64,000 nt of DNA, taken from assembly GCA_030704615.1 (NCBI GenBank), contig CM060733.1, forward strand, positions 72,168,001 to 72,232,000. The letters are read 5' to 3'. This DNA is from Takakia lepidozioides (taxonomy: Eukaryota; Plantae; Bryophyta). A model generated the notes under the pieces. The model did not search any database. It saw only the letters and a program-made list of their open reading frames with translations, and was not told the origin of the DNA. The position numbers and the translations under genes were made by a program. Positions 1 to 64,000 of this stretch are shown in pieces; the stretch's first letter is position 1, and every line of letters begins with the position of its first letter.

Positions 1-2646
1 GTCCTTTGACACCCTTCTGCACAAACTTTCAGGTTGTTGGGGTTCTTGAGCTTAAGGCCACCAATTCAGTGTAGGATTCTCTGTAGGGGACTCCCGCAGG
101 AAGTGGATTAAATTGTTTCTCATGTGTGCATCTACTCTTGGTACAAGAGACATAGAACTAGAACGATGTCTGAGAGGAAGCTGATGATTCAGTTTTGGTT
201 GGTGGCTAAGCATGCGACCATCCTGATGCCCCCAGGCAGCCCAAGTACAAGCGTGTGGAGGTCTACGTGTCAGGTTGGCGCATCCGCAGAGGTTAGTGGA
301 ACTTCATGTTTCTTTTTCTCACTTTGTTTTCCTCAATTTCTCTCTTGGCCGTCTCCTTTTAGAGCTAATGAAGCTGCGTTGGCGATGGCCTGACTACTGC
401 AGCGCATTTAATGTTGTTGAAAACTATTTTTTTCCACCTGTGAATGACTGAGTGCCTAAGCCAAAGTGCTTACATGTTGTGCACTTTCCTGTTAGTAGGC
501 TTGCTGGGCTTGGGTAGAAGCCTGGCAGTACGTTATTATCAGGTGGTATCCTGCTCACAGGTGACCAACAAAACACGGATTCCATTCATGTGGTGTTACG
601 TTTTGCAAAGCATATCACACAGATCAATGTTTTCCATCATGGTTGGGGTTTGTGGCAGTGGCAGGCAGGGATGCATGTGAGGTAAAGATGGTGCAGCAGG
701 AAGACATGGGCATGCAACGTGACATGGCCAAGGTGGCCTTCCGCCGAGGCATTTGGACTTATATCCTCAGAATTTGGACCTGAATCTACGCCAATATGGC
801 AAGCCTCAACTTCACCCTGGCCTCAACGCTGTGTCCCTTGCTCACAAGGTGCTTTCTCTACCACGAGTGACAACTTTAGTTGTAAATAGTAGCACTGGTT
901 GGCTCGGGTAAACATTCAAATACATGGGTATAGACATTGTTGTGTCACATGTGAAATGGCATCGCTTCGTCCATGAGTATTTCATAATCATCAGATGGAT
1001 CTATCTAGTTTGATCTCTTCAAGACAGGCCAGAACCGGGGGTCCTTGTCTAACTCAAACTACATTTTGCACTAAACATCTCGCAAATCTGAACTATGGAT
1101 GCTACAGGTACCAGTCACAGTAAAGGAAAGATTTCTCAGCCGCTATGATGCCAAGTTTCTGCAACGATGATTCTTTTCAATCAGCTGGTAATGTTGTGCC
1201 AGAAGTTAGTGAGATGAAATGTTAAGTTAGTAATACCTTTTATGGCCATTGAGAATAATTGCAGATGCCAGAGAACTTGGAGAGTGAGAGGGCACTGATG
1301 GGACAGGATGCAAGTAAGGTGGGAAAGGATGACAAGAGTGGCAACGTCCCAGAAGAGATATCCAGCAGTTCCCAAGTTGTAAAGGGGGAGGTTTCCAGTG
1401 ATGATACACAAGGAAATAATCCCGAGAGGAATGAGTTCAATGACTGGCTGAAGATGTTGCCAGTGCAGGCTTCTCTCCTCAAGTGTAGTCTTCAAACCTG
1501 CAGTGCTACTTTAAGCAAGCTTCTTTCGGGCAAGGTTCACCTTCTTCAGAAAGTTTCTTCAGTTTCTCAATTTTTCAATGCTTTGAGGCCCCTGTAAATA
1601 TGGTTACAATCATGGACCTTGTCCATATGAAGGAGCTCCATATTTGTTTACATGGGCAGCAGTGCTGGTGGCCCAGTGTTTGGGAGGGCAGTGGGCACCT
1701 TGCAATCATGGATGCCACAACCTTGGGAGCCTGCAGTAGATGAGGTTCGCTGCAAGCTGGAGCTCTTTATGGAAAGCATCACCTCTTTTGGATTTGACTT
1801 GTATGATCAGACATTAGGAGGGGTGTAAGTGAGAGGACACACATGCATAGATTTGGGTGTGCGTCTTGAAGGTGAGGTGGGAGCATTCAGATCCTGATTT
1901 TGGATACTGATGTTACTGACAGTGTTATCGGTGAAGGTTGTGTCATCAAGGTAGGTTTATTTTGACAGTCGACAATTCGGGGGATTCCTGCTGAGCTAGC
2001 CTTTCTGCCATCTTTGCTGCATAGTCAGGAAGACACAGGTTTGGGTGGGGTGAAGAGAACAGCAGCTGCTTTTCGGCGCATTGCTCGCTATCCGTCGAAG
2101 GTCCATCTCCGTCTTGCCGTCACCCTTGCAGAAAATGAGGAGTCGCCCCACATCATCCGCGATTGCATTTGCCAGCGATATGGCAGAGCTGATGTGAGAA
2201 AGCTTCCGAACATTCCAATCTGGCACAACACCCTCTGCTCCAGGTAGAAATTGGGAGGATCTTTCTTTAGTTGGCATCGGTTCTATTGGTGGCATTATGT
2301 TGTGGGTTTGGTATTGGTCACCCTATCTTATCCATCTTCTTTTTCATATGGTGCTTACCTTTGGACCCTTTTCCATTTATAGACCTACCTAACTCGAAAG
2401 GCGTAATGCTAAAAATGCTTTGTTGGTATTTGCTCATATGCCACATGGACACATGGACAGTAGAGACAGCAATAAGCAAGATAACCCTATTGTAGCCTCT
2501 CTGTAAATTTTCCATAATTTTTTTGTAAGTATAGTTTGTTTCAAGTTTTGCATGTTTCAATGTATCTAATTATTCCATGTTTTTTTAATGTTTTGATGTT
2601 TTTGAGCAAGAGCTTATACAATCGTACGTTCATGTATTGATCGTGG

Positions 2647-2784
2647 ATACTCTTGAGCAATCAGCAAAGGTCACTTGGTATTTACCGAAGTGACAGAGCA
2701 AGAGCTTTATGATACTCTTGAGCAATCAGCAATCAGCAAGGGTCACTTGGTATTTACCGAAATGACAGAGCAAGAGCTTTATGA
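2647..2784. repeat. Short tandem duplication (~69-bp unit x2)
   Basis: gatactcttgagcaatcagcaa...ggtcacttggtatttaccgaa(g/a)tgacagagcaagagctttatgata occurs twice in a row. Confidence 0.8.
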
Positions 2785-3764
2785 TAAGCTTATAAACGAT
2801 TGCATTGTTCCATGTTTAAAAAATCTTTGTTTATCCCACACAAGTGCATGGACTTATTAGAAGATAATGCATCATTGATTATCTAAGCTGATTCTAGTAT
2901 AGATCTTGAGTATAAATAGGAAGAGCTCGAAAGGGAACAACTTGTTGTATTTCTATGGTTGGGTAGCTTGCATGCATTTGCATTGCCAAATCACGGACTA
3001 ACATATACAGCATTATCATGTTCTCAAAAAAACTAAATTTGTTCCTCTTAGCTCATTTTCAAATCTACAATTTCCATGTAGAGGATAGAGTACTCAAAGT
3101 AATACACAAACTAGAAACAATACACCAAATTTATAGCATCTATATTGTATAAATCTAATAATACAATCATTGAATATCTATTCAATGCACAACTACTATT
3201 ATGAACATTATGAAGAACTATAAATCTACAATCATCATTTTACAATCGATTTACAACTACAATAAGGCAGGGCTTACAAGTATTCCATGCGTTTGTTTTG
3301 TTTGTTTTGTAGATTTGAGATGTCCCCAACATTTGAGATGTCTAGCCCTGGTGCTTGGTACCATTGGAAAGCCCTCAACGAGGAGGGGTGCACGGGCTTG
3401 GTCTTATGATTGTTGGACCTGTGGTGTGGGAGATGTGGAATTTCAAGTACTTTGGGTTCGCTGGAAATTCCCGAAAAATAGCAAAGTGGAATTCCTGGGA
3501 CAATGGTTGGAGCCTCCAGATGAGAGATATCAAGGGAAAGGTCTCCGGTTCAAATCTGGTCATAGGCTCTGTGGAAAAAAAAAATGCATTTGGACTTAGA
3601 TGACATTGGACCTTTGGGCCAGGACCCTTAGGCCAATGGCAGAGGCTACCCTAGAGGTCGCACTTGGGCCTCGACATAGGAGACGCATTTGCATACATAG
3701 GAGATTGCACTTGGGCTAAGATGACACTTGACACTTGGGCCAACGGCACAGGCTACCCTAGTAT

Positions 3765-5066
3765 ATATGAATCGAGAGGGCAATCGAGGTCGATGCACGC
3801 GAGATCCCACCGCTGCTGCATCCAATAGCACTGCCAATCCAATCCAAGACCGCACCTGATGCACACTGGCCATAACCCTGGCCCAAAAATCCCCCATAAG
3901 AGGAACATTCTCCAAGATATAGCCTAGAGGTTGTACTTGTCTCGTCTGCAAGTCCCGCAACACTCGCAACATCTCCCAAAACAAATGCGATCATGCATCA
4001 TCCAAGCCATTCCCATGACCTGCGGGAGAGTGTCCTTGGCAAGGCCATCCGGCTATCACCAAATCAATGGCACCATGCCGGTCCAAATCATCCGCCCCTA
4101 GCAAGGTAATGTCTGCTGGCAAGGCCTTTTGATACCCTTGAATTGCTGAGAGAGACAACAACTCAGGATACCGGTGTGTGAGCAAGGCGATGTGGCGCAT
4201 AGAAATACGCCGAGCTATCTCATCCTTCTCCACATACAAGTACTTGTGTACTTTAATCCCTGCTTGCAATAATCCTGCAAGCCCAGTGCTCATGCCCCCA
4301 AACAGGTCTAGTAAACAAATCCCTAAGTCAGGTGGTTGCCAGATGATGGGCACCGTGTCCAAAGGAGCTAACTCAGGAGGTCCAGGTGATGTCACTGAAC
4401 TCCCCTCACTCACCAATGGAAAGGCCTCCTGCCATGCTTGGTGCACACACTCGTCTGCTACTCGATGCAAATTCCTAACCGTACCACACAGTGAAATATG
4501 CACAGGCACATGAGGAAGCAAATCAGCCTTGTATGCCAATTGTTTGTCCTCATCAGGTGATGGCCTATCATCTGCATGGCTATTGCCCTCCAAGAGCTCA
4601 CCACCCCAAGCCACCACCCCTGAGAATGCAGCCAATGTGAGCATCATGTTCCTATGATCCACCACTACATTCCCAATAAACCGCACTGGGAGCAGTGCAC
4701 GTCGGCCATCTCCTGACTGCCATTCCGGCCTGTAGGATGCCGGTTCCTCCCAAAAGTTCAGAGTGAATCCCATAGGGTATAACACCGCCCCACCAACAAG
4801 CACATCATAACAATGACTTTAGCTCTCATGACTGAGCCGTCCGTAGGATGATCCGGCTGCAATCGAATGAAGAGCTCATGGCGTGTAATCCCTCGTGCCT
4901 TCTCTAAACCTCCCAAAGATGTTTGAATTTGGAAAGGGCAAGGCTCTAAATCCGCCTCTGTAAGGCCCAAGCTTGCAATTGATGTTCTTCCCAACATCAA
5001 TGGCTGTGCTCCCGAGTCCAACAAGACCCGCAGTGGCCTATACCTCCTCCCGGCTGGGCCACCCAA
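3765..5066 (-). pseudogene. Aspartic protease + C5 DNA methyltransferase (motifs I-VIII) of copy 1, frameshifted and truncated
   Basis: ORFs 4758-5066 (DSG protease), 3991-4803 (motifs I-IV with catalytic PCQ) and 3646-3984 (ENV, RxR). Confidence 0.85.
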
Positions 5067-5833
5067 CTGGCAGCTATACTCTGTGAGAGTAGTGATGCAT
5101 CGGCACTATCTGCGGGGATAGCGGATAAGGTGCAATGCATAAATGCCCTGGATTCAAGGGTCAAGACTCAACAGTCTTTCACATTGGCTGAGACAGTGCC
5201 AACTACGCCATCGATGGTACCCGCTCGCCCAAGTGTGTCAGAGGTAGAGCCACGAGTACCAGTGGGGAGAGTTGGTGTGGCTCGGGAAATGCCAGTGGGT
5301 GATGCTGCAAAGCAAGGTACAGCTAGTACATTGTTGGGGGCGGCTACGGCAATTTGCCAAGCTCCATTGTTTTCTACCACGACAATTGCAATGTCGGGGA
5401 TGTGGCCAGCTGCAGTGTTTAGACTGAAACACACCATCCTGATTGTCCACCATGACTACCCCAGGAGTCACCATACTACGCTCAATGGCTGGCCTAGCTG
5501 GCAACTCCTGCAACCTTGCAGCTGCCGATTGCCATGGCGCAACTGTCGACTTGCTTCCCCCCTTTATGGATCAGAATCCACATCTGCTCCTCTTGGCTCA
5601 GGAGCACGCGTTGCTGCTCGAGTGATAGCAGCTGCAGAGTCCACATGCAATGGTCTTGTAAGTGCGGCTCCACACATGAAGCCCATACCAATCTGGTCTT
5701 CCCTAGGTATAAGAGGTTGTGCAGGTGGGGCTTGAACCTCAGGCTTTGGAGCTGGTGCAACATGAGTAGTGGCCATGGTAGCAAGACGTTGCTCTAGCTG
5801 GGCAAGCCTATCCACCATGCCTTGGTCATGACC

Positions 5834-7192
5834 TTAACCTTGACCTTGTGCTCCTTGGTTTTGGTTACGACCTCCACCGCGACCTTTGCCTCCTCTACCT
5901 CTCTGGACTACATTGCCTCGTCCTCGGCCACCATTGTTCCCTTGGAACTGGCTTGGCCGTAGCTCAAGATGCAAGTCATAACAATGGGCCTCTTCATGCC
6001 CAAACTTGCCACAATGCCCACACTGTAGTTGTGTAGGCTGTGCCTGTGCCGGCCCTTTGCCTTTCTCCGGGCAATCTCTCTTAACATGGGGTCCTCCACA
6101 ATCCCAACATGTCACACCCGACTGTTGTTGGCCTGAGAATGAAGGAATTGACCTGTGCAATTGAGATCCTCTCTGTCCTTCCCTAGGCTTCACTTGAGCC
6201 ACCTTGTTGCCTTGAGCACGTTGGGGTAGTGGTTGTTGTTGGCTAGGAGTCCCACTTCGTTGTGTCTCCTTACCAAACCCCACCATGACCACTCGCTCCT
6301 CCATTATATTGAATTCTATCCGCTCTGCCAGCAAAAACACATTTGTTAAGGTGGGTTGGTCCACGTGTAGGAGAGTTGCATCCCGCACCCTTCTCCTTAG
6401 CTCCTTGTCCAATATCCCATACCAGAATTGGACTGCTTGAGCTTCCGTAACCCCTTGGGTCACATTTATCAATCGCCTCATGCGCGTGTAAGCCTCCATC
6501 AAACTCTCAGTAGGCCTCCGCTGGAACTCTTGCAAGCTCCGCAACTTCTCCGTCCTTATCCCTTGGTAGTTTCTCCTCAACTCCTCGAAAAACTCCACAA
6601 CTGGGTTAAAGGCAGGTACGGGTGCTGGTGTTGCAGCAGGAGCTTGAATGGATTTCCCAGCTCCATCTTTACTTGTCCCACTACTAGTGCTTGCAGTTGG
6701 GGATGTTGGTGTAGCTGCTGGTGCCGCCACTGCCCTTGTGCCTCTAGTGATAGAGATATAGTCGGGTGACCAATATTGTCGCCACTCCTCAATCTCCACC
6801 TCATTTCCCCGCCTAAACTCATGATAGTCATCGTCAAGGTGCTGAAACAGCCCCTTCCATGCCATAAAAGGCGTAAACAGTTGTGGATTGCGCATCTGCT
6901 GCAAATCACACCAACTATCAAACTCATGTATGAAATCATCAAGCTCGATGGTGCCCACAACTCCCGAGTACCGACGTGGCCCCTTGGTAGCTCCATACAT
7001 TTCCTCCATCGTATCCCACAACAATGGCACGGATATCGTTTGCACCCTCGGCGAGAATCCTCCTAACTCTGAGTCTGAACCTTCATTAGAAGACACTGAA
7101 GGTGAAGGTGGCTTAAACCGCACACCTCGTCTTGTATACCCACTAGTATCGCTGGTGCTCGTGCCGGCACTCTCCTCAGCAACTGGTGGCAC
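5834..7192 (-). pseudogene. gag: Gag of retrotransposon copy 1 (two zinc knuckles)
   Basis: 452-aa ORF with CX2CX3HX4C and CX2CX4HX4C knuckles and an RGG-rich tail. Its TAA is in frame with downstream MVDRLAQLEQRL and sits in a QG repeat, so it is probably a CAA>TAA mutation. Confidence 0.85.
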
Positions 7193-7916
7193 CTCCGTGA
7201 TGAAAACTCACACTCAAACCGACTATCAACCTGTCTCTTAGCCCCTTTCCACAAGGTAACCGGGTAGAGAACCTGTTGCGGCTTATGGTTTGGAATACTA
7301 GGTTCCTATTCTGAACCTGCACCTGCACCTGCATCCACCACAGGCACTCCTATGGTCTACTAGTCATCAACCCAGCCTCACCATAAGAGAAACAATGATG
7401 GTCTGCTGGTCATCACCCTAGCCTCACCACTGACAGCACGCTCTAGGATTGGCCGGCCACAATATTTCCGGCACTACCACCTATAAAAGCAAGCGCCCAA
7501 ACCAAACTAGCATGGCGCACAGTCAAGCATGCATGTGTGGGAAGAGGATCCAAACACAGGAAACTCAAACAACAACACCTCCCACAGCTTAAATCAATCG
7601 ATCTCCTTGCGGCTTCAATAAACCTGCAAGATGGCCAAGTCTCTATCCAAACTAGCCCTGCCTCCGCTTACGGAAAAGCTTTGGCCTACAAGAATGATGG
7701 AAGACTATAGAGAAGGGAAGCTAAAGCAATCTATAAGCCCAGAATGCTCTCATCCCATTACTCCTCATATCTTCACACTCACTCTTGCTCAAGCAATAGA
7801 TAAAACTATCCTTAAAGAACCTCTCAAATAACTCTCAAGAGCCCTCAAATTATTGCCATGAACTTCTGAAATCTGCCCTCAATCAGCCCCTCACATCCAG
7901 TGACGATGAAGACTGT

Positions 7917-8890
7917 ATGGTCCTTCCATCGTATGTTTCGAAGTCGTCCGTCACTAGGAGTGTTCAGAAGTTGGCAAACAATGAGCACACACCCTCCGAC
8001 TCAACTTCCATCCGCTCAGTAATTGACATATTGCCGAGGATGAAGACAACGGGTTCCCGCTCCAGTGACCTTCTTAGGCTTGATTACAACAAAACTCCAA
8101 TCCATTCTGTGGAAACTTTGCCTGATGTTGTGGATGGGAATGCTATCTACGAGTTCCCTCCAGTGCCGGCAGGCGCAGGCCCAGACGACATGCTGGCAGG
8201 AATGAACAGGAAACATGACGGCCACCCTTGGTGTGTCACCAAAACTTCAACGTCCAACCTGGGTGATGGAGTTCGAGTGAGATATGTATTGTGTGCTGGG
8301 CATCTTAAATGTTTCTCGAGCACATGTTACCATTACACGAGCAAAGGCACCCGGAAGGAGACTGACTGGATTGGCAATTCGTTGACCCCATTTTGGCCTC
8401 AAGGTAGAGTTCCTGCAGGGACGTTCAAGTGTGCCCATTGCAACGCAGCCCCTACGTGTATGGCAGTGTGCAACGCCAAGCAGTACTACGTCGGGACCGT
8501 CGGCCCAGCGTGCACCAGAGCATGCATTCACATCGGAAAGCATGACCACCCCGTCGCCAGAGGCAATTGCAGAGTCGCTTTTCAACAAGCCCACGATATT
8601 ATCAAAGAGGAGGTGAGGTTCAGGCCAGGAGCAAAACCAAAGCAGATACAGCTCGCATCCACACATAGAATTGCAATTGGCAGAATAATGTCAGAGGACG
8701 GAAGCACAAGAGAGAAGCTGGGCAAGGGGGACATGAAGGAGCTGCTGGAAGCTGTCTCCCATGTGTGCAGCCCCAATGTCAGGAACCACATTGTCATTCT
8801 GGAGAATACCCTAGTCGATGGTATGCCAAATGTGGCAGCCTTGAAGATGCAAGTCGGGTGTTTGGCAATATGGCTAGACAAATTGTGGTC
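7917..8890 (+). mobile_element. Fragment of a Mutator-like transposase N-terminus with a GCM/WRKY-like Cys/His domain
   Basis: Contains CAGHLKCFSSTC...CAHC...PTCMAVC...HIGKHDHP. Its SVIDILPRMKTTGSRSSDLLRLDY segment resembles SVIPKLRAMGGMTGFKSELRGIDW at ~58220-58305 in the MULE-like element. The ORF runs directly into PPR-locus sequence at ~8895. Confidence 0.6.
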
Positions 8891-8899
8891 TCATGGAGT

Positions 8900-11210
8900 G
8901 CATGGATAGTTGAAGGAGCAGGGATAGAGTGTGGGTCCAGATTCATCCAAGGGGACCGGACTTCAAGCTCCATATTACCTATGATTCCCTGTGGATCGAT
9001 AGCTATAAGAAACCTGCATGGGTAGATGGTCAACTAAAGGCACGTTTGTTTGCATTTGCAGTGTGTGTGCAAGCCTGGCAGTCCTGGAAAAGTGGAAAGA
9101 GGCCCATGGTGACATCGTCAAATCTGGAATTGTACCAGATGTCATTCTGAACACTGCCCAACGCGATGCTTGCAGGGTATGCACAACAAAGGCGCGGGAT
9201 GGAGGCTTTGGAGACCTATGAGCAAATGATGTGCGAAGGGGTGAAGCCCGACCACATCACGTTTGTGTGTGTTTGCAGTGCGTGTGCAAGCCTGGCAGCT
9301 CTGGAATAGGGCAAAGAGGTCCATGGTTGCATCGTCAAAGCTGGAATTGTACCAAATGTCATCCTGAACACTACCCTGGTGGACATGTATGCCAAATGTG
9401 GGAGAATTGAGGATGTGAAGGGAGTTTTCCACAATATGGTTGAACGAGTTTCGGTGTCGTGGAATGCCATGCTTGCAGGGTATGCACATCAGGGGCGCGT
9501 GATGGAGGCCTTGGAGACCTATGAGCAAATGATGTGCGAAGGGGTGAAGCCCAACCACATCACGTTTGTGTGCGTTTGCAATGCGTGTGCAAGCCTGGCA
9601 GCCCTGGAAAAGGGCAAAGAGGTGCATGGTTGCATTGCCAAAGCTGGAATTGTACCAGATGTGATTCTGAACAATACCCTCGTAGACATGTATGCCAAAT
9701 GTGGGAGCATTGAGGATGTGGAGGGAGGGTTCAACAATATGGCTGAACGAGATTTGGTGTCATGGAACACCATGCTTGTAGGATATGCACAGCAGGGGTG
9801 CGGGATGGAGGCCTGGGGGAAGGGGTGAAGCCCGACCACATCACGTTTGTGCGAAGGGTGCGGGATGGAGGCTTTGGAGACCTATGAGCAAATGATGTGC
9901 AAAGGGGTGAAAACCAACCACATCACATTTGTTTGTGTTTGCAATGTATGTGAAAGCCTGCGAGCTCTGGAAAAGGGGAAAGAGGTCCATGGTGACATTG
10001 TCAAAGGTGGAATTGTACCAGATGTCATCTTGAACACTGCCCTGGTGGACATGTATGCCAAATGTGGGTGCATTAAGGATGCGAAGGGAGTTGATTTCAG
10101 CATTATGGCTGAACGAGATGTGGTGTCGTGGAACGCGATGCTTGCAGGGGCACGGGATGGAGGCTTTGGAGCTCTATTCTAGAGTTTGTTGAGCTTGTCA
10201 CAGGCTGTCATTGTCAGCTGCTAGTAGGAAGACAAGGATGTATGCATGATTTTCTGCAGAGGCATGGATAGTTGAAGGAGCAGGGATAGAGTGTGGGTCC
10301 AGATTCATCCAAGGGGACCGGACTTCAAGCTCCATATTACCTATGATTCCCTGTGGATCAATAGCTACAAGAAACCTGCATGGGTAGATGGTCAACTAAA
10401 GGCACGTTTGTTTGCATTTGCAGTGTGTGTGCAAGCCTGGCAGCCCTGAAAAAGTGGAAAGAGGCCCATGGTGACATCGTCAAATATGGAATTGTACCAG
10501 ATGTCATTATGAACACTGCCCAACGCGATGCTTGCAGGGTATGCACAGCAAGGGCGCGGGATGGAGGCTTTGGAGACCTATGAGCAAATGATGTGCGAAG
10601 GGATGAAGCCCGACCACATCACGTTTGTGTGTGTTTGCAGTGCATGTGCAAGCCTGGCAGCTCTGGAATAGGGCAAAGAGGTCCATGGTTGCATCGTCAA
10701 AGCTAGAATTGTACCAGATGTCATCCTAAACACTACCCTGGTGGACATGTATGCCAAATGTGGGAGAGTTGAGGATGTGGAGGGAGTTTTCCACAGTATG
10801 GCTGAACGAGTTTCGGTGTCGTGGAACGCCATGCTTACAGGGTATGCACAACAGGGGCGCGTGATGGAGGCCTTGGAGACCTTGGAGCAAATGATGTGCG
10901 AAGGGGTGAAGCCCAACCACATCACGTTTGTGTGCGTTTGCAATGCGTGTGCAAGCCTGGCAGCCCTGGAAAAGGGCAAAGAGGTGTATGGTTGCATTGC
11001 CAAAGCTGGAATTGTACCAGATGTGATTATGAACAATACCCTCGTAGACATGTATGCCAAATGTGGGAGCATTGAGGATGTGGAGGGAGTGTTCAACAAT
11101 ATGGCTGAACGAGATTTGGTGTCATGGAACGCCATGCTTGTAGGATATGCACAGCAGGGGTCTGGGATGGAGGCTTGGGGGAAGGGGTGAAGCCCGACCA
11201 CATCACGTTT
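8900..11210 (+). repeat. Direct duplication of ~950 bp (8900-9846 and 10262-11209) within the PPR pseudogene
   Basis: Both copies start gcatggatagttgaaggagcagg and share the premature stop ctggaaTAGggc and the same deletion (gaggc(c/t)tgggggaaggggtgaagccc). Confidence 0.9.
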
Positions 11211-12248
11211 GTGTGCGTTTGCAATGTGTGTGCAAGCCTGGCAGCCCTGGAAAAGGGCAAAGAGGTGCATGGTGACATCATCTAAGCTGGAATTGTACCA
11301 AATGTCATTCTGGACACTGCCCGGGTTCACTTGTATGCGAAATGTGAGTGCAATGAGGATGCAAAGGGAGTATTTGACAATATGGCTGAATGAAATGTGG
11401 TGTCGTGGAATGCGATGATCGTAGGATATGCCCAGCATGGTTGTCATAGGGAGGTCCTGCAACTATTTGAAGGAATGCAAAAGAAAGGCTTGAACCCGTA
11501 CAGTATCACCTTTATATGTGTTCTCTCAACATACAGCCACACTGACCTACTGAATGAAGGAAGACGCTACTTCGATTCCCTGAGTCAAGATCATGGTATC
11601 AATCTGACAGTAAAGCACTTTGGCTGCATGGTGGACCTTCTTGGACGTGCGGGACAACTGGATGAGGCAGTGGACCTGATTAATAAAATGCCAATCAATC
11701 CAGATGTTGTGGTGTGGAAGGCCTTGCTTGGTGCTTGCAAAATCCATGGCAATGTGGAGATGGCTGAATGTGTGACAACATATATCCTCAAGTGGGATGA
11801 ACAGGATGTCGCGACTTATGTGTTGCTATATCAAACATCTATGCTGCAGCTTGCAGGTGGGATGATATTGCAAAGGTGAGAAGAATGATGAAGGTCAGAG
11901 GGGTTAGAAAGGAACCGGATGACAAGTTGCATCCCAGAATTAAGGAAATCCATGTTGAGCTGAGAAGATTGTCTGGGCAGATGAAGGAGGCGGGGTATGT
12001 GCCTGACACACGCTTTTTATTGCATGATGTGGAGGAAAGGAATTTTCTCTTTGCCACCACAGTGAGAAGCTGGCCATTGGTTTTGGGCTGATCAGCACAA
12101 CTCATCAAGAATCTTCGAGTGTGTGGAGACTGCCATACCTCCACCAAATTCATCTCAAAGATTGTTGGCTGAGCAATTGTTGTATGGGACGCTAACTACT
12201 TTCCACCACTTTGAAGATGGGATTTGTTCTTGTGGTGATTACTGGTGA
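8990..12248 (+). pseudogene. PLS-class PPR pseudogene with E and DYW deaminase domains (organellar RNA-editing factor family)
   Basis: Repeated DMYAKCG/VSWNAM/ITFVCVCNACASLAALEKG motifs; HFGCMVDLLGRAG; HSEKLAI; IKNLRVCGDCH; ends CSCGDYW-stop at 12248. Many stops, frameshifts and deletions. Confidence 0.9.
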
Positions 12249-12862
12249 AAGGATGTTTTCTTGGAAAGATGCAAGTGTCTTGCTTCATTCATTGATCTGT
12301 GTAGCTACTCAGACCATCCACCATTTCCTGATAGTGGGGTCTACCCGGCATAGGTAGGAAGTCAGCCCACAATTGCACTTGACTGAAGGGGTGATTTTTG
12401 ACTGATTTTGGTGATAGTGGATGGAAATCAGAGTGCTGTCCTAATTCTGGGTTTGGGTGGTGGAGCTTCTCCAAAGCTTGAAGATGGAAGTGAATACGAA
12501 TTTTAATGAGTTTGATGAGAGAGGCAGCACTGTGCACAAGTTTGTTCAGCATCTTAAATTTGGACATGTTTGTTTGTTTCTTGTGGTGTGGCTTTGGATG
12601 GAGCCCTTGATGAACTTACATGAATATTGTCAAAAGCTAGCCTTAACCCACCAAGATCCAATCCCATGGTGGCTGCCTGAAAGTTCATATAGTGAATGTA
12701 AGGGTATTTGGGTATGTTGTTATTGATTGATGCAGCTTGTGAAAATTGAACATTGAAATGCAGATCCGCCATTTTTATTCCAGAAAAAACAAAACACGGG
12801 ATCTCTGCATGTAACACCGTGGGGATGACGAACCCTTTTTTTTTATGAAAAATAGAACGCAA

Positions 12863-13062
12863 TTCTCAGAATTCGTTGCCAGCGGAGCAAAGCGGAGCAA
12901 CGCGAAGCCCTAGTTCTAGCGATGACCGAAGGTCGGAAGGTAGTTTAGCGTAGAGCAGGAATAGGGTGCCAAAGTGCCACGTTTTCGTCGCCACGTGTCG
13001 TCGTCAAATTCTGTCGAGTCTGCCCGGACTGCCCGCCCGAGAAACGCGAATAGAACTCGTCA
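12863..13062 (+). repeat. ~200-bp dispersed repeat, copy a
   Basis: ctcagaattcg...gcggagcaacgcgaagccctagttctagcgatgaccgaaggtcggaaggtagtttagcgtagagcaggaatagggtgcca...; also at 20056 (+), 22935 (-) and 31072 (-). Confidence 0.85.
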
Positions 13063-13317
13063 GGTGGTTCTGTGTTCGAATCCTGCTACCTTGTTCGGGT
13101 GGTTCTCCTTCTTCCCTGGGCTGTGCTCTTGAGCCGTGTGCTTGGTGCTCTCATGCGAAGTTACTTGGAAAGATGATGGAAGTGCGATGCACTGCTGCTT
13201 AGAAGCTTGGGATTCAAGCTGTGGAGAGAGAAGATCAGATTGGTGTATGATCCTTTAAAATTTTAGACCTTCTATAAACACTTCAGCTTGCGGAAGCACT
13301 GGAGTTTTTGGGAAGAA

Positions 13318-13451
13318 ATGCAGATACCGGTGAAGTGCGGCTGCGGAGAGTGTGAAGAGTGGGCTATGGTGGAGCTTCAGGGGTATCTAGAAATCCAGCA
13401 TGCTTCCAGCCCGCACAATCTGACCATCGGTTCACTTTGTCTACTTCTGAG
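13318..13451 (+). CDS. CTF8: First coding exon of a CTF8 (chromosome transmission fidelity 8) homologue; later exons not confidently found
   Basis: MQIPVKCGCGECEEWAMVELQGYLEIQHASSPHNLTIGSL matches the plant Ctf8 N-terminal pattern M.I.VKC.CG...C.EWA.VELQG...L.IG.L, recalled from memory. Followed by donor G|GTATGC. Confidence 0.75.
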
Positions 13452-15400
13452 GTATGCTTTCCGTTTTTCCTTATTCACTTTCGCTATGTGATCACATTGG
13501 CGATACGTCTCTTGCGTGCAGCCTCTGTTGGATGTACCAAAAGAACGCTCGCTCTCTGTGAAACTGTTTTCTCTTAGTAGACGTTCGAATCTTGTCCGTG
13601 TACTTATCTTCTACTATGTAATGATATTACACTCATAGTTTTGACAGTGAGCCTCTCGGTTATGGTTTATCTCGAGGAGATGCTGAGATTTTAGACAGTG
13701 TCCTGGTTACATTTGTGGCGCATGCAATATCCAGGGTTCGATCCAGGTTTGCTGGACACAGCAGATGTGTGTACTGTTCAGTACCTTGGCGTAACTTGCT
13801 TGCGAAAAGGTCGGTAACTTATATAAAGCATTCTTGAATTCCACATCGCAGAATAATGTGAGGGGGTGTGTCCTGCACGTTTACTCACGAGGGGCAAATT
13901 GACCAGAGCACTTCTGATGACGAAAATTTGCAGAAAATCTATGTTATCATTTTGCCAAGCATTAAATAGGGTGAGCTACCATGATTAATGGTCTAGGTTG
14001 CCTGTGGGTGGGAGAAGTCGTAGCTCTACCGATAGCTAGAGCCTGCCCTGCTTCTTGGCCATTCTGGAGGTTAGCTCAGCAAGAAATTTCAAGGATAGTG
14101 ACTCAAGGCTACTGTTATTCCAACCACCTTTGTGGATTATGGAACACCTCACCTTGGACTGCAGGCACCTCCAGGGAGAGAGAGAAGACTCCGGCTACTG
14201 GGCACAGTCAAAGTGTGTACCGTAGGTAGTCTGATTCTCTCTTACTAAATTTCCTTTCCTTTCCTTTATGTAAGTCATGGAAAAGGAGCAGAATAGCTTT
14301 TTCTGTGTCAGAAGAATATTTTAACCGCCTCGTTATCATTGTTGACTGTGGTTGTTTACAGTGGTCACTAGCAAGGTTCCATGGTTTTGGAAAAATTCAG
14401 TACGGGTAGGGATTGGGCATGTATGGGGGACGATTCAACTTGCGTTGTCTTAGAAGGATAGTGAGTTGTAATGAAATATGCAGCTGCTAGGCAATCAGAA
14501 GGAGCAGCTTGGGGTGGTAGGTTGGAGTTTGAAACGTGGGATACTCTGCTTGACAGTGCAGGGTCCATATGAAGAAAGCAGACCGAATTTATGTTACAGC
14601 ACTGCACCATGGCCACGTCATCTGTAAGGCGGAGGACTAATGTAGCAGTGCTGATATGACTGTTCTGCATTGTGATATGATGTCAATGCCAGCCCTTACA
14701 TGAGGACACTCTTAGTCTAGTGCTGTGGGGAGTAGGAGAGGCAGGGTATTTGCTATGCACATGGACTGTTGTAATTGCAGCTACTTGCACTGAATGGGTG
14801 GATTTATGCAATTTTAGTTGTGGATGGTTGTTAGCTGAAGGAGCAATGAATGGACCGTGGGTGCAGATCAATCCCTGTGGACAGCACAGCAGTACTAATG
14901 AGGCACTGTGGACTCACAGCTCCAAGAAGCCCACATGCGTAAAAATTCAATTGGTAAAGCTGGAAGCAGCTAGGGGACACTCCCAGTAAGTCCTCCTCTT
15001 ATAAAGATGCAGTCTCATGGAGTTTTGATTTTTCTATCTTGGTTGCATGAGGTGTTTGCTTGGTACGGTCATTTTGAAGTTCACAAACAGAAACAGTGGG
15101 CCACCCATCACATATCTCAAGGAGCTGATTTCTTTCTTTTTTGAATGAGGGATAGTGACTTCTCTTCCCTTAGGAATGGAGCAGGAAGTTCTGTGCTGAT
15201 GGGTTACATAGGATGTTGTTCGACATGGAGATTTTTGGTCAGTGTGAAAGGAATCACTGTGGTCAGAAGTGGGTCCTGGGAGTTAATGCATTAAAGAACT
15301 GTAATTTTATCTTAGCTGGTGTCGTAGTGGGTGTATGTGTTGCTAGTGAACGCCATACTGTGTTGTGGAATGGTAACCAATTACAAAACCCTGTCCTCAT

Positions 15401-18120
15401 GTGGGATCTGACTCATGCAGGATGGCAGGGTTGAATCAGGCATGTTTGTTCAAATCAGGCATCACCGCGGTGACCACTGCTTTTGAAAGTCTAGGAGAGG
15501 GAGTTAATAGGAACTATTCTGGCACTAGTGGGAATGTGAGAACACTATGTAAGTTAGGACGACTGAAAGAGGCGCTGCACATCTTGAATCAAGGAGGCGT
15601 TTGTGCGGACCTCGATACATATGTCTGTCTCTTGCAGGAGTGCATCAAGAGGAAATGCCTAGCAGAGGGAAAGCAGGTGCACTCCCACATTATCCTAAGT
15701 GGATTCAAGCCAAATATCCTTCTCCTCAATACCCTCGTCAACATGTATGCCAAGTGTGGCAGTGTGAGCAATGCACACCAAGTGTTTGACAAGATGCCTG
15801 AACGAGATATATTTACATGGAATACAATGATGGCAGGCTATGCCAAACATGGCTGTGGTAGGGAGGCGTTGGAGATCTATGAGCAAATGCAGCTGAAAGC
15901 GGTGACGCCCGACACTGTCACATTCACTTGTGTTCTCAATGCCTGTGCGAGCCTGGGATCCCTGGAAAGAGGTAAAATGATACATGCTGATATAATCAGA
16001 GCTGGACTTCCATCACATGTTATTCTGGATACAGCCCTTGTTGCTATGTATGCCAAATGCAGTGGCATAAAAGATGCGAGGCAAGTATTTGATAACATGA
16101 GTCAGCGAAATGTAGTCTCATGGAACGCAATGATCACAGGATATGCTCAGAATGGGTGTGACAAGGAGGCTTTGGAGGTCTATGACCAGATGGCACGAGA
16201 AGGGGTGACTGCCAACAGGGTCACATTTATTTCTGTTCTCAATGCGTGTGCCAGCCCAGCATACCAGGAGCGGGGCAGAGGGGTCCACAATGACGTTGAC
16301 AAAGCTGGAATTGTGCTAGATATAATTCTAGGGACTGCTATTGTGAACATGTACGCTAAATGCGGGATTTTAAAGGAGGCGCGTCGGGTGTTCAACAATA
16401 TGGCTCAACATAATGTGGTCTCATGGAGTGCATTAATTGCAGGATATGCCCAGCATGGATGTTGTAAGGAGGGTCTAGAGATGTATGACCAAATGACAGG
16501 GGAAGGGGTGACACCCAATGCGGTAACTTTTATTAGCGTTCTCAAGGCGTGTGCAGGCCTGGCAGCCCTGGAAAAGGGCATAGAGGTCCACACGGCCATC
16601 ATCAAAGCTGGGAGTTTGCCAAATATCGTTGTTTGACCTTAATCGACATGTATGTCAAATGTGGGAGCATTGAAGCTGCGTGTAAAGTGTTCAACAATAT
16701 TGCTAAACGGAATGTGGTGTCATGGAGTGCCATGATAGCAGGATATGCTCAGCATGGGTACAGTATGGAGACTTTGGAGATGTATAAGCAATTGATACGG
16801 GAAGGGATTACACCCGACAAGGTCACGTTCATTTGTGTTCTCAATGCCTGTGCCGGCCTTGCAGCTCTGGAAAAGGGCAAAGAGATCCATGCCGACATCA
16901 TCAAAGCTGGGCTTGTGCCAGATGTCATTCTTGAGACTACCCTTGTCCACATGTATCCCAAATGTGGGAGCGTGAAGGATGCCCGCGAAGTGTTTGACAA
17001 CATGGCTGAGCGAGATGTGGTCGCATGGAATGCGATGATTGCAGGATATGCTCACCATGGGTGTGGTGTGGAGGCCTTCAATATCTACAAGCAAATGATA
17101 CAGGAAAGGATGATGCCGGACAAAGTTACATTCATTTCCATTCTCAATGCGTGTGCCAACCTTGCAGCACTGGAAAAGGGCAAAGATGTCCATGCTGCTA
17201 TCATCAAATCTCAAATCATGCTGGATATCACTCTTGAGAATACCATTATGGACATGTATGCCAAATGCGGTAGTGTAGAGGATGCGCATCTAGTGTTTGA
17301 GTATGGCTGAAAGAGATGTGGTATCATGGAATGCAATAATTGCAGGATATGCTCAGCATGGGTGTGGTAGAGAGGCCCTGCAACTATTTGAATACATGCA
17401 ACAGGAAGGATTGACGCCAAACAGTGTCACCTTTACATGTGTTCTCTCTGCATGTGGTCATGCAGGCCTAGTGGATGAAGGCAATCACTACTTTGATTCC
17501 ATGAGTCAAGACAATTTCCTCGCTCCTACAGTAGAGCATTTTGGCTGCATGGTGGACCTCTTTGGCCGTGCAGGGCGAGTGGATGAAGCTGAGGAGCTCA
17601 TTAACAAAATGCCATTCGAACCAGCTCTTGCAGTATGGGGGGCCTTGCTTGCTGCTTGCAGAATTCATGGCAATGTGAAAGTGGCAGAGCGTGCAGCAAA
17701 ACACATTCTCAGGTGGGATCCACATGATGCTGCAACTTATGTGCTACTATCGAACATCTATGCTGTGGCTGGCAGGCGGGATCTTACTGTAAAAGTGAGG
17801 AAAATGATGGACATAGGGGTCGGAATGGAGCCTGGTCGCAGCTGTATTGAGGTGAACTACAACGGACATACATTTTTTGCAGATGACAAATCGCATCCAC
17901 TAATCGAGCAAATCCATGCTGAGCTGTAAAGATTGTCTATGCAGATGAAGGAGGCAGTTGCCTGATATGCGCTTTGTATTGCATGATTCTCTTGGTCACC
18001 CACCGTGAGAAGCTAGTCGTTGCTTTGGGGCTGGTCAGCACACCCACTGAGACACCAATCCGCATCATCGAAAACCTTTGGTGTGTGGTGACTGCCACCT
18101 GGCCACTAACTTCATCTCCA
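15401..18120 (+). pseudogene. PLS-class PPR gene with E/E+ and a degenerate DYW domain (frameshifts at ~16635 and ~17295)
   Basis: ORFs 15401-16636, 16549-17310 and 17297-17929 form one PLS array ending in HFGCMVDLFGRAG, MEPGRSCIEV...DDKSHP. The DYW remnant HREKLVVALGLVSTPTETPIRIIENL is disrupted. Confidence 0.9.
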
Positions 18121-18425
18121 CCCAGCCCACCCAAACATACTAGTGGAAGTTAAAATACAAGGACCAGGAAAGATATGCTAGTGCATCTTCAAACAAGACC
18201 CTAGAATTGCACATATTAACAGCCTTAGTTGCAAACATGAGTTGATGTAGCTCAAATTGGATCACTGGGACATATCAAAATAAGATGCATGTTACATATA
18301 TTCAAAACATGGATATTTCACTCCTGTATCTTCTGTTCTGTTCTCACTCCCACTTCGATTCGCAACAGTTACAAATGTTCTTCACTGATGAATTCATGAG
18401 ATCTGCAACTTGCCTATGTATCAGC

Positions 18426-18938
18426 TCAAATTTTGAGCAGATATGTGACTGTCATGTGTTCTACTTGGCACTGGAAGAGGAGCCGGGACCCTCCTTGTAC
18501 TCTGTGGGGTGACTGTCCTCGTCTGAGTCTACTTTTGTCCATGCTCTTACGCAGACTCTTTCTTGAGTCTACGAAGATGACGTCTTGTCTTGTTAGGATG
18601 TCACATTCTTCCCTCACCAACTTGAAGAGTAACTGCTCGTCCTCTCTTGAAAATCCCACACCAGTTTTTCTAGACAAGAGTATGAAATCTTTCACAAAAC
18701 GGAAAACCCATCTGTCGACAAGCTCTGGACAATCATCTCCTACACAAGCCTTGTTGTTAATATTGAGTGCAAGATTTGCAGTGGAGTAGCATCTTTCCAG
18801 GTAGATATCAAATTTTTCGTCATCCTCTTTGTTCACCAGATCGTTTAATAATTCTTGGATCCTGCGATGCCGGTAGTCTTGGCGATCACGATTGGGGGTT
18901 TTTCGATAGTGTTTCAAGCTGCGATGGCCTTGGAGCAT
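18426..18938 (-). CDS. Hypothetical 170-aa ORF, probably transposon-derived (next to a Ulp1-like fragment)
   Basis: Protein-like composition; no family recognised. Confidence 0.25.
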   Translation of the reverse strand: MLQGHRSLKHYRKTPNRDRQDYRHRRIQELLNDLVNKEDDEKFDIYLERCYSTANLALNINNKACVGDDCPELVDRWVFRFVKDFILLSRKTGVGFSREDEQLLFKLVREECDILTRQDVIFVDSRKSLRKSMDKSRLRRGQSPHRVQGGSRLLFQCQVEHMTVTYLLKI

Positions 18939-19294
18939 TATCGCACAGTGAAAAGTCTAGTTGAACTTCTTGTTCATCAAAATCTGGAGTCCGCTCAATC
19001 TTTCTCACGAGAAGCCCTGCTGGCCTGGGATTATAAAGCTTCTCATGAAAGGGATGCATTTTTTGAAACATTTTCTGGTTAGTCTGGCTGGAGAAAACGT
19101 ATCGATTGTAACTAACTTACGACACTGTGCAAAACGAAATTCGAATTCGCAAAAGAAAAAGTTCACGATTGAATGAGGTTATGCTCCATAATCCAGCTTG
19201 AGCTACTACAACTTGTTGTCACTGCAAGATTCAGAGCATTTCAGCTGAATCTGAGCAAGGAGTTGAGATTACTTCAATTTGGCGCTGATCATCC

Positions 19295-19585
19295 TATATG
19301 TATGTCTGTTCGGTGTTTGATTCCAGCATGCCCGCGGATAAGAAGCTACCGAGCGAAATAGAACAACATCTCGTGAAATTAGTCCACAATTAATCCGACA
19401 ATTTCTATGCCAATGTCATGCAACAGAATGACGGTTCATCCTGTGGCGTATTTGCGATAGCTTATGCCACAGATATAGCATTCGGATTAAATCATGCACA
19501 TTCCCGATACGCAACATCCGCCATGAGAACCCACTTGAGAGATTGCATAAACAATCGAAGAATTGAGCCATTTCCAAAACAACAT
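19295..19585 (+). pseudogene. Ulp1/SENP-like cysteine protease fragment (transposon-associated)
   Basis: Highly similar to 39270-39545 (gtgtttgattccagcatgcccgcggataagaagctac...tcatcctgtggcgtatttgcgata), encoding VFDS and Q.NDGSSCGVFAI. Confidence 0.7.
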
Positions 19586-20055
19586 TAAATTTAAAATGGT
19601 GTAGTGTGCGTGGTACTGGTTTGCTATTGTGTGGGATCCGGCCCGATGTTGGGAGTGCCATAGGTGTGTACGTTGGTATTTGTTGTTTCCTTCGAGGCTC
19701 AGTGTCGGGATGCTATGGAGGGCTTGGGTTTCTCGATTTTTCTGGATGTTTTTTTTCCTTTCCTCATTTCGGGAGGGCGATCAGTGCAGCTACATGGGGT
19801 GGTTATTTGATGTGATGTCTGATGCTTGGGGAGGGACGGAGGGAGGGAGGGGGAGGGGGGTGTCTCTGCATACCATACCGGGCAGAAAAGGGGGTTCAAA
19901 TCCCCCTCACTTCTTGGGCATAGATAGGGGTACCCCTATGTTATACTTTTGCATTGTTCCTCATGTTTTCTACATAGTATATATTTCCAATTATCAAAAG
20001 AATCACTGTATGCGTGGGGATGACCGGCCCCTTTTTGTGCCAATTGAACGTAGTA

Positions 20056-20213
20056 CTCAGAATTCGTCGCTAGTAGTGCGGAGCAACGCGAAGCCCTAGT
20101 TCTATCGACGACCAAAGGTCGGAAGCTAGTTTAGCGTAGAGCAGGAATAGGGTGCCACATTTTCGTCGCCAAATTCTATCGAGCCGCCCGAGAAACGCGA
20201 ATAGAACTCGTCA
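20056..20213 (+). repeat. ~200-bp dispersed repeat, copy b
   Basis: Same sequence as 12863-13062 with small deletions. Confidence 0.85.
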
Positions 20214-21004
20214 CGCCAGTTTTTCGAAACTGCCCAACCTGCCCGTGTCTTAATCTTGTTGAACCGCAGGAGGGGTTTCACAGGCCGATCGCGATTCGCA
20301 GATAGAGGCGTTGGAGACGTTCACAGATTGTGAGTACACAACAGCAGCTCTTGCACATGGTGGGACAACCTCAATGCGCAAGGTGTCGCTTTTCTGAATG
20401 TGCGATGTGAAGAAGTTTGTCCATTCTATAAATGTGGGCTCTTAGTACCATGATTTGGTATGATGTATACAAGGTTCTTGGGAGATTCAGCTTGGTCTTA
20501 GCAGGCCTTTTTTCAATCTCTGCCTGCTCAGCTGCACCTTGGTGGTTCTCACAGACCAACCCGACATTACCCGTCTACAGACACAAGCAGGCACTGTTCA
20601 ACACATTTCACCCTGTTTTCCCATCTTATCAGAATCGGCCCTAAATTTTCATCTTGAATTCTGCAAGTTAGCTGGTTGAGTGAACCTTTGATAGTTTGGA
20701 GTGACTTTGACATGATACTGCCAGTGTGACAACAGGAAAGTATCCAGAAACAGGTATGTGAAAACTTTTAAAATTACAGTAGAGGACAAGTCAAGTCTGT
20801 TTTGCACAATGATTTAGGTTGGTCATTTTGGTTTCACCAGATTTCCAATTCTGCATTTTGATCAGCCTCTAGTGTGCAGGTTATCTATGCATTAGGCGTT
20901 TCTTGTGTCAGGTTGCTGACCCTGTTTGAGTGAAATGGGGAGAGGGAGTAAGAGAGACTTCGCATCTGACACAGATATCCTTGGACTGGGAATCAGTCTG
21001 GTTC

Positions 21005-21925
21005 CATGGCTCGTGACATGCGGAGAGCAGTAGCTTGTGTGGAGGGGATGGAGGCTGAAGGGGTTGCACCAAATGTGGCCACACTCTTGTGTCCTTATTT
21101 CTGGATTCGCCAAAGTTGGCAATTCTGAGTATGTGCTCACTCCCTCACCCTTCCACTGTAGCTGGTCATCCACAACAAGACATTAGATGCCTACTTTTTT
21201 TGCTTGATTATACACGCAACAACCTCTCAAATGCTGCCCTCAGCCTTTGCCTATAAAATGGACATGAAGGACCTCCACGCATCCATTCAATTGTTATGAC
21301 GGTCGATGCTTACAGCTCAAGCAAAAATTTATGTAGATCTTCGACTGATTGCACAGCTCCAACTTATGCCCAAACACATCTGCTGGGAATATGTGGATGA
21401 TGGCGGTTTTGGTGTGTTTGGGGATGTGGAAAGTGCTGCAGAACACTGGTTTCAGAGAGCAAAGAGTGAGGGCACACCCCCTAATTGTCATTTACAACAA
21501 CATTATCAATGCCCACTGGTATGCCATTCTCCATCTTTGTCATGTAATCCTAATGTTTTGCGCTTTTGTATGCAGGAGCAAGTGTGCATCTTGATGTCTT
21601 AGATTCTATCTTTCTTTCTCTTGTGTTGGTTATCTTTACCCGTACTGAGCATTTTTGTCTGGCTGAAAGTTGCTTTGTTGTCTTCTTTCATGGAAAACTT
21701 AGAATGGCAGTGTCAGGTTAGAATACGGGAGGCAGTATGATGATACAAGACGCTGGGATGTGGCAGCAAAGTGGGCAATATGAATAGGGCTGAAGCTTTG
21801 GTAGCAGAGAGGGAGGATGAAGGTCTTGAGACTACCCTGGGTCTCTTCAACATAATGATGGATGGGTATGCACATGCTCGTCAGGAATCTAAGTGCCTCA
21901 CCATTTTTCGCCAAATGCAGGCAAG
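21005..21925 (+). pseudogene. Intron-containing fragment of a P-class PPR gene resembling chloroplast PPR4
   Basis: Exon pieces ARDMRRAVACVEGMEAEGVAPN...LISGFAKVGNSE, AAEHWFQRAK...VIYNNIINAH and KVGNMNRAEALVAEREDEGLETTLGLFNIMMDGYAHARQESKCL follow the repeat order I recall for PPR4. Frameshifted, no start or end. Confidence 0.6.
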
Positions 21926-21989
21926 CCATAAACCACTTTCTGTTTCCTTGTGACTCACGATAGTTTCCTTCAGTAGCATCCATATGTTA

Positions 21990-22670
21990 CATACGTCAGA
22001 GACTTTCTCCAAGAAATGCAAATGGAGTTTTCGACAGTATGGCTGAACGAGATGTGGTTTCGTGGAGTGTGATGATTGCAGCATGATCTCTTTGCCCTTC
22101 TCTAGGTCTCCTAGACTGGCACATGCATTGAGCACAGAAGTGAAAGTGACCCTGTTGGGCATCACCCCCTACCGATGCATTAGCTCATAGATCTCGAAAG
22201 CCTCCCTAACACACCCATGCTGAGCATATTCTGCAATCATGGCGTTCCATGAAACCACATATTGTCCATTCCACCCCTTCGAGCAGCATTTGCTCATAGG
22301 TCTCCAAAGCATTCCTACCACACCCATGTGTGGTGAATCATGCCAACATTATATTCCACGTGATCAAAGATCGTTGAAGCATTCTGTTGAACACTTGGTG
22401 AGCATCCATGATGCTCCCGCACTTAAGATACATGTTGACAAGGGTGTCGAGTAGAAAAACTTTTGGCGCGAATCCACTTTGGATAATGTGAGTGTGCATC
22501 TGCTTTCCAGCTTCCAGACCTTCCATCTTGATGCACTTAAGCAAGACACAGACATATGTATCTGAATCTGCTGAAATGCCTCCTTGGTTTAAAGTCTGTA
22601 GAGGCTCTGTCAGACTGCCTGCCGCACAAAGCATCTTCACATGCCCAGAAGTGCCATTCTCTACGATCCT
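21990..22670 (-). pseudogene. PLS-PPR 5' fragment
   Basis: ORF 22338-22640 (DTYVCVLLKC...LVNMYLKCGSIMDAHQVFNRM) plus downstream pieces. Confidence 0.8.
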
Positions 22671-22934
22671 AACGACTTCAAGCCCAACAGGGAAACAAAC
22701 CCTACAAAAATGCCACGGGCTTCCATTACCTGACCCTTCACTTTCAGATTAATGTGACCTCCCCCCTCCAAAGGCTTCTTCTCCTCCTCGTTGTGAATTC
22801 CTCCTGCATGTTGGTGCTATCCCTCCACACCAGCCATGATTCCAGCAACCACACCTAGCGCACAAAGGCAGACACGCACAGAGACACGCAAACACAAACG
22901 AAGACAGCGAGCGAGAAAGAAGCAGCGAGTGACA

Positions 22935-23102
22935 AGTTCGGGCAGTTCGGGCAGACTCAACAGAATTTGACGACAAAACGTGGCGACGATGACGTGGCGA
23001 CAAAAACGTGACACTTTGGCACCCTATTCCTGCTCTACGCTAAACTACCTTCCGACCTTCGGTCGTCGCTAGAACTAGGGCTTCACGTTGCTCCGCACTA
23101 CT
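22935..23102 (-). repeat. ~200-bp dispersed repeat, copy c (inverted)
   Basis: tggcaccctattcctgctctacgctaaactaccttccgaccttcggtcgtcgctagaactagggcttc is the reverse complement of copy a. Confidence 0.85.
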
Positions 23103-24119
23103 TGTCGTGTTTCATTGTTTCGCAAGAAGAATGGAGGAGTGTTGCCAAAGCTACCATGTCACGTCTCCCTATTTCTTTGTTTGATGCAGCTACCTCTGTC
23201 TATGCCCAAGAAGTGTATTTTGCCGATCGTTTAACGTATGTTTCGTTTTGATCGGAAATCGGTTGTTTATATCTTTTTCCTCGGTCATCATTTGTCTCTC
23301 ATCATTTAATTTTATTGTCATGATCATCTTGATAAAAGATCATTGTCTTCATAACAAATGATCATGTTGATAAAAAATAATTGTCATGACACTGATAATT
23401 GTTTTCAATGTTTTAAACAGTTTGGTCAAAGAGTTTACCAAACTTCGGTTTTAATATAATAAGTATTTTCTGCAGAAATTTCAGTGATTTAAGCAATTTC
23501 TGGTCAAAAACCCCTGGCAAGATTAAGCAAGACTTGTTAAATGCATCCCAGCTCAGTTCCGATGTTGAGGGCGAGTTCATGTTTTATAATGATCTGCTCA
23601 AAACCTCCAAGTCCGCCATCCCACTCTTCCTTAAGATTTCTGGCATTCACCTTCCTTGCGTTCAGCTCTACCGTTAACATGCCACAGGCTGTACCTCAGA
23701 AACTGAGTAACTGGAGCTGTTTCTTATAAAGTCCTCCCATATTAGTAGAGTGTCTGCTTCCTGTCAGACATCCAAAAGCATTGGTGAGCTATAGTTGTAT
23801 CCTACAGCACATTACAGAAAAAACCAAGATTTAAATGAAGCTGTAAACAGCCAGGTTGAGCTCAGATGGCAGACAGATTTACAGCCATCGCTCAATGATG
23901 TTGGTGATGCTCAACTTGTCTATCTATAGTGGTTGTAACGTCTTGGATAAAAATTCTCCTGGTCCAAATTGTGTCTATTCTAAACCAGAAGTTTTCAAGA
24001 TTGAAAAAGTTTCATTCCAAAGCTTCTCCTCATCTCTGTTAGCTCTTTTTGGATATTTTCCTGCTGCCACATCGGCAGTAACTTGTCAGGGCCGAGTCTG
24101 ATGAGAGGGAAAAACAGGC

Positions 24120-25775
24120 TGAAATACGTGATGTTGTTGCGCTTCACCCCTTCCCCCATCATTTGCTCATAGGTCTCCAAGGCCTCCATCCCGCGCCCCG
24201 TTGTGCATATCCTGCAAGCATCGCGTTCCACAACACCAAATCTTGTTCAGCCATATCGTTGAACACTCCCTCCACATTTGGCATACATGTCCACAAGGGT
24301 ATTGTTCAGAATCACATCTGGTACATTTCCAGCTTTGACGATGCAACCATGCACCTCTTTGCCATTTTCCAGGGCTGCCAGCCTTGCACATGCACTGCAA
24401 ACGCACACAAACATTATGTGGTCGGGCTTCACCCCTTCCCCCATCATTTGCTCATAGATCTCCAAAGCCTCCATCCCGCGCCCCTGCTGTGCACATCCTG
24501 CAAGCATCCCGTTCCACGACACCACATCTTGTTCAGCCATAGTGTTGAACACTCCCTCCGCATCCTCAACGCTCCCACATTTGGCATAAATGTCCACGAG
24601 GGTATTGTTCATAATCACATCTGGTACAATTCCAGCTTTGGTGATGCAAGCATGCACCTCTTTGACCTTTTCTAGGGCTGCCAGGCTTGCACACGCACTG
24701 CAAACACACACAACATGATGTGGTCGAGCTTCACCCCTTCCCCCATTATAAGGTCTCCAAAGCCCCATCCCGCGCCCCTGTCGTGCACACCCTACAAGCA
24801 TTGCATTCCACAACACCACATCTGGTTCAGCCATAGTGTTGAACACTCCTTTGGCATCCTCAATGCTCCCACATTTGGCATACATGTCCACCAGGGTATT
24901 GTTCAGGATGACATCTGGTACAATTGCAGCTCTGACAATGTCACCATGGATCTCTTCGCCCTTTTCCAGGGCTGCCAAGCTTGCACACGCATCGCAAATG
25001 CACACAAACGTGATGTGGTCGGGCTTCACCCCTTCCCCCATCATTTGCTCATAGGTCTCCAAAGCCTCCATCCCGCACCCCTGCTGTGCATACCCTGCAA
25101 GCATTGCATTCCACGACACCACATCTCGTTCAGCCATACTGTCGAACACTCCCTTCATACATGTCCACGAGGGTATTGTTCAGAATGACACTTGGTACAA
25201 TGTAGCTCTGACAATGTCGCCATGGACCTCTTCGTCTTTTTCTGGAGCTGCCAGGTTTGCACACACATCGCAAATGCACACAAACGTGATGTGGTCGGGC
25301 TTCACCCCTTCCCCCATCATTTGATCATAGGTCTCAAAAGCCTTCATACCACATCCTTGCTGTGCACACCTTGCAAGCATCGTGTTCCATGACACCACAT
25401 CTCGTTCAGACATAGTGCTGAAAACTCCCTTCGCATCCTTAATGCACCCACATTTGGCATACATGTCCACCAGGGCAGTGTTCAGAATGACATCTGGTCC
25501 AATTCCAGCTTTGACAATATCACCATGGACCTCTTTCCCCTTTTCCAGAGCTCTCAGGCTTGCAAATGCATTGCAAACACAAACAAATGTGATGTGGTTG
25601 GGCTTCACCCCTTCGCGCAGCATTTGCTCATAGGTCTCCAAAGCATTCCTACCACACCCATGCTTAGTAAATCCTGCCAACATTATCACGTGATCAAAGA
25701 TCGTCGAGGCGTTTTGTTGACACTTGGTGAGCATCCATGATGCTCCCGCACTTAACATACATGATGACAAGGGTG
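24120..25775 (-). pseudogene. PLS-PPR pseudogene (repeat array only)
   Basis: ORFs 25180-25770, 24247-25158 and 23995-24231 carry PLS triplets with frameshifts; paralogous to 27000-29400. Confidence 0.85.
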
Positions 25776-25799
25776 CCTTTCAACAATACACAGATGCAG

Positions 25800-26040
25800 A
25801 TAGGAAAATGAGCTTGTAATTGCCCGATGTGTAGGCGCCTGAGGACAATATTCATTTTCTGTTACACTGTCCAGGATATTCTCACCAGAGAGTGACTCTT
25901 TTCAGGAACATCAAGAACATTGTCCCTGCACCTCTGTTCACCAACTTTGAAATTTTTCAGGCTGAGCCTAAAGCCGTGGCTGTGTTGGGGTCTAATTGCC
26001 GGGCAGCTGGTCACCAACATCAGGTTGATGCAGTGTGAAG
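25800..26040 (+). mobile_element. 3' fragment of a non-LTR retrotransposon (RTE/RTEX-like C-terminal Cys/His region)
   Basis: Translation ...EDNIHFLLHCPGYSHQR matches the ED..HFLL.CP.Y...R motif. Confidence 0.45.
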
Positions 26041-27004
26041 GGCTCTCTAGAGCTAATTGTATATACCATGGTGAACCTCACTACCAGAGTGAGCCCCTCA
26101 CAAAGGAACTGTCTGTTCCCTTTAGTTCTGCCTAAAGTCGGTGTGGGGTCTATGGCCACAAGTCTACAGCAAACAACATCTTACGAGTAAATTTTCTATA
26201 TATGGTTAAGAGGGTAATGCACTAGCTTGCCAAACAGCTGGGTGTTTTGAGTGTCCACACCTTTGAGCCTGCATGACTGGGATACTCTTATTCATTTGTT
26301 ATGATAGTGGGCAGTGTTGGTTGGCCATTCACCAAAAGATGGGAGTTGGTCATGGTTGAGGTGCCTGATTTTATCAGTTGTGCCGTTGCAGCTGCGGCCT
26401 TTAGTTGACCATCTACCCATGGAGGTTTCTGGTAGCTATTGATCCACTAGTTCCTATGCTCAATTGCATCTGCTACTCTCTGTAATCCAACAGGCATTCA
26501 CCTTTTTGCCTCGGTTGTCCCACCATTGATTGGGGTCAGAAAACTAAAAATTCAACAATTCTCCTCGTCTGTGTTACCTGTTTCTGGATACTTTCCTGTC
26601 GTTGCATTGGCAGTATCATGTCAAAGTCAATCCTAACTATCAAAGATTCACTCAACCAGCCAACTTGCAAAATTCAACATGAAAATTTAGTGCCGATTAT
26701 AATAAGAGGGAAAAATAGGGTGAAATGTGTTGAAGAAGATGCCTTCATTAGCAGTGCCCGATTTTATGAATTGTGCTGCTGCTGCTACCCCACGAGCTAA
26801 CTTGCAGAATTCATTATGCAGCTCAGAGAAGGTGCCCTCACCACATTGTCCTTGACCTTGTGTCATGACCCAAGAGACCATCAACCCAAATTGACCTCTT
26901 GTGTGTGCTGCTTGTGTCTGTAGTCAGGTAATGTGGGATTGGGTCTGTGACACGGTGCAGCTAAGCAGGCAGACATTGAAACACCCTGCTAAGACCAAGC
27001 TGAC

Positions 27005-29400
27005 GAGTAGTGTCCAGAACGATAGTTGGCACGATTCCAGCTTTCAATGGCAGCCTGGACCTCTCTGCCCTTTTCCAGGGCTGCCAGGCTCACACATGCC
27101 TTGAGAACACAAATGAAAGTGACCTGGTCGGGCTTCACCCCCTCTTGCATCATTTGCACATAGATATCCAAAGCCTCCAACCCACACCCATGCTCGGCAT
27201 ATCCTGCAGAGCACACATTTGCAGGATGGACACACATCTTCACATCGTACATTAAGAAAAGCCACACCTTGCGATTGCGGTTGTCCCACCATCGTGCGAG
27301 CTCCTGCCCATCTGCGATCGGCGTGTGAAACCCCTCCTGCCGTTCAAGAAGATCAACTTGTCATCTACAACGAAGGTGTGCACCCTGTTGCCAACCTCAA
27401 TGCAGCAGCGACCTGGCTCCTTTCTAATTAACCCCTCTGACCTTTGCATCCTCAATGCACCTCTTCCCCCATCATTTGCTCATAGGTCTCCAAGTCCTCC
27501 ATCCCACGCCCCTGCTGTCCTATCTTGCAAGCACGGCGTTCCATGACACCAAATCTCGTTCAGCCATATTGTTGAACACTCCCTCCGCATCCTCAATGCT
27601 CCCACATTTGGCATACATGTCCACGAGGGTATTGTCCAGAATCACATCTGGTACAAATCCAGCTTTGCCGATGCAACCATGCACCTCTTTGCCCTTTTCC
27701 AGGGCTGCCAGGCTTGCACATGCACTACAAACGCACACAAACATGATGTGGTCGGGCTTCACCCCTTCCCCCTTCATTTGCTCATAGGTCTCCAAAGCCT
27801 CCATCTTGCGCCCCTGTTGTGCATATCCTGCAATCATCGCACTCCACGACACCAAATCTCGTTCAGCCATACTGTCGAACACTCCCTTTGCATCCTCGAT
27901 GCACTCACATTTGACATACATGTCCAGCAGGGCAGTGTTCAGGATAACATCTGGTACAAATCCAGCTTCGACGATGTCACCATGGACCTCTTTGCCCCTT
28001 TCCAGGGCTGTCAGGCTTGCACACGCATTGCAAATGCAAACAAACGTTATGCGGTCGGGCTTCACCCCTTCCCCCATCATTTGCTCATAGGTCTCCGAAG
28101 CCTCCATCCCGTGCCCTTGCTGTGCATATCCTACAATCATCGCCCTCCACGAAACCACATCTCGTTCAGCCATACGGTCGAAAACTCCCTTTGCATCCTC
28201 GATGCACTCACATTTGACATACATGTCCAGCAGGGCAGTGTTCAGAATGACATCGGGTACAATTCCAGATGTGATGATGTCATCATGGACCACTTTGCAC
28301 CTTTCCAAAGCTGCCAAGCTTGCACACACATTGCAAATGCAAACAAACGTCATGTGGTCGGGCTTCACCCCTTCCTCCATCATTTGCTCATAGGTCTCTG
28401 AAGCCTCCATCCCGCGTCCTTGCTGTGCATATCTTGCAATCATCGCCCTCCACAACACCACATCTCATTCAGCCATACTGTCGAAAACTCCCTTCATACA
28501 TGCCCACGAGGGTATTGTTCAGAATGACACTTGGTACAATGTAGCTCTGACAATGTCGCCATGGACCTCTCCGCCCTTTTCCAGAGCTGCCAGGCTTGCA
28601 CACGCATCGCAAATGCACACAAACGTGATGTGGTCGGGCTTCACCCCTTCCCCCATCATTTGATCATAGGTCTCCGAGCCTCCATACCACGTCCTTGTTG
28701 TGCATACCTTACAAGCATCGTCTTCCATGACACCACATCTCATTCAGCCATAGTGTTGAAAACTCCCTTCGCATCCTTAATGCACCCACATTTGGCATAC
28801 ATGTGCACCGTGGCAGTGTTCAGAATGACATCTAGTACAATTCCAGCTTTGACGATGTCACCATGGACCTCTTTCCCCTATTCCAGAGCTCCCAGGCTTG
28901 CACACGCATTGCATACACAAACAAATGTGATGTGGTTGGGCTTCACCCCTTCGCGCAACATTTGCTCATAGGTCTCCAAAGCATTCCTACCACACCCATC
29001 CTTGGTAAATCTTGCCAACATTATATTCCACATGATCAAAAGATCGTTGAGGCATTCTGTTGAACACTGGGTGAGCATCCATGATGCTCCCGCACTTAAC
29101 ATACATGTTGACAAGGGTGTTGAGTAGAAAAACATTTGGCGTGCATCCACTTTGGATAATGTGAGTGTGCACCTGCTTTCCACCTTCCAGACCTTCCATC
29201 CTGATGCACTTAAGCAAGAAACAGACATGTGTATCTGAATCTGTAGAAATACCTCCTTGGTTTAAAGTCTGTAGAGCCTCTATCAGTCAGTCTGTCGCAC
29301 AAAGCATCTTCACATGCCCAGAAGTGCCAGAAGAGGCATTGTGGACTCCTCTCTTAATCCTCTTTCAAAAGTTGTGGTCATGGTTGAGGTGCCTGATTTT
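27005..29400 (-). pseudogene. PLS-PPR pseudogene with a displaced E+/PG-box fragment
   Basis: 313-aa open array at 27520-28461 (three near-identical PLS triplets); N-terminal part at 28987-29330; IRKEPGRCCIEVGNRVHTFVVDDK at ~27355-27435. Confidence 0.85.
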
Positions 29401-30199
29401 ATCAACTGTGCCGCTGCAGCTGCTGCCTTTAGTTAACCATCTGCCCATGCAGGTTTCTTGTAGCTATTGATCCACAAGGAATCATAGGTAATCTGGAGCT
29501 TGAAATCCGGCCCGCTTAGATGAATTTGGACCCACACTCTATCCCTACTCCTTCAGCTATCCATGCCTCTGCACAAATCATGCATACATCCTTGTTTTGC
29601 TGCTAGCAGCTGACCATGACAGCCTAGAATTGTTCCAGGAAACACCCCAACCCTACTTACCACACTAGTTCCTATGCTGACTTTCTTCCGCTTCCAACAG
29701 GCATTCACATTTTTGCCTCAATTGTTCCACCATTGACTGGGGTCGGAAATGTATTCATTCCAGAGCTTCTCCTCGTCTCTGTTATCTGTTTTTTGATACT
29801 TTCTTGTTGCCACATTGGAAGTAACATGTCAAAATCACTCCAAAACCACCATAGATCCACCAACGAGCTAACTTGCAAAATTCAACATTAGAATTTAGGG
29901 ACGACTCTGATAACAGGGAAAAACAGGGTGAAATGTGTTGAAGAAGGTGCCTTCATTAGCAGTGTCTTGTTCTATTAATCCTAAATTGCATCTGCCTCTT
30001 TGTAGTCCAACAAGCATTTACCTTTTTGTCTCCATTGTCCCACCATTCACTGGGGTCGGAAAAGTGTTCATTCCAAAGCTTCTCCTCATCTCTGTTATCT
30101 GTTTTTGGATACTTTCCTGCTGCCACATTGGCAGTAACTTGTTAAAGTCGCTCCAAACCACCACAGATCCACCCAACGAGCTAACTTACAAAATTCAAT

Positions 30200-30797
30200 A
30201 TGCATCTCAGGACCGAGTCTGATGAGAGGGCAAAACAGGCTGAAATAGGTCGAAGAAGAAGGTGCCCTCACCACATTGTCCTTGACCTTGTGTCATGATC
30301 CATGGAGGATATGACCGACCATCAACCCAAAAGGACCTCTTGTGTGTGCTGCTTGTGTGTGTAGTCAGGTCGGATTGGTCTGTGAGAACCACCACTGTGC
30401 ATCTGAGCAGGCAGAGATTGAAACACCCAAGCTGACTCTCCCAAGAACCTTGCAGTAAACATCAGGAAGAACACCAAATCATGGTACTAACAAATGCATC
30501 TCAGGGCCGAGTCTGATGAGAGGGCAAAACAGGCTGAAATAGGTCGAAGAAAAAGGTGCCCTCACCAGACTGTCCTTGACCTTGTGTCATGACTCATGGA
30601 GGATTTGACCGACCATCAACCCAAAAGGACCTCTTGTGTGTGCTGTTTGTGTATGTAGTCAGGTAATGTTGGATTGATCTGTGAGAACCACCACGGTGCA
30701 TCTGAGCAGGTAGAGATTGAACATGGCCTGCTAAGACCAAGCTGACTCTCCCAAGAACCTTGCAAACATCAGGAAGAATACCAAATCATGGTACTGA
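30200..30797. repeat. Tandem ~295-bp duplication of a segment also present at ~20400-20760 (inverted) and ~26580-27000
   Basis: atgcatctcagg...gagtctgatgagagggcaaaacaggctgaaataggtcgaag...accaaatcatggtact occurs twice. Confidence 0.8.
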
Positions 30798-31071
30798 CAG
30801 GAGCCAAGAGCCCACCTTTGCAGGATGGACAAACTTCTTCAAATTGTACATTAAGAAAAAGCGACACCCTTCCCCCATCATTTGCTTGATCCTTCATCTG
30901 CCAAGACAATCTCTTCAGCAAGTCTTCAGCTCAGCATGGATTTCCTCAATTCGTTGAGAGCTTGCAGCTTGCAAGGTGAACGATGGCGGAAAACGCAGAT
31001 CAAGAAGATCAAGATCCGGGCATTTCGGGCAATTCCGAAAACGTTGGCGCGGCAATTTCTATTGGCTTATT

Positions 31072-31243
31072 TTGGGCGGGCAGTCCGGGCAGATTGACGA
31101 AATTTGACGACGAAACGTGGCGACGAGATGTGGCGATGATGGCACCCTATTCCTGCTCTACGCTAAACTAGCTTCCGACCTTCGGTCGTCGCTAGAACTA
31201 GGGCTTCGCGTTGCTCCACACTACTAGCGACGACTTCTGAGAA
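31072..31243 (-). repeat. ~200-bp dispersed repeat, copy d (inverted)
   Basis: Reverse complement of copies a/b, extending to ...cgacgacttctgagaa. Confidence 0.85.
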
Positions 31244-31597
31244 GGATGTCCGGACGGATGGGTCACACTCGAGGATCATGAGAGAGAGTACGGATCCGTT
31301 TGGTGGGGGGAGGAGGGAGTTGGAGGGGTTTTCCATGGGTCATCTTGGTACAACAAGTAGATTTGGACTATGAAAATCAGTATTTTTTTATTATCCGTTG
31401 TGAGCATGCATTGGGACAAAATGTAGACTTTTTGAAGAGGAGAAGGAGGACGGTCTTTATAAAATATGGTGGCCCTTACATGGAACGTTTAGATGTGTCT
31501 AATTTAAGCTCTACCAACCTATGCCTTTGCTCCAGTCGTTGTTCGACTCTGTCTCCTCTCGTGCTTTGGCCAACAGTTTGACCCCTTTTAGTTGGAA

Positions 31598-32260
31598 TTA
31601 TGAAAGCCCGTGGTTCTTGTGATGGAAATTCATCCAATATCGGATATTACACTTGACTGCAACAAGATCCCCTGAACGTACGGATTCTCCATCCATTTTT
31701 TGGCCATTTTTGTTAAGGACTTCTATTGTATTGTACATCTCGTCGTCGTTTGTTTTTTGACGTTTGTTGTTACTGGACGTCGAGCCAGAGTTGTTTGCGT
31801 TAGTTTTTAGGAGCTTTTCGTGAAGCTCATGTTGTTTCCACCCATCCACGTCATGTCCTCGCCTCTCCTCCTCCAATGATTGGACCATTCCGTTATTGTA
31901 TTTGCATAGTCGAACAGGAAATGGCTGTCTTCTATCAATATTGTGAATTTTGCATCTTTTAGTTCTTTGGCGAAAGTCACGAATTTGTAATTCTCGGTTT
32001 TGCCAAGGTAGGGGAATTTTGCAATACCTACGAAGATTACTATTTCTTCACGGTCCGAAGGGACGTTCCACAAGGCGCTGTGGAAGTTTGTATTGTTGGG
32101 CAGGCGTTTCCATGAGTTCCCCATCTTTAGGGCATGATGGTCATTAGACGTGAAATTGTCGTATATCACGTTTGTCATGTCTTGGTGGGTTATTTCTTGG
32201 TGGGTATTTCTTGGTCCGTTACAGTGTCTATTGTGTCAGCCATTTCCGACGTTGACATGG
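31598..32260 (-). other. Frameshifted hypothetical ORF(s), unrecognised
   Basis: Overlapping ORFs 31807-32178 and 31598-31888 with protein-like composition, downstream of a CT-microsatellite leader. Confidence 0.25.
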
Positions 32261-32276
32261 TTGTTTGTATGTATGG

Positions 32277-32279
<3 letters not shown>

Positions 32280-32309
<30 letters not shown>
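32280..32309. repeat. (AG)n microsatellite
   Basis: About 15 AG units. Confidence 0.95.
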
Positions 32310-32312
<3 letters not shown>

Positions 32313-33424
32313 GGGCAGCTGAAAGTATATATCGGTGGGTTTTTGAGGAGAATTAAACCCTAAGAGTGCGACTTTAAAATTAATCACGGTAATCTATAGA
32401 ACTGTGGCTTTCTCTCTCAGACCGAGGTTGATGCTACACCGCTTTGCTAGGAAGTTAGGTGCAAAGTGCGATGTAACAGTATGTTATATTCCTCTGCTTC
32501 ACCTGCACTTCCAACAAGGTGTCACTGTTAAACCTTATGGCTATCTTTTCTTGCTTGTCTACTGTGTGTAAGTCGGTAATTCTTTGGCTACCCAAAGACT
32601 GGATCTCACAACTGGCTTGTTTTGCAACTGCCCTTGGCAAATGACCATCCTAATTGCAAAATCCAGTTCTAATATTATGTAGATATAGTCTGCTCTGCCC
32701 ACCACAGTCCAGTTTTCTTAATAGTAGACACCAGAGTCATAGAGCGATCATTTGAGAGACAGCGGAACGAGCTGCTAAAAGAGGTTGAGCAAGTGACGGA
32801 GACAGAGGATCTGCAGATAAGAGGATATGAACCACAGCTGGAGAGAGAGCAAGTAAGTGAGGCGGTATCTTATAATTAGCAAAGCAATACTGGTGCTTGC
32901 TGGAGGCTGGTCAAATCAGGACCACACATGGCATGGTGGAGAAGAGAAAGTAAGGAAAGTAGAGCAGGGAAAGAAACAGAAAGGTAAGCAGGGTGCAAGA
33001 CACATCAATTGAATGCAGATTGAACCAGGAGACAAAGACATTAGTGACATCAGCCATGCAAATCTCATTGTTGACAACCAACTCAAACTACTATTTTCTC
33101 GCAGTTTCTACCATTTTACTTGTGAAGGTATGAGCACTTTGAATGAAGCCAGTGTTAATTGTGACAGGCTGTGTACAAAAAACAACTTGGTGAGCATATC
33201 ATGAAAAGATTAAAATCCGGTGCAACGACAAATGAACTGAACACTGTAATATCCACCCACAAATATACGAACTCCAGAGATTGGAAGCACCCCTCCTCCC
33301 AGGATCTGTCAAATTCATTAGAGAGAGACTTGGAGAGGACATAAACAACAAGCACTTCTAAAACCATGTCCTACACATTTCACCAACAGTGTCTGCACTG
33401 ACACCAATTGAATAATTAATTGGT

Positions 33425-33560
33425 TAAATTAACAAGGTGATAGAGAGCCTCCCAATTCTCACCTTCTCAAGGTGGGCTCGCACAATCTATAGATAGAGAC
33501 TGGCAAATGGGGAAACCTGCGACGGAGAACCGCCTATGCCCAGCTTGCATAGGCGAGTTA
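33425..33560 (+). mobile_element. LINE (RTE/RTEX-like) 3' fragment
   Basis: Degenerate ...KVGSHNL*IETGKW...ENRLCPAC motif. Confidence 0.55.
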
Positions 33561-36500
33561 TCCTATGGAAGTAGAGGCAGTTCCAACTTGAAAGTCCCAA
33601 GCCAGATCGACCGGAGCAAAAAAGGTGACAGAGGCTAAGTAGTGCTTGTGAGCAAGCCCATCAAAGTATCATAGATTGTCTGCCCAGGCAAGCAACTCAT
33701 TGCTCTTCCAATACCCCCAATGAACCCCACAGCTAGCAACCCCAAGCTGACCACTGTTCCAAATCTTACAATCACAACTAAGATAATCCCAGGAGTGCCT
33801 CAATTCTCACAAACACGGTTAGAAACATGAGAAATAATAACATGTGCGTACATGTCAGTAACGTTGGCTCCAAACAAGTAACTCCAAGCCACAATTCACT
33901 GCTGCTGCTGCTCAGTCACCACCCCCCCACCCCCACCCACCACCACCACCTCCTCCACTAGCATTCCAGTTTGTCAGTTGTGGGGGTTGATTAAGGGAAG
34001 AAAACAGAATTGTGAGTCCAGTCACTACAGCACCACGGGACACACACAAGGCAAAGTTTCATCAGTATCTTGTCCATCAAGACACTCCCCAACTGTTGTG
34101 ACCACCATGTAGCTTGGCCACCATCATTCAGGCTACTGGACCTTGGAACAGCACCACCGGACACTGAAGCGATGGGGGCAAGGCTTGGACGTCCAAAGGG
34201 GTAACAATCCAACATGTCTTTCACTACTTCAGACCACGAAATAAAAGATAGTTAGAAATTTTGTGTACTAATGGTTCAGAATCTGTAACTTGCCCGACGT
34301 CGAAGACCTTACAGTTATCTGACGACTAGTTATGTTGTCAGGGAGTTCAAAACCACAAGGGAAGTACAGTAGCAGATTAACTGCATCCAATGTTGGCACA
34401 AGACAATTATCCTGTGAGCATTACCTGTCAGGAGCTGTTGGGCACACTGTGAAGTATTTAGTATGATCGTCTGTGAATGCCCCTCAATTCCTGGGGCTCC
34501 ACACGAGCTGATTTTCTCACTAAATCACTACCTACATGCATATATGACAGTCCGACAGGAGCCAAAGACCATTAAGTCCCACATTGGATCATATCTGCTC
34601 CAAGTAATGCACATTTTCCCAATGTGTGACAACTTGCAAGTGTTTGACCTCTGTTGGTAATGCTGATGGACTTCACTACCAATATATACTTCAGCCTTGC
34701 TCAACTTGCTAGGTTATTATAAGGTCTGCAATGAAATTCAGCCAAATCCGATTTCTTATAATAACGTTGCATCCATAACCACCAGCTACACCTCATGTTG
34801 TACTGCTCCATCTACAATCACGCTTCAGGGAATAGATTTTGACCTAAAAAACTAGCTTGACATCCAGCCATTACCATTCAAGAACAAGTTGGCATTTGAA
34901 GTGACCCCTGACAAAGGTCCCATTGCCCATGGTCCTACAACCCCACTACCCATCAAAAACCTTTGTCCCTCTCTCTCCTTCCAGTCCAATACATTTCCTT
35001 TCCAATTGTGTTCTTGAAGTAAACACCTGCTCAATCAGGTTGCGTACAACAATGGCTAGATCAGGAAGCCCATGGATGATGTGGCACTTTGAACACCCCC
35101 AGATATTGCTGTTGTGATGTGTAAACATGCTAGTATAGAGGTGGGTAGAGGGTCAGGGAAGCAGACACAGAAGTTGATTAGCATCCCTTTAGACACTCTT
35201 GAAAAGCTATGCACACTGATATCATGCAGCAGTTAGCCCTGATGGACCTAGTGGCAGATAGGGCATACCAGGGACCTGTAGGAAGACTGGTTGTCAGATT
35301 CTCTCTCCCCTTGTGGAGCTACACAATTGCAAGTGTATTTTATTTCAAAAGCTAATCCAACACCTTTCCACATAGGGCACATATAGATCTGGCACAGATA
35401 AGAAGTCCAGGGCACATCACCGCCCCACAGAAATGCTTGCATTGCTCAAGAACTCTTCCCTAAAATTTTACTAGGATAGATTTTACTAGGAACTCTTCAA
35501 GTTTCCCTGAACTTGTTGGTTAAGGGTCAAAAGTTCTGTTTGTTGTACATTTCAGGACCTTTTCTTGTTCACAGTTCTATGTCTTTCCTACCCAAAATCT
35601 TTTGAGCTGACTGAATCACCGTGAACCATAGTGCACGGAAGGTGTGTTTAAATGGATACATTAATCCGGCACTAGCTCCAGTACTTTCTTGAAGTGATCC
35701 TCTGGATTTAACAAGCTTGGATCTAACAGCATTTTCTCCTCAAAAATGAGTATTTCTGCATATGTTTGCCTGCAACAGTAGATGGAGTCTTCAGAGATTA
35801 GCCTCACACTAATTAGAAACCGAAATAGAGGGGCATGTATTTGTTTGAGAGATTAATAATCTACATAAATAGATGGTGGTGGAAACCAGCCATGCACATG
35901 TCATCTTCATCTCCTCTCCTGTGAAGATTGAGAGGGGCGACTAGAGAAAAGGAAGAAGGGTACAAACAGCAGGCGACAGAGGCACCAAATAAGAGGGCCA
36001 GATTACACTGTTTGAACGTCATACTTTTGGAATCTCGTAAAGCCTGTTTCTCTTCTCAAAATTCCCGGCCGTAATGCTGCAAATGCCAAAACAATGCTAA
36101 CTTATCAATTAGTAGAATTCACAGCATGGAACAAGCGAGAGTCTACACTGTGCCAACGCTAGACAATTAAGGGCAGAAGAACGAAACGCGACATTTAAAG
36201 TAACCCACCGGTACACTATCGTCATTCACCACAAACAGACAAGCTGAAACCTGATGGAGAGATGTCACATCACAAATCGACATGATCCCAAGAAGATGAG
36301 GTGGGCAACAACTTCATCCTCAATACAAAACATTTGCAATTTTCCTCACAACCCAATTCATGAGAGCGTTAAAACTCACAGAGGCGATGATGCGCAAGAA
36401 ATTTGATGATCATGCAGGGAAGATGCGGGCACAGATGTGAAGGAAGGAAGGCACAACAGACAACAGCCGCGCGCGTTGGGGAACTCCTACCCTTGCGTTC

Positions 36501-37424
36501 ACACTGCCATCTGGATTGCTTCATCCGCATAGAACCCTATCTTTGCATTTCAAATTTTCCTAACAGTTACATCTCTGCTTTTGAAGCTTCGTGGATCTGT
36601 TTAATTTTCTAGGGGCCCTCCTTGCGGAACCCACCAAATGGAGTGAGAAGAAACACCTACAATGATAAGGAACTTAAAGTAAGTTTTCTGGGTTTGTTGT
36701 AAGGTATTGACATTGTTGCATGGAATCCTCAAGTTACTATGCTATGCTTGTTGGTGACTGATCACTATTTGACCATAGTCGTTGGGTGCCCAGTCTAGTA
36801 AGATTGAAGGGCATAAAGTGCTCATGTGAAGTTGTTGTGAGTTGTTGCAAGAATTTCATTGTCTAGTGCCAGTGGCATACATTTAAAGAGTGTGGCCTTG
36901 TTCCTTGTAGATGGGTTTTTACATTTACCTCTTTTATGTTTCAAAGCTGTACGTATTTGTGGATACGGTAAGAAAGCATGAACCTGACCTACGTTATCTT
37001 GTTTTGAGAGCCAATTAGCCCAGTCAGGAGTTGGTAAATCTGGTCATGTTAGTTTATAGGATCTTATTTCATTCACAGAATGCGAATCAGGAAACCCCTC
37101 AAATACCCTACTTGCTCTTGTATCCTGTTAAATGATGACAAACAACCGTTGTCTGCACTCCCAACAGCCAAATATTAGAGGTCATCTCCACCACTCCCTC
37201 TTCTCTCTCATGCGCTGGATCAGCCTGAACTAGGCACGGGGTCTATGGCCACATGGCAAAAAATGTCTTATGAATACATATTCCTCTCACACTCTGCCTG
37301 TCTTAGTTCCGGTCACTACACGTAGCTGACTGTGCGATGACAGGCAATTGTATCATATCCGTTCTATCAAGAGATCTACATTCTGCCACATTCTCTTTAC
37401 CATGTGAACCACGGCCACAGTCAG

Positions 37425-38109
37425 ACCCATCTCAGATAGAGCCTGTATGTTGAATCCAAGCCCTTAAAACACACATTTCTGTCCTCGAGCAAGTGGCATA
37501 CTCAGGACAAGTCACAATATACTCTTTATGTTGTGTTTGAAGCCATCCAAGAAACAGACTAGCAACATTGGCTTATAACCTACAGCATGTCACTCTGATA
37601 GACAATCGCTACATGGTATGCATATGCTCGCTTGCAATAGTAGATGCCTGGTGAACATTAGCCTGTCTGTAGGCAATTCAAATCTGAAAGTCTACTGCTG
37701 AAGCCCAAATGTTCTCTGCCATCACTGGCAGGCCAGAGATATATTCAACGATGAGCTGAGTGTAAACTAGAGAACCTTGTCCAATAGAGCTCTTTATTCA
37801 CAATTACATGACAAAGGGCTATTGACAGACTCCTCATTTCATCCTAAGAAAGAAGACTATTTTGCTGCAGCCCACTGTGTCTTGAGCCTCTCACTGAGAG
37901 AAGGGAGACATGTGCATAGATGCAACCAGGGCAGTTCAGAAGGGTGCAAGGGAACATACAAGTGACATCTCTCATCCGCGCAATAACACAAGATGGGGCA
38001 CAGATTCCTTCCCCAGATCAGGAAACCCATCTCAGATAGAGCTTGTATTCATTGTATTGAATCCCAGCCCTTAAAACACACATTTATGTCCTCGAGCAAG
38101 TGGCATACT
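37425..38109. repeat. ~80-bp direct repeat (37425-37502 and 38025-38109)
   Basis: acccatctcagatagagc...cccttaaaacacacattt(c/a)tgtcctcgagcaagtggcatact occurs twice. Confidence 0.75.
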
Positions 38110-39028
38110 TTGGCAACTCTGGGATTTGCTTCAAAACTTGAAGACTGTGTTTAATATCCAATTAGTACATTCCTCTACACAGAGAATTGACTATCATTTT
38201 TCATCATTGTCTCATCCCTGCCCCAAACTCTCTGAACATGTTAAGGTCGTGAACTTCAATATAATGAGGATCGGAATAACCTGCCCTAAAGTTTGGGGAG
38301 AAAAGTGCACCCCATTCTTTTCACTACTAGTCTTTGGAGGTGTCACACCGTCGTCAGCTCCTGACGCAGCTGCTTCTTCCTTCAGTGCTGCCCTTGGGAA
38401 TTGAATGGTGTCTTTTGCGTTATCCCACCCATGTCTGCTCTTCACTACATCTCTCACACTGCAAGTATGATTGTTACGTCAGTCTGATTGATTGTAACAT
38501 GACAGAACGGCACAATGTTACGCTTTGGCTTTATAAGGGATATTCACTCCCTGTCTCTTACACACCCAAAAAATCTGAAGTGCCGTGACAGTTGATGTGA
38601 AGTAGAGACACACACCGTGCTTTCTTACATCTGAATCCATCATTGAGTTCGCATTAGATGTATCCTTGATATTTTTCATGTATTTTCTTCGAGTGGACTA
38701 AGAAATGCAGTTACTAACGATTCGACCTTTGTACATGTACTGTTGATTTAAGAAGCAACTGGAAGAGGCTATTGGCTCAGTGACCTTTTGGCAAGAGTGA
38801 GAGAGAGTGCCTTGCTTGTCCATACCCTGATTCCATGAGGCGATGCAGAAGTTGGAGCGACAATTTGCACACCAAAACCTGAAGCCTGCAGCTCTGGGGT
38901 CGAAGCCTTTCGCTAGTCCCGCAAATCAATCTTTCTCTCCCGCGCGTTCACTTCTCTCTCTCTCCAGGTGCGTTGACTACTCCCCCTCCCCACCGATTTA
39001 CTTCTCTCTCTCTTTCCCTGCCTGTTCA

Positions 39029-39570
39029 CTACTCTCTACGAACAAATCTTGTTGGATGATAACGGATGGTTGTGTGACCAGCATTTGGCGGCCGGGATGC
39101 AAATACTATTTGATCATGAACTGGAAACACAAAACTACCAGCAACATGCGTAGTCGACTTTACTGGGCAGAACGAAATACACCAAGAAATGTCTGCAGCA
39201 CGTGTTCGTGAACAACAACCATTGGTTTTTAACCATGATAAACCCGAACGGAACGAATCATCAATGTATGGTGTTTGATTCCAGCATGCCCGCGGATAAG
39301 AAGCTACTGAGCGAAATAGAACAACATCTAAAAAAGTTAATCCCAGTTCCACAATTCAATTATTTCTATGCTGATGTCATGCAACAAAGTGACAGTTCAT
39401 CCTGTGGCGTATTTGCGATAACTTATGCCACGGATATAGCATTCGGATTAGATCCCGCAGATTCCCAATACGCAACATCTGCCATGAGAACCCACTTGAG
39501 AGATTGCATAAACGATCGAAGAATTGATCCATTTCCAAAACAACATTCACAATACGAAGACCCGATATGA
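39029..39570 (+). pseudogene. Ulp1/SENP (C48)-like protease domain, transposon-associated, one frameshift
   Basis: GWLCDQHLAAGMQIL in the upstream frame, then NNNHW (His), VFDS (Asp) and QQSDSSSCGVFAI (Gln, Cys): the full catalytic set. Confidence 0.8.
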
Positions 39571-39961
39571 CGTGACATTTGTTCTTATCATTCCACCTCA
39601 GTGTCTTGGTGCTTTGGAGGGTTTGAATTTCTCGATTTTCTGGGTGGATTTTCTTTTTTTGGGCTGGGGGTATTCAATGTAAATGTTAATAGCACTTCCA
39701 AATATCACTTCAATTTCGTGATAAGCACGTTTCAATTCACTAAAACTTCATAATAATATTGATTCTGATTTTTGTCTCTCGTCTATATTTTGAATAGTTG
39801 AAAATGTAGATATATTATTAAATTACTATTACCCATATTCCCTCGCCCTCATTTTTAAAGTGACCTTGAACTGAAGGGAGTGTATATAATAACTTTAGTC
39901 CAGACACCAGTGGATCATTGGCGGGTTACCACTACTGTGCCGCCTAAACAAACTACACATA

Positions 39962-40340
39962 CCGTACTTACCTAGCTTATTAGGCAATAATTAATTTAAA
40001 ATAATTGCGTAATTAAATTTAGAACATTTTTGGAAAATGTGCCTAAAACTTGGAAAATTTTCCTGAGAAGTGCCTAATAGCCCGAAAATTCTGAAAAATA
40101 CCAAAATTTCCAAATATGTGGAAACAATGCATAAATTATATTATTTAAAATCCAAAAATAGAAAAAAATTAAAAAAAAAACATACCATTTAAAATTTCAT
40201 GTCCACACAACATCCAAAGGGCCTAATATTTGGAAATAACCTAGGCGAGGTGCCTAAATAATAAAAATGGATCTGCCTAAAAGTATTCTATTTTATTAAT
40301 TATTATTGGTGGAAGTGCCTAATAAGCTAGGTAAGTACGG
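39962..40340. mobile_element. Tc1/mariner-type MITE (379 bp)
   Basis: Perfect 25-bp TIRs ccgtacttacctagcttattaggca / tgcctaataagctaggtaagtacgg, TA on both sides, AT-rich non-coding interior. Confidence 0.92.
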
Positions 40341-40492
40341 TAGTTTTTGGCTGTGTGAGGGATCTGATCATATCTAGGGATTTAATTTTAGTTGAAACGA
40401 AAAAGAGGGAATATCGGAGTTCCCGGTCGGAGTTCCTATACGAGTCATCCGCCATGAGAACAATAACAATAACTTCTCTAACTCCTTCAACT

Positions 40493-40680
40493 TGTCGTGC
40501 GCATACATATCGCTACACAACTACATCGCTGTCCAAAACCACACAACACATGTGCACACCACACACTAGTATACCACTAGTCTACCACTAGTCCAGCCAC
40601 TAGTCCAACCACTAGGCTACAACTAGTCAGTCACTAGGCTGCCACTACGCTGCCCACTATGGCAGTCACTAGTCCACACA
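40493..40680 (-). repeat. Terminal repeat A, outer copy (188 bp; 3' end of the element)
   Basis: Identical by eye to 41011-41198; rich in ccactag(t/g) sub-repeats. Confidence 0.95.
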
Positions 40681-40681
40681 A

Positions 40682-41008
40682 TGATAAAGAGGAAGAATAC
40701 AAGCACAAGCTCATGCGAGCTCACAAAGCTGAAGCATAAACTCATGCATATATAACCTCATCACTCAAATACAAGTCAAGCCAAGTGCACCCCACGCCAC
40801 GGGGAATCCACACTATGGCGCCATAGCTAGGCGCGGTGAGGCTCAACTCGAGAAAGATGAGCCTCCCGCGCTTGCCGTGAAGATAACCACTCCAGGGCCT
40901 AAATCTGCCTTGACCCCTGGATTGACACTTGGGCCAATCCCAAATGTCAATATGTAAAAGCTAGCTATTTCCTAGCTAGTTTCACACTAGTGGTAAAATA
41001 ACTTGACA
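40682..41008 (-). repeat. Terminal repeat B, inner copy (327 bp)
   Basis: Matches 50438-50764, with three transitions found by eye. Confidence 0.95.
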
Positions 41009-41010
41009 GC

Positions 41011-41198
41011 TGTCGTGCGCATACATATCGCTACACAACTACATCGCTGTCCAAAACCACACAACACATGTGCACACCACACACTAGTATACCACTAGTC
41101 TACCACTAGTCCAGCCACTAGTCCAACCACTAGGCTACAACTAGTCAGTCACTAGGCTGCCACTACGCTGCCCACTATGGCAGTCACTAGTCCACACA
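41011..41198 (-). repeat. Terminal repeat A, inner copy (188 bp; follows the PPT)
   Basis: On the minus strand it starts TGTGTGG, 2 nt after the PPT, and ends CACGACA. Confidence 0.95.
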
Positions 41199-41200
41199 AT

Positions 41201-41210
41201 CGCCCCCCTA
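41201..41210 (-). promoter_or_regulatory. Polypurine tract (plus-strand primer)
   Basis: Minus strand reads TAGGGGGGCG-AT-TGTG, directly before the U3-like repeat A. Confidence 0.8.
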
Positions 41211-41458
41211 GCTGGTGCTTAGGTCCCTCTAAGTCCAGGTAGCCACAAGATGTGATAGTGACCATAGCCTCACTAAGTCTTCCACCACTATCCCTACTAC
41301 ACTCAAACTCGATAGATCAAGAGGCCGGGTGCAAGAGTTGCCCCATCGTTAGTTGCCGTCTTGCAACCTATGAACTTGAGCTTGGGATCTCATGTATTGA
41401 CTCCTATGAGCTTGGCCTCCCATGTCTTGTTAGCTGCCTCCAGTCATGTCCACTGCCA

Positions 41459-44400
41459 CTATCCCAAGCAGTGTGGACACAACCAATCTCCGTCAGGAAC
41501 CTTCTCAAGAGGTGGTGTCAAGCATCCCATATGCCAACCCCTTGAGCATCGATCACACACCAGCATGGTGGCTGCCCCTTTGGCAGACCCACAGAGCATG
41601 CACCTCAAACCTGCAGGTACCACTGCCAAGTTTGGGTCAACTCTGCCATCGACATTGGGAAGGTGACATGGCGCACAATTACGCACATGGTCCTTCCAAG
41701 TCATGCCATCCCGACCCTCCAAGATCAGGACCCCTGAGGGCAACACCTCTCGAACCCTCAGAATAACACGCCCTGCAGTAACATCCAGAGTCGTAGGAGC
41801 AGTCTGCTGCAAATAAACATAGTCACCAGGGCTAAACCTCCGAACCCCAGGACGATATCCTCCACCACGTATAGTGGCATACCTCAACGTATCACGGTGC
41901 TGTGCAATGGCAAGGTTCTCAAAAGCCATGGGCATGACTTTCTTGAACAACTCTGCACGCTGATCACATGCACGTACCCACACGTCCGGATCGTCAAGGT
42001 TAAGGACTTGAGCAGTGTCCCTACGAATGGCTGCAGGCAAATCCGGCTCTCGGCCAAAGAGAAGGAAATATGGTGAGAAGGAGGCAAGTGATGCTTGTTT
42101 GCTGAACCTGTAGCCCATGGCTAACCAAGGAACCTGAAGATCCCAATCTCCTAGGTGTCCCTTCTGCAAGCCATACTTGCGCAAACCCCTCTTCACCGTC
42201 TGAACAACTCTCTCTGCTAAGCCATCGGCCTCAGGATGATCCCGAGAAGTGGTGCGGTGGTCTATCAAGGCTTTATCACACAAAGCCTGAAACTCCCCCA
42301 AGAACTCTCTCCCTTGGTCCGTGAGTACCTCAGCTGGAGCACCAAATCGGCTAAGCACACGATCCAAGAATGCATACGCAGCCCCCTCACTAGCCTTTGT
42401 CAGGCAATGGAACCAACTCAATCCACTTGGAGAAGTGCTCCACCATCACCAACACATATCTGTGGTGGCGCATAGTCAGTGGCAACGGTCCTGCGAAGTC
42501 AAGACTCCACCTGTAGCCTAATCCCATGATAGGTAAAGGATGCAACTGTGGTGTAGGGGCGTTGAATGAAGCACGCACCCTGTCACACACCATGCACCTA
42601 GCCACAAACTGTTGCACCTCTGTATGCATACCACGCCACCAATACTGCCCCTGCAGTAAACTGTGAGTGCGTCGCACTCCAAAATGCCCCAACTCCTCAT
42701 GGGCATGCCGCACTAACCGTGCACGCTGTGTGGGGTGAGGCACAATCCTCACCCGACCATCCTCCCACACTCGAAGTAGGTGTATCCCCTCCCACTTGAA
42801 CCTCTTGGCTCGTTGCAGGATCCGATCCCTCTCCCTGGCAGTCACAATGGCTGCCGTGTCTCCCGTGCGGAGGTAGTCCAACACAGCCGAATCCTCATGT
42901 ATATCTCTGGCACCACCTAGCTCATCACTAGCCTCAGGGTCCTCAGACACTCCGTCTACAGTCATCCCTGTTGTAGGTCCAATCTGACCTCCCGATGCCA
43001 AGATACACAAAAATGCAGATGCGTGCCATCCCGACACCATCTCCTTGTCCGTCTCACCATGCCACCAAGCTCCAGTGTCATCCTGCTGGCTCATGCATGG
43101 ATTGCGACTCAATCCATCCGCATCCTGATTGACCAAACCCGGTCGATGCACAACCTGAAAGTCATACTCCTGGAGTATAAGTGCCCACCGTGCAAGCTTC
43201 CCCGTAAGCTTGTCTGACTCCATCAACCACTTGAGTGGCTGGTGATCCGTGACAAGGGTGAAAAGATTGCCGTATAGATAGCACCTGAAGTGTGCCACGG
43301 CCCACACTGCAGCTAAGCACTCTCCCTCATATGAGCTGTACTTAGCCTCTGCAGCGTTGTTCGAGCGGCTAGCGTAAGCCACTACGAACTCTCTTCCCTC
43401 ATCATCCACCTGTGTGAGCACCGCTCCAAGCCCCAGCATGCTCCAATCCGTATGCAGCTGAAAGGGACGCCCCCTGATAGGTCGTCTCAAGATAGGCGCC
43501 GAGGTCAACCTCGCCTTGAGCTCTTGAAAAGCTCGTTCCTGCTCATCTTCCCACTGCCACTCCTGGTCCACCTTGGTCAGCTTGGTTAGAGCCTTTGCAA
43601 TGGTACTAAATCCCTTGACAAACCGTCTATAATAGTTTGCCAACCCCATGAAAGCTCGAACTCGGCTCACATCCGTGGGGCGTGGAATTTGTGCAATGGC
43701 CTCTACCTTAGTCTGCTGTACCCCCAATCCTCCAGGATATATCATGTGACCCAGATACTCAATCTGGTTGTGGAAAAACTTGCACTTCCCCGGATGCAAC
43801 TTCAATCCGTGCGCTCTCAAGCGCTCCAATACCACCTGAAGGTGTCTCTCATGCTCCTCCATCGTAACACTAAAGATGATGATGTCATCTATGTAGCACC
43901 GAGCAAAGTCCACCCCTGCTAGAATCCTATCCATGACTCTCTGAAACTCTGCAGGAGCATTCTTAAGCCCAAATGGTAAGAACCGCCACTGATATAGGCA
44001 ATCCTTGCCGTGCTCATTGATCCCCCAGAATGCCGTCTTCTGCTTGTCCGCCTCCTTGATTGGCAACTGGTGATATCCGGATCGTAAATCCAAAGTGCTA
44101 AAGGCCTTAGCATGCCCGATGGCATCAAAGATCTCCTCTGGTGTTGGCATGGCATACTTATCGGACTTGGTCTGACGATTTACAGGCCGGTAATCACCGC
44201 ACATACGTCTCTCCGTCCAATTGCCATAGACATCCTTCTTGGCTGGCATCACTGTGGCTGAAGCATACTCTCCACCAGAGAGCTCCACCAAACCTGCCTC
44301 CGAGAGATCTTGAGTCCTCATCTGAATCAAAGACCTCTCCATGTCACTGTATCTATAGGGTCTCCGAAAGATTGGCGTGTCAGTGGCCAACTCAATACGG

Positions 44401-44594
44401 ATCTCTTGACCCTTCAGTGCTCCCAAGTCCTTCAAACTGAAGGCAAAGCAATTCATGTAAGCCCTCAGGAACCGCCGTATACGTCGTCTCTCTCCTCCGG
44501 TGACAATGGGTCCAATGTCAGGCTCCCAATTGTCCTCCGTAACTACAACCTTAAGTCCAGTGGGCTTAGAGGTAGAGGACGCGTCCCGTGGTTG
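41459..44594 (-). CDS. pol: Pol: reverse transcriptase - RNase H - integrase (HHCC + DDE) - C-terminal PHD finger; one 1-nt frameshift at ~42397
   Basis: RMCGDYRPVN, LDLRSGYHQ, LPFGLKNAP, YIDDIII (RT); LHTDWS, YEGECLA, TDHQPL (RH); HEELGHFG...CMVC; SLDF, TDQGREF, GLAERVVQ (IN); CMLC...LVCDRCSRGWHMGCLTPPLEKVPDGDWLCPHC (C4HC3 PHD). Confidence 0.95.
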
Positions 44595-47500
44595 CTATGC
44601 TGCAACCTCTTGAGCAGTACTCCCTACCTGCTCAGTCAATGACAAGGCATCATCCTGCCCCATCATCTCATCCTTGAGGACCTCCTCAACTCGAGAAGAA
44701 TCCCCAACCTCATCCATCACAGCCGCCTTGGCTGCCAACTCCCTCTGAACCTCGAGCACCTCCCACGTGTGCCATGGATGCATGCACCCCGTGGTCCTCA
44801 TATGCTCGCCCCCACTCACTGCCTGTACCGTCTCGGTAGGCAGAGAGACCATTGAGGGAAGTGTATTCCGCACTCTGCGTTGCTCAGCTAGAGCCAAGCT
44901 GATAATCCAGGTCAAGCAATTGAGATCCATTGCTTGCCCCAACACTTGACGACGTGATGCCTCAGAAAGAGACGACACCGCCGTGGTACCAGTGGTAAAA
45001 CCCATTGCCCGCTCACGCTCGTCAGCATTAGGCTCCACTAACTGCTGCAACTGAGCATCCCACAGGAGGCCAGGTCCACTATCCGGAAAGCATGCGATCC
45101 TGGGAAGCTGAGCAGTGTAGGTAATGCTGCTCGTGGTTGACCCACCTTGTTGACCACTGCCAAAGGCGAACGGTCATCGTGTCTCACACGTTGAGACTGC
45201 CTCCCTGTGTCCAGAATGTTATCCACTGTGAGATGTGCTGGCCGCTGCACCCCATCAAATGCACGCTTGAGCAGTGCGGGTGGCATCATGTTAGTCCACC
45301 ATAGCCGTGGACGATGAGCCCGTGACCCCACTGTAGCTGCATCCAGCAACACTGCTGACCCAAGCCACGACCGGACTTGATGCACACTGGCCATCACCCT
45401 GGCCCGAGAATCGCCCATCAGTGGCACATTCTCCAAGATGTATGCTGGAGATACAGCTTGATGAAGCTGCAAGTGGCGCAAAACCCGCACCATCTCCCAA
45501 AACAGACCCGACCTCGAGTCTCGCAATCCATTGCCATGCCCGGCTGATGAATGCCCTTGGCAGGGCCAACCTGCCACTACCAGATCAATGGAGCCAACCC
45601 GCTCCAAATCCTGCGCCCCCAGCAACGAAATGTCTGCTGGCAAGGCCTGCTGATATCCACGAATTGCAGACACCGACAACAACTCAGGGTACCGCTGCAC
45701 CAACTGAGCAACATGGCGAAGTGAAACGCGTCGTGCAGTAGTCTCATCCCTCTCCACATACAGGTAACGCCGAACTCGTACACCTGCCTGTAACACAGCA
45801 GCCAATCCGGTGCTGATCCCGCCAAACAAGTCCAGAAGACAAATGCCTTCATCCGGAGACTGCCACACAATAGGTGTGGTGTCCAATGGAGACAATTGAG
45901 GTGGTCCTGGTGCAATCCCCACACTCTCCTCCTCTCCTGACGGTACAAAAGCCTCCACCCAGGCTTGTTGCACCCGTCGATCAGCATCCCGCTGCAAATC
46001 CTTGCTCGTGCCCCACAATGGAGTCTGAGCAACCATGGTAGGCAACTCCGCCATACCATACATGTCATCCTGCTCTCCCGGAGGTGGTACATCCTCTGAA
46101 TGAGCATTGCCCTCAAGCAACTCTCTAGGCCAACTCACTGCCGCTGTGAATGCTGCTAGTGTCGGCATCTTGCCTCGCTGGGCAACCGCAACTCCTCCTA
46201 TGAACGTCACAGGGAGCTGCACACGCCGGCCCTCCCCTGACTGCCATGCAGGCCTATAGGAAGCTGACTCCTCCCAAAAATCCAGGGTGAAGCCCATGGG
46301 GTACAACACTGCCCCACCAACCAGGACATCGTATGAGACTGCGTCTGTCACAATGGCCTTGGCTCGCATCACTGAGCCATCTGTAGGGTGATCCGGCCGT
46401 AGTCTGATAGCCAACTCACGCCGTGTCATGCCCCGAGCCTGCTCCGATCCTCCCAGAGACGTCTGTATCTGGAAAGGACAAGGCTCCATATCCGCCTCCG
46501 TGAGGCCCAAGCCTGCAATAGCAGCTCTGCCCAGCATCAGTGGCTGAGCTCCCGAGTCCAACAAGACTCGCAGTGGCCGGTACCTCTTGCCTGCCGGTCC
46601 ACTCAAACAGAAAATGCCATCCTGGTTGTCTAACATGACAACTCCAGGTGTCACCATGGCGCGCTCAATGGCTGGCCTAGCTGGCAGCTCCATCAACCTG
46701 GCAGCTGCAGCTTGCCATGGCGCCGCCGTGGCAGTCTTGACCCTCAAATCCGAGGATCCCTCCGGCACTACACCTCCCACTATCTCCGCAGAAGATGAAG
46801 TAACCTCCCCACTCTCACAGAGTGTAGCTGCCAGCCTGAACACCTCAGCTGGTCTTACCCCCGGCGTCGCAATCATGGTAGCCGAGAACAATGGAGCCTG
46901 GCACACAGATGTGGCCGCTCCTAATAGCACACTAGCTGCCGTAGCCTTGGCAACACTAGGTAGTGGTGCTGCCCGTGTAGCTCTCCCCAATGGCATAGTA
47001 ACCTCCGCCTCGGTAATAGTCGGGCGAGAACTAGGTGCCATGGGTGGCGTCGACACTGTCTCCGCCAATGTGAATGACTGAGGAAGCCTAGCCTGACGGC
47101 TTGCCTCCCCACGCTGTGGATCCAACTCCACCTCTGCACCCCGTGGCTCAGGAACTCGTGCTGCTCCTCGAGTCACGGCTGCAGCAGACTCCACCTGCAC
47201 TAGTGGTAGTGCTGCTCCACACATGAATCCCATGCCTCCCATATCTCCTCCCTCAGGAGCAGGAGGTGGACCATCCGGCCTTAGAGCCGGTACCACCTGA
47301 GCTGTAGCCATGGCAGCGAGCCTCTGCTCTAGCTGCTGAAGCCGGTTGGCCATGCCTTGGTCAACACCCTGACCTCCGTGTCCTTGGCCACGTTGAGCTT
47401 GCCCTTGGCCTGCACCTCGTGGCTGGCCACCTCGTCCTCTCTGGCTGCTCCACCTCGCCCCCGGCCACCATTGTTCCCTTGAAACTGGCCTGGGCGCAAC

Positions 47501-48768
47501 TCAGGATGCAAACTATAACACTGGGCCTCTCCATGCCCGTGCTTGCCACAATGCCCACACTGCAACTGTGCAGGCTGTGCATGTGCCGACCCTTTGCCTC
47601 CCTCTGGGCAATCCTTCTTGACATGGGGTCCTCCACATGTCCAGCACACCACATCCGCCCGTTGTTGGCCAGCAAATGAAGGGAGAGACCCCTGCATTTG
47701 AGGTCCTCTCTGCCCTTCCCTGAGCTTCACCTGAGCCCCCTTGTTGCCTTGAGCACGTTGAGGTAGTGGTTGGCTAGGAGCACCACTACCCCGTGGTGTC
47801 TCCTTAGCAAATCCCACCATGACCACTCGTTCCTCCACCATGTTGAGCTCTATCCGCTCTGCCAGCAAAAACACATTTGCTAAGGTGGGTTGGGCCGCTT
47901 GTAGGAGAGTTGCATCCCGCACCCTTCTCCTCAGCTCCTTGTCCAATATCCCATACCAGAATTGGACTGCCTGAGCTTCCGTAACCCCTTGGGTTACATT
48001 TATCAAGCGCCTCATGCGAGTGAAAGCCTCCCTCAAGCTCTCGGTTGGCTTCCGTTGGAACTCTTGCAAGCTCCGCAACTTCTCTGTCCTCACCCCTTGG
48101 TAGTTCCCTCTCAACTCTTCGAAGAACTCCACAACAGGGTTGAAGGCAGGCACGGGTGCTAGTGCTGGTGCGGTAGTGGCTTGGGTGGACGTCGTAGCTA
48201 CTGTACCACCAGTCCCACTGCTGCTTGCTGAAGCTGCCGGTGCAGCGGCAGGTGTAGCCACTGCCCTCGTGGCTCTAGTGCCCCTAGTGATGGAGACATA
48301 GTCGGTGACCAGTACATCCTCCACTCCTCAATCTCAACCTCATGCCCCCGCCTGAACTCATGGTAATCATCCATAGGCGGCCCCTCAAGGTGCTGAAACA
48401 GCCCTTTCCATGCCATGAACGGCGTAAATAGTTGTGGATTGCGCATTTGCTGCAAATCACACCAACTATCAAACTCTTGGATAAAATCATCCAACTCAAT
48501 GGTGCCCCACCGCCCCAGAGTACCTTCGTGGCCCCTTGGTAGCTCCATACATCTCCTCCATTGTGTCCCACAATAATGGCAAAGAAACAACTTGCACCGC
48601 CGGTATGAGCCTTCCTGATTCACAATCCGAATCAGAACCTTCCGTGGAAGACACAGGAGGTGAAGGTGGCCTAAACCGCACACCTCGTCTCGTGTACCCA
48701 CTAGTATCGCTAGTGCTCGAACCGGCACTGTCCCCAGCAACTAGTGGCACCTCCGTGTTGACACTCAA
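44595..48768 (-). CDS. Gag - aspartic protease - C5 cytosine methyltransferase polyprotein (reconstructed across four 1-nt indels; true start uncertain)
   Basis: ORF pieces 48496-48768, 48198-48740, 47329-48324, 45038-47353 and 44595-45050 are colinear with copies 1 and 3. Two zinc knuckles, LLDSGAQP, DNMT motifs I-X. Confidence 0.88.
44900..45845 (-). CDS. DNMT3-like DNA (cytosine-5)-methyltransferase domain inside the retrotransposon polyprotein
   Basis: Motif I LDLFGGISTG, II YVERD, III ADIS, IV AGWPCQGHS, V SGLFWE, VI YILENV, VIII RAHRPRLWWTNM, IX ERERAMGF, X RRQVLGQAMD, in canonical non-permuted order. Confidence 0.93.
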
Positions 48769-49019
48769 CCGGTCATGAACATGTCCCTAACCCCCTCTCC
48801 ACAAGGTAACCGGGTAGAGAACCTGTTGCGGCTTATGGTTTGGAATACTAAGTTCCTAACATAGCCTACACCTGAACTTGCATGACCATGGGAATATCAT
48901 GAAGATACTCCTCAAACCGCCCTCCACAAGCTTCAAAATTCGGCCTTCCAGACCACATGCCAGTCCTTAGTCCACCAGTGCCTCCACGAGTCAGCACAGG
49001 CCATCCACAGGTCAACACG

Positions 49020-49751
49020 GGCCACCACAGACCAGCACAGGCCCACACAGCTCACTGGTCACAGCCGTCACAGCCGTCAGGCCAATGGGCACAGCCTGTC
49101 ACAGCCCCTCACAGCTCGTCACAACCTCAAAGGCCTCAGGCACAGCCTGTCACAGCCCCTCACAGCCCGTCACAGCCCCAAAGGCCTCAGGCGCGGCCTG
49201 TCACAGCCCCTCACAGCCCGTCACAGCCCCAAACGCCATGGCACGGCCTGTCACAGCCCCTCACAGCCCGTCACAGCCTCAAAGGCCTCAGGCACGGCCT
49301 GTCACAGCCCATCACAGCCCCAAAGGCCTCAGGCACGGCCTGTCACAGCCCCTCACAGCCCGTCACAGCCCCAAAGGCCTCAGGCGCGGCCTGTCACAGC
49401 CCCTCACAGCCCGTCACAGCCCCAAAGGCCATGGGCACGGCCTGTCACAGCCCTCACAGCCCGTCACCAGCCGCAAAGGCCTCAGGCACGGCCTGTCACA
49501 GCCCCTCACAGCCCATCACAGCCCCAAGGCCATGGGCACAGCCTGTCACAGCCCGTCACAGCCCCACAGGCCTCAGGGCACAGCCTGTCACAGCCCCGCA
49601 CAGCCCCACAGGGCACAGGGCAAAGCCTGTCACAGCCCATCACAGCCCATCACAGCCTCAAAGGCCTCAGGCACGGCCTGTCACAGCCCCTCACAGCCCA
49701 TCACAGCCCCAAAGGCCATGGGCACAGCCTGTCACAGCCCGTCACAGCCCC
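49020..49751. repeat. Tandem array of (t)cacagccc units with a ~50-bp higher-order repeat, in the element's 5' leader
   Basis: aaaggcctcaggcacggcctgtcacagcccctcacagcccgtcacagcccc is repeated more than ten times, with variants. Confidence 0.95.
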
Positions 49752-50421
49752 CTATCTTGGCTCCTTGGCTCCTTGATGCTCTCTAAGACAAGACTAAGCA
49801 CTCCATAGCCTTTGCCAAGCTCCTGAAACCCTAAGGCTTACATTTCCAGCCACAAGACACTTCTCTTGTGGTGCAAGAGCTCTTCTTCCAAGCTCTGTAA
49901 CCCTAGGTGCACATTCCATGGCCTTGCCGCACCTCTTAGCTCCTGTTCCAGCCCTGCTCTCGCCATGACAAGAGCCCTCTCAATGCTGAAGCTCGAGATT
50001 GAAACCCAATCTCACCATACTCCACAAAGTGCACTGATTTGCCCCAAGCCAAATCAGCCCTTTCGCTTGGTCTTGCAATCCTTCACACAATGACAGCTCG
50101 CATTCCCAAGTCCAGTTCTCAGCTTTGCCACCAAAGCCACTATAACCTGCTCTTGACTAGTCCTCTTCCCAATCGTGCTTGCTCATGCATGTACACAATC
50201 TGAAACCATCAAGGTGCTCTGGAATTACCTACAGTATGGTGCTTTCATCTCTGAAGCTGAAGATCGAATGCCAAGGTTTACCACCTCGTAACCCACATCG
50301 CCTCCGCTTCTAACAACCAAGAGCTCCACGGTGCTCCTTGCATAACAACTTGGTTTCTCTCATTCTCAAGCAAAAACCACAAGTGCTACAACTAACTCGT
50401 ATCTAGCACTCATAGATACGA

Positions 50422-50438
50422 GCTCATCTTTCTCGAGT
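50422..50438 (-). promoter_or_regulatory. Primer-binding-site position, complementary to a sequence within repeat B (putative self-priming)
   Basis: gctcatctttctcgagt (50422-50438) is the exact reverse complement of actcgagaaagatgagc (50602-50618). There is no TGG tRNA-type PBS. Confidence 0.75.
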
Positions 50439-50764
50439 GATAAAGAGGAAGAATACAAACACAAGCTCATGCGAGCTCACAAAGCTGAAGCATAAACTCA
50501 TGCATATATAACCTCATCACTCAAATACAAGTCAAGCCAAGTGCACCCCACGCCATGGGGAATCCACACTACGGCGCCATAGCTAGGCGCGGTGAGGCTC
50601 AACTCGAGAAAGATGAGCCTCCCGCGCTTGCCGTGAAGATAACCACTCCAGGGCCTAAATCTGCCTTGACCCCTGGATTGACACTTGGGCCAATCCCAAA
50701 TGTCAATATGTAAAAGCTAGCTATTTCCTAGCTAGTTTCACACTAGTGGTAAAATAACTTGACA
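50438..50764 (-). repeat. Terminal repeat B, outer copy (327 bp; 5' end of the element)
   Basis: Minus strand TGTCAAG...TTTATCA, flanked externally by the AACT TSD. Confidence 0.95.
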
Positions 50765-52039
50765 AACTGTTTAATTTCTTGAACTGCTTAAACTGTCTAA
50801 AAACTTCTTGAACTGCTTTAAACCGTCATTCCTTGATGTCACTCCTTGAGGTGGAGAGAAAAACAATTGATTTATGTAGGCACGCTCGCGTGGGAGTAGT
50901 GAACGCGCATGGAGAGATAATTGTGGCGTGAGTTAAGCGTACCTAAAAAGGGAAAAAACCCGGATGTGTTTTATCTTTCGGGGTTTTGTTTCTGAAAAAT
51001 TTGAGAGGCTTACCTTTACCTATCAGTTACTTACTTCCCTTCCCACCCCGTCATGTTTTGAAATAATATTCTGGACGAAAGCAAGAACTAGAAGCGGATT
51101 ATTTCTTTTGTTCCTCGTTGAAGAAATATCACCTCGTTACCATACAAGATTACCTGCTTGGAGGTTTACAAGGTGCAACGACCTTGTGATTGCATTGCCT
51201 CAATTATTGAGTCATCTGAGAGGCAGCAAAAAATATATCTATATATTTTCATGTCATTTATAAGATCTTGTAATAGTGATGTAATAATTTTGTTTCATGA
51301 TTGTTAGAAGCAAAAAAACCATCAAATTTGTATTTCTTTTTTCTAAATCTTACTTCTTCTTATTCTTGATATCCCAATATATTTTTCCATATGCTAAACC
51401 TAAAGCTTTGGATTTATGTTACGGGAAGTTACCACAACTAAGATACAAAAGAATTAGATTCTAATTTGGAGTTTAATCAGTTCATGTGCCGTTAAATCAG
51501 AATTATTGAACAATTATAATCATAAGATTCAAATATTCCAAGTGTTGGACAACGTCTTCTTTACTTGGTCTCTGTGATTCTGAGATGCACAGGTAGCGGT
51601 TCCTGTTTGTTTCTGAATGCCTCTAAAACCTGATTAAAACTACTTTCTGTGGGGGTTAGAAATTGGCAGACTGGTCCTTTCCCTTTTCTCTTGCATTGTT
51701 CAGACTGGTGTTTTGGTTGTTTGGGCAGTGGAGACATGTTTGGACACTGGCGGCCTGCTACTCTATCAATTATGTGACTGCTCCTTATGATTTGACCCTC
51801 ACCGACCTTGTAAGCTACAGGTTTACTACCTGCCTTTATCTTACTGCTTTTACTGATTGACTCAACCTTTGTTCTAGAATTGCCCCGTTGTTCATCACGG
51901 CCAGAGAGGGTGTATGAAGTTGATTCTATGCTAAACCTTCTGCTAATGTCAGGTTTATCTTCTGCTTACTTCTTAAGCCGGCTGGTTTTGCATGATATGT
52001 TGACAGTGAGGGCGAATACAGGTAATGTCTGTTGTATTC

Positions 52040-52500
52040 ATGATCTGCCCTCATCGACATGTATTGTAAATGTGGCAGCATATATGTGCAAACAGAGTGT
52101 TTGAAAAAATGGCTACACAAAATGGTGTGTCATGGAGTGCAATGATTGTAGGATATGCCCAACATGGGTTTGGTAAGGAGGCTTTGGAGACCTATGAGAA
52201 AATGATACAAGAAGTGGTGACACCGGACCAAGTCACGTTCATCTGCATTGTCAGTGCCTGTGCAAGCCTGGCAGCCCTAGAGAAGGGCAAAGTTGTCCAT
52301 GCTGACATTATGAAAGCCAGAATTGTGACAGATATTGTTGTGGATACTGCCTTGGTTGACTTGTATGCCAAATGCAGCAACATACAGGATGCCCGTCGTG
52401 TGTTTGAGAATATGGCTCAACGTAGTGTGGTCTCATGGAACACAATGATCACAGGATATGCCCAGCATAGTGTGGTAGGGAGGCTTTGGAGATCTATGCG
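52040..52500 (+). pseudogene. Isolated PLS-PPR fragment
   Basis: VSWSAMIVGYAQHG...VTFICIVSACASLAALEKG...DLYAKCS; no start and no E/DYW domain. Confidence 0.85.
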
Positions 52501-54120
52501 CATAGGACTGCCATAACTCTCCCCTATAGATAATGATTCCCATTTACGAGATTGGACTCCACTCTAGCTGGTCGCAAACTCCAATGCAGCCTTGACATTC
52601 ACAGAGATCCTCCTTTCTGTTTGCTTAGAAATCTAGAATGACATGCGAGGCGGGTTTGAATATTTTGCTTCATATGCAAAATCCAAAATTTGCTAAGACA
52701 ACGCCACAGGTTGAATGCCCTTCTGCCAAAACACATTGATAGTCAGACCAGACTTGATGGATAAAATGGACACTAGCTCCCCTGAATCAGCTGATGCATG
52801 GAAACATGCTTATCTGAAATGAATTGCCATCACAACGGATGCGGTAGTCTTGAGACCCAGGCAAATCCGGTGACCATATGAGTGTGGAACTTCTAAAGCC
52901 CTATAACAACCACTCCCAAAGAAGAGAACAAGCTTTATGCCAGCTGGTCACAAACCCGAGAGTGATAGAGAGTGGCGAATTGGGTTCCTGTACGTGTATT
53001 CATTTCGAGTTTGGGTAGTGAAAAACCACTCCAACCAACTGGTGATATCTCTACTTGCAAATGGAAATGGAACAAAAGCCTTCTGAACCCAAAACCCCAT
53101 ATTGAAAGGGATGCACATGAACATGCCAATGAAAGCAGTCTAAGACGCAATTGAAGTGTATGGGTTGCAGGGTGTCTTACCTACCGACAACATTATCTGG
53201 CCAACAATACTAGAGCTGCCACATACTTCTCTTACTAGATTGTTACACATTGTTCGTGTCATCTCTTCTCCTCCATGACAAGCTAAGATTTAACTGGTGG
53301 ATGCTCCATAGCCCGAGTACTTGGTAATGGGGTACTACCTCCTGGTCTTACATTCTTTGGGAAGAAGTGACAGCATATCCAAAAACTTCTCCTCTCAAAG
53401 CAAGTCCAAATTCTGCTGCAGCAGTCCAGTCAATGTTTCAAACACAAGCAACTTCGGCGCTGAGAAGTTTAGGGGCGACTCCAAAATTCTTACAGGGAAT
53501 CAAGTGACTTTTCAGGCAGGGGGCCTTTTGGGAAAGGAAAAGATGTATCAGGTGTTTCATTTCCAAGACAGGGTGTTGATATTGGCCCCTTCATGAGGAG
53601 GGGAAGGGGTTTTATTGGGGGACGAGACTGCGTTTGTGGTCCCTTAATTTCAGGTGGCTGGAGGGGGTTTATGAGTTTGGATCAGGGTTTAAATGTACTG
53701 AAAGACAGTGTTGATATCAAGGATGAGAGCTTCATGGCAAATTGCAAGGCTTTGGTGGAACATTGACTTACATTGACTAGGGATCGTTCAAATGGATGCA
53801 CATGTATCTCCGCTTGAAGACGTTTTTTTTTTTTTTTTTAAATTTAGATGTTTCAAGTTGGAGGGTAGCAATTTTGCACATATATTCTCAGGTCAATTAA
53901 AAAATTAAACTTTCATTCAAGCGAGGTTTACCTACCCGACGTGAATGCCATTGGCCTAAATAATAGCCCTTATCCCAGGAACATGTCTCTACCCACAGAT
54001 GTGGTCAAGAGTAAGTGAACTTATTTGGAGGACTGTCTTTCATATGAATGCGTGTGTTTGGCTTTACTTGTAGATGTCCATAATAGCTACTGTGACTGAC
54101 AGAAGTCAATGGACTTGGTT

Positions 54121-55719
54121 GGGCTTCCAATTGTCCTCCGTAACTGCAACCTTAAGTCCAGTGGGCTTAGAGGTAGAGGACGCGTCCAGCGGTTGCTATG
54201 TTGCAACCTCTTGAGCAGTACTTCCTGCCTGCTCAGTCAATGACAAGGCCTCATCCTGCCCCGTCATCTCATCCTCGAGGACTTCCTCAACCCAAGAAAA
54301 ATCCCCAACCTCATCCATCACCGCCGCCTTGGCTGCCTGCAACTCCCTCTGAACCTTGAGCACCTCCCACGTGCGCCATGGATGTCTGCACCCCGTGGTC
54401 CTCACCGGCTCGCCCCCACTCACTGCCTGTACCATCTCGGTAGGCAGAGAGACCATCAAGGGAAGTGCATTCTGCACTCTACGTTGCTCAGCCGTAGCCA
54501 AGCTGATAATCCAGGTCAAGCAATTGAGATCCATTGCTTGCCCCAACACCTGACGACGTGATGCCTCAGAAAGAGATGGCACCGCCGTGGTCCCAGTGGA
54601 AAAACCCATAGCCCGCTCGTGCTCGTCAGCATTAGGCTCTATTTACTGCTGCAACTGAGCATCCCACAGGAGGCCAGGTCCACTATCCCGGAAAGCATGC
54701 AATCCTAGAAAGCTGAGCAGTGTAGGTAGTGTTGCTCCTGGTCGACCCACCTTGTTGACCACTGCCAAAGGCGAACGGTCATCGTGTCTCACACGCTAAG
54801 ACTGCCTCCCTGTGTCCAAAATGCTATCCACTGTGAGGTGTGCTGGCCGCTGCACCCCATCAAATGCACGCTTGAGCAGTGCAGGTGGCATCAAGTTAGT
54901 CCACCATAGCCGTGGGCGATGAGCCCGTGACCCCACTGCAGCTGCATCCAGCAACACTGCTGACCCAAGCCACGACCGGACTTGATGCACACTGGCTATC
55001 ACCCTGGCCCGAGAATCGCCCATCAGTGGCACATTCTCCAAAATGTATGCCGGAGATATAGCTTGATGAAGCTGTAAGTGGCACAAAACTCGCATCATCT
55101 CCCAAAACAGACCCGACCTCGAGTCTCGCAATCCATTGTCATGCCTAGCTGAGAAATGCCTTTGGCAAAGCCAACTTGCCACTACCAAGTGGATGGAGCC
55201 AACCCGCTCCAAATCTTGCGCCCCCAGCAAAGAAATGTGTGCTGGTAATGTCTGCTGGTATCCACGAACTGCAGACACCAACAACAACTCAGGGTACTGC
55301 TGTACCAACTGGGCAACATGGCATAGGAAGATGCGTCGTGCAGTCTCATCCCTCTCCAAATACAAGTAACGCCGAACTCATACACCTGCCTGTAGCACAG
55401 CAGCCAATCCGGTGCTGATCCCGGCCAAACAAGTTGAGAAGACAAATGCCTTCATCCGGATACTGCCACACAATCGGTGTGGTATCCAATGGTGACAACT
55501 AAGGTGGTCCTGGTATAATTCCCGCACTCTCCTCCTCTCCTGATGGTACAAAAGCCTCTACCCAGGCTTGTTGCACCCGCCGAAAAGCAACCCGTTGCAA
55601 ATCTTTGCTCGTGCCCCACAGTGGGGTGTGAGCAATCATGACAGGCAATTCCGCCGTGCCATGCATGTCATCATGCTCTGCTGCAGGTGGCACATCCTCT
55701 CTATGGGCATTGCCCTCCA
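54121..55719 (-). mobile_element. Degenerate copy 3 of the DNMT retrotransposon, downstream part (DNMT and TAG region)
   Basis: Colinear with 44520-46115. Catalytic motif decayed to ASWLCQRH; truncated before RT. Confidence 0.92.
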
Positions 55720-56325
55720 CAACGACGCAATGGCGTGAGCGCGCGAGCGTACGCTCACGCCAGCTGACGTGGCGTGAGCCTACACACACGCTGACGTGGC
55801 GTGAGCGTCATGTCAGCATGTTGATGTGGCGGTAAATGATGACGTGGCACTATCCGTCATCTGCCACGTTAGCATTAACATGCGCCGCCTATAACCGTGG
55901 ATGGTCCTATGACCGTGGAATTAATGCAGGGAATCTTGCCTAAATAGAATCAAGACAAGCGTTGAGGCCTACAATTGCAGCATCCAACATTGTGCAATTA
56001 CAAATGCTTGTTTCACTTTTACAATTACGAGGACGAAAAAATATCCTCACAAAGTGTGCGCCATAAAGGCTGCCACGGGAAGACCTTCCTCCCTCCTCAA
56101 ATAACAATGAGAGTTAGGATCATCTTCAAAAGATGATTGTAGTGCATAGCGATAGCAAGACATGTAGACTTCAAACGGTGCAATGACAAATATGCACTAC
56201 CTAAAAGTTGTCACTCAGAGCTCACTCCGTATAGTTGGAGGCCATATCATTGCACCGCCGACGAATTGATGTGAATTACACATTTCAAATCATGGTCATC
56301 CACATACCACATTGCATAGTTGATG

Positions 56326-58830
56326 CTACCCATGTGTTGTATCCCGCTGCAAAAGAGTATCGACCTCGTTGAAACTCATAGTGGCCTGGTGAATGAAGTT
56401 GTCACGTTTGGGATCGCAAACCATCCTCTTCAAAAATATGAAATACAAATGTTTGTAGGGTATGAATTTACCTCTCTTGCACAAACTGGTTGATAGCATA
56501 TTCACAAAATCAGGACATGTGCAATTGGGGAAATTGGAAACCGTGATGTCGTAGGTCCTGTCATGAACAGCAGATGTGGAAGTGATGATTGTGAATACCC
56601 GACCATATCTTGGATCGGGTACTTCCGTGGTGCTTCCAACACGAGCTTGGAGCATTCTTGCGGACTCCACTTTGCCAAAGTGTTCAGTGGTTGGAGGGAA
56701 ACGCCGAACGAGCTTTCCATCTCGTTTGGTTGGCCACAAGTCAGGATTTGCCGGGGGGACCCGGGAGGACGCAGAAGTAGTAGCACATGCATGGAGTTGG
56801 GGTTGTCTCGCAAGGGAAAAACCTGCCTCCTCCAGCATTTCAATCTCCTGAAAGCTGAGATGTGTTCCCACCTTCACGGGCCAAACGGTTGGAGGAGATG
56901 GCTTCATCACTACGGAAGGACGCACAGTTCCATGCACACATCTGACACAATCATCTGCGCAGAACCAAAACTTGTGGTTCTTGGCTTCTGGTTGACCGTA
57001 TGGACGCATCAAGCCCGTGAAAGTCGGAGCAGGAGTTCGGGCACCACCTCTGGATATAGATGAAGTGCACTTCTCGAAATTAGTTGCCCTGATCGCTGTA
57101 CATTTCACACGAGACCCTACACTTGTGCGTTCTATGTGCCAAACGTGGTCAGGGCATGCGGACTCAAGCACATCAAGGGGGTTGTTTCTCTCCTGCACCA
57201 TTTCAGTGGCACTGTTTGATGCTGGAGCTTGCCGTCGTGTTGGAGGTTCCTCCACAATGGAGGTTCCGGACATGGAGCTGTCATGCAGGGGAACACGAGG
57301 CTTTGAGAAGTTATCACAGTCTGCCCTATGGGAATCTGAATCCGAACCAGGTGGAGTGTTCAATTTCCTCTTACAGGAGCCGAATCTCTCCTCCCCTTCA
57401 AGATGTGGAACTCTAGAAACAAGTGGCGTTCCCTGGGCATACATGCTCACCGCCCGTGCTATCTTGATTGGATCCCCAGATCTGTTTGTAGCACGCAACA
57501 TCAACTCCCATTTGTCCGGATCCTTGCCACCAACCCCACCTCGTAAGAAATCACGGTATCGGGTTTGTTGTTGCAAGGCACGTATCAAATCATCTGTTGT
57601 TGCCACATACAAATCCCGACCTCGTTTCCCAGACTGCTGCAACCATGCGTTGTGCACAGTTTCTGCCAAATTGCAAGATGGCATGTCCGCCATTTCCTCA
57701 ATGGACATGTTCTGCAAAGTGCAGAACCACACTTCAAAACAGTGAACAGAAAACAACATAAAGAAAGCAATGACACAATAAAATGGAAAGCAAATGTATG
57801 AAAAAGCAATAAATATAAGCCTCGTACCAATGGCATGGCTGCTCCCCACTGTCTATACCGGAAGTGCCAAAACGCCAGCCAATCTTCCAATGCTCTCATA
57901 CTCTCAAGTGATGCAGCTCCAGAAGAGAACCACCAGGCACGAATTGTCTGGAACAAAGTGTCCGCCTCCTTCATTGTTCTAGCATCTTTGTACTCTTTGC
58001 ACAATTTACGGTGCTGAGTCTGCATCTCTGGTTTGATGTTCGACTTTGTATGTTTTTCCAGAGATTGTGTCCAATGGAATAGACATGTACGCTCTCTTCC
58101 TCGCATTGGAACTTTTGGGTCGCCCGATCCAAAGACAATACGAACAGCATTGAAATTTGCTTGAGCACTATCCGCCATGAAACCTGCGAAATTTGGAGAT
58201 GGCAGCCCATGACACCTGCTTCAAAGATTCCCAATCAATTCCCCGCAACTCACTTTTGAATCCAGTCATTCCTCCCATCGCCCGCAATTTTGGAATGACA
58301 CTACAAATCTCTTCTTCATCAGCTTCTCCAACCACAGTAGGAAGGACTGGATTTGGAATTTCACTTATGTCATCATCGGAAGAATCCGAAAGCTCAACGA
58401 TTGGAGTGGAGGACGTCTGTTCTTATTTCACCACCACCTCCCTCTTGTCTTCAACGATCGAAGCAGCAGTCCCGGGCGTCACATATGACCCAAGGGACTT
58501 TCGCCGAGGCTCTCCAAGTACTCTGTATCGACCAGGACGCACTCTCCACTGGCTGATATGAGCCGTCTCATCACGGTTTTGGAAAGAGTATTTCAACAAC
58601 TTCCCTTTAAGATTGTACACCTCTTTCTCCAAAAAGATGGAGCCATTCTGCAGCTAAAAACAGGTAGCCAAGACATGTTCCAGAACAATTGCAAATCCAT
58701 TGTCAAGGACTTCCTGGGAGAACGGCACTGGTTTGTCGTCAGAGAAGAACTCCGCTTCAGATGAAGCCATCTTCCTTCCTCGCGTACGTTTGTACCTTGC
58801 TATCGCAGATCTACTGTGTAAATCGGTTTA
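56326..58830 (-). pseudogene. MULE-type transposase with C-terminal SWIM zinc finger; internal deletion at ~58217 and an intron at ~57715-57825
   Basis: GFMADSAQANFNAV...RERTCLFHW (D...CxxH), CNLAETVHN (catalytic E), YDITVSNFPNCTCPDF...PYKHLYFIF (SWIM). Confidence 0.8.
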
Positions 58831-59599
58831 CTGATGTCTCCAGAACACAGTTGAAGAATGAGCAGAGAATATGGCGGAGAAAGCTCAGACAACGACTGTG
58901 CATATTATGTTATTCTTTCCAGATATGCAGCCGTCCATTTTAATTACTTTTCTTGTGGGCCCAGTGGTCAGAGTATCCCTAGGAGCAGTGTCGGCAGTTA
59001 AAAAACCGTTAACCGAACTCATCAATAAACCCAATAACAAAGCCGACTTCCTGGAAGCATGCCACATGATCTGAGGATGGGATTGCAGATTAAGTAAATG
59101 TATCTTTATACTACTACCATGATCATGCGCACCTGGAAAGTTCCAAATGCGAAACGAATGTGGGGTGGCTAACAAGGATGACCGTGTTATGATATTCCAA
59201 GATTTGTCATCAAACTCTCGTTCATTTACATTTATTTGTGTAAGACTGTGTGCCAAGATTTCTGGTTCGCTGTTATTTTTAAATATTGAAACCGTTCTAA
59301 TAAAGAACACCGCCGTTTATTTTGGGCGACACACGTCAGACATCCATAACTGAATACGAACACTGTACACCAATTGCTGGCATGTGCACTAATAGGGAAC
59401 GACTATGTGTAACGGTCACGCGAGAGGGAATCCATATTTCTAGAGACAACGCAAGAACGCAGGCAATCCCGCAAGAAATCGGGAGTCCTGCGTTTTTCTA
59501 CTTTTCGCGCGCTTAGAGAGAGAGTGGTAGTCAAGCTGAGAGGGTTCCTTCTACAATACGAAGAGAAGAAAGTCTCTTTATTTTACTTCCCTTAGAGAG

Positions 59600-62338
59600 A
59601 GACGCAGAGCAAGAGCAAATGACGAGGCGTCGTTTGTTGGAGAACACAGGCCAAGGCAGCAGGTGAACGCGAAGACTGATTCAGAAGAGCAAACGGAGAC
59701 TGAGGCAGCGGCTGTGACACAGTCGGCGATAAGATGCCAGCCTGTGGAGGCAGAGATAATTTCGTAGGACACTGAAGGAGGTGAAGCACGCGGAACGCCG
59801 AACCGGGAGAAGGGTCTAGAAACCCTAGAGCAGACAGAAATTCCAGCAGATGTGAGAGGGAAGAGGAAAGTTGCAGAAGGGGATCCAATTTCAAAACCTA
59901 AGAAGGCGCCAGTAAGTTTTATCTAACTTACATTCATTGTTGAAGATATGCGTAGAGATTGAGTGGAATGTCCTAGACAGGGATTGTCGCTACCGACCAT
60001 CACAAAGGTGATTTGCTTCTACTCTCCTCTGCTAAGGGTTTACCGCACAATGAGTGGGTGACTATCGATACAGTCATTCACTGTTGTTCAGATCATACAG
60101 TCTGTCTGATTGTCTTTCAAGGAGTCCTTCCTCTTCCCTTCTTTTAGCAGGAACTACTGAATTGCGAGCGTCGTTAACGCCATTCGATTCTCCTCATGAG
60201 ATTTATGTACCTATGTGTTTGAAGAGAGAGTGAGGGTCGGCATACCGTCAATCATCGTTGTTCAGACCATACAGTCTGTCTGATTGCCTTTCAAGCAGTC
60301 CTTCCTCTTCCCATGCTGGCGACGGTAATCACAGTGGAGTCAATCTGAATAATCTTCACTTACTGTCCGCCCTAAACTATACTGAATGTCGTTGCCGCCA
60401 ATCATTTGCACATAGATGTCATTACACAACACCGATCCGGCAGGTCGTTATCTTTTGTGATTGTCGTTAACGCCGTTCGCTATCGCGCTCTCGCTTTTTT
60501 TTGAATACGGCAGTATCAGCTTTGCTTGTGTAGATTGTGCTGAATTGTTTCACACCATTCATAGTGAGTTTCTTTGAGACAGAGTGATGGTCGTTACCGA
60601 AGCCTAGCGATGTCGTTTCCAGGATCCAAAACCATTGCCTCCACAGCAACGTGCTTGTCTTTGTCTTTCGCACTATTTGCAAATTACTCAATCAGAACTG
60701 AATGGCATCATGCAGAAAACTGTGAGGTCGAAGCCTACAGGATCAGAGGGGAAAGGATCTGGAGATGGGGACGAGTCCGCAAAAAGCTCAGAGAATACAG
60801 ATGAAGCAGATGAATCTGAAGTGCACTACCTTGACAAGGTGAAAGAACTCATGTCATTCCAGAAGGTAAACTCTCAGGAAGTTATATGGGACATGCTCGT
60901 ATCTGGAGGGCGTCTGGACATCCCTCTGTGCCGGATGATATCAATGCCTGTTGTGCGTCCACCTCTTTCCCATGACATAACAAAATTGGAGAGTGATTTT
61001 GTGCATGGATATAGACTTGGTGCACAAGTTTTTTATGTGTCACTGACGGATATAAATGGGAAAAGCACATTAGTGTCTCCAGAGATCAGTGATAACTGGG
61101 ATGAGTGCTGGAAAGATGCCAATGAGGAGTTCGAGCTGGGCCTCATGATGGGAAAGAACACCCAGCAATTCTGCAACCACATGTTCTACGTCTGGGACGG
61201 CAACCACCGATTGCTGGCATGGATGGGATACATTCAGAAACTATGCACGACGTGAACAAGTAAGTCATCCAGGAGATTTCATTCCCTCTGTAGTGTCTTA
61301 TTAATCCTCAAAAAGCAGTGTTAAGGAATGCAATGTTTCCAATGTTTTTGCAGATCGACAGAGAAATCGCATGTGACAACAAGCTTGGTTCACACACTTT
61401 TCCGAATTCAGAGGATTGGTCTGATGAAGCTAGATGATTTTTGGACAGTACTACCACCCAATATCATCAAGAAGTGCGAAACAGGAAGAGCTGCAGGCAC
61501 TTGGTATTCTTTGACACGAGAGACGTTTCTGGAGTACATGTATGCGGTAAGCCCGAGTCTGTACTCTGTTTACTTTTCGAATACATGTTTGTAGTCCCTT
61601 CGGAGCTAATCACTACTTGAATCAATGCAGCAAGAACTGGCAGAGCAGCTGAGAAGGGAAAAATCCGAATATTACCGCACTACCCCAGAGGAACTAAGGA
61701 CATCAAAGGGTGTGGAAGCTGCAATAAAAGGAGTTTGAAATGCGAAGAACCAAATTGATGTCCGCCTTCGAAAGCAGCTTAGAATGGTAGATCCTGGACT
61801 TGGTCCTGAGTTCCTTCAGCAGATCAAAACACACTATGACAAGCATGTGCATCCGGAGATGCAGCAGGAGAAATTGCACCGGCTGGCCATATCGATGGTC
61901 GACCCACAAACAAAAATAAGGTGGCTGGAGATATGGAACTCAGATCAAACAGTAAAGGACTTGAATCAGTTCCCAAAGAGCACCATACAGCCTGGCACAA
62001 AGGTGGAAGGAATCAGTGATTTGGTGTTTGATAACTGGCTCCACAAGGCTACATTTTGAAGTTAGGTGTGTATTCAAACATGCCGTTTTCTTCTCTTCAA
62101 GTATGTGATGAGTATCTTATTGCAATTCTGACAAATATATTATTTGCAGCTCGAAAAGCGCGCCGTCATTGTACTGGATCAGACTTTGAAGGACCTGAAC
62201 ATTTCGATTGTTTCCCCTCCCCAAATGTCATTGGAGGCATACATAAGGAAGTGGAGAGGTCTCACCTGGAGATACTGTTTTTTCCGGGAGTTCTCCAAAG
62301 ATGGTAACATTTTACGGTCCAACGACTTTGATAGTTAG
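59600..62338 (+). pseudogene. Multi-exon accessory gene of the MULE-like element with a ParB/Srx-like domain
   Basis: IPLCRM...VVRP.LSHDITKLESDF...FYVWDGNHRLLAW. GT-AG introns at ~61260-61353 and ~61547-61630 link ORFs 60635-61255, 61328-61594, 61784-62059 and 62144-62338; degraded. Confidence 0.6.
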
Positions 62339-63316
62339 GTTGGAGGAGAGTGGGCCATGATGCAAGTTGTGTACAGGTGCAATGTCATACTTGAAACTCT
62401 ACTGCTTTTTTTGGGAAAAAATGTGGCTTCATAAGGATTGCAATCATAGATCCAGATTGAATGTCGTTGACAACATTCACTTCTTTGTCTGAGTCATTCT
62501 TAAGCGAGTATATGAATTCACCTGGTTAGGATCTAAGGGTGTAATTATAGTGTCCCTGATTAGAATTGATAATGTCCTTGAATGGCGTTGATGACATTCA
62601 CATCCGGAGTTGTTGAGAGGTCCTCAGAGTTATGTAAATTTTTGTAATGTCCATAGAGGTTACAGTGAGGGTTCCTCACTTCATATTGCTGAACGTCAAT
62701 GCAGACATTCAGTTATTCTGCATTGTTTTTGCCTCTTGCGAGGAATCTGGAGGCTTGATAAGCTCTGTTATGAGAAATCCAAAGTGAATGTCGTTGACGA
62801 CATTCACTTCTGTGTCTGTATTATTCAACAGCGACAATTTGAATTTACATGGATTGGGAGCTAAGTAATTGGTTCCTTGTTGGTATTGTTGTGAATGGCG
62901 TTGACGCCATTCACATACAGTGTTGTTGTGAGGTCCTCAGTGATATGTTCGTTATGAATGTGCATTGAGTTTTCCTGGAGGGTTCCTTACTCGAGTTTAT
63001 GATTTCCATCTTGTGATTTTGCTTCATTTGAGGAATAATTAGGCTTGATTAGTGAATGTCCATCCCTCATTCATCCTTCTACATTCATTTTTCACACTCA
63101 TCCATATGTTTATCATCCAACTGTACATTCATCCATCCTTTATTCAATGCCTTTTATTATGTCGTCCAGCTTGTTTCCGCGGTTAAGGGTGCCAATCCGC
63201 GGGAATACACTCCACTTCTTTCTGGGCGCGTGGTAACGCGGCCTTCATGTGTGATGACATGGAGTGAGCCCCGTGACGTGGCATTTGCACAAGGTGACGT
63301 GGCGTGAGCGCAGTTG

Positions 63317-64000
63317 TGCTCCCTCCAACAGCTCTCCAGGCCAACTCACTGCAGGTGAATGCTGCTAGTGTCGGCATCTTGCCCCGCTGGACAACCACAA
63401 CTCCCCCAATGAATATCACAGGGAGCTACACACGCCGGCCCTCCCCTAACTGCCATCCAGGCCTATAGGAGGCTGTCTCCTCCCAAAAATCCAGGGTGAA
63501 GCCCATGGGGTACAACACTGCCCTACCAACTATGACATCGTAAGAGACCGCATCTGTCACAATGGCCTTGGCTCTCATCACTGAGCCATCTGTTGGATGA
63601 TCCGGCTGTAGTCTGATAGCCAACTCATGCCGTGTCATGCCCCGAGCCTGCTCCGATCCTCCCATTGACGTCTGTATATGGAAAGGACAAGGCTCCATGT
63701 CCGCCTCCGTGAGGCCCAAGCTTGCATGCAGCTCTGCCCATCATCAGTGGCTGAGCTCCCGAGTCCAACAAGACTCGCAGTGGCTGGTATCTCTTGCATG
63801 CCGGTCCACTCAAATAGAAGATGTCATCCTGGTTGTCTAACATGACAACTTCAGGTGTCACCATGGCGCGCTCAATGGCTGGCCTAGCTGGCAGCTCCGC
63901 CAACCCGGCAGCTGCAGCTTGCCATGGCGCCGCCGTGGCAGTCTTGACCCTCAAATCCAAGGATCCCTTCGGCACTACACCTCCCACTATCTCCGCAGAA
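63317..64000 (-). mobile_element. Degenerate copy 3 of the DNMT retrotransposon, upstream part (protease); runs off the window
   Basis: LRVLLDSGAQP...DAVSYDVIVG; colinear with 46110-46793. Confidence 0.92.

Follow-up and report, generated by a model that had tools for sequence, protein, structure and literature searches.

The 64,000-nucleotide stretch of the Takakia lepidozioides genome analyzed herein (the window) contains a full-length Ty3/gypsy retrotransposon with a DNMT3-like C5-cytosine methyltransferase (DNMT) domain. We consider it to be a dead copy with permuted LTRs, of a kind for which integration from a two-LTR circle and methylation of its own newly made DNA are both likely. Judged from the sequence, this overall reading has a probability of approximately 0.55. 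The reason why retrotransposons carry DNA methyltransferases has been a standing question since 2018. Members of this large lineage are found in Marchantia polymorpha, for which genetic tools and methylation mutants exist, so that the question is testable in a land plant.

Structure of the element

The element (copy 2 of three in the window) occupies 40493..50764 on the minus strand, with TG...CA termini and a 4-bp target duplication (AGTT). Its coding region is disrupted by frameshifts near 48500, 48300, 47440, 45083, and 42397. The features of its leader and coding region are as follows.

49088..49750, no strand: 51-bp tandem array, 13.6 copies, in the 5' leader
47332..48740, minus: gag (Retrotrans_gag, E 0.0025, under the Pfam cut-off)
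47646-47608 and 47559-47518, minus: two CCHC knuckles in gag
46100..46700, minus: aspartic protease (Asp_protease_2, E 0.035; E 1.6e-4 in the relative L025)
46564-46544, minus: protease DSG motif, LLDSGAQ
44900..45844, minus: DNMT3-like C5-cytosine methyltransferase domain (PF00145)
44589..44597, minus: in-frame stop after the DNMT domain, context TAG CAA CCA (TAG at 44597-44595)
42393..44594, minus: RT, RNase H, integrase zinc finger, and start of the integrase core (Pfam)
43895-43884, minus: RT YIDD motif
41462..42445, minus: integrase core and C-terminus, with a PHD finger at the end (Pfam)
41602-41468, minus: PHD finger closing the integrase (PF00628, E 4.8e-11)

The domain order (gag-protease-RT-RNase H-integrase), a DDE integrase, the TG...CA ends, and the short target duplication assign the element to Ty3/gypsy. 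For the relative L025, the best solved match was Ty3 Gag-Pol (E 4e-98). The integrase is of the rve type, and a tyrosine recombinase, which is a DIRS trait, was absent among the scanned open reading frames. Pfam did not match a chromodomain at the integrase C-terminus; the PHD finger occupies that place, in contrast to chromoviruses (Tcn1, Chlamyvir). No Rfam match was obtained across the element, and no tRNA genes were found within the 64-kb window.

The other two copies are located on the same strand.

3785..7334, minus: copy 1, a diverged subfamily, gag-protease-DNMT (72-78% DNA identity)
54122..55717, minus: copy 3, DNMT part and the conserved stop (TAG CAA CCG), 91% identity to copy 2
63321..64000, minus: copy 3, protease part, beyond a 7.6-kb insertion and running past the window edge

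All three DNMT-bearing copies in the window are broken. In run X1, contig depth was 13,000-47,000 over the element, including the DNMT domain, versus 36 in the flank bin, which points to a high-copy family, although contig depth itself is not a copy number. A land-plant-type genome had been proposed for the window in the initial annotation, and PLS-PPR repeats with E/E+ motifs in the window support such a host. DYW motifs near 12058-12245 also support it.

Permuted repeats and the proposed route of integration

The terminal regions of copy 2 contain the following features.

50438..50764, minus: repeat A1, 327 bp, presumed second half of the LTR (end of U3, R, U5)
50602..50618, minus: putative self-primer site in A1, presumed 5' end of the transcript, 17/17 complementary to the PBS
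50422..50438, minus: PBS adjoining A1, not tRNA-like, pairing with the self-primer site
41200..41214, minus: polypurine-tract-like sequence (PPT) directly before B1, kept in relatives
41011..41200, minus: repeat B1, 190 bp, presumed first part of U3
41005..41014, no strand: palindrome GACA-GC-TGTC at the B1/A2 border, putative integrase cutting site inside the LTR
40683..41008, minus: repeat A2
40493..40682, minus: repeat B2; the A2/B2 border is the presumed end-to-end cDNA joint

Two complete identical terminal LTRs were not found in copy 2. The repeats are instead split as A1-coding-B1-GC-A2-B2, with 3 mismatches in 326 bases between A1 and A2 and none between B1 and B2. The relative L020 has the same full A-coding-B-A-B layout, and 4-bp target duplications were found in copy 2, L020, and L014. 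The A-PBS and PPT-B borders are present in contigs from four runs (three samples), and the contigs contained single flank joints at 41008 and 41011.

The PBS is probably self-primed. Shuffled sequences paired at no more than 12 of 17 positions in 2000 trials, and the fold had a z value of -7.5. L020 also pairs at 17/17 even though its 17-mers differ from those of copy 2 at 9 places, suggesting compensatory changes. The palindrome occurs 13 times exactly and once as a variant in the best 80 of 119 metagenome loci (611 kb), always downstream of the PHD finger, versus 0-2 times per shuffle in 20 shuffles; many of these loci are too short to reach the site, and L053, L062, and L064 are close kin. 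It is common to both domain orders of the lineage (see below). The base before GACA is C in 13 of the 14 junctions, creating an adjacent CpG. A further 33 matches to the junction pattern in IMG/VR were rejected as chance because tblastn identified no retroelement domain.

Since the PPT precedes B1 and the PBS follows A1, B-GC-A is placed like an ordinary LTR. With the palindrome at the B/A border of this LTR, the integrated form corresponds to a two-LTR circle opened at the left-LTR palindrome. We propose the following replication route. The RNA would start within A1 and end within A2. Self-primed reverse transcription would then yield a normal cDNA with B-GC-A as its LTR, the ends of which would be joined into a circle, leaving the joint visible as the A2/B2 border. 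The integrase would cut the left-LTR palindrome with a 2-nt stagger and generate CA-3' ends, which are the ends used by integrases. Insertion from the circle would produce A-coding-B-GC-A-B, an outcome that we regard as probable. A two-LTR circle has two identical palindromes, yet none of 8 distinct 5' ends was preceded by B; this counts against the model, which thus needs an unexplained choice of site.

According to the text of PMC1180852, foamy-virus integrase similarly cuts the palindromic two-LTR junction of a circle to produce processed ends. However, the foamy-virus palindrome is the LTR-LTR joint itself, whereas that of copy 2 is inside the LTR, apart from the presumed joint. Chromoviruses Tf1 and Tcn1 are also self-priming, while DNMT and split repeats are not described for them in the text of PMC6317226.

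The A-coding-B-A-B layout may instead be the product of template switches during reverse transcription, with no free circle and ordinary integration of linear ends. We consider this to be somewhat unlikely. The absence of B-first 5' ends is in its favor, as is the A2/B2 border, at which end-joining might cause variation: copy 2 and L020 both seem to have an exact border, extra letters are present only in L014 and L015, and no indel was found there in 12 of the 33 indel rows. Linear integration also yields TG...CA ends and 4-bp duplications. However, the PPT and PBS flank B-GC-A as in a normal LTR, and ordinary priming places B at the left end, so that B at the right end needs an end-to-end joint. 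Template switching also has to contend with two extra bases within a perfect palindrome that is conserved across the lineage.

Integration from a circle is the reading that we prefer. Judging by its permuted LTR, this retroelement uses an integrase and yet may normally pass through the circle, a form of retroelement DNA that is usually regarded as a dead end. As a separate observation, L012 and L013 end at B without A-B, which fits a one-LTR circle and equally a B1-B2 deletion, and we do not take it as evidence for the model.

A conserved stop between DNMT and RT

The initial annotation placed the DNMT domain between the protease and RT. Its position is correct; however, an in-frame TAG at 44597-44595 separates the domain from RT in copy 2, and copy 3 has the same stop. 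In both copies, the TAG is approximately 110 codons past motif X. Among the best 80 of 119 metagenome loci, a stop was present at the matching place in 24/24 loci with a DNMT tail and RT (16 TAG and 8 TAA). We rejected the interpretation of the stop at 44597 as damage because it is a trait of the family. CAR directly follows the stop in 23 of these 24 loci, and the full CAR YYA is present in L001, L025, L027, L028, and copy 2. CAA CCC ATG follows in 19 of the 24, many of them near-duplicates, and also permits re-initiation. No in-frame ATG was found between the stop and RT in L001 or L025. Apart from this single stop, L025 is open from gag to PHD (2180 codons), and L028 is open for 1741 codons.

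UAG CAR YYA is the TMV readthrough consensus in the text of PMC2754532. The stop, which matches this signal, divides Gag-protease-DNMT from RT-RNase H-integrase-PHD. Most ribosomes would halt at UAG and release Gag-protease-DNMT, while readthrough would add RT-RNase H-integrase-PHD; this is the step of the model that we hold with the most confidence, and we regard it as highly probable. If most ribosomes stop at UAG, DNMT would be present at the level of a capsid protein and inside the particle. DNMT would then be produced along with Gag and would outnumber RT and integrase. The readthrough stop together with a permuted LTR containing a conserved palindrome provides a concrete and testable replication model.

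Four features had been missed in the initial annotation: the permuted arrangement of the LTRs, the self-priming PBS, the PHD finger on the integrase, and the stop in its readthrough context.

Identity and predicted activity of the methyltransferase domain

The full motif set had been described as being in frame with the protease. In copy 2, motifs I (DLFGG, 45832-45818), IV (WPCQ, 45568-45557), VI (ENVP, 45433-45422), and VIII (HRPR, 45316-45305), all on the minus strand, share one frame with LLDSGAQ. However, motifs IX and X (45020-44997 and 44942-44922) are in a different frame because of the frameshift near 45083. The domain had also been assigned to all three copies, and all three hold it, but the PCQ of motif IV is not intact in copy 3, which has decayed to LCQ and contains stops and a frameshift. 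The diverged copy 1 keeps motifs I, IV, VI, and VIII as described, yet has one stop and is truncated just past motif VIII (~3785).

The assignment to a canonical, DNMT3-like enzyme was upheld. The PF00145 profile, proposed as a check, matched copy 2 at E 1.4e-12 (48 bits versus a cut-off of 22). The motif order I, IV, VI, VIII, IX, X is canonical, and the domain is uninterrupted in relatives; the circularly permuted order that characterizes DRM was not found. Among solved structures, the single copy 2 domain best matched DNMT3A (E 2e-9), followed by HhaI (4e-4) and DRM (1e-3), and a 22-sequence family profile widened the gap (DNMT3A E 2e-20, DRM 4e-10, HhaI 1e-6). A structure predicted for the uninterrupted relative L001 (pLDDT 91) had DNMT3B/3A as its top Foldseek matches (TM about 0.72), and all listed rows were DNMT3A/B/C. 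Profile and predicted fold both place the domain nearer DNMT3A/B than DRM, DNMT2, or the bacterial enzymes.

The dN/dS ratio, the other proposed check, was well below 1. Estimated by codon counting, with many deeper pairs saturated, it was 0.13 for copy 2 versus copy 1 (95% bootstrap 0.08-0.19; 177 codons), 0.35 for copy 2 versus the decayed copy 3, and 0.11 and 0.13 among L025, L027, and L028. Two dead near-copies, L005 and L002, gave 1.08. RT is under stronger constraint (0.05, L025/L028). The DNMT domain is under purifying selection, with Ka/Ks under 0.2 for copy 2 versus copy 1.

The initial suggestion that the enzyme methylates the cDNA or circle of the element itself is plausible. In the proposed model, DNMT would methylate the cDNA or circle, probably at CG, before insertion, and the new DNA would resemble host DNA; we give this step even odds. 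Alternatively, the domain may transfer few or no methyl groups and be kept for binding DNA or as a decoy, for example, to coat the cDNA or shield it from host enzymes. Motif IV has PC in 116 of the 278 full family domains, EC in 120 (ECQ for PCQ), and another or unparsed sequence in 42. EC is an unusual change adjoining the catalytic cysteine and would count against an active enzyme. Moreover, the Klebsormidium gypsy DNMT produced no methylation in yeast, a result that its authors called inconclusive in the text of PMC5890265, and a stoichiometric role would agree with the amounts predicted, which are those of a capsid protein. However, the catalytic Cys is kept, as are EN (261/278), RxR (264/278), and the SAM-binding FxG (259/278), and we judge a decoy to be unlikely.

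CpG o/e was 0.53 in the element versus 0.43 and 0.49 in the neighboring PPR genes, and so depletion was no stronger in the element. The C-to-T spectrum between copies 2 and 3 was 0.115 at CG, 0.059 at CHG, and 0.049 at CHH. Both results fit ordinary host methylation and cannot separate self-methylation from it.

The PHD finger and the possible target of methylation

The nearest solved relatives of the PHD finger are those of CHD4, KDM5B/5A PHD1, PHF12, ATXR5, and BHC80. These fingers read the unmodified H3 tail, like the ADD domain of DNMT3. The Trp located two places before His is absent in 138 of 139 family PHD fingers. We tentatively suggest, at slightly less than even odds, that the finger reads the unmodified H3 tail and thereby picks silent chromatin. 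The same kinship and the missing Trp are also compatible with a PHD-guided enzyme whose substrate is chromosomal, either the target site or copies already integrated, and which would serve the element to silence and limit itself. This is quite unlikely, however, because the finger is on the integrase past the stop, separate from DNMT, and the Closterium-type clade, which has a continuous frame without the stop, keeps DNMT but has no PHD finger.

With new DNA as the preferred target, a stricter version of the model may be envisioned, in which the lineage integrates only via the two-LTR circle and DNMT gates the cut, CpG methylation shielding the internal palindrome. Every integrated element would have to keep the internal palindrome, and the other copy would be left free for the integrase. 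We regard this version as doubtful, and even less probable than an enzyme acting on the chromosome. If true, a eukaryotic retrotransposon would contain a pair resembling a restriction-modification system, and the repeated capture of methylases by circle-integrating retroelements would be explained.

Distribution and descent of the lineage

Protein searches identified named relatives in Marchantia polymorpha, where identity reached 77% across part of the domain, and in Calypogeia fissa (73%), as well as in two Sphagnum species, Closterium, Hariotina, and Haematococcus. The closest of these named relatives are liverwort and moss sequences. Many further relatives were metagenome proteins, and the protein searches for DNMT returned element domains only. 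No seed-plant or Klebsormidium name was found among the relatives in these word-limited searches. IMG/VR contained no relative of the DNMT domain, and only generic phage C5-methylase clusters were matched in the ESM Atlas. Clustering at 50% identity leaves 535 representatives that match the family profile with E up to 1e-30, which may include some host or other enzymes.

The lineage has two domain orders: order A (protease-DNMT-RT) and order B. Trees were built from 44 rows, namely, 5/9 order-A and 30/105 order-B proteins with both domains, 8 loci from the metagenome scan (best 80 of 119 kept), and copy 2; 4 order-A near-duplicates were omitted, order B was sampled in part at random, and the trees are unrooted and without host enzymes. 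A single branch sets the 10 protease-DNMT-RT rows apart from the rest in the RT tree (100) and again in the DNMT tree (99). The two trees have the same main subgroups (Mantel, 0/500 permutations), and copy 2 groups with Marchantia P0031, L001, and L003 in both. Since the trees agree, DNMT descended with RT, with no fresh capture. Bryophytes, Closterium, and chlorophytes all have members of the lineage, which these sequence comparisons suggest to be an old Ty3/gypsy lineage of green plants.

The initial annotation left open a related or an independent capture; the relationship to charophyte elements stood, based on the repeat layout, whereas it is highly improbable that a gypsy element captured a host DNMT3 independently within this lineage of land plants, since, even though the domain is DNMT3-like and host DNMT3 genes exist in non-seed plants (text of PMC6453930), algal element domains (35-53% identity) are far closer to the query than DNMT3A (about 21%), the DNMT and RT trees agree, and both domain orders share the palindrome.

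KnitGypsy-Dnmt3 of Klebsormidium nitens combines gypsy domains with DIRS-type A-coding-B-A-B repeats (de Mendoza et al. 2018, PMC5890265), a repeat structure for which the text of that paper gives no mechanism. The present element shares with it the gypsy domains, a non-permuted Dnmt3-like domain, purifying selection, and the A-coding-B-A-B layout. It differs in its land-plant host and in its DNMT, which is the last domain of the Gag-protease-DNMT frame and is followed by a readthrough-type stop. For KnitGypsy-Dnmt3, the text of PMC5890265 mentions neither a PHD finger on the integrase nor a self-priming PBS or an internal palindrome. The capture is called K. nitens lineage-specific there, whereas the lineage described herein extends from chlorophytes to bryophytes. 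Because the A-coding-B-A-B layout is shared, the element, compared by published description, most likely belongs to the KnitGypsy-Dnmt3 lineage, which would then be much wider than published.

Other elements resemble copy 2 in part. The Dnmt3 domains of SymbioDIRS-Dnmt3, a Symbiodinium retrotransposon, methylate CG de novo in yeast according to the text of PMC5890265. SymbioDIRS-Dnmt3 shares Dnmt3 in a retroelement and A-coding-B-A-B repeats with copy 2; however, it is of the DIRS class with a tyrosine recombinase, whereas copy 2 encodes a DDE integrase and is flanked by a 4-bp target duplication. Euglena and Cymbomonas likewise have LTR elements, the EpiLTRs, with a cytosine DNMT and a chromatin reader. 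However, their DNMT is a DNMT4 sister accompanied by DAM and a chromodomain, and the authors separate EpiLTRs from streptophyte Gypsy-DNMT3 in the text of bioRxiv 10.64898/2026.05.21.726589. The text of PMC12344493 repeats the streptophyte Gypsy-DNMT3 and names no land-plant elements. Chlamydomonas gypsy elements also bear PHD fingers, while DNMT and split repeats are not described for them in the text of PMC9940879. A bryophyte DNMT element is unmentioned in the texts of PMC10952607, PMC6453930, PMC5784723, PMC8557442, PMC6673714, PMC9940879, and PMC2774666. No description of land-plant or chlorophyte members, the readthrough stop, or the internal palindrome was found in the full-text literature searched, a scope that leaves most subscription papers, Repbase, and theses outside. 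Within the searched literature, we did not find the conserved stop in a readthrough context, the self-priming PBS, or the circle layout with an LTR-internal palindrome.

LTR finders that require two full LTRs would likely overlook such elements. Many Marchantia gene models labelled as hypothetical or as methyltransferases are these elements.

Element family and state of copy 2

The DNMT3-like methyltransferase (DNMT) domain occupied two positions among the 278 full domains of the related element proteins. It lay between RNase H and integrase in 188 (Hariotina and many metagenomes) and between protease and RT in 44 (bryophytes and Closterium); the remaining 46 were assigned to neither. A single relocation of the domain seems to lie behind the two arrangements. 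The integrase showed D(34)E spacing in 130 of the 135 family proteins that could be parsed; the usual spacing, D(35)E, is longer by one residue.

A conserved motif was found in the full-length copy 2, between the stop codon after the integrase C-terminal PHD finger and the polypurine-tract-like sequence (PPT):
41320-41360, minus strand, conserved 40-nt motif

It was also present in eight metagenome loci (L005, L008, L012, L013, L019, L020, L025, and L028), and the DNMTs of the lineages sharing it were approximately 50% identical. This motif upstream of the PPT is a possible RNA element.

Judged from sequence, the insertion of copy 2 (40493-50764) is young because its repeats differed at only 3 of ~517 bases. 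Despite these near-identical repeats, the coding region contained five frameshifts, which may be assembly errors or may reflect a defective copy mobilized in trans.

Neighboring genes and insertions

The following features were identified around the element copies:
8800-12250, 15377-18200, 22070-29400, and 52040-52510, clustered PLS-class PPR genes and fragments
39154-39570 and 39257-39268, Ulp1-type protease fragment (Peptidase_C48, E 6e-7)
55718-63320, 7.6-kb insertion splitting copy 3

The PPR cluster showed a periodicity of 303 bp and carried E/E+ motifs together with a single DYW end; several members appeared to be broken or duplicated. The Ulp1-type protease fragment, which is similar to 19312-19586, probably derives from a DNA transposon. 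No Pfam match was obtained for the ORFs of the insertion within copy 3. This insertion had short inverted ends (CACAAC...GTTGTG), repeated subterminal motifs, and a 3-bp duplication (CTC), and resembles a CACTA-type DNA transposon.
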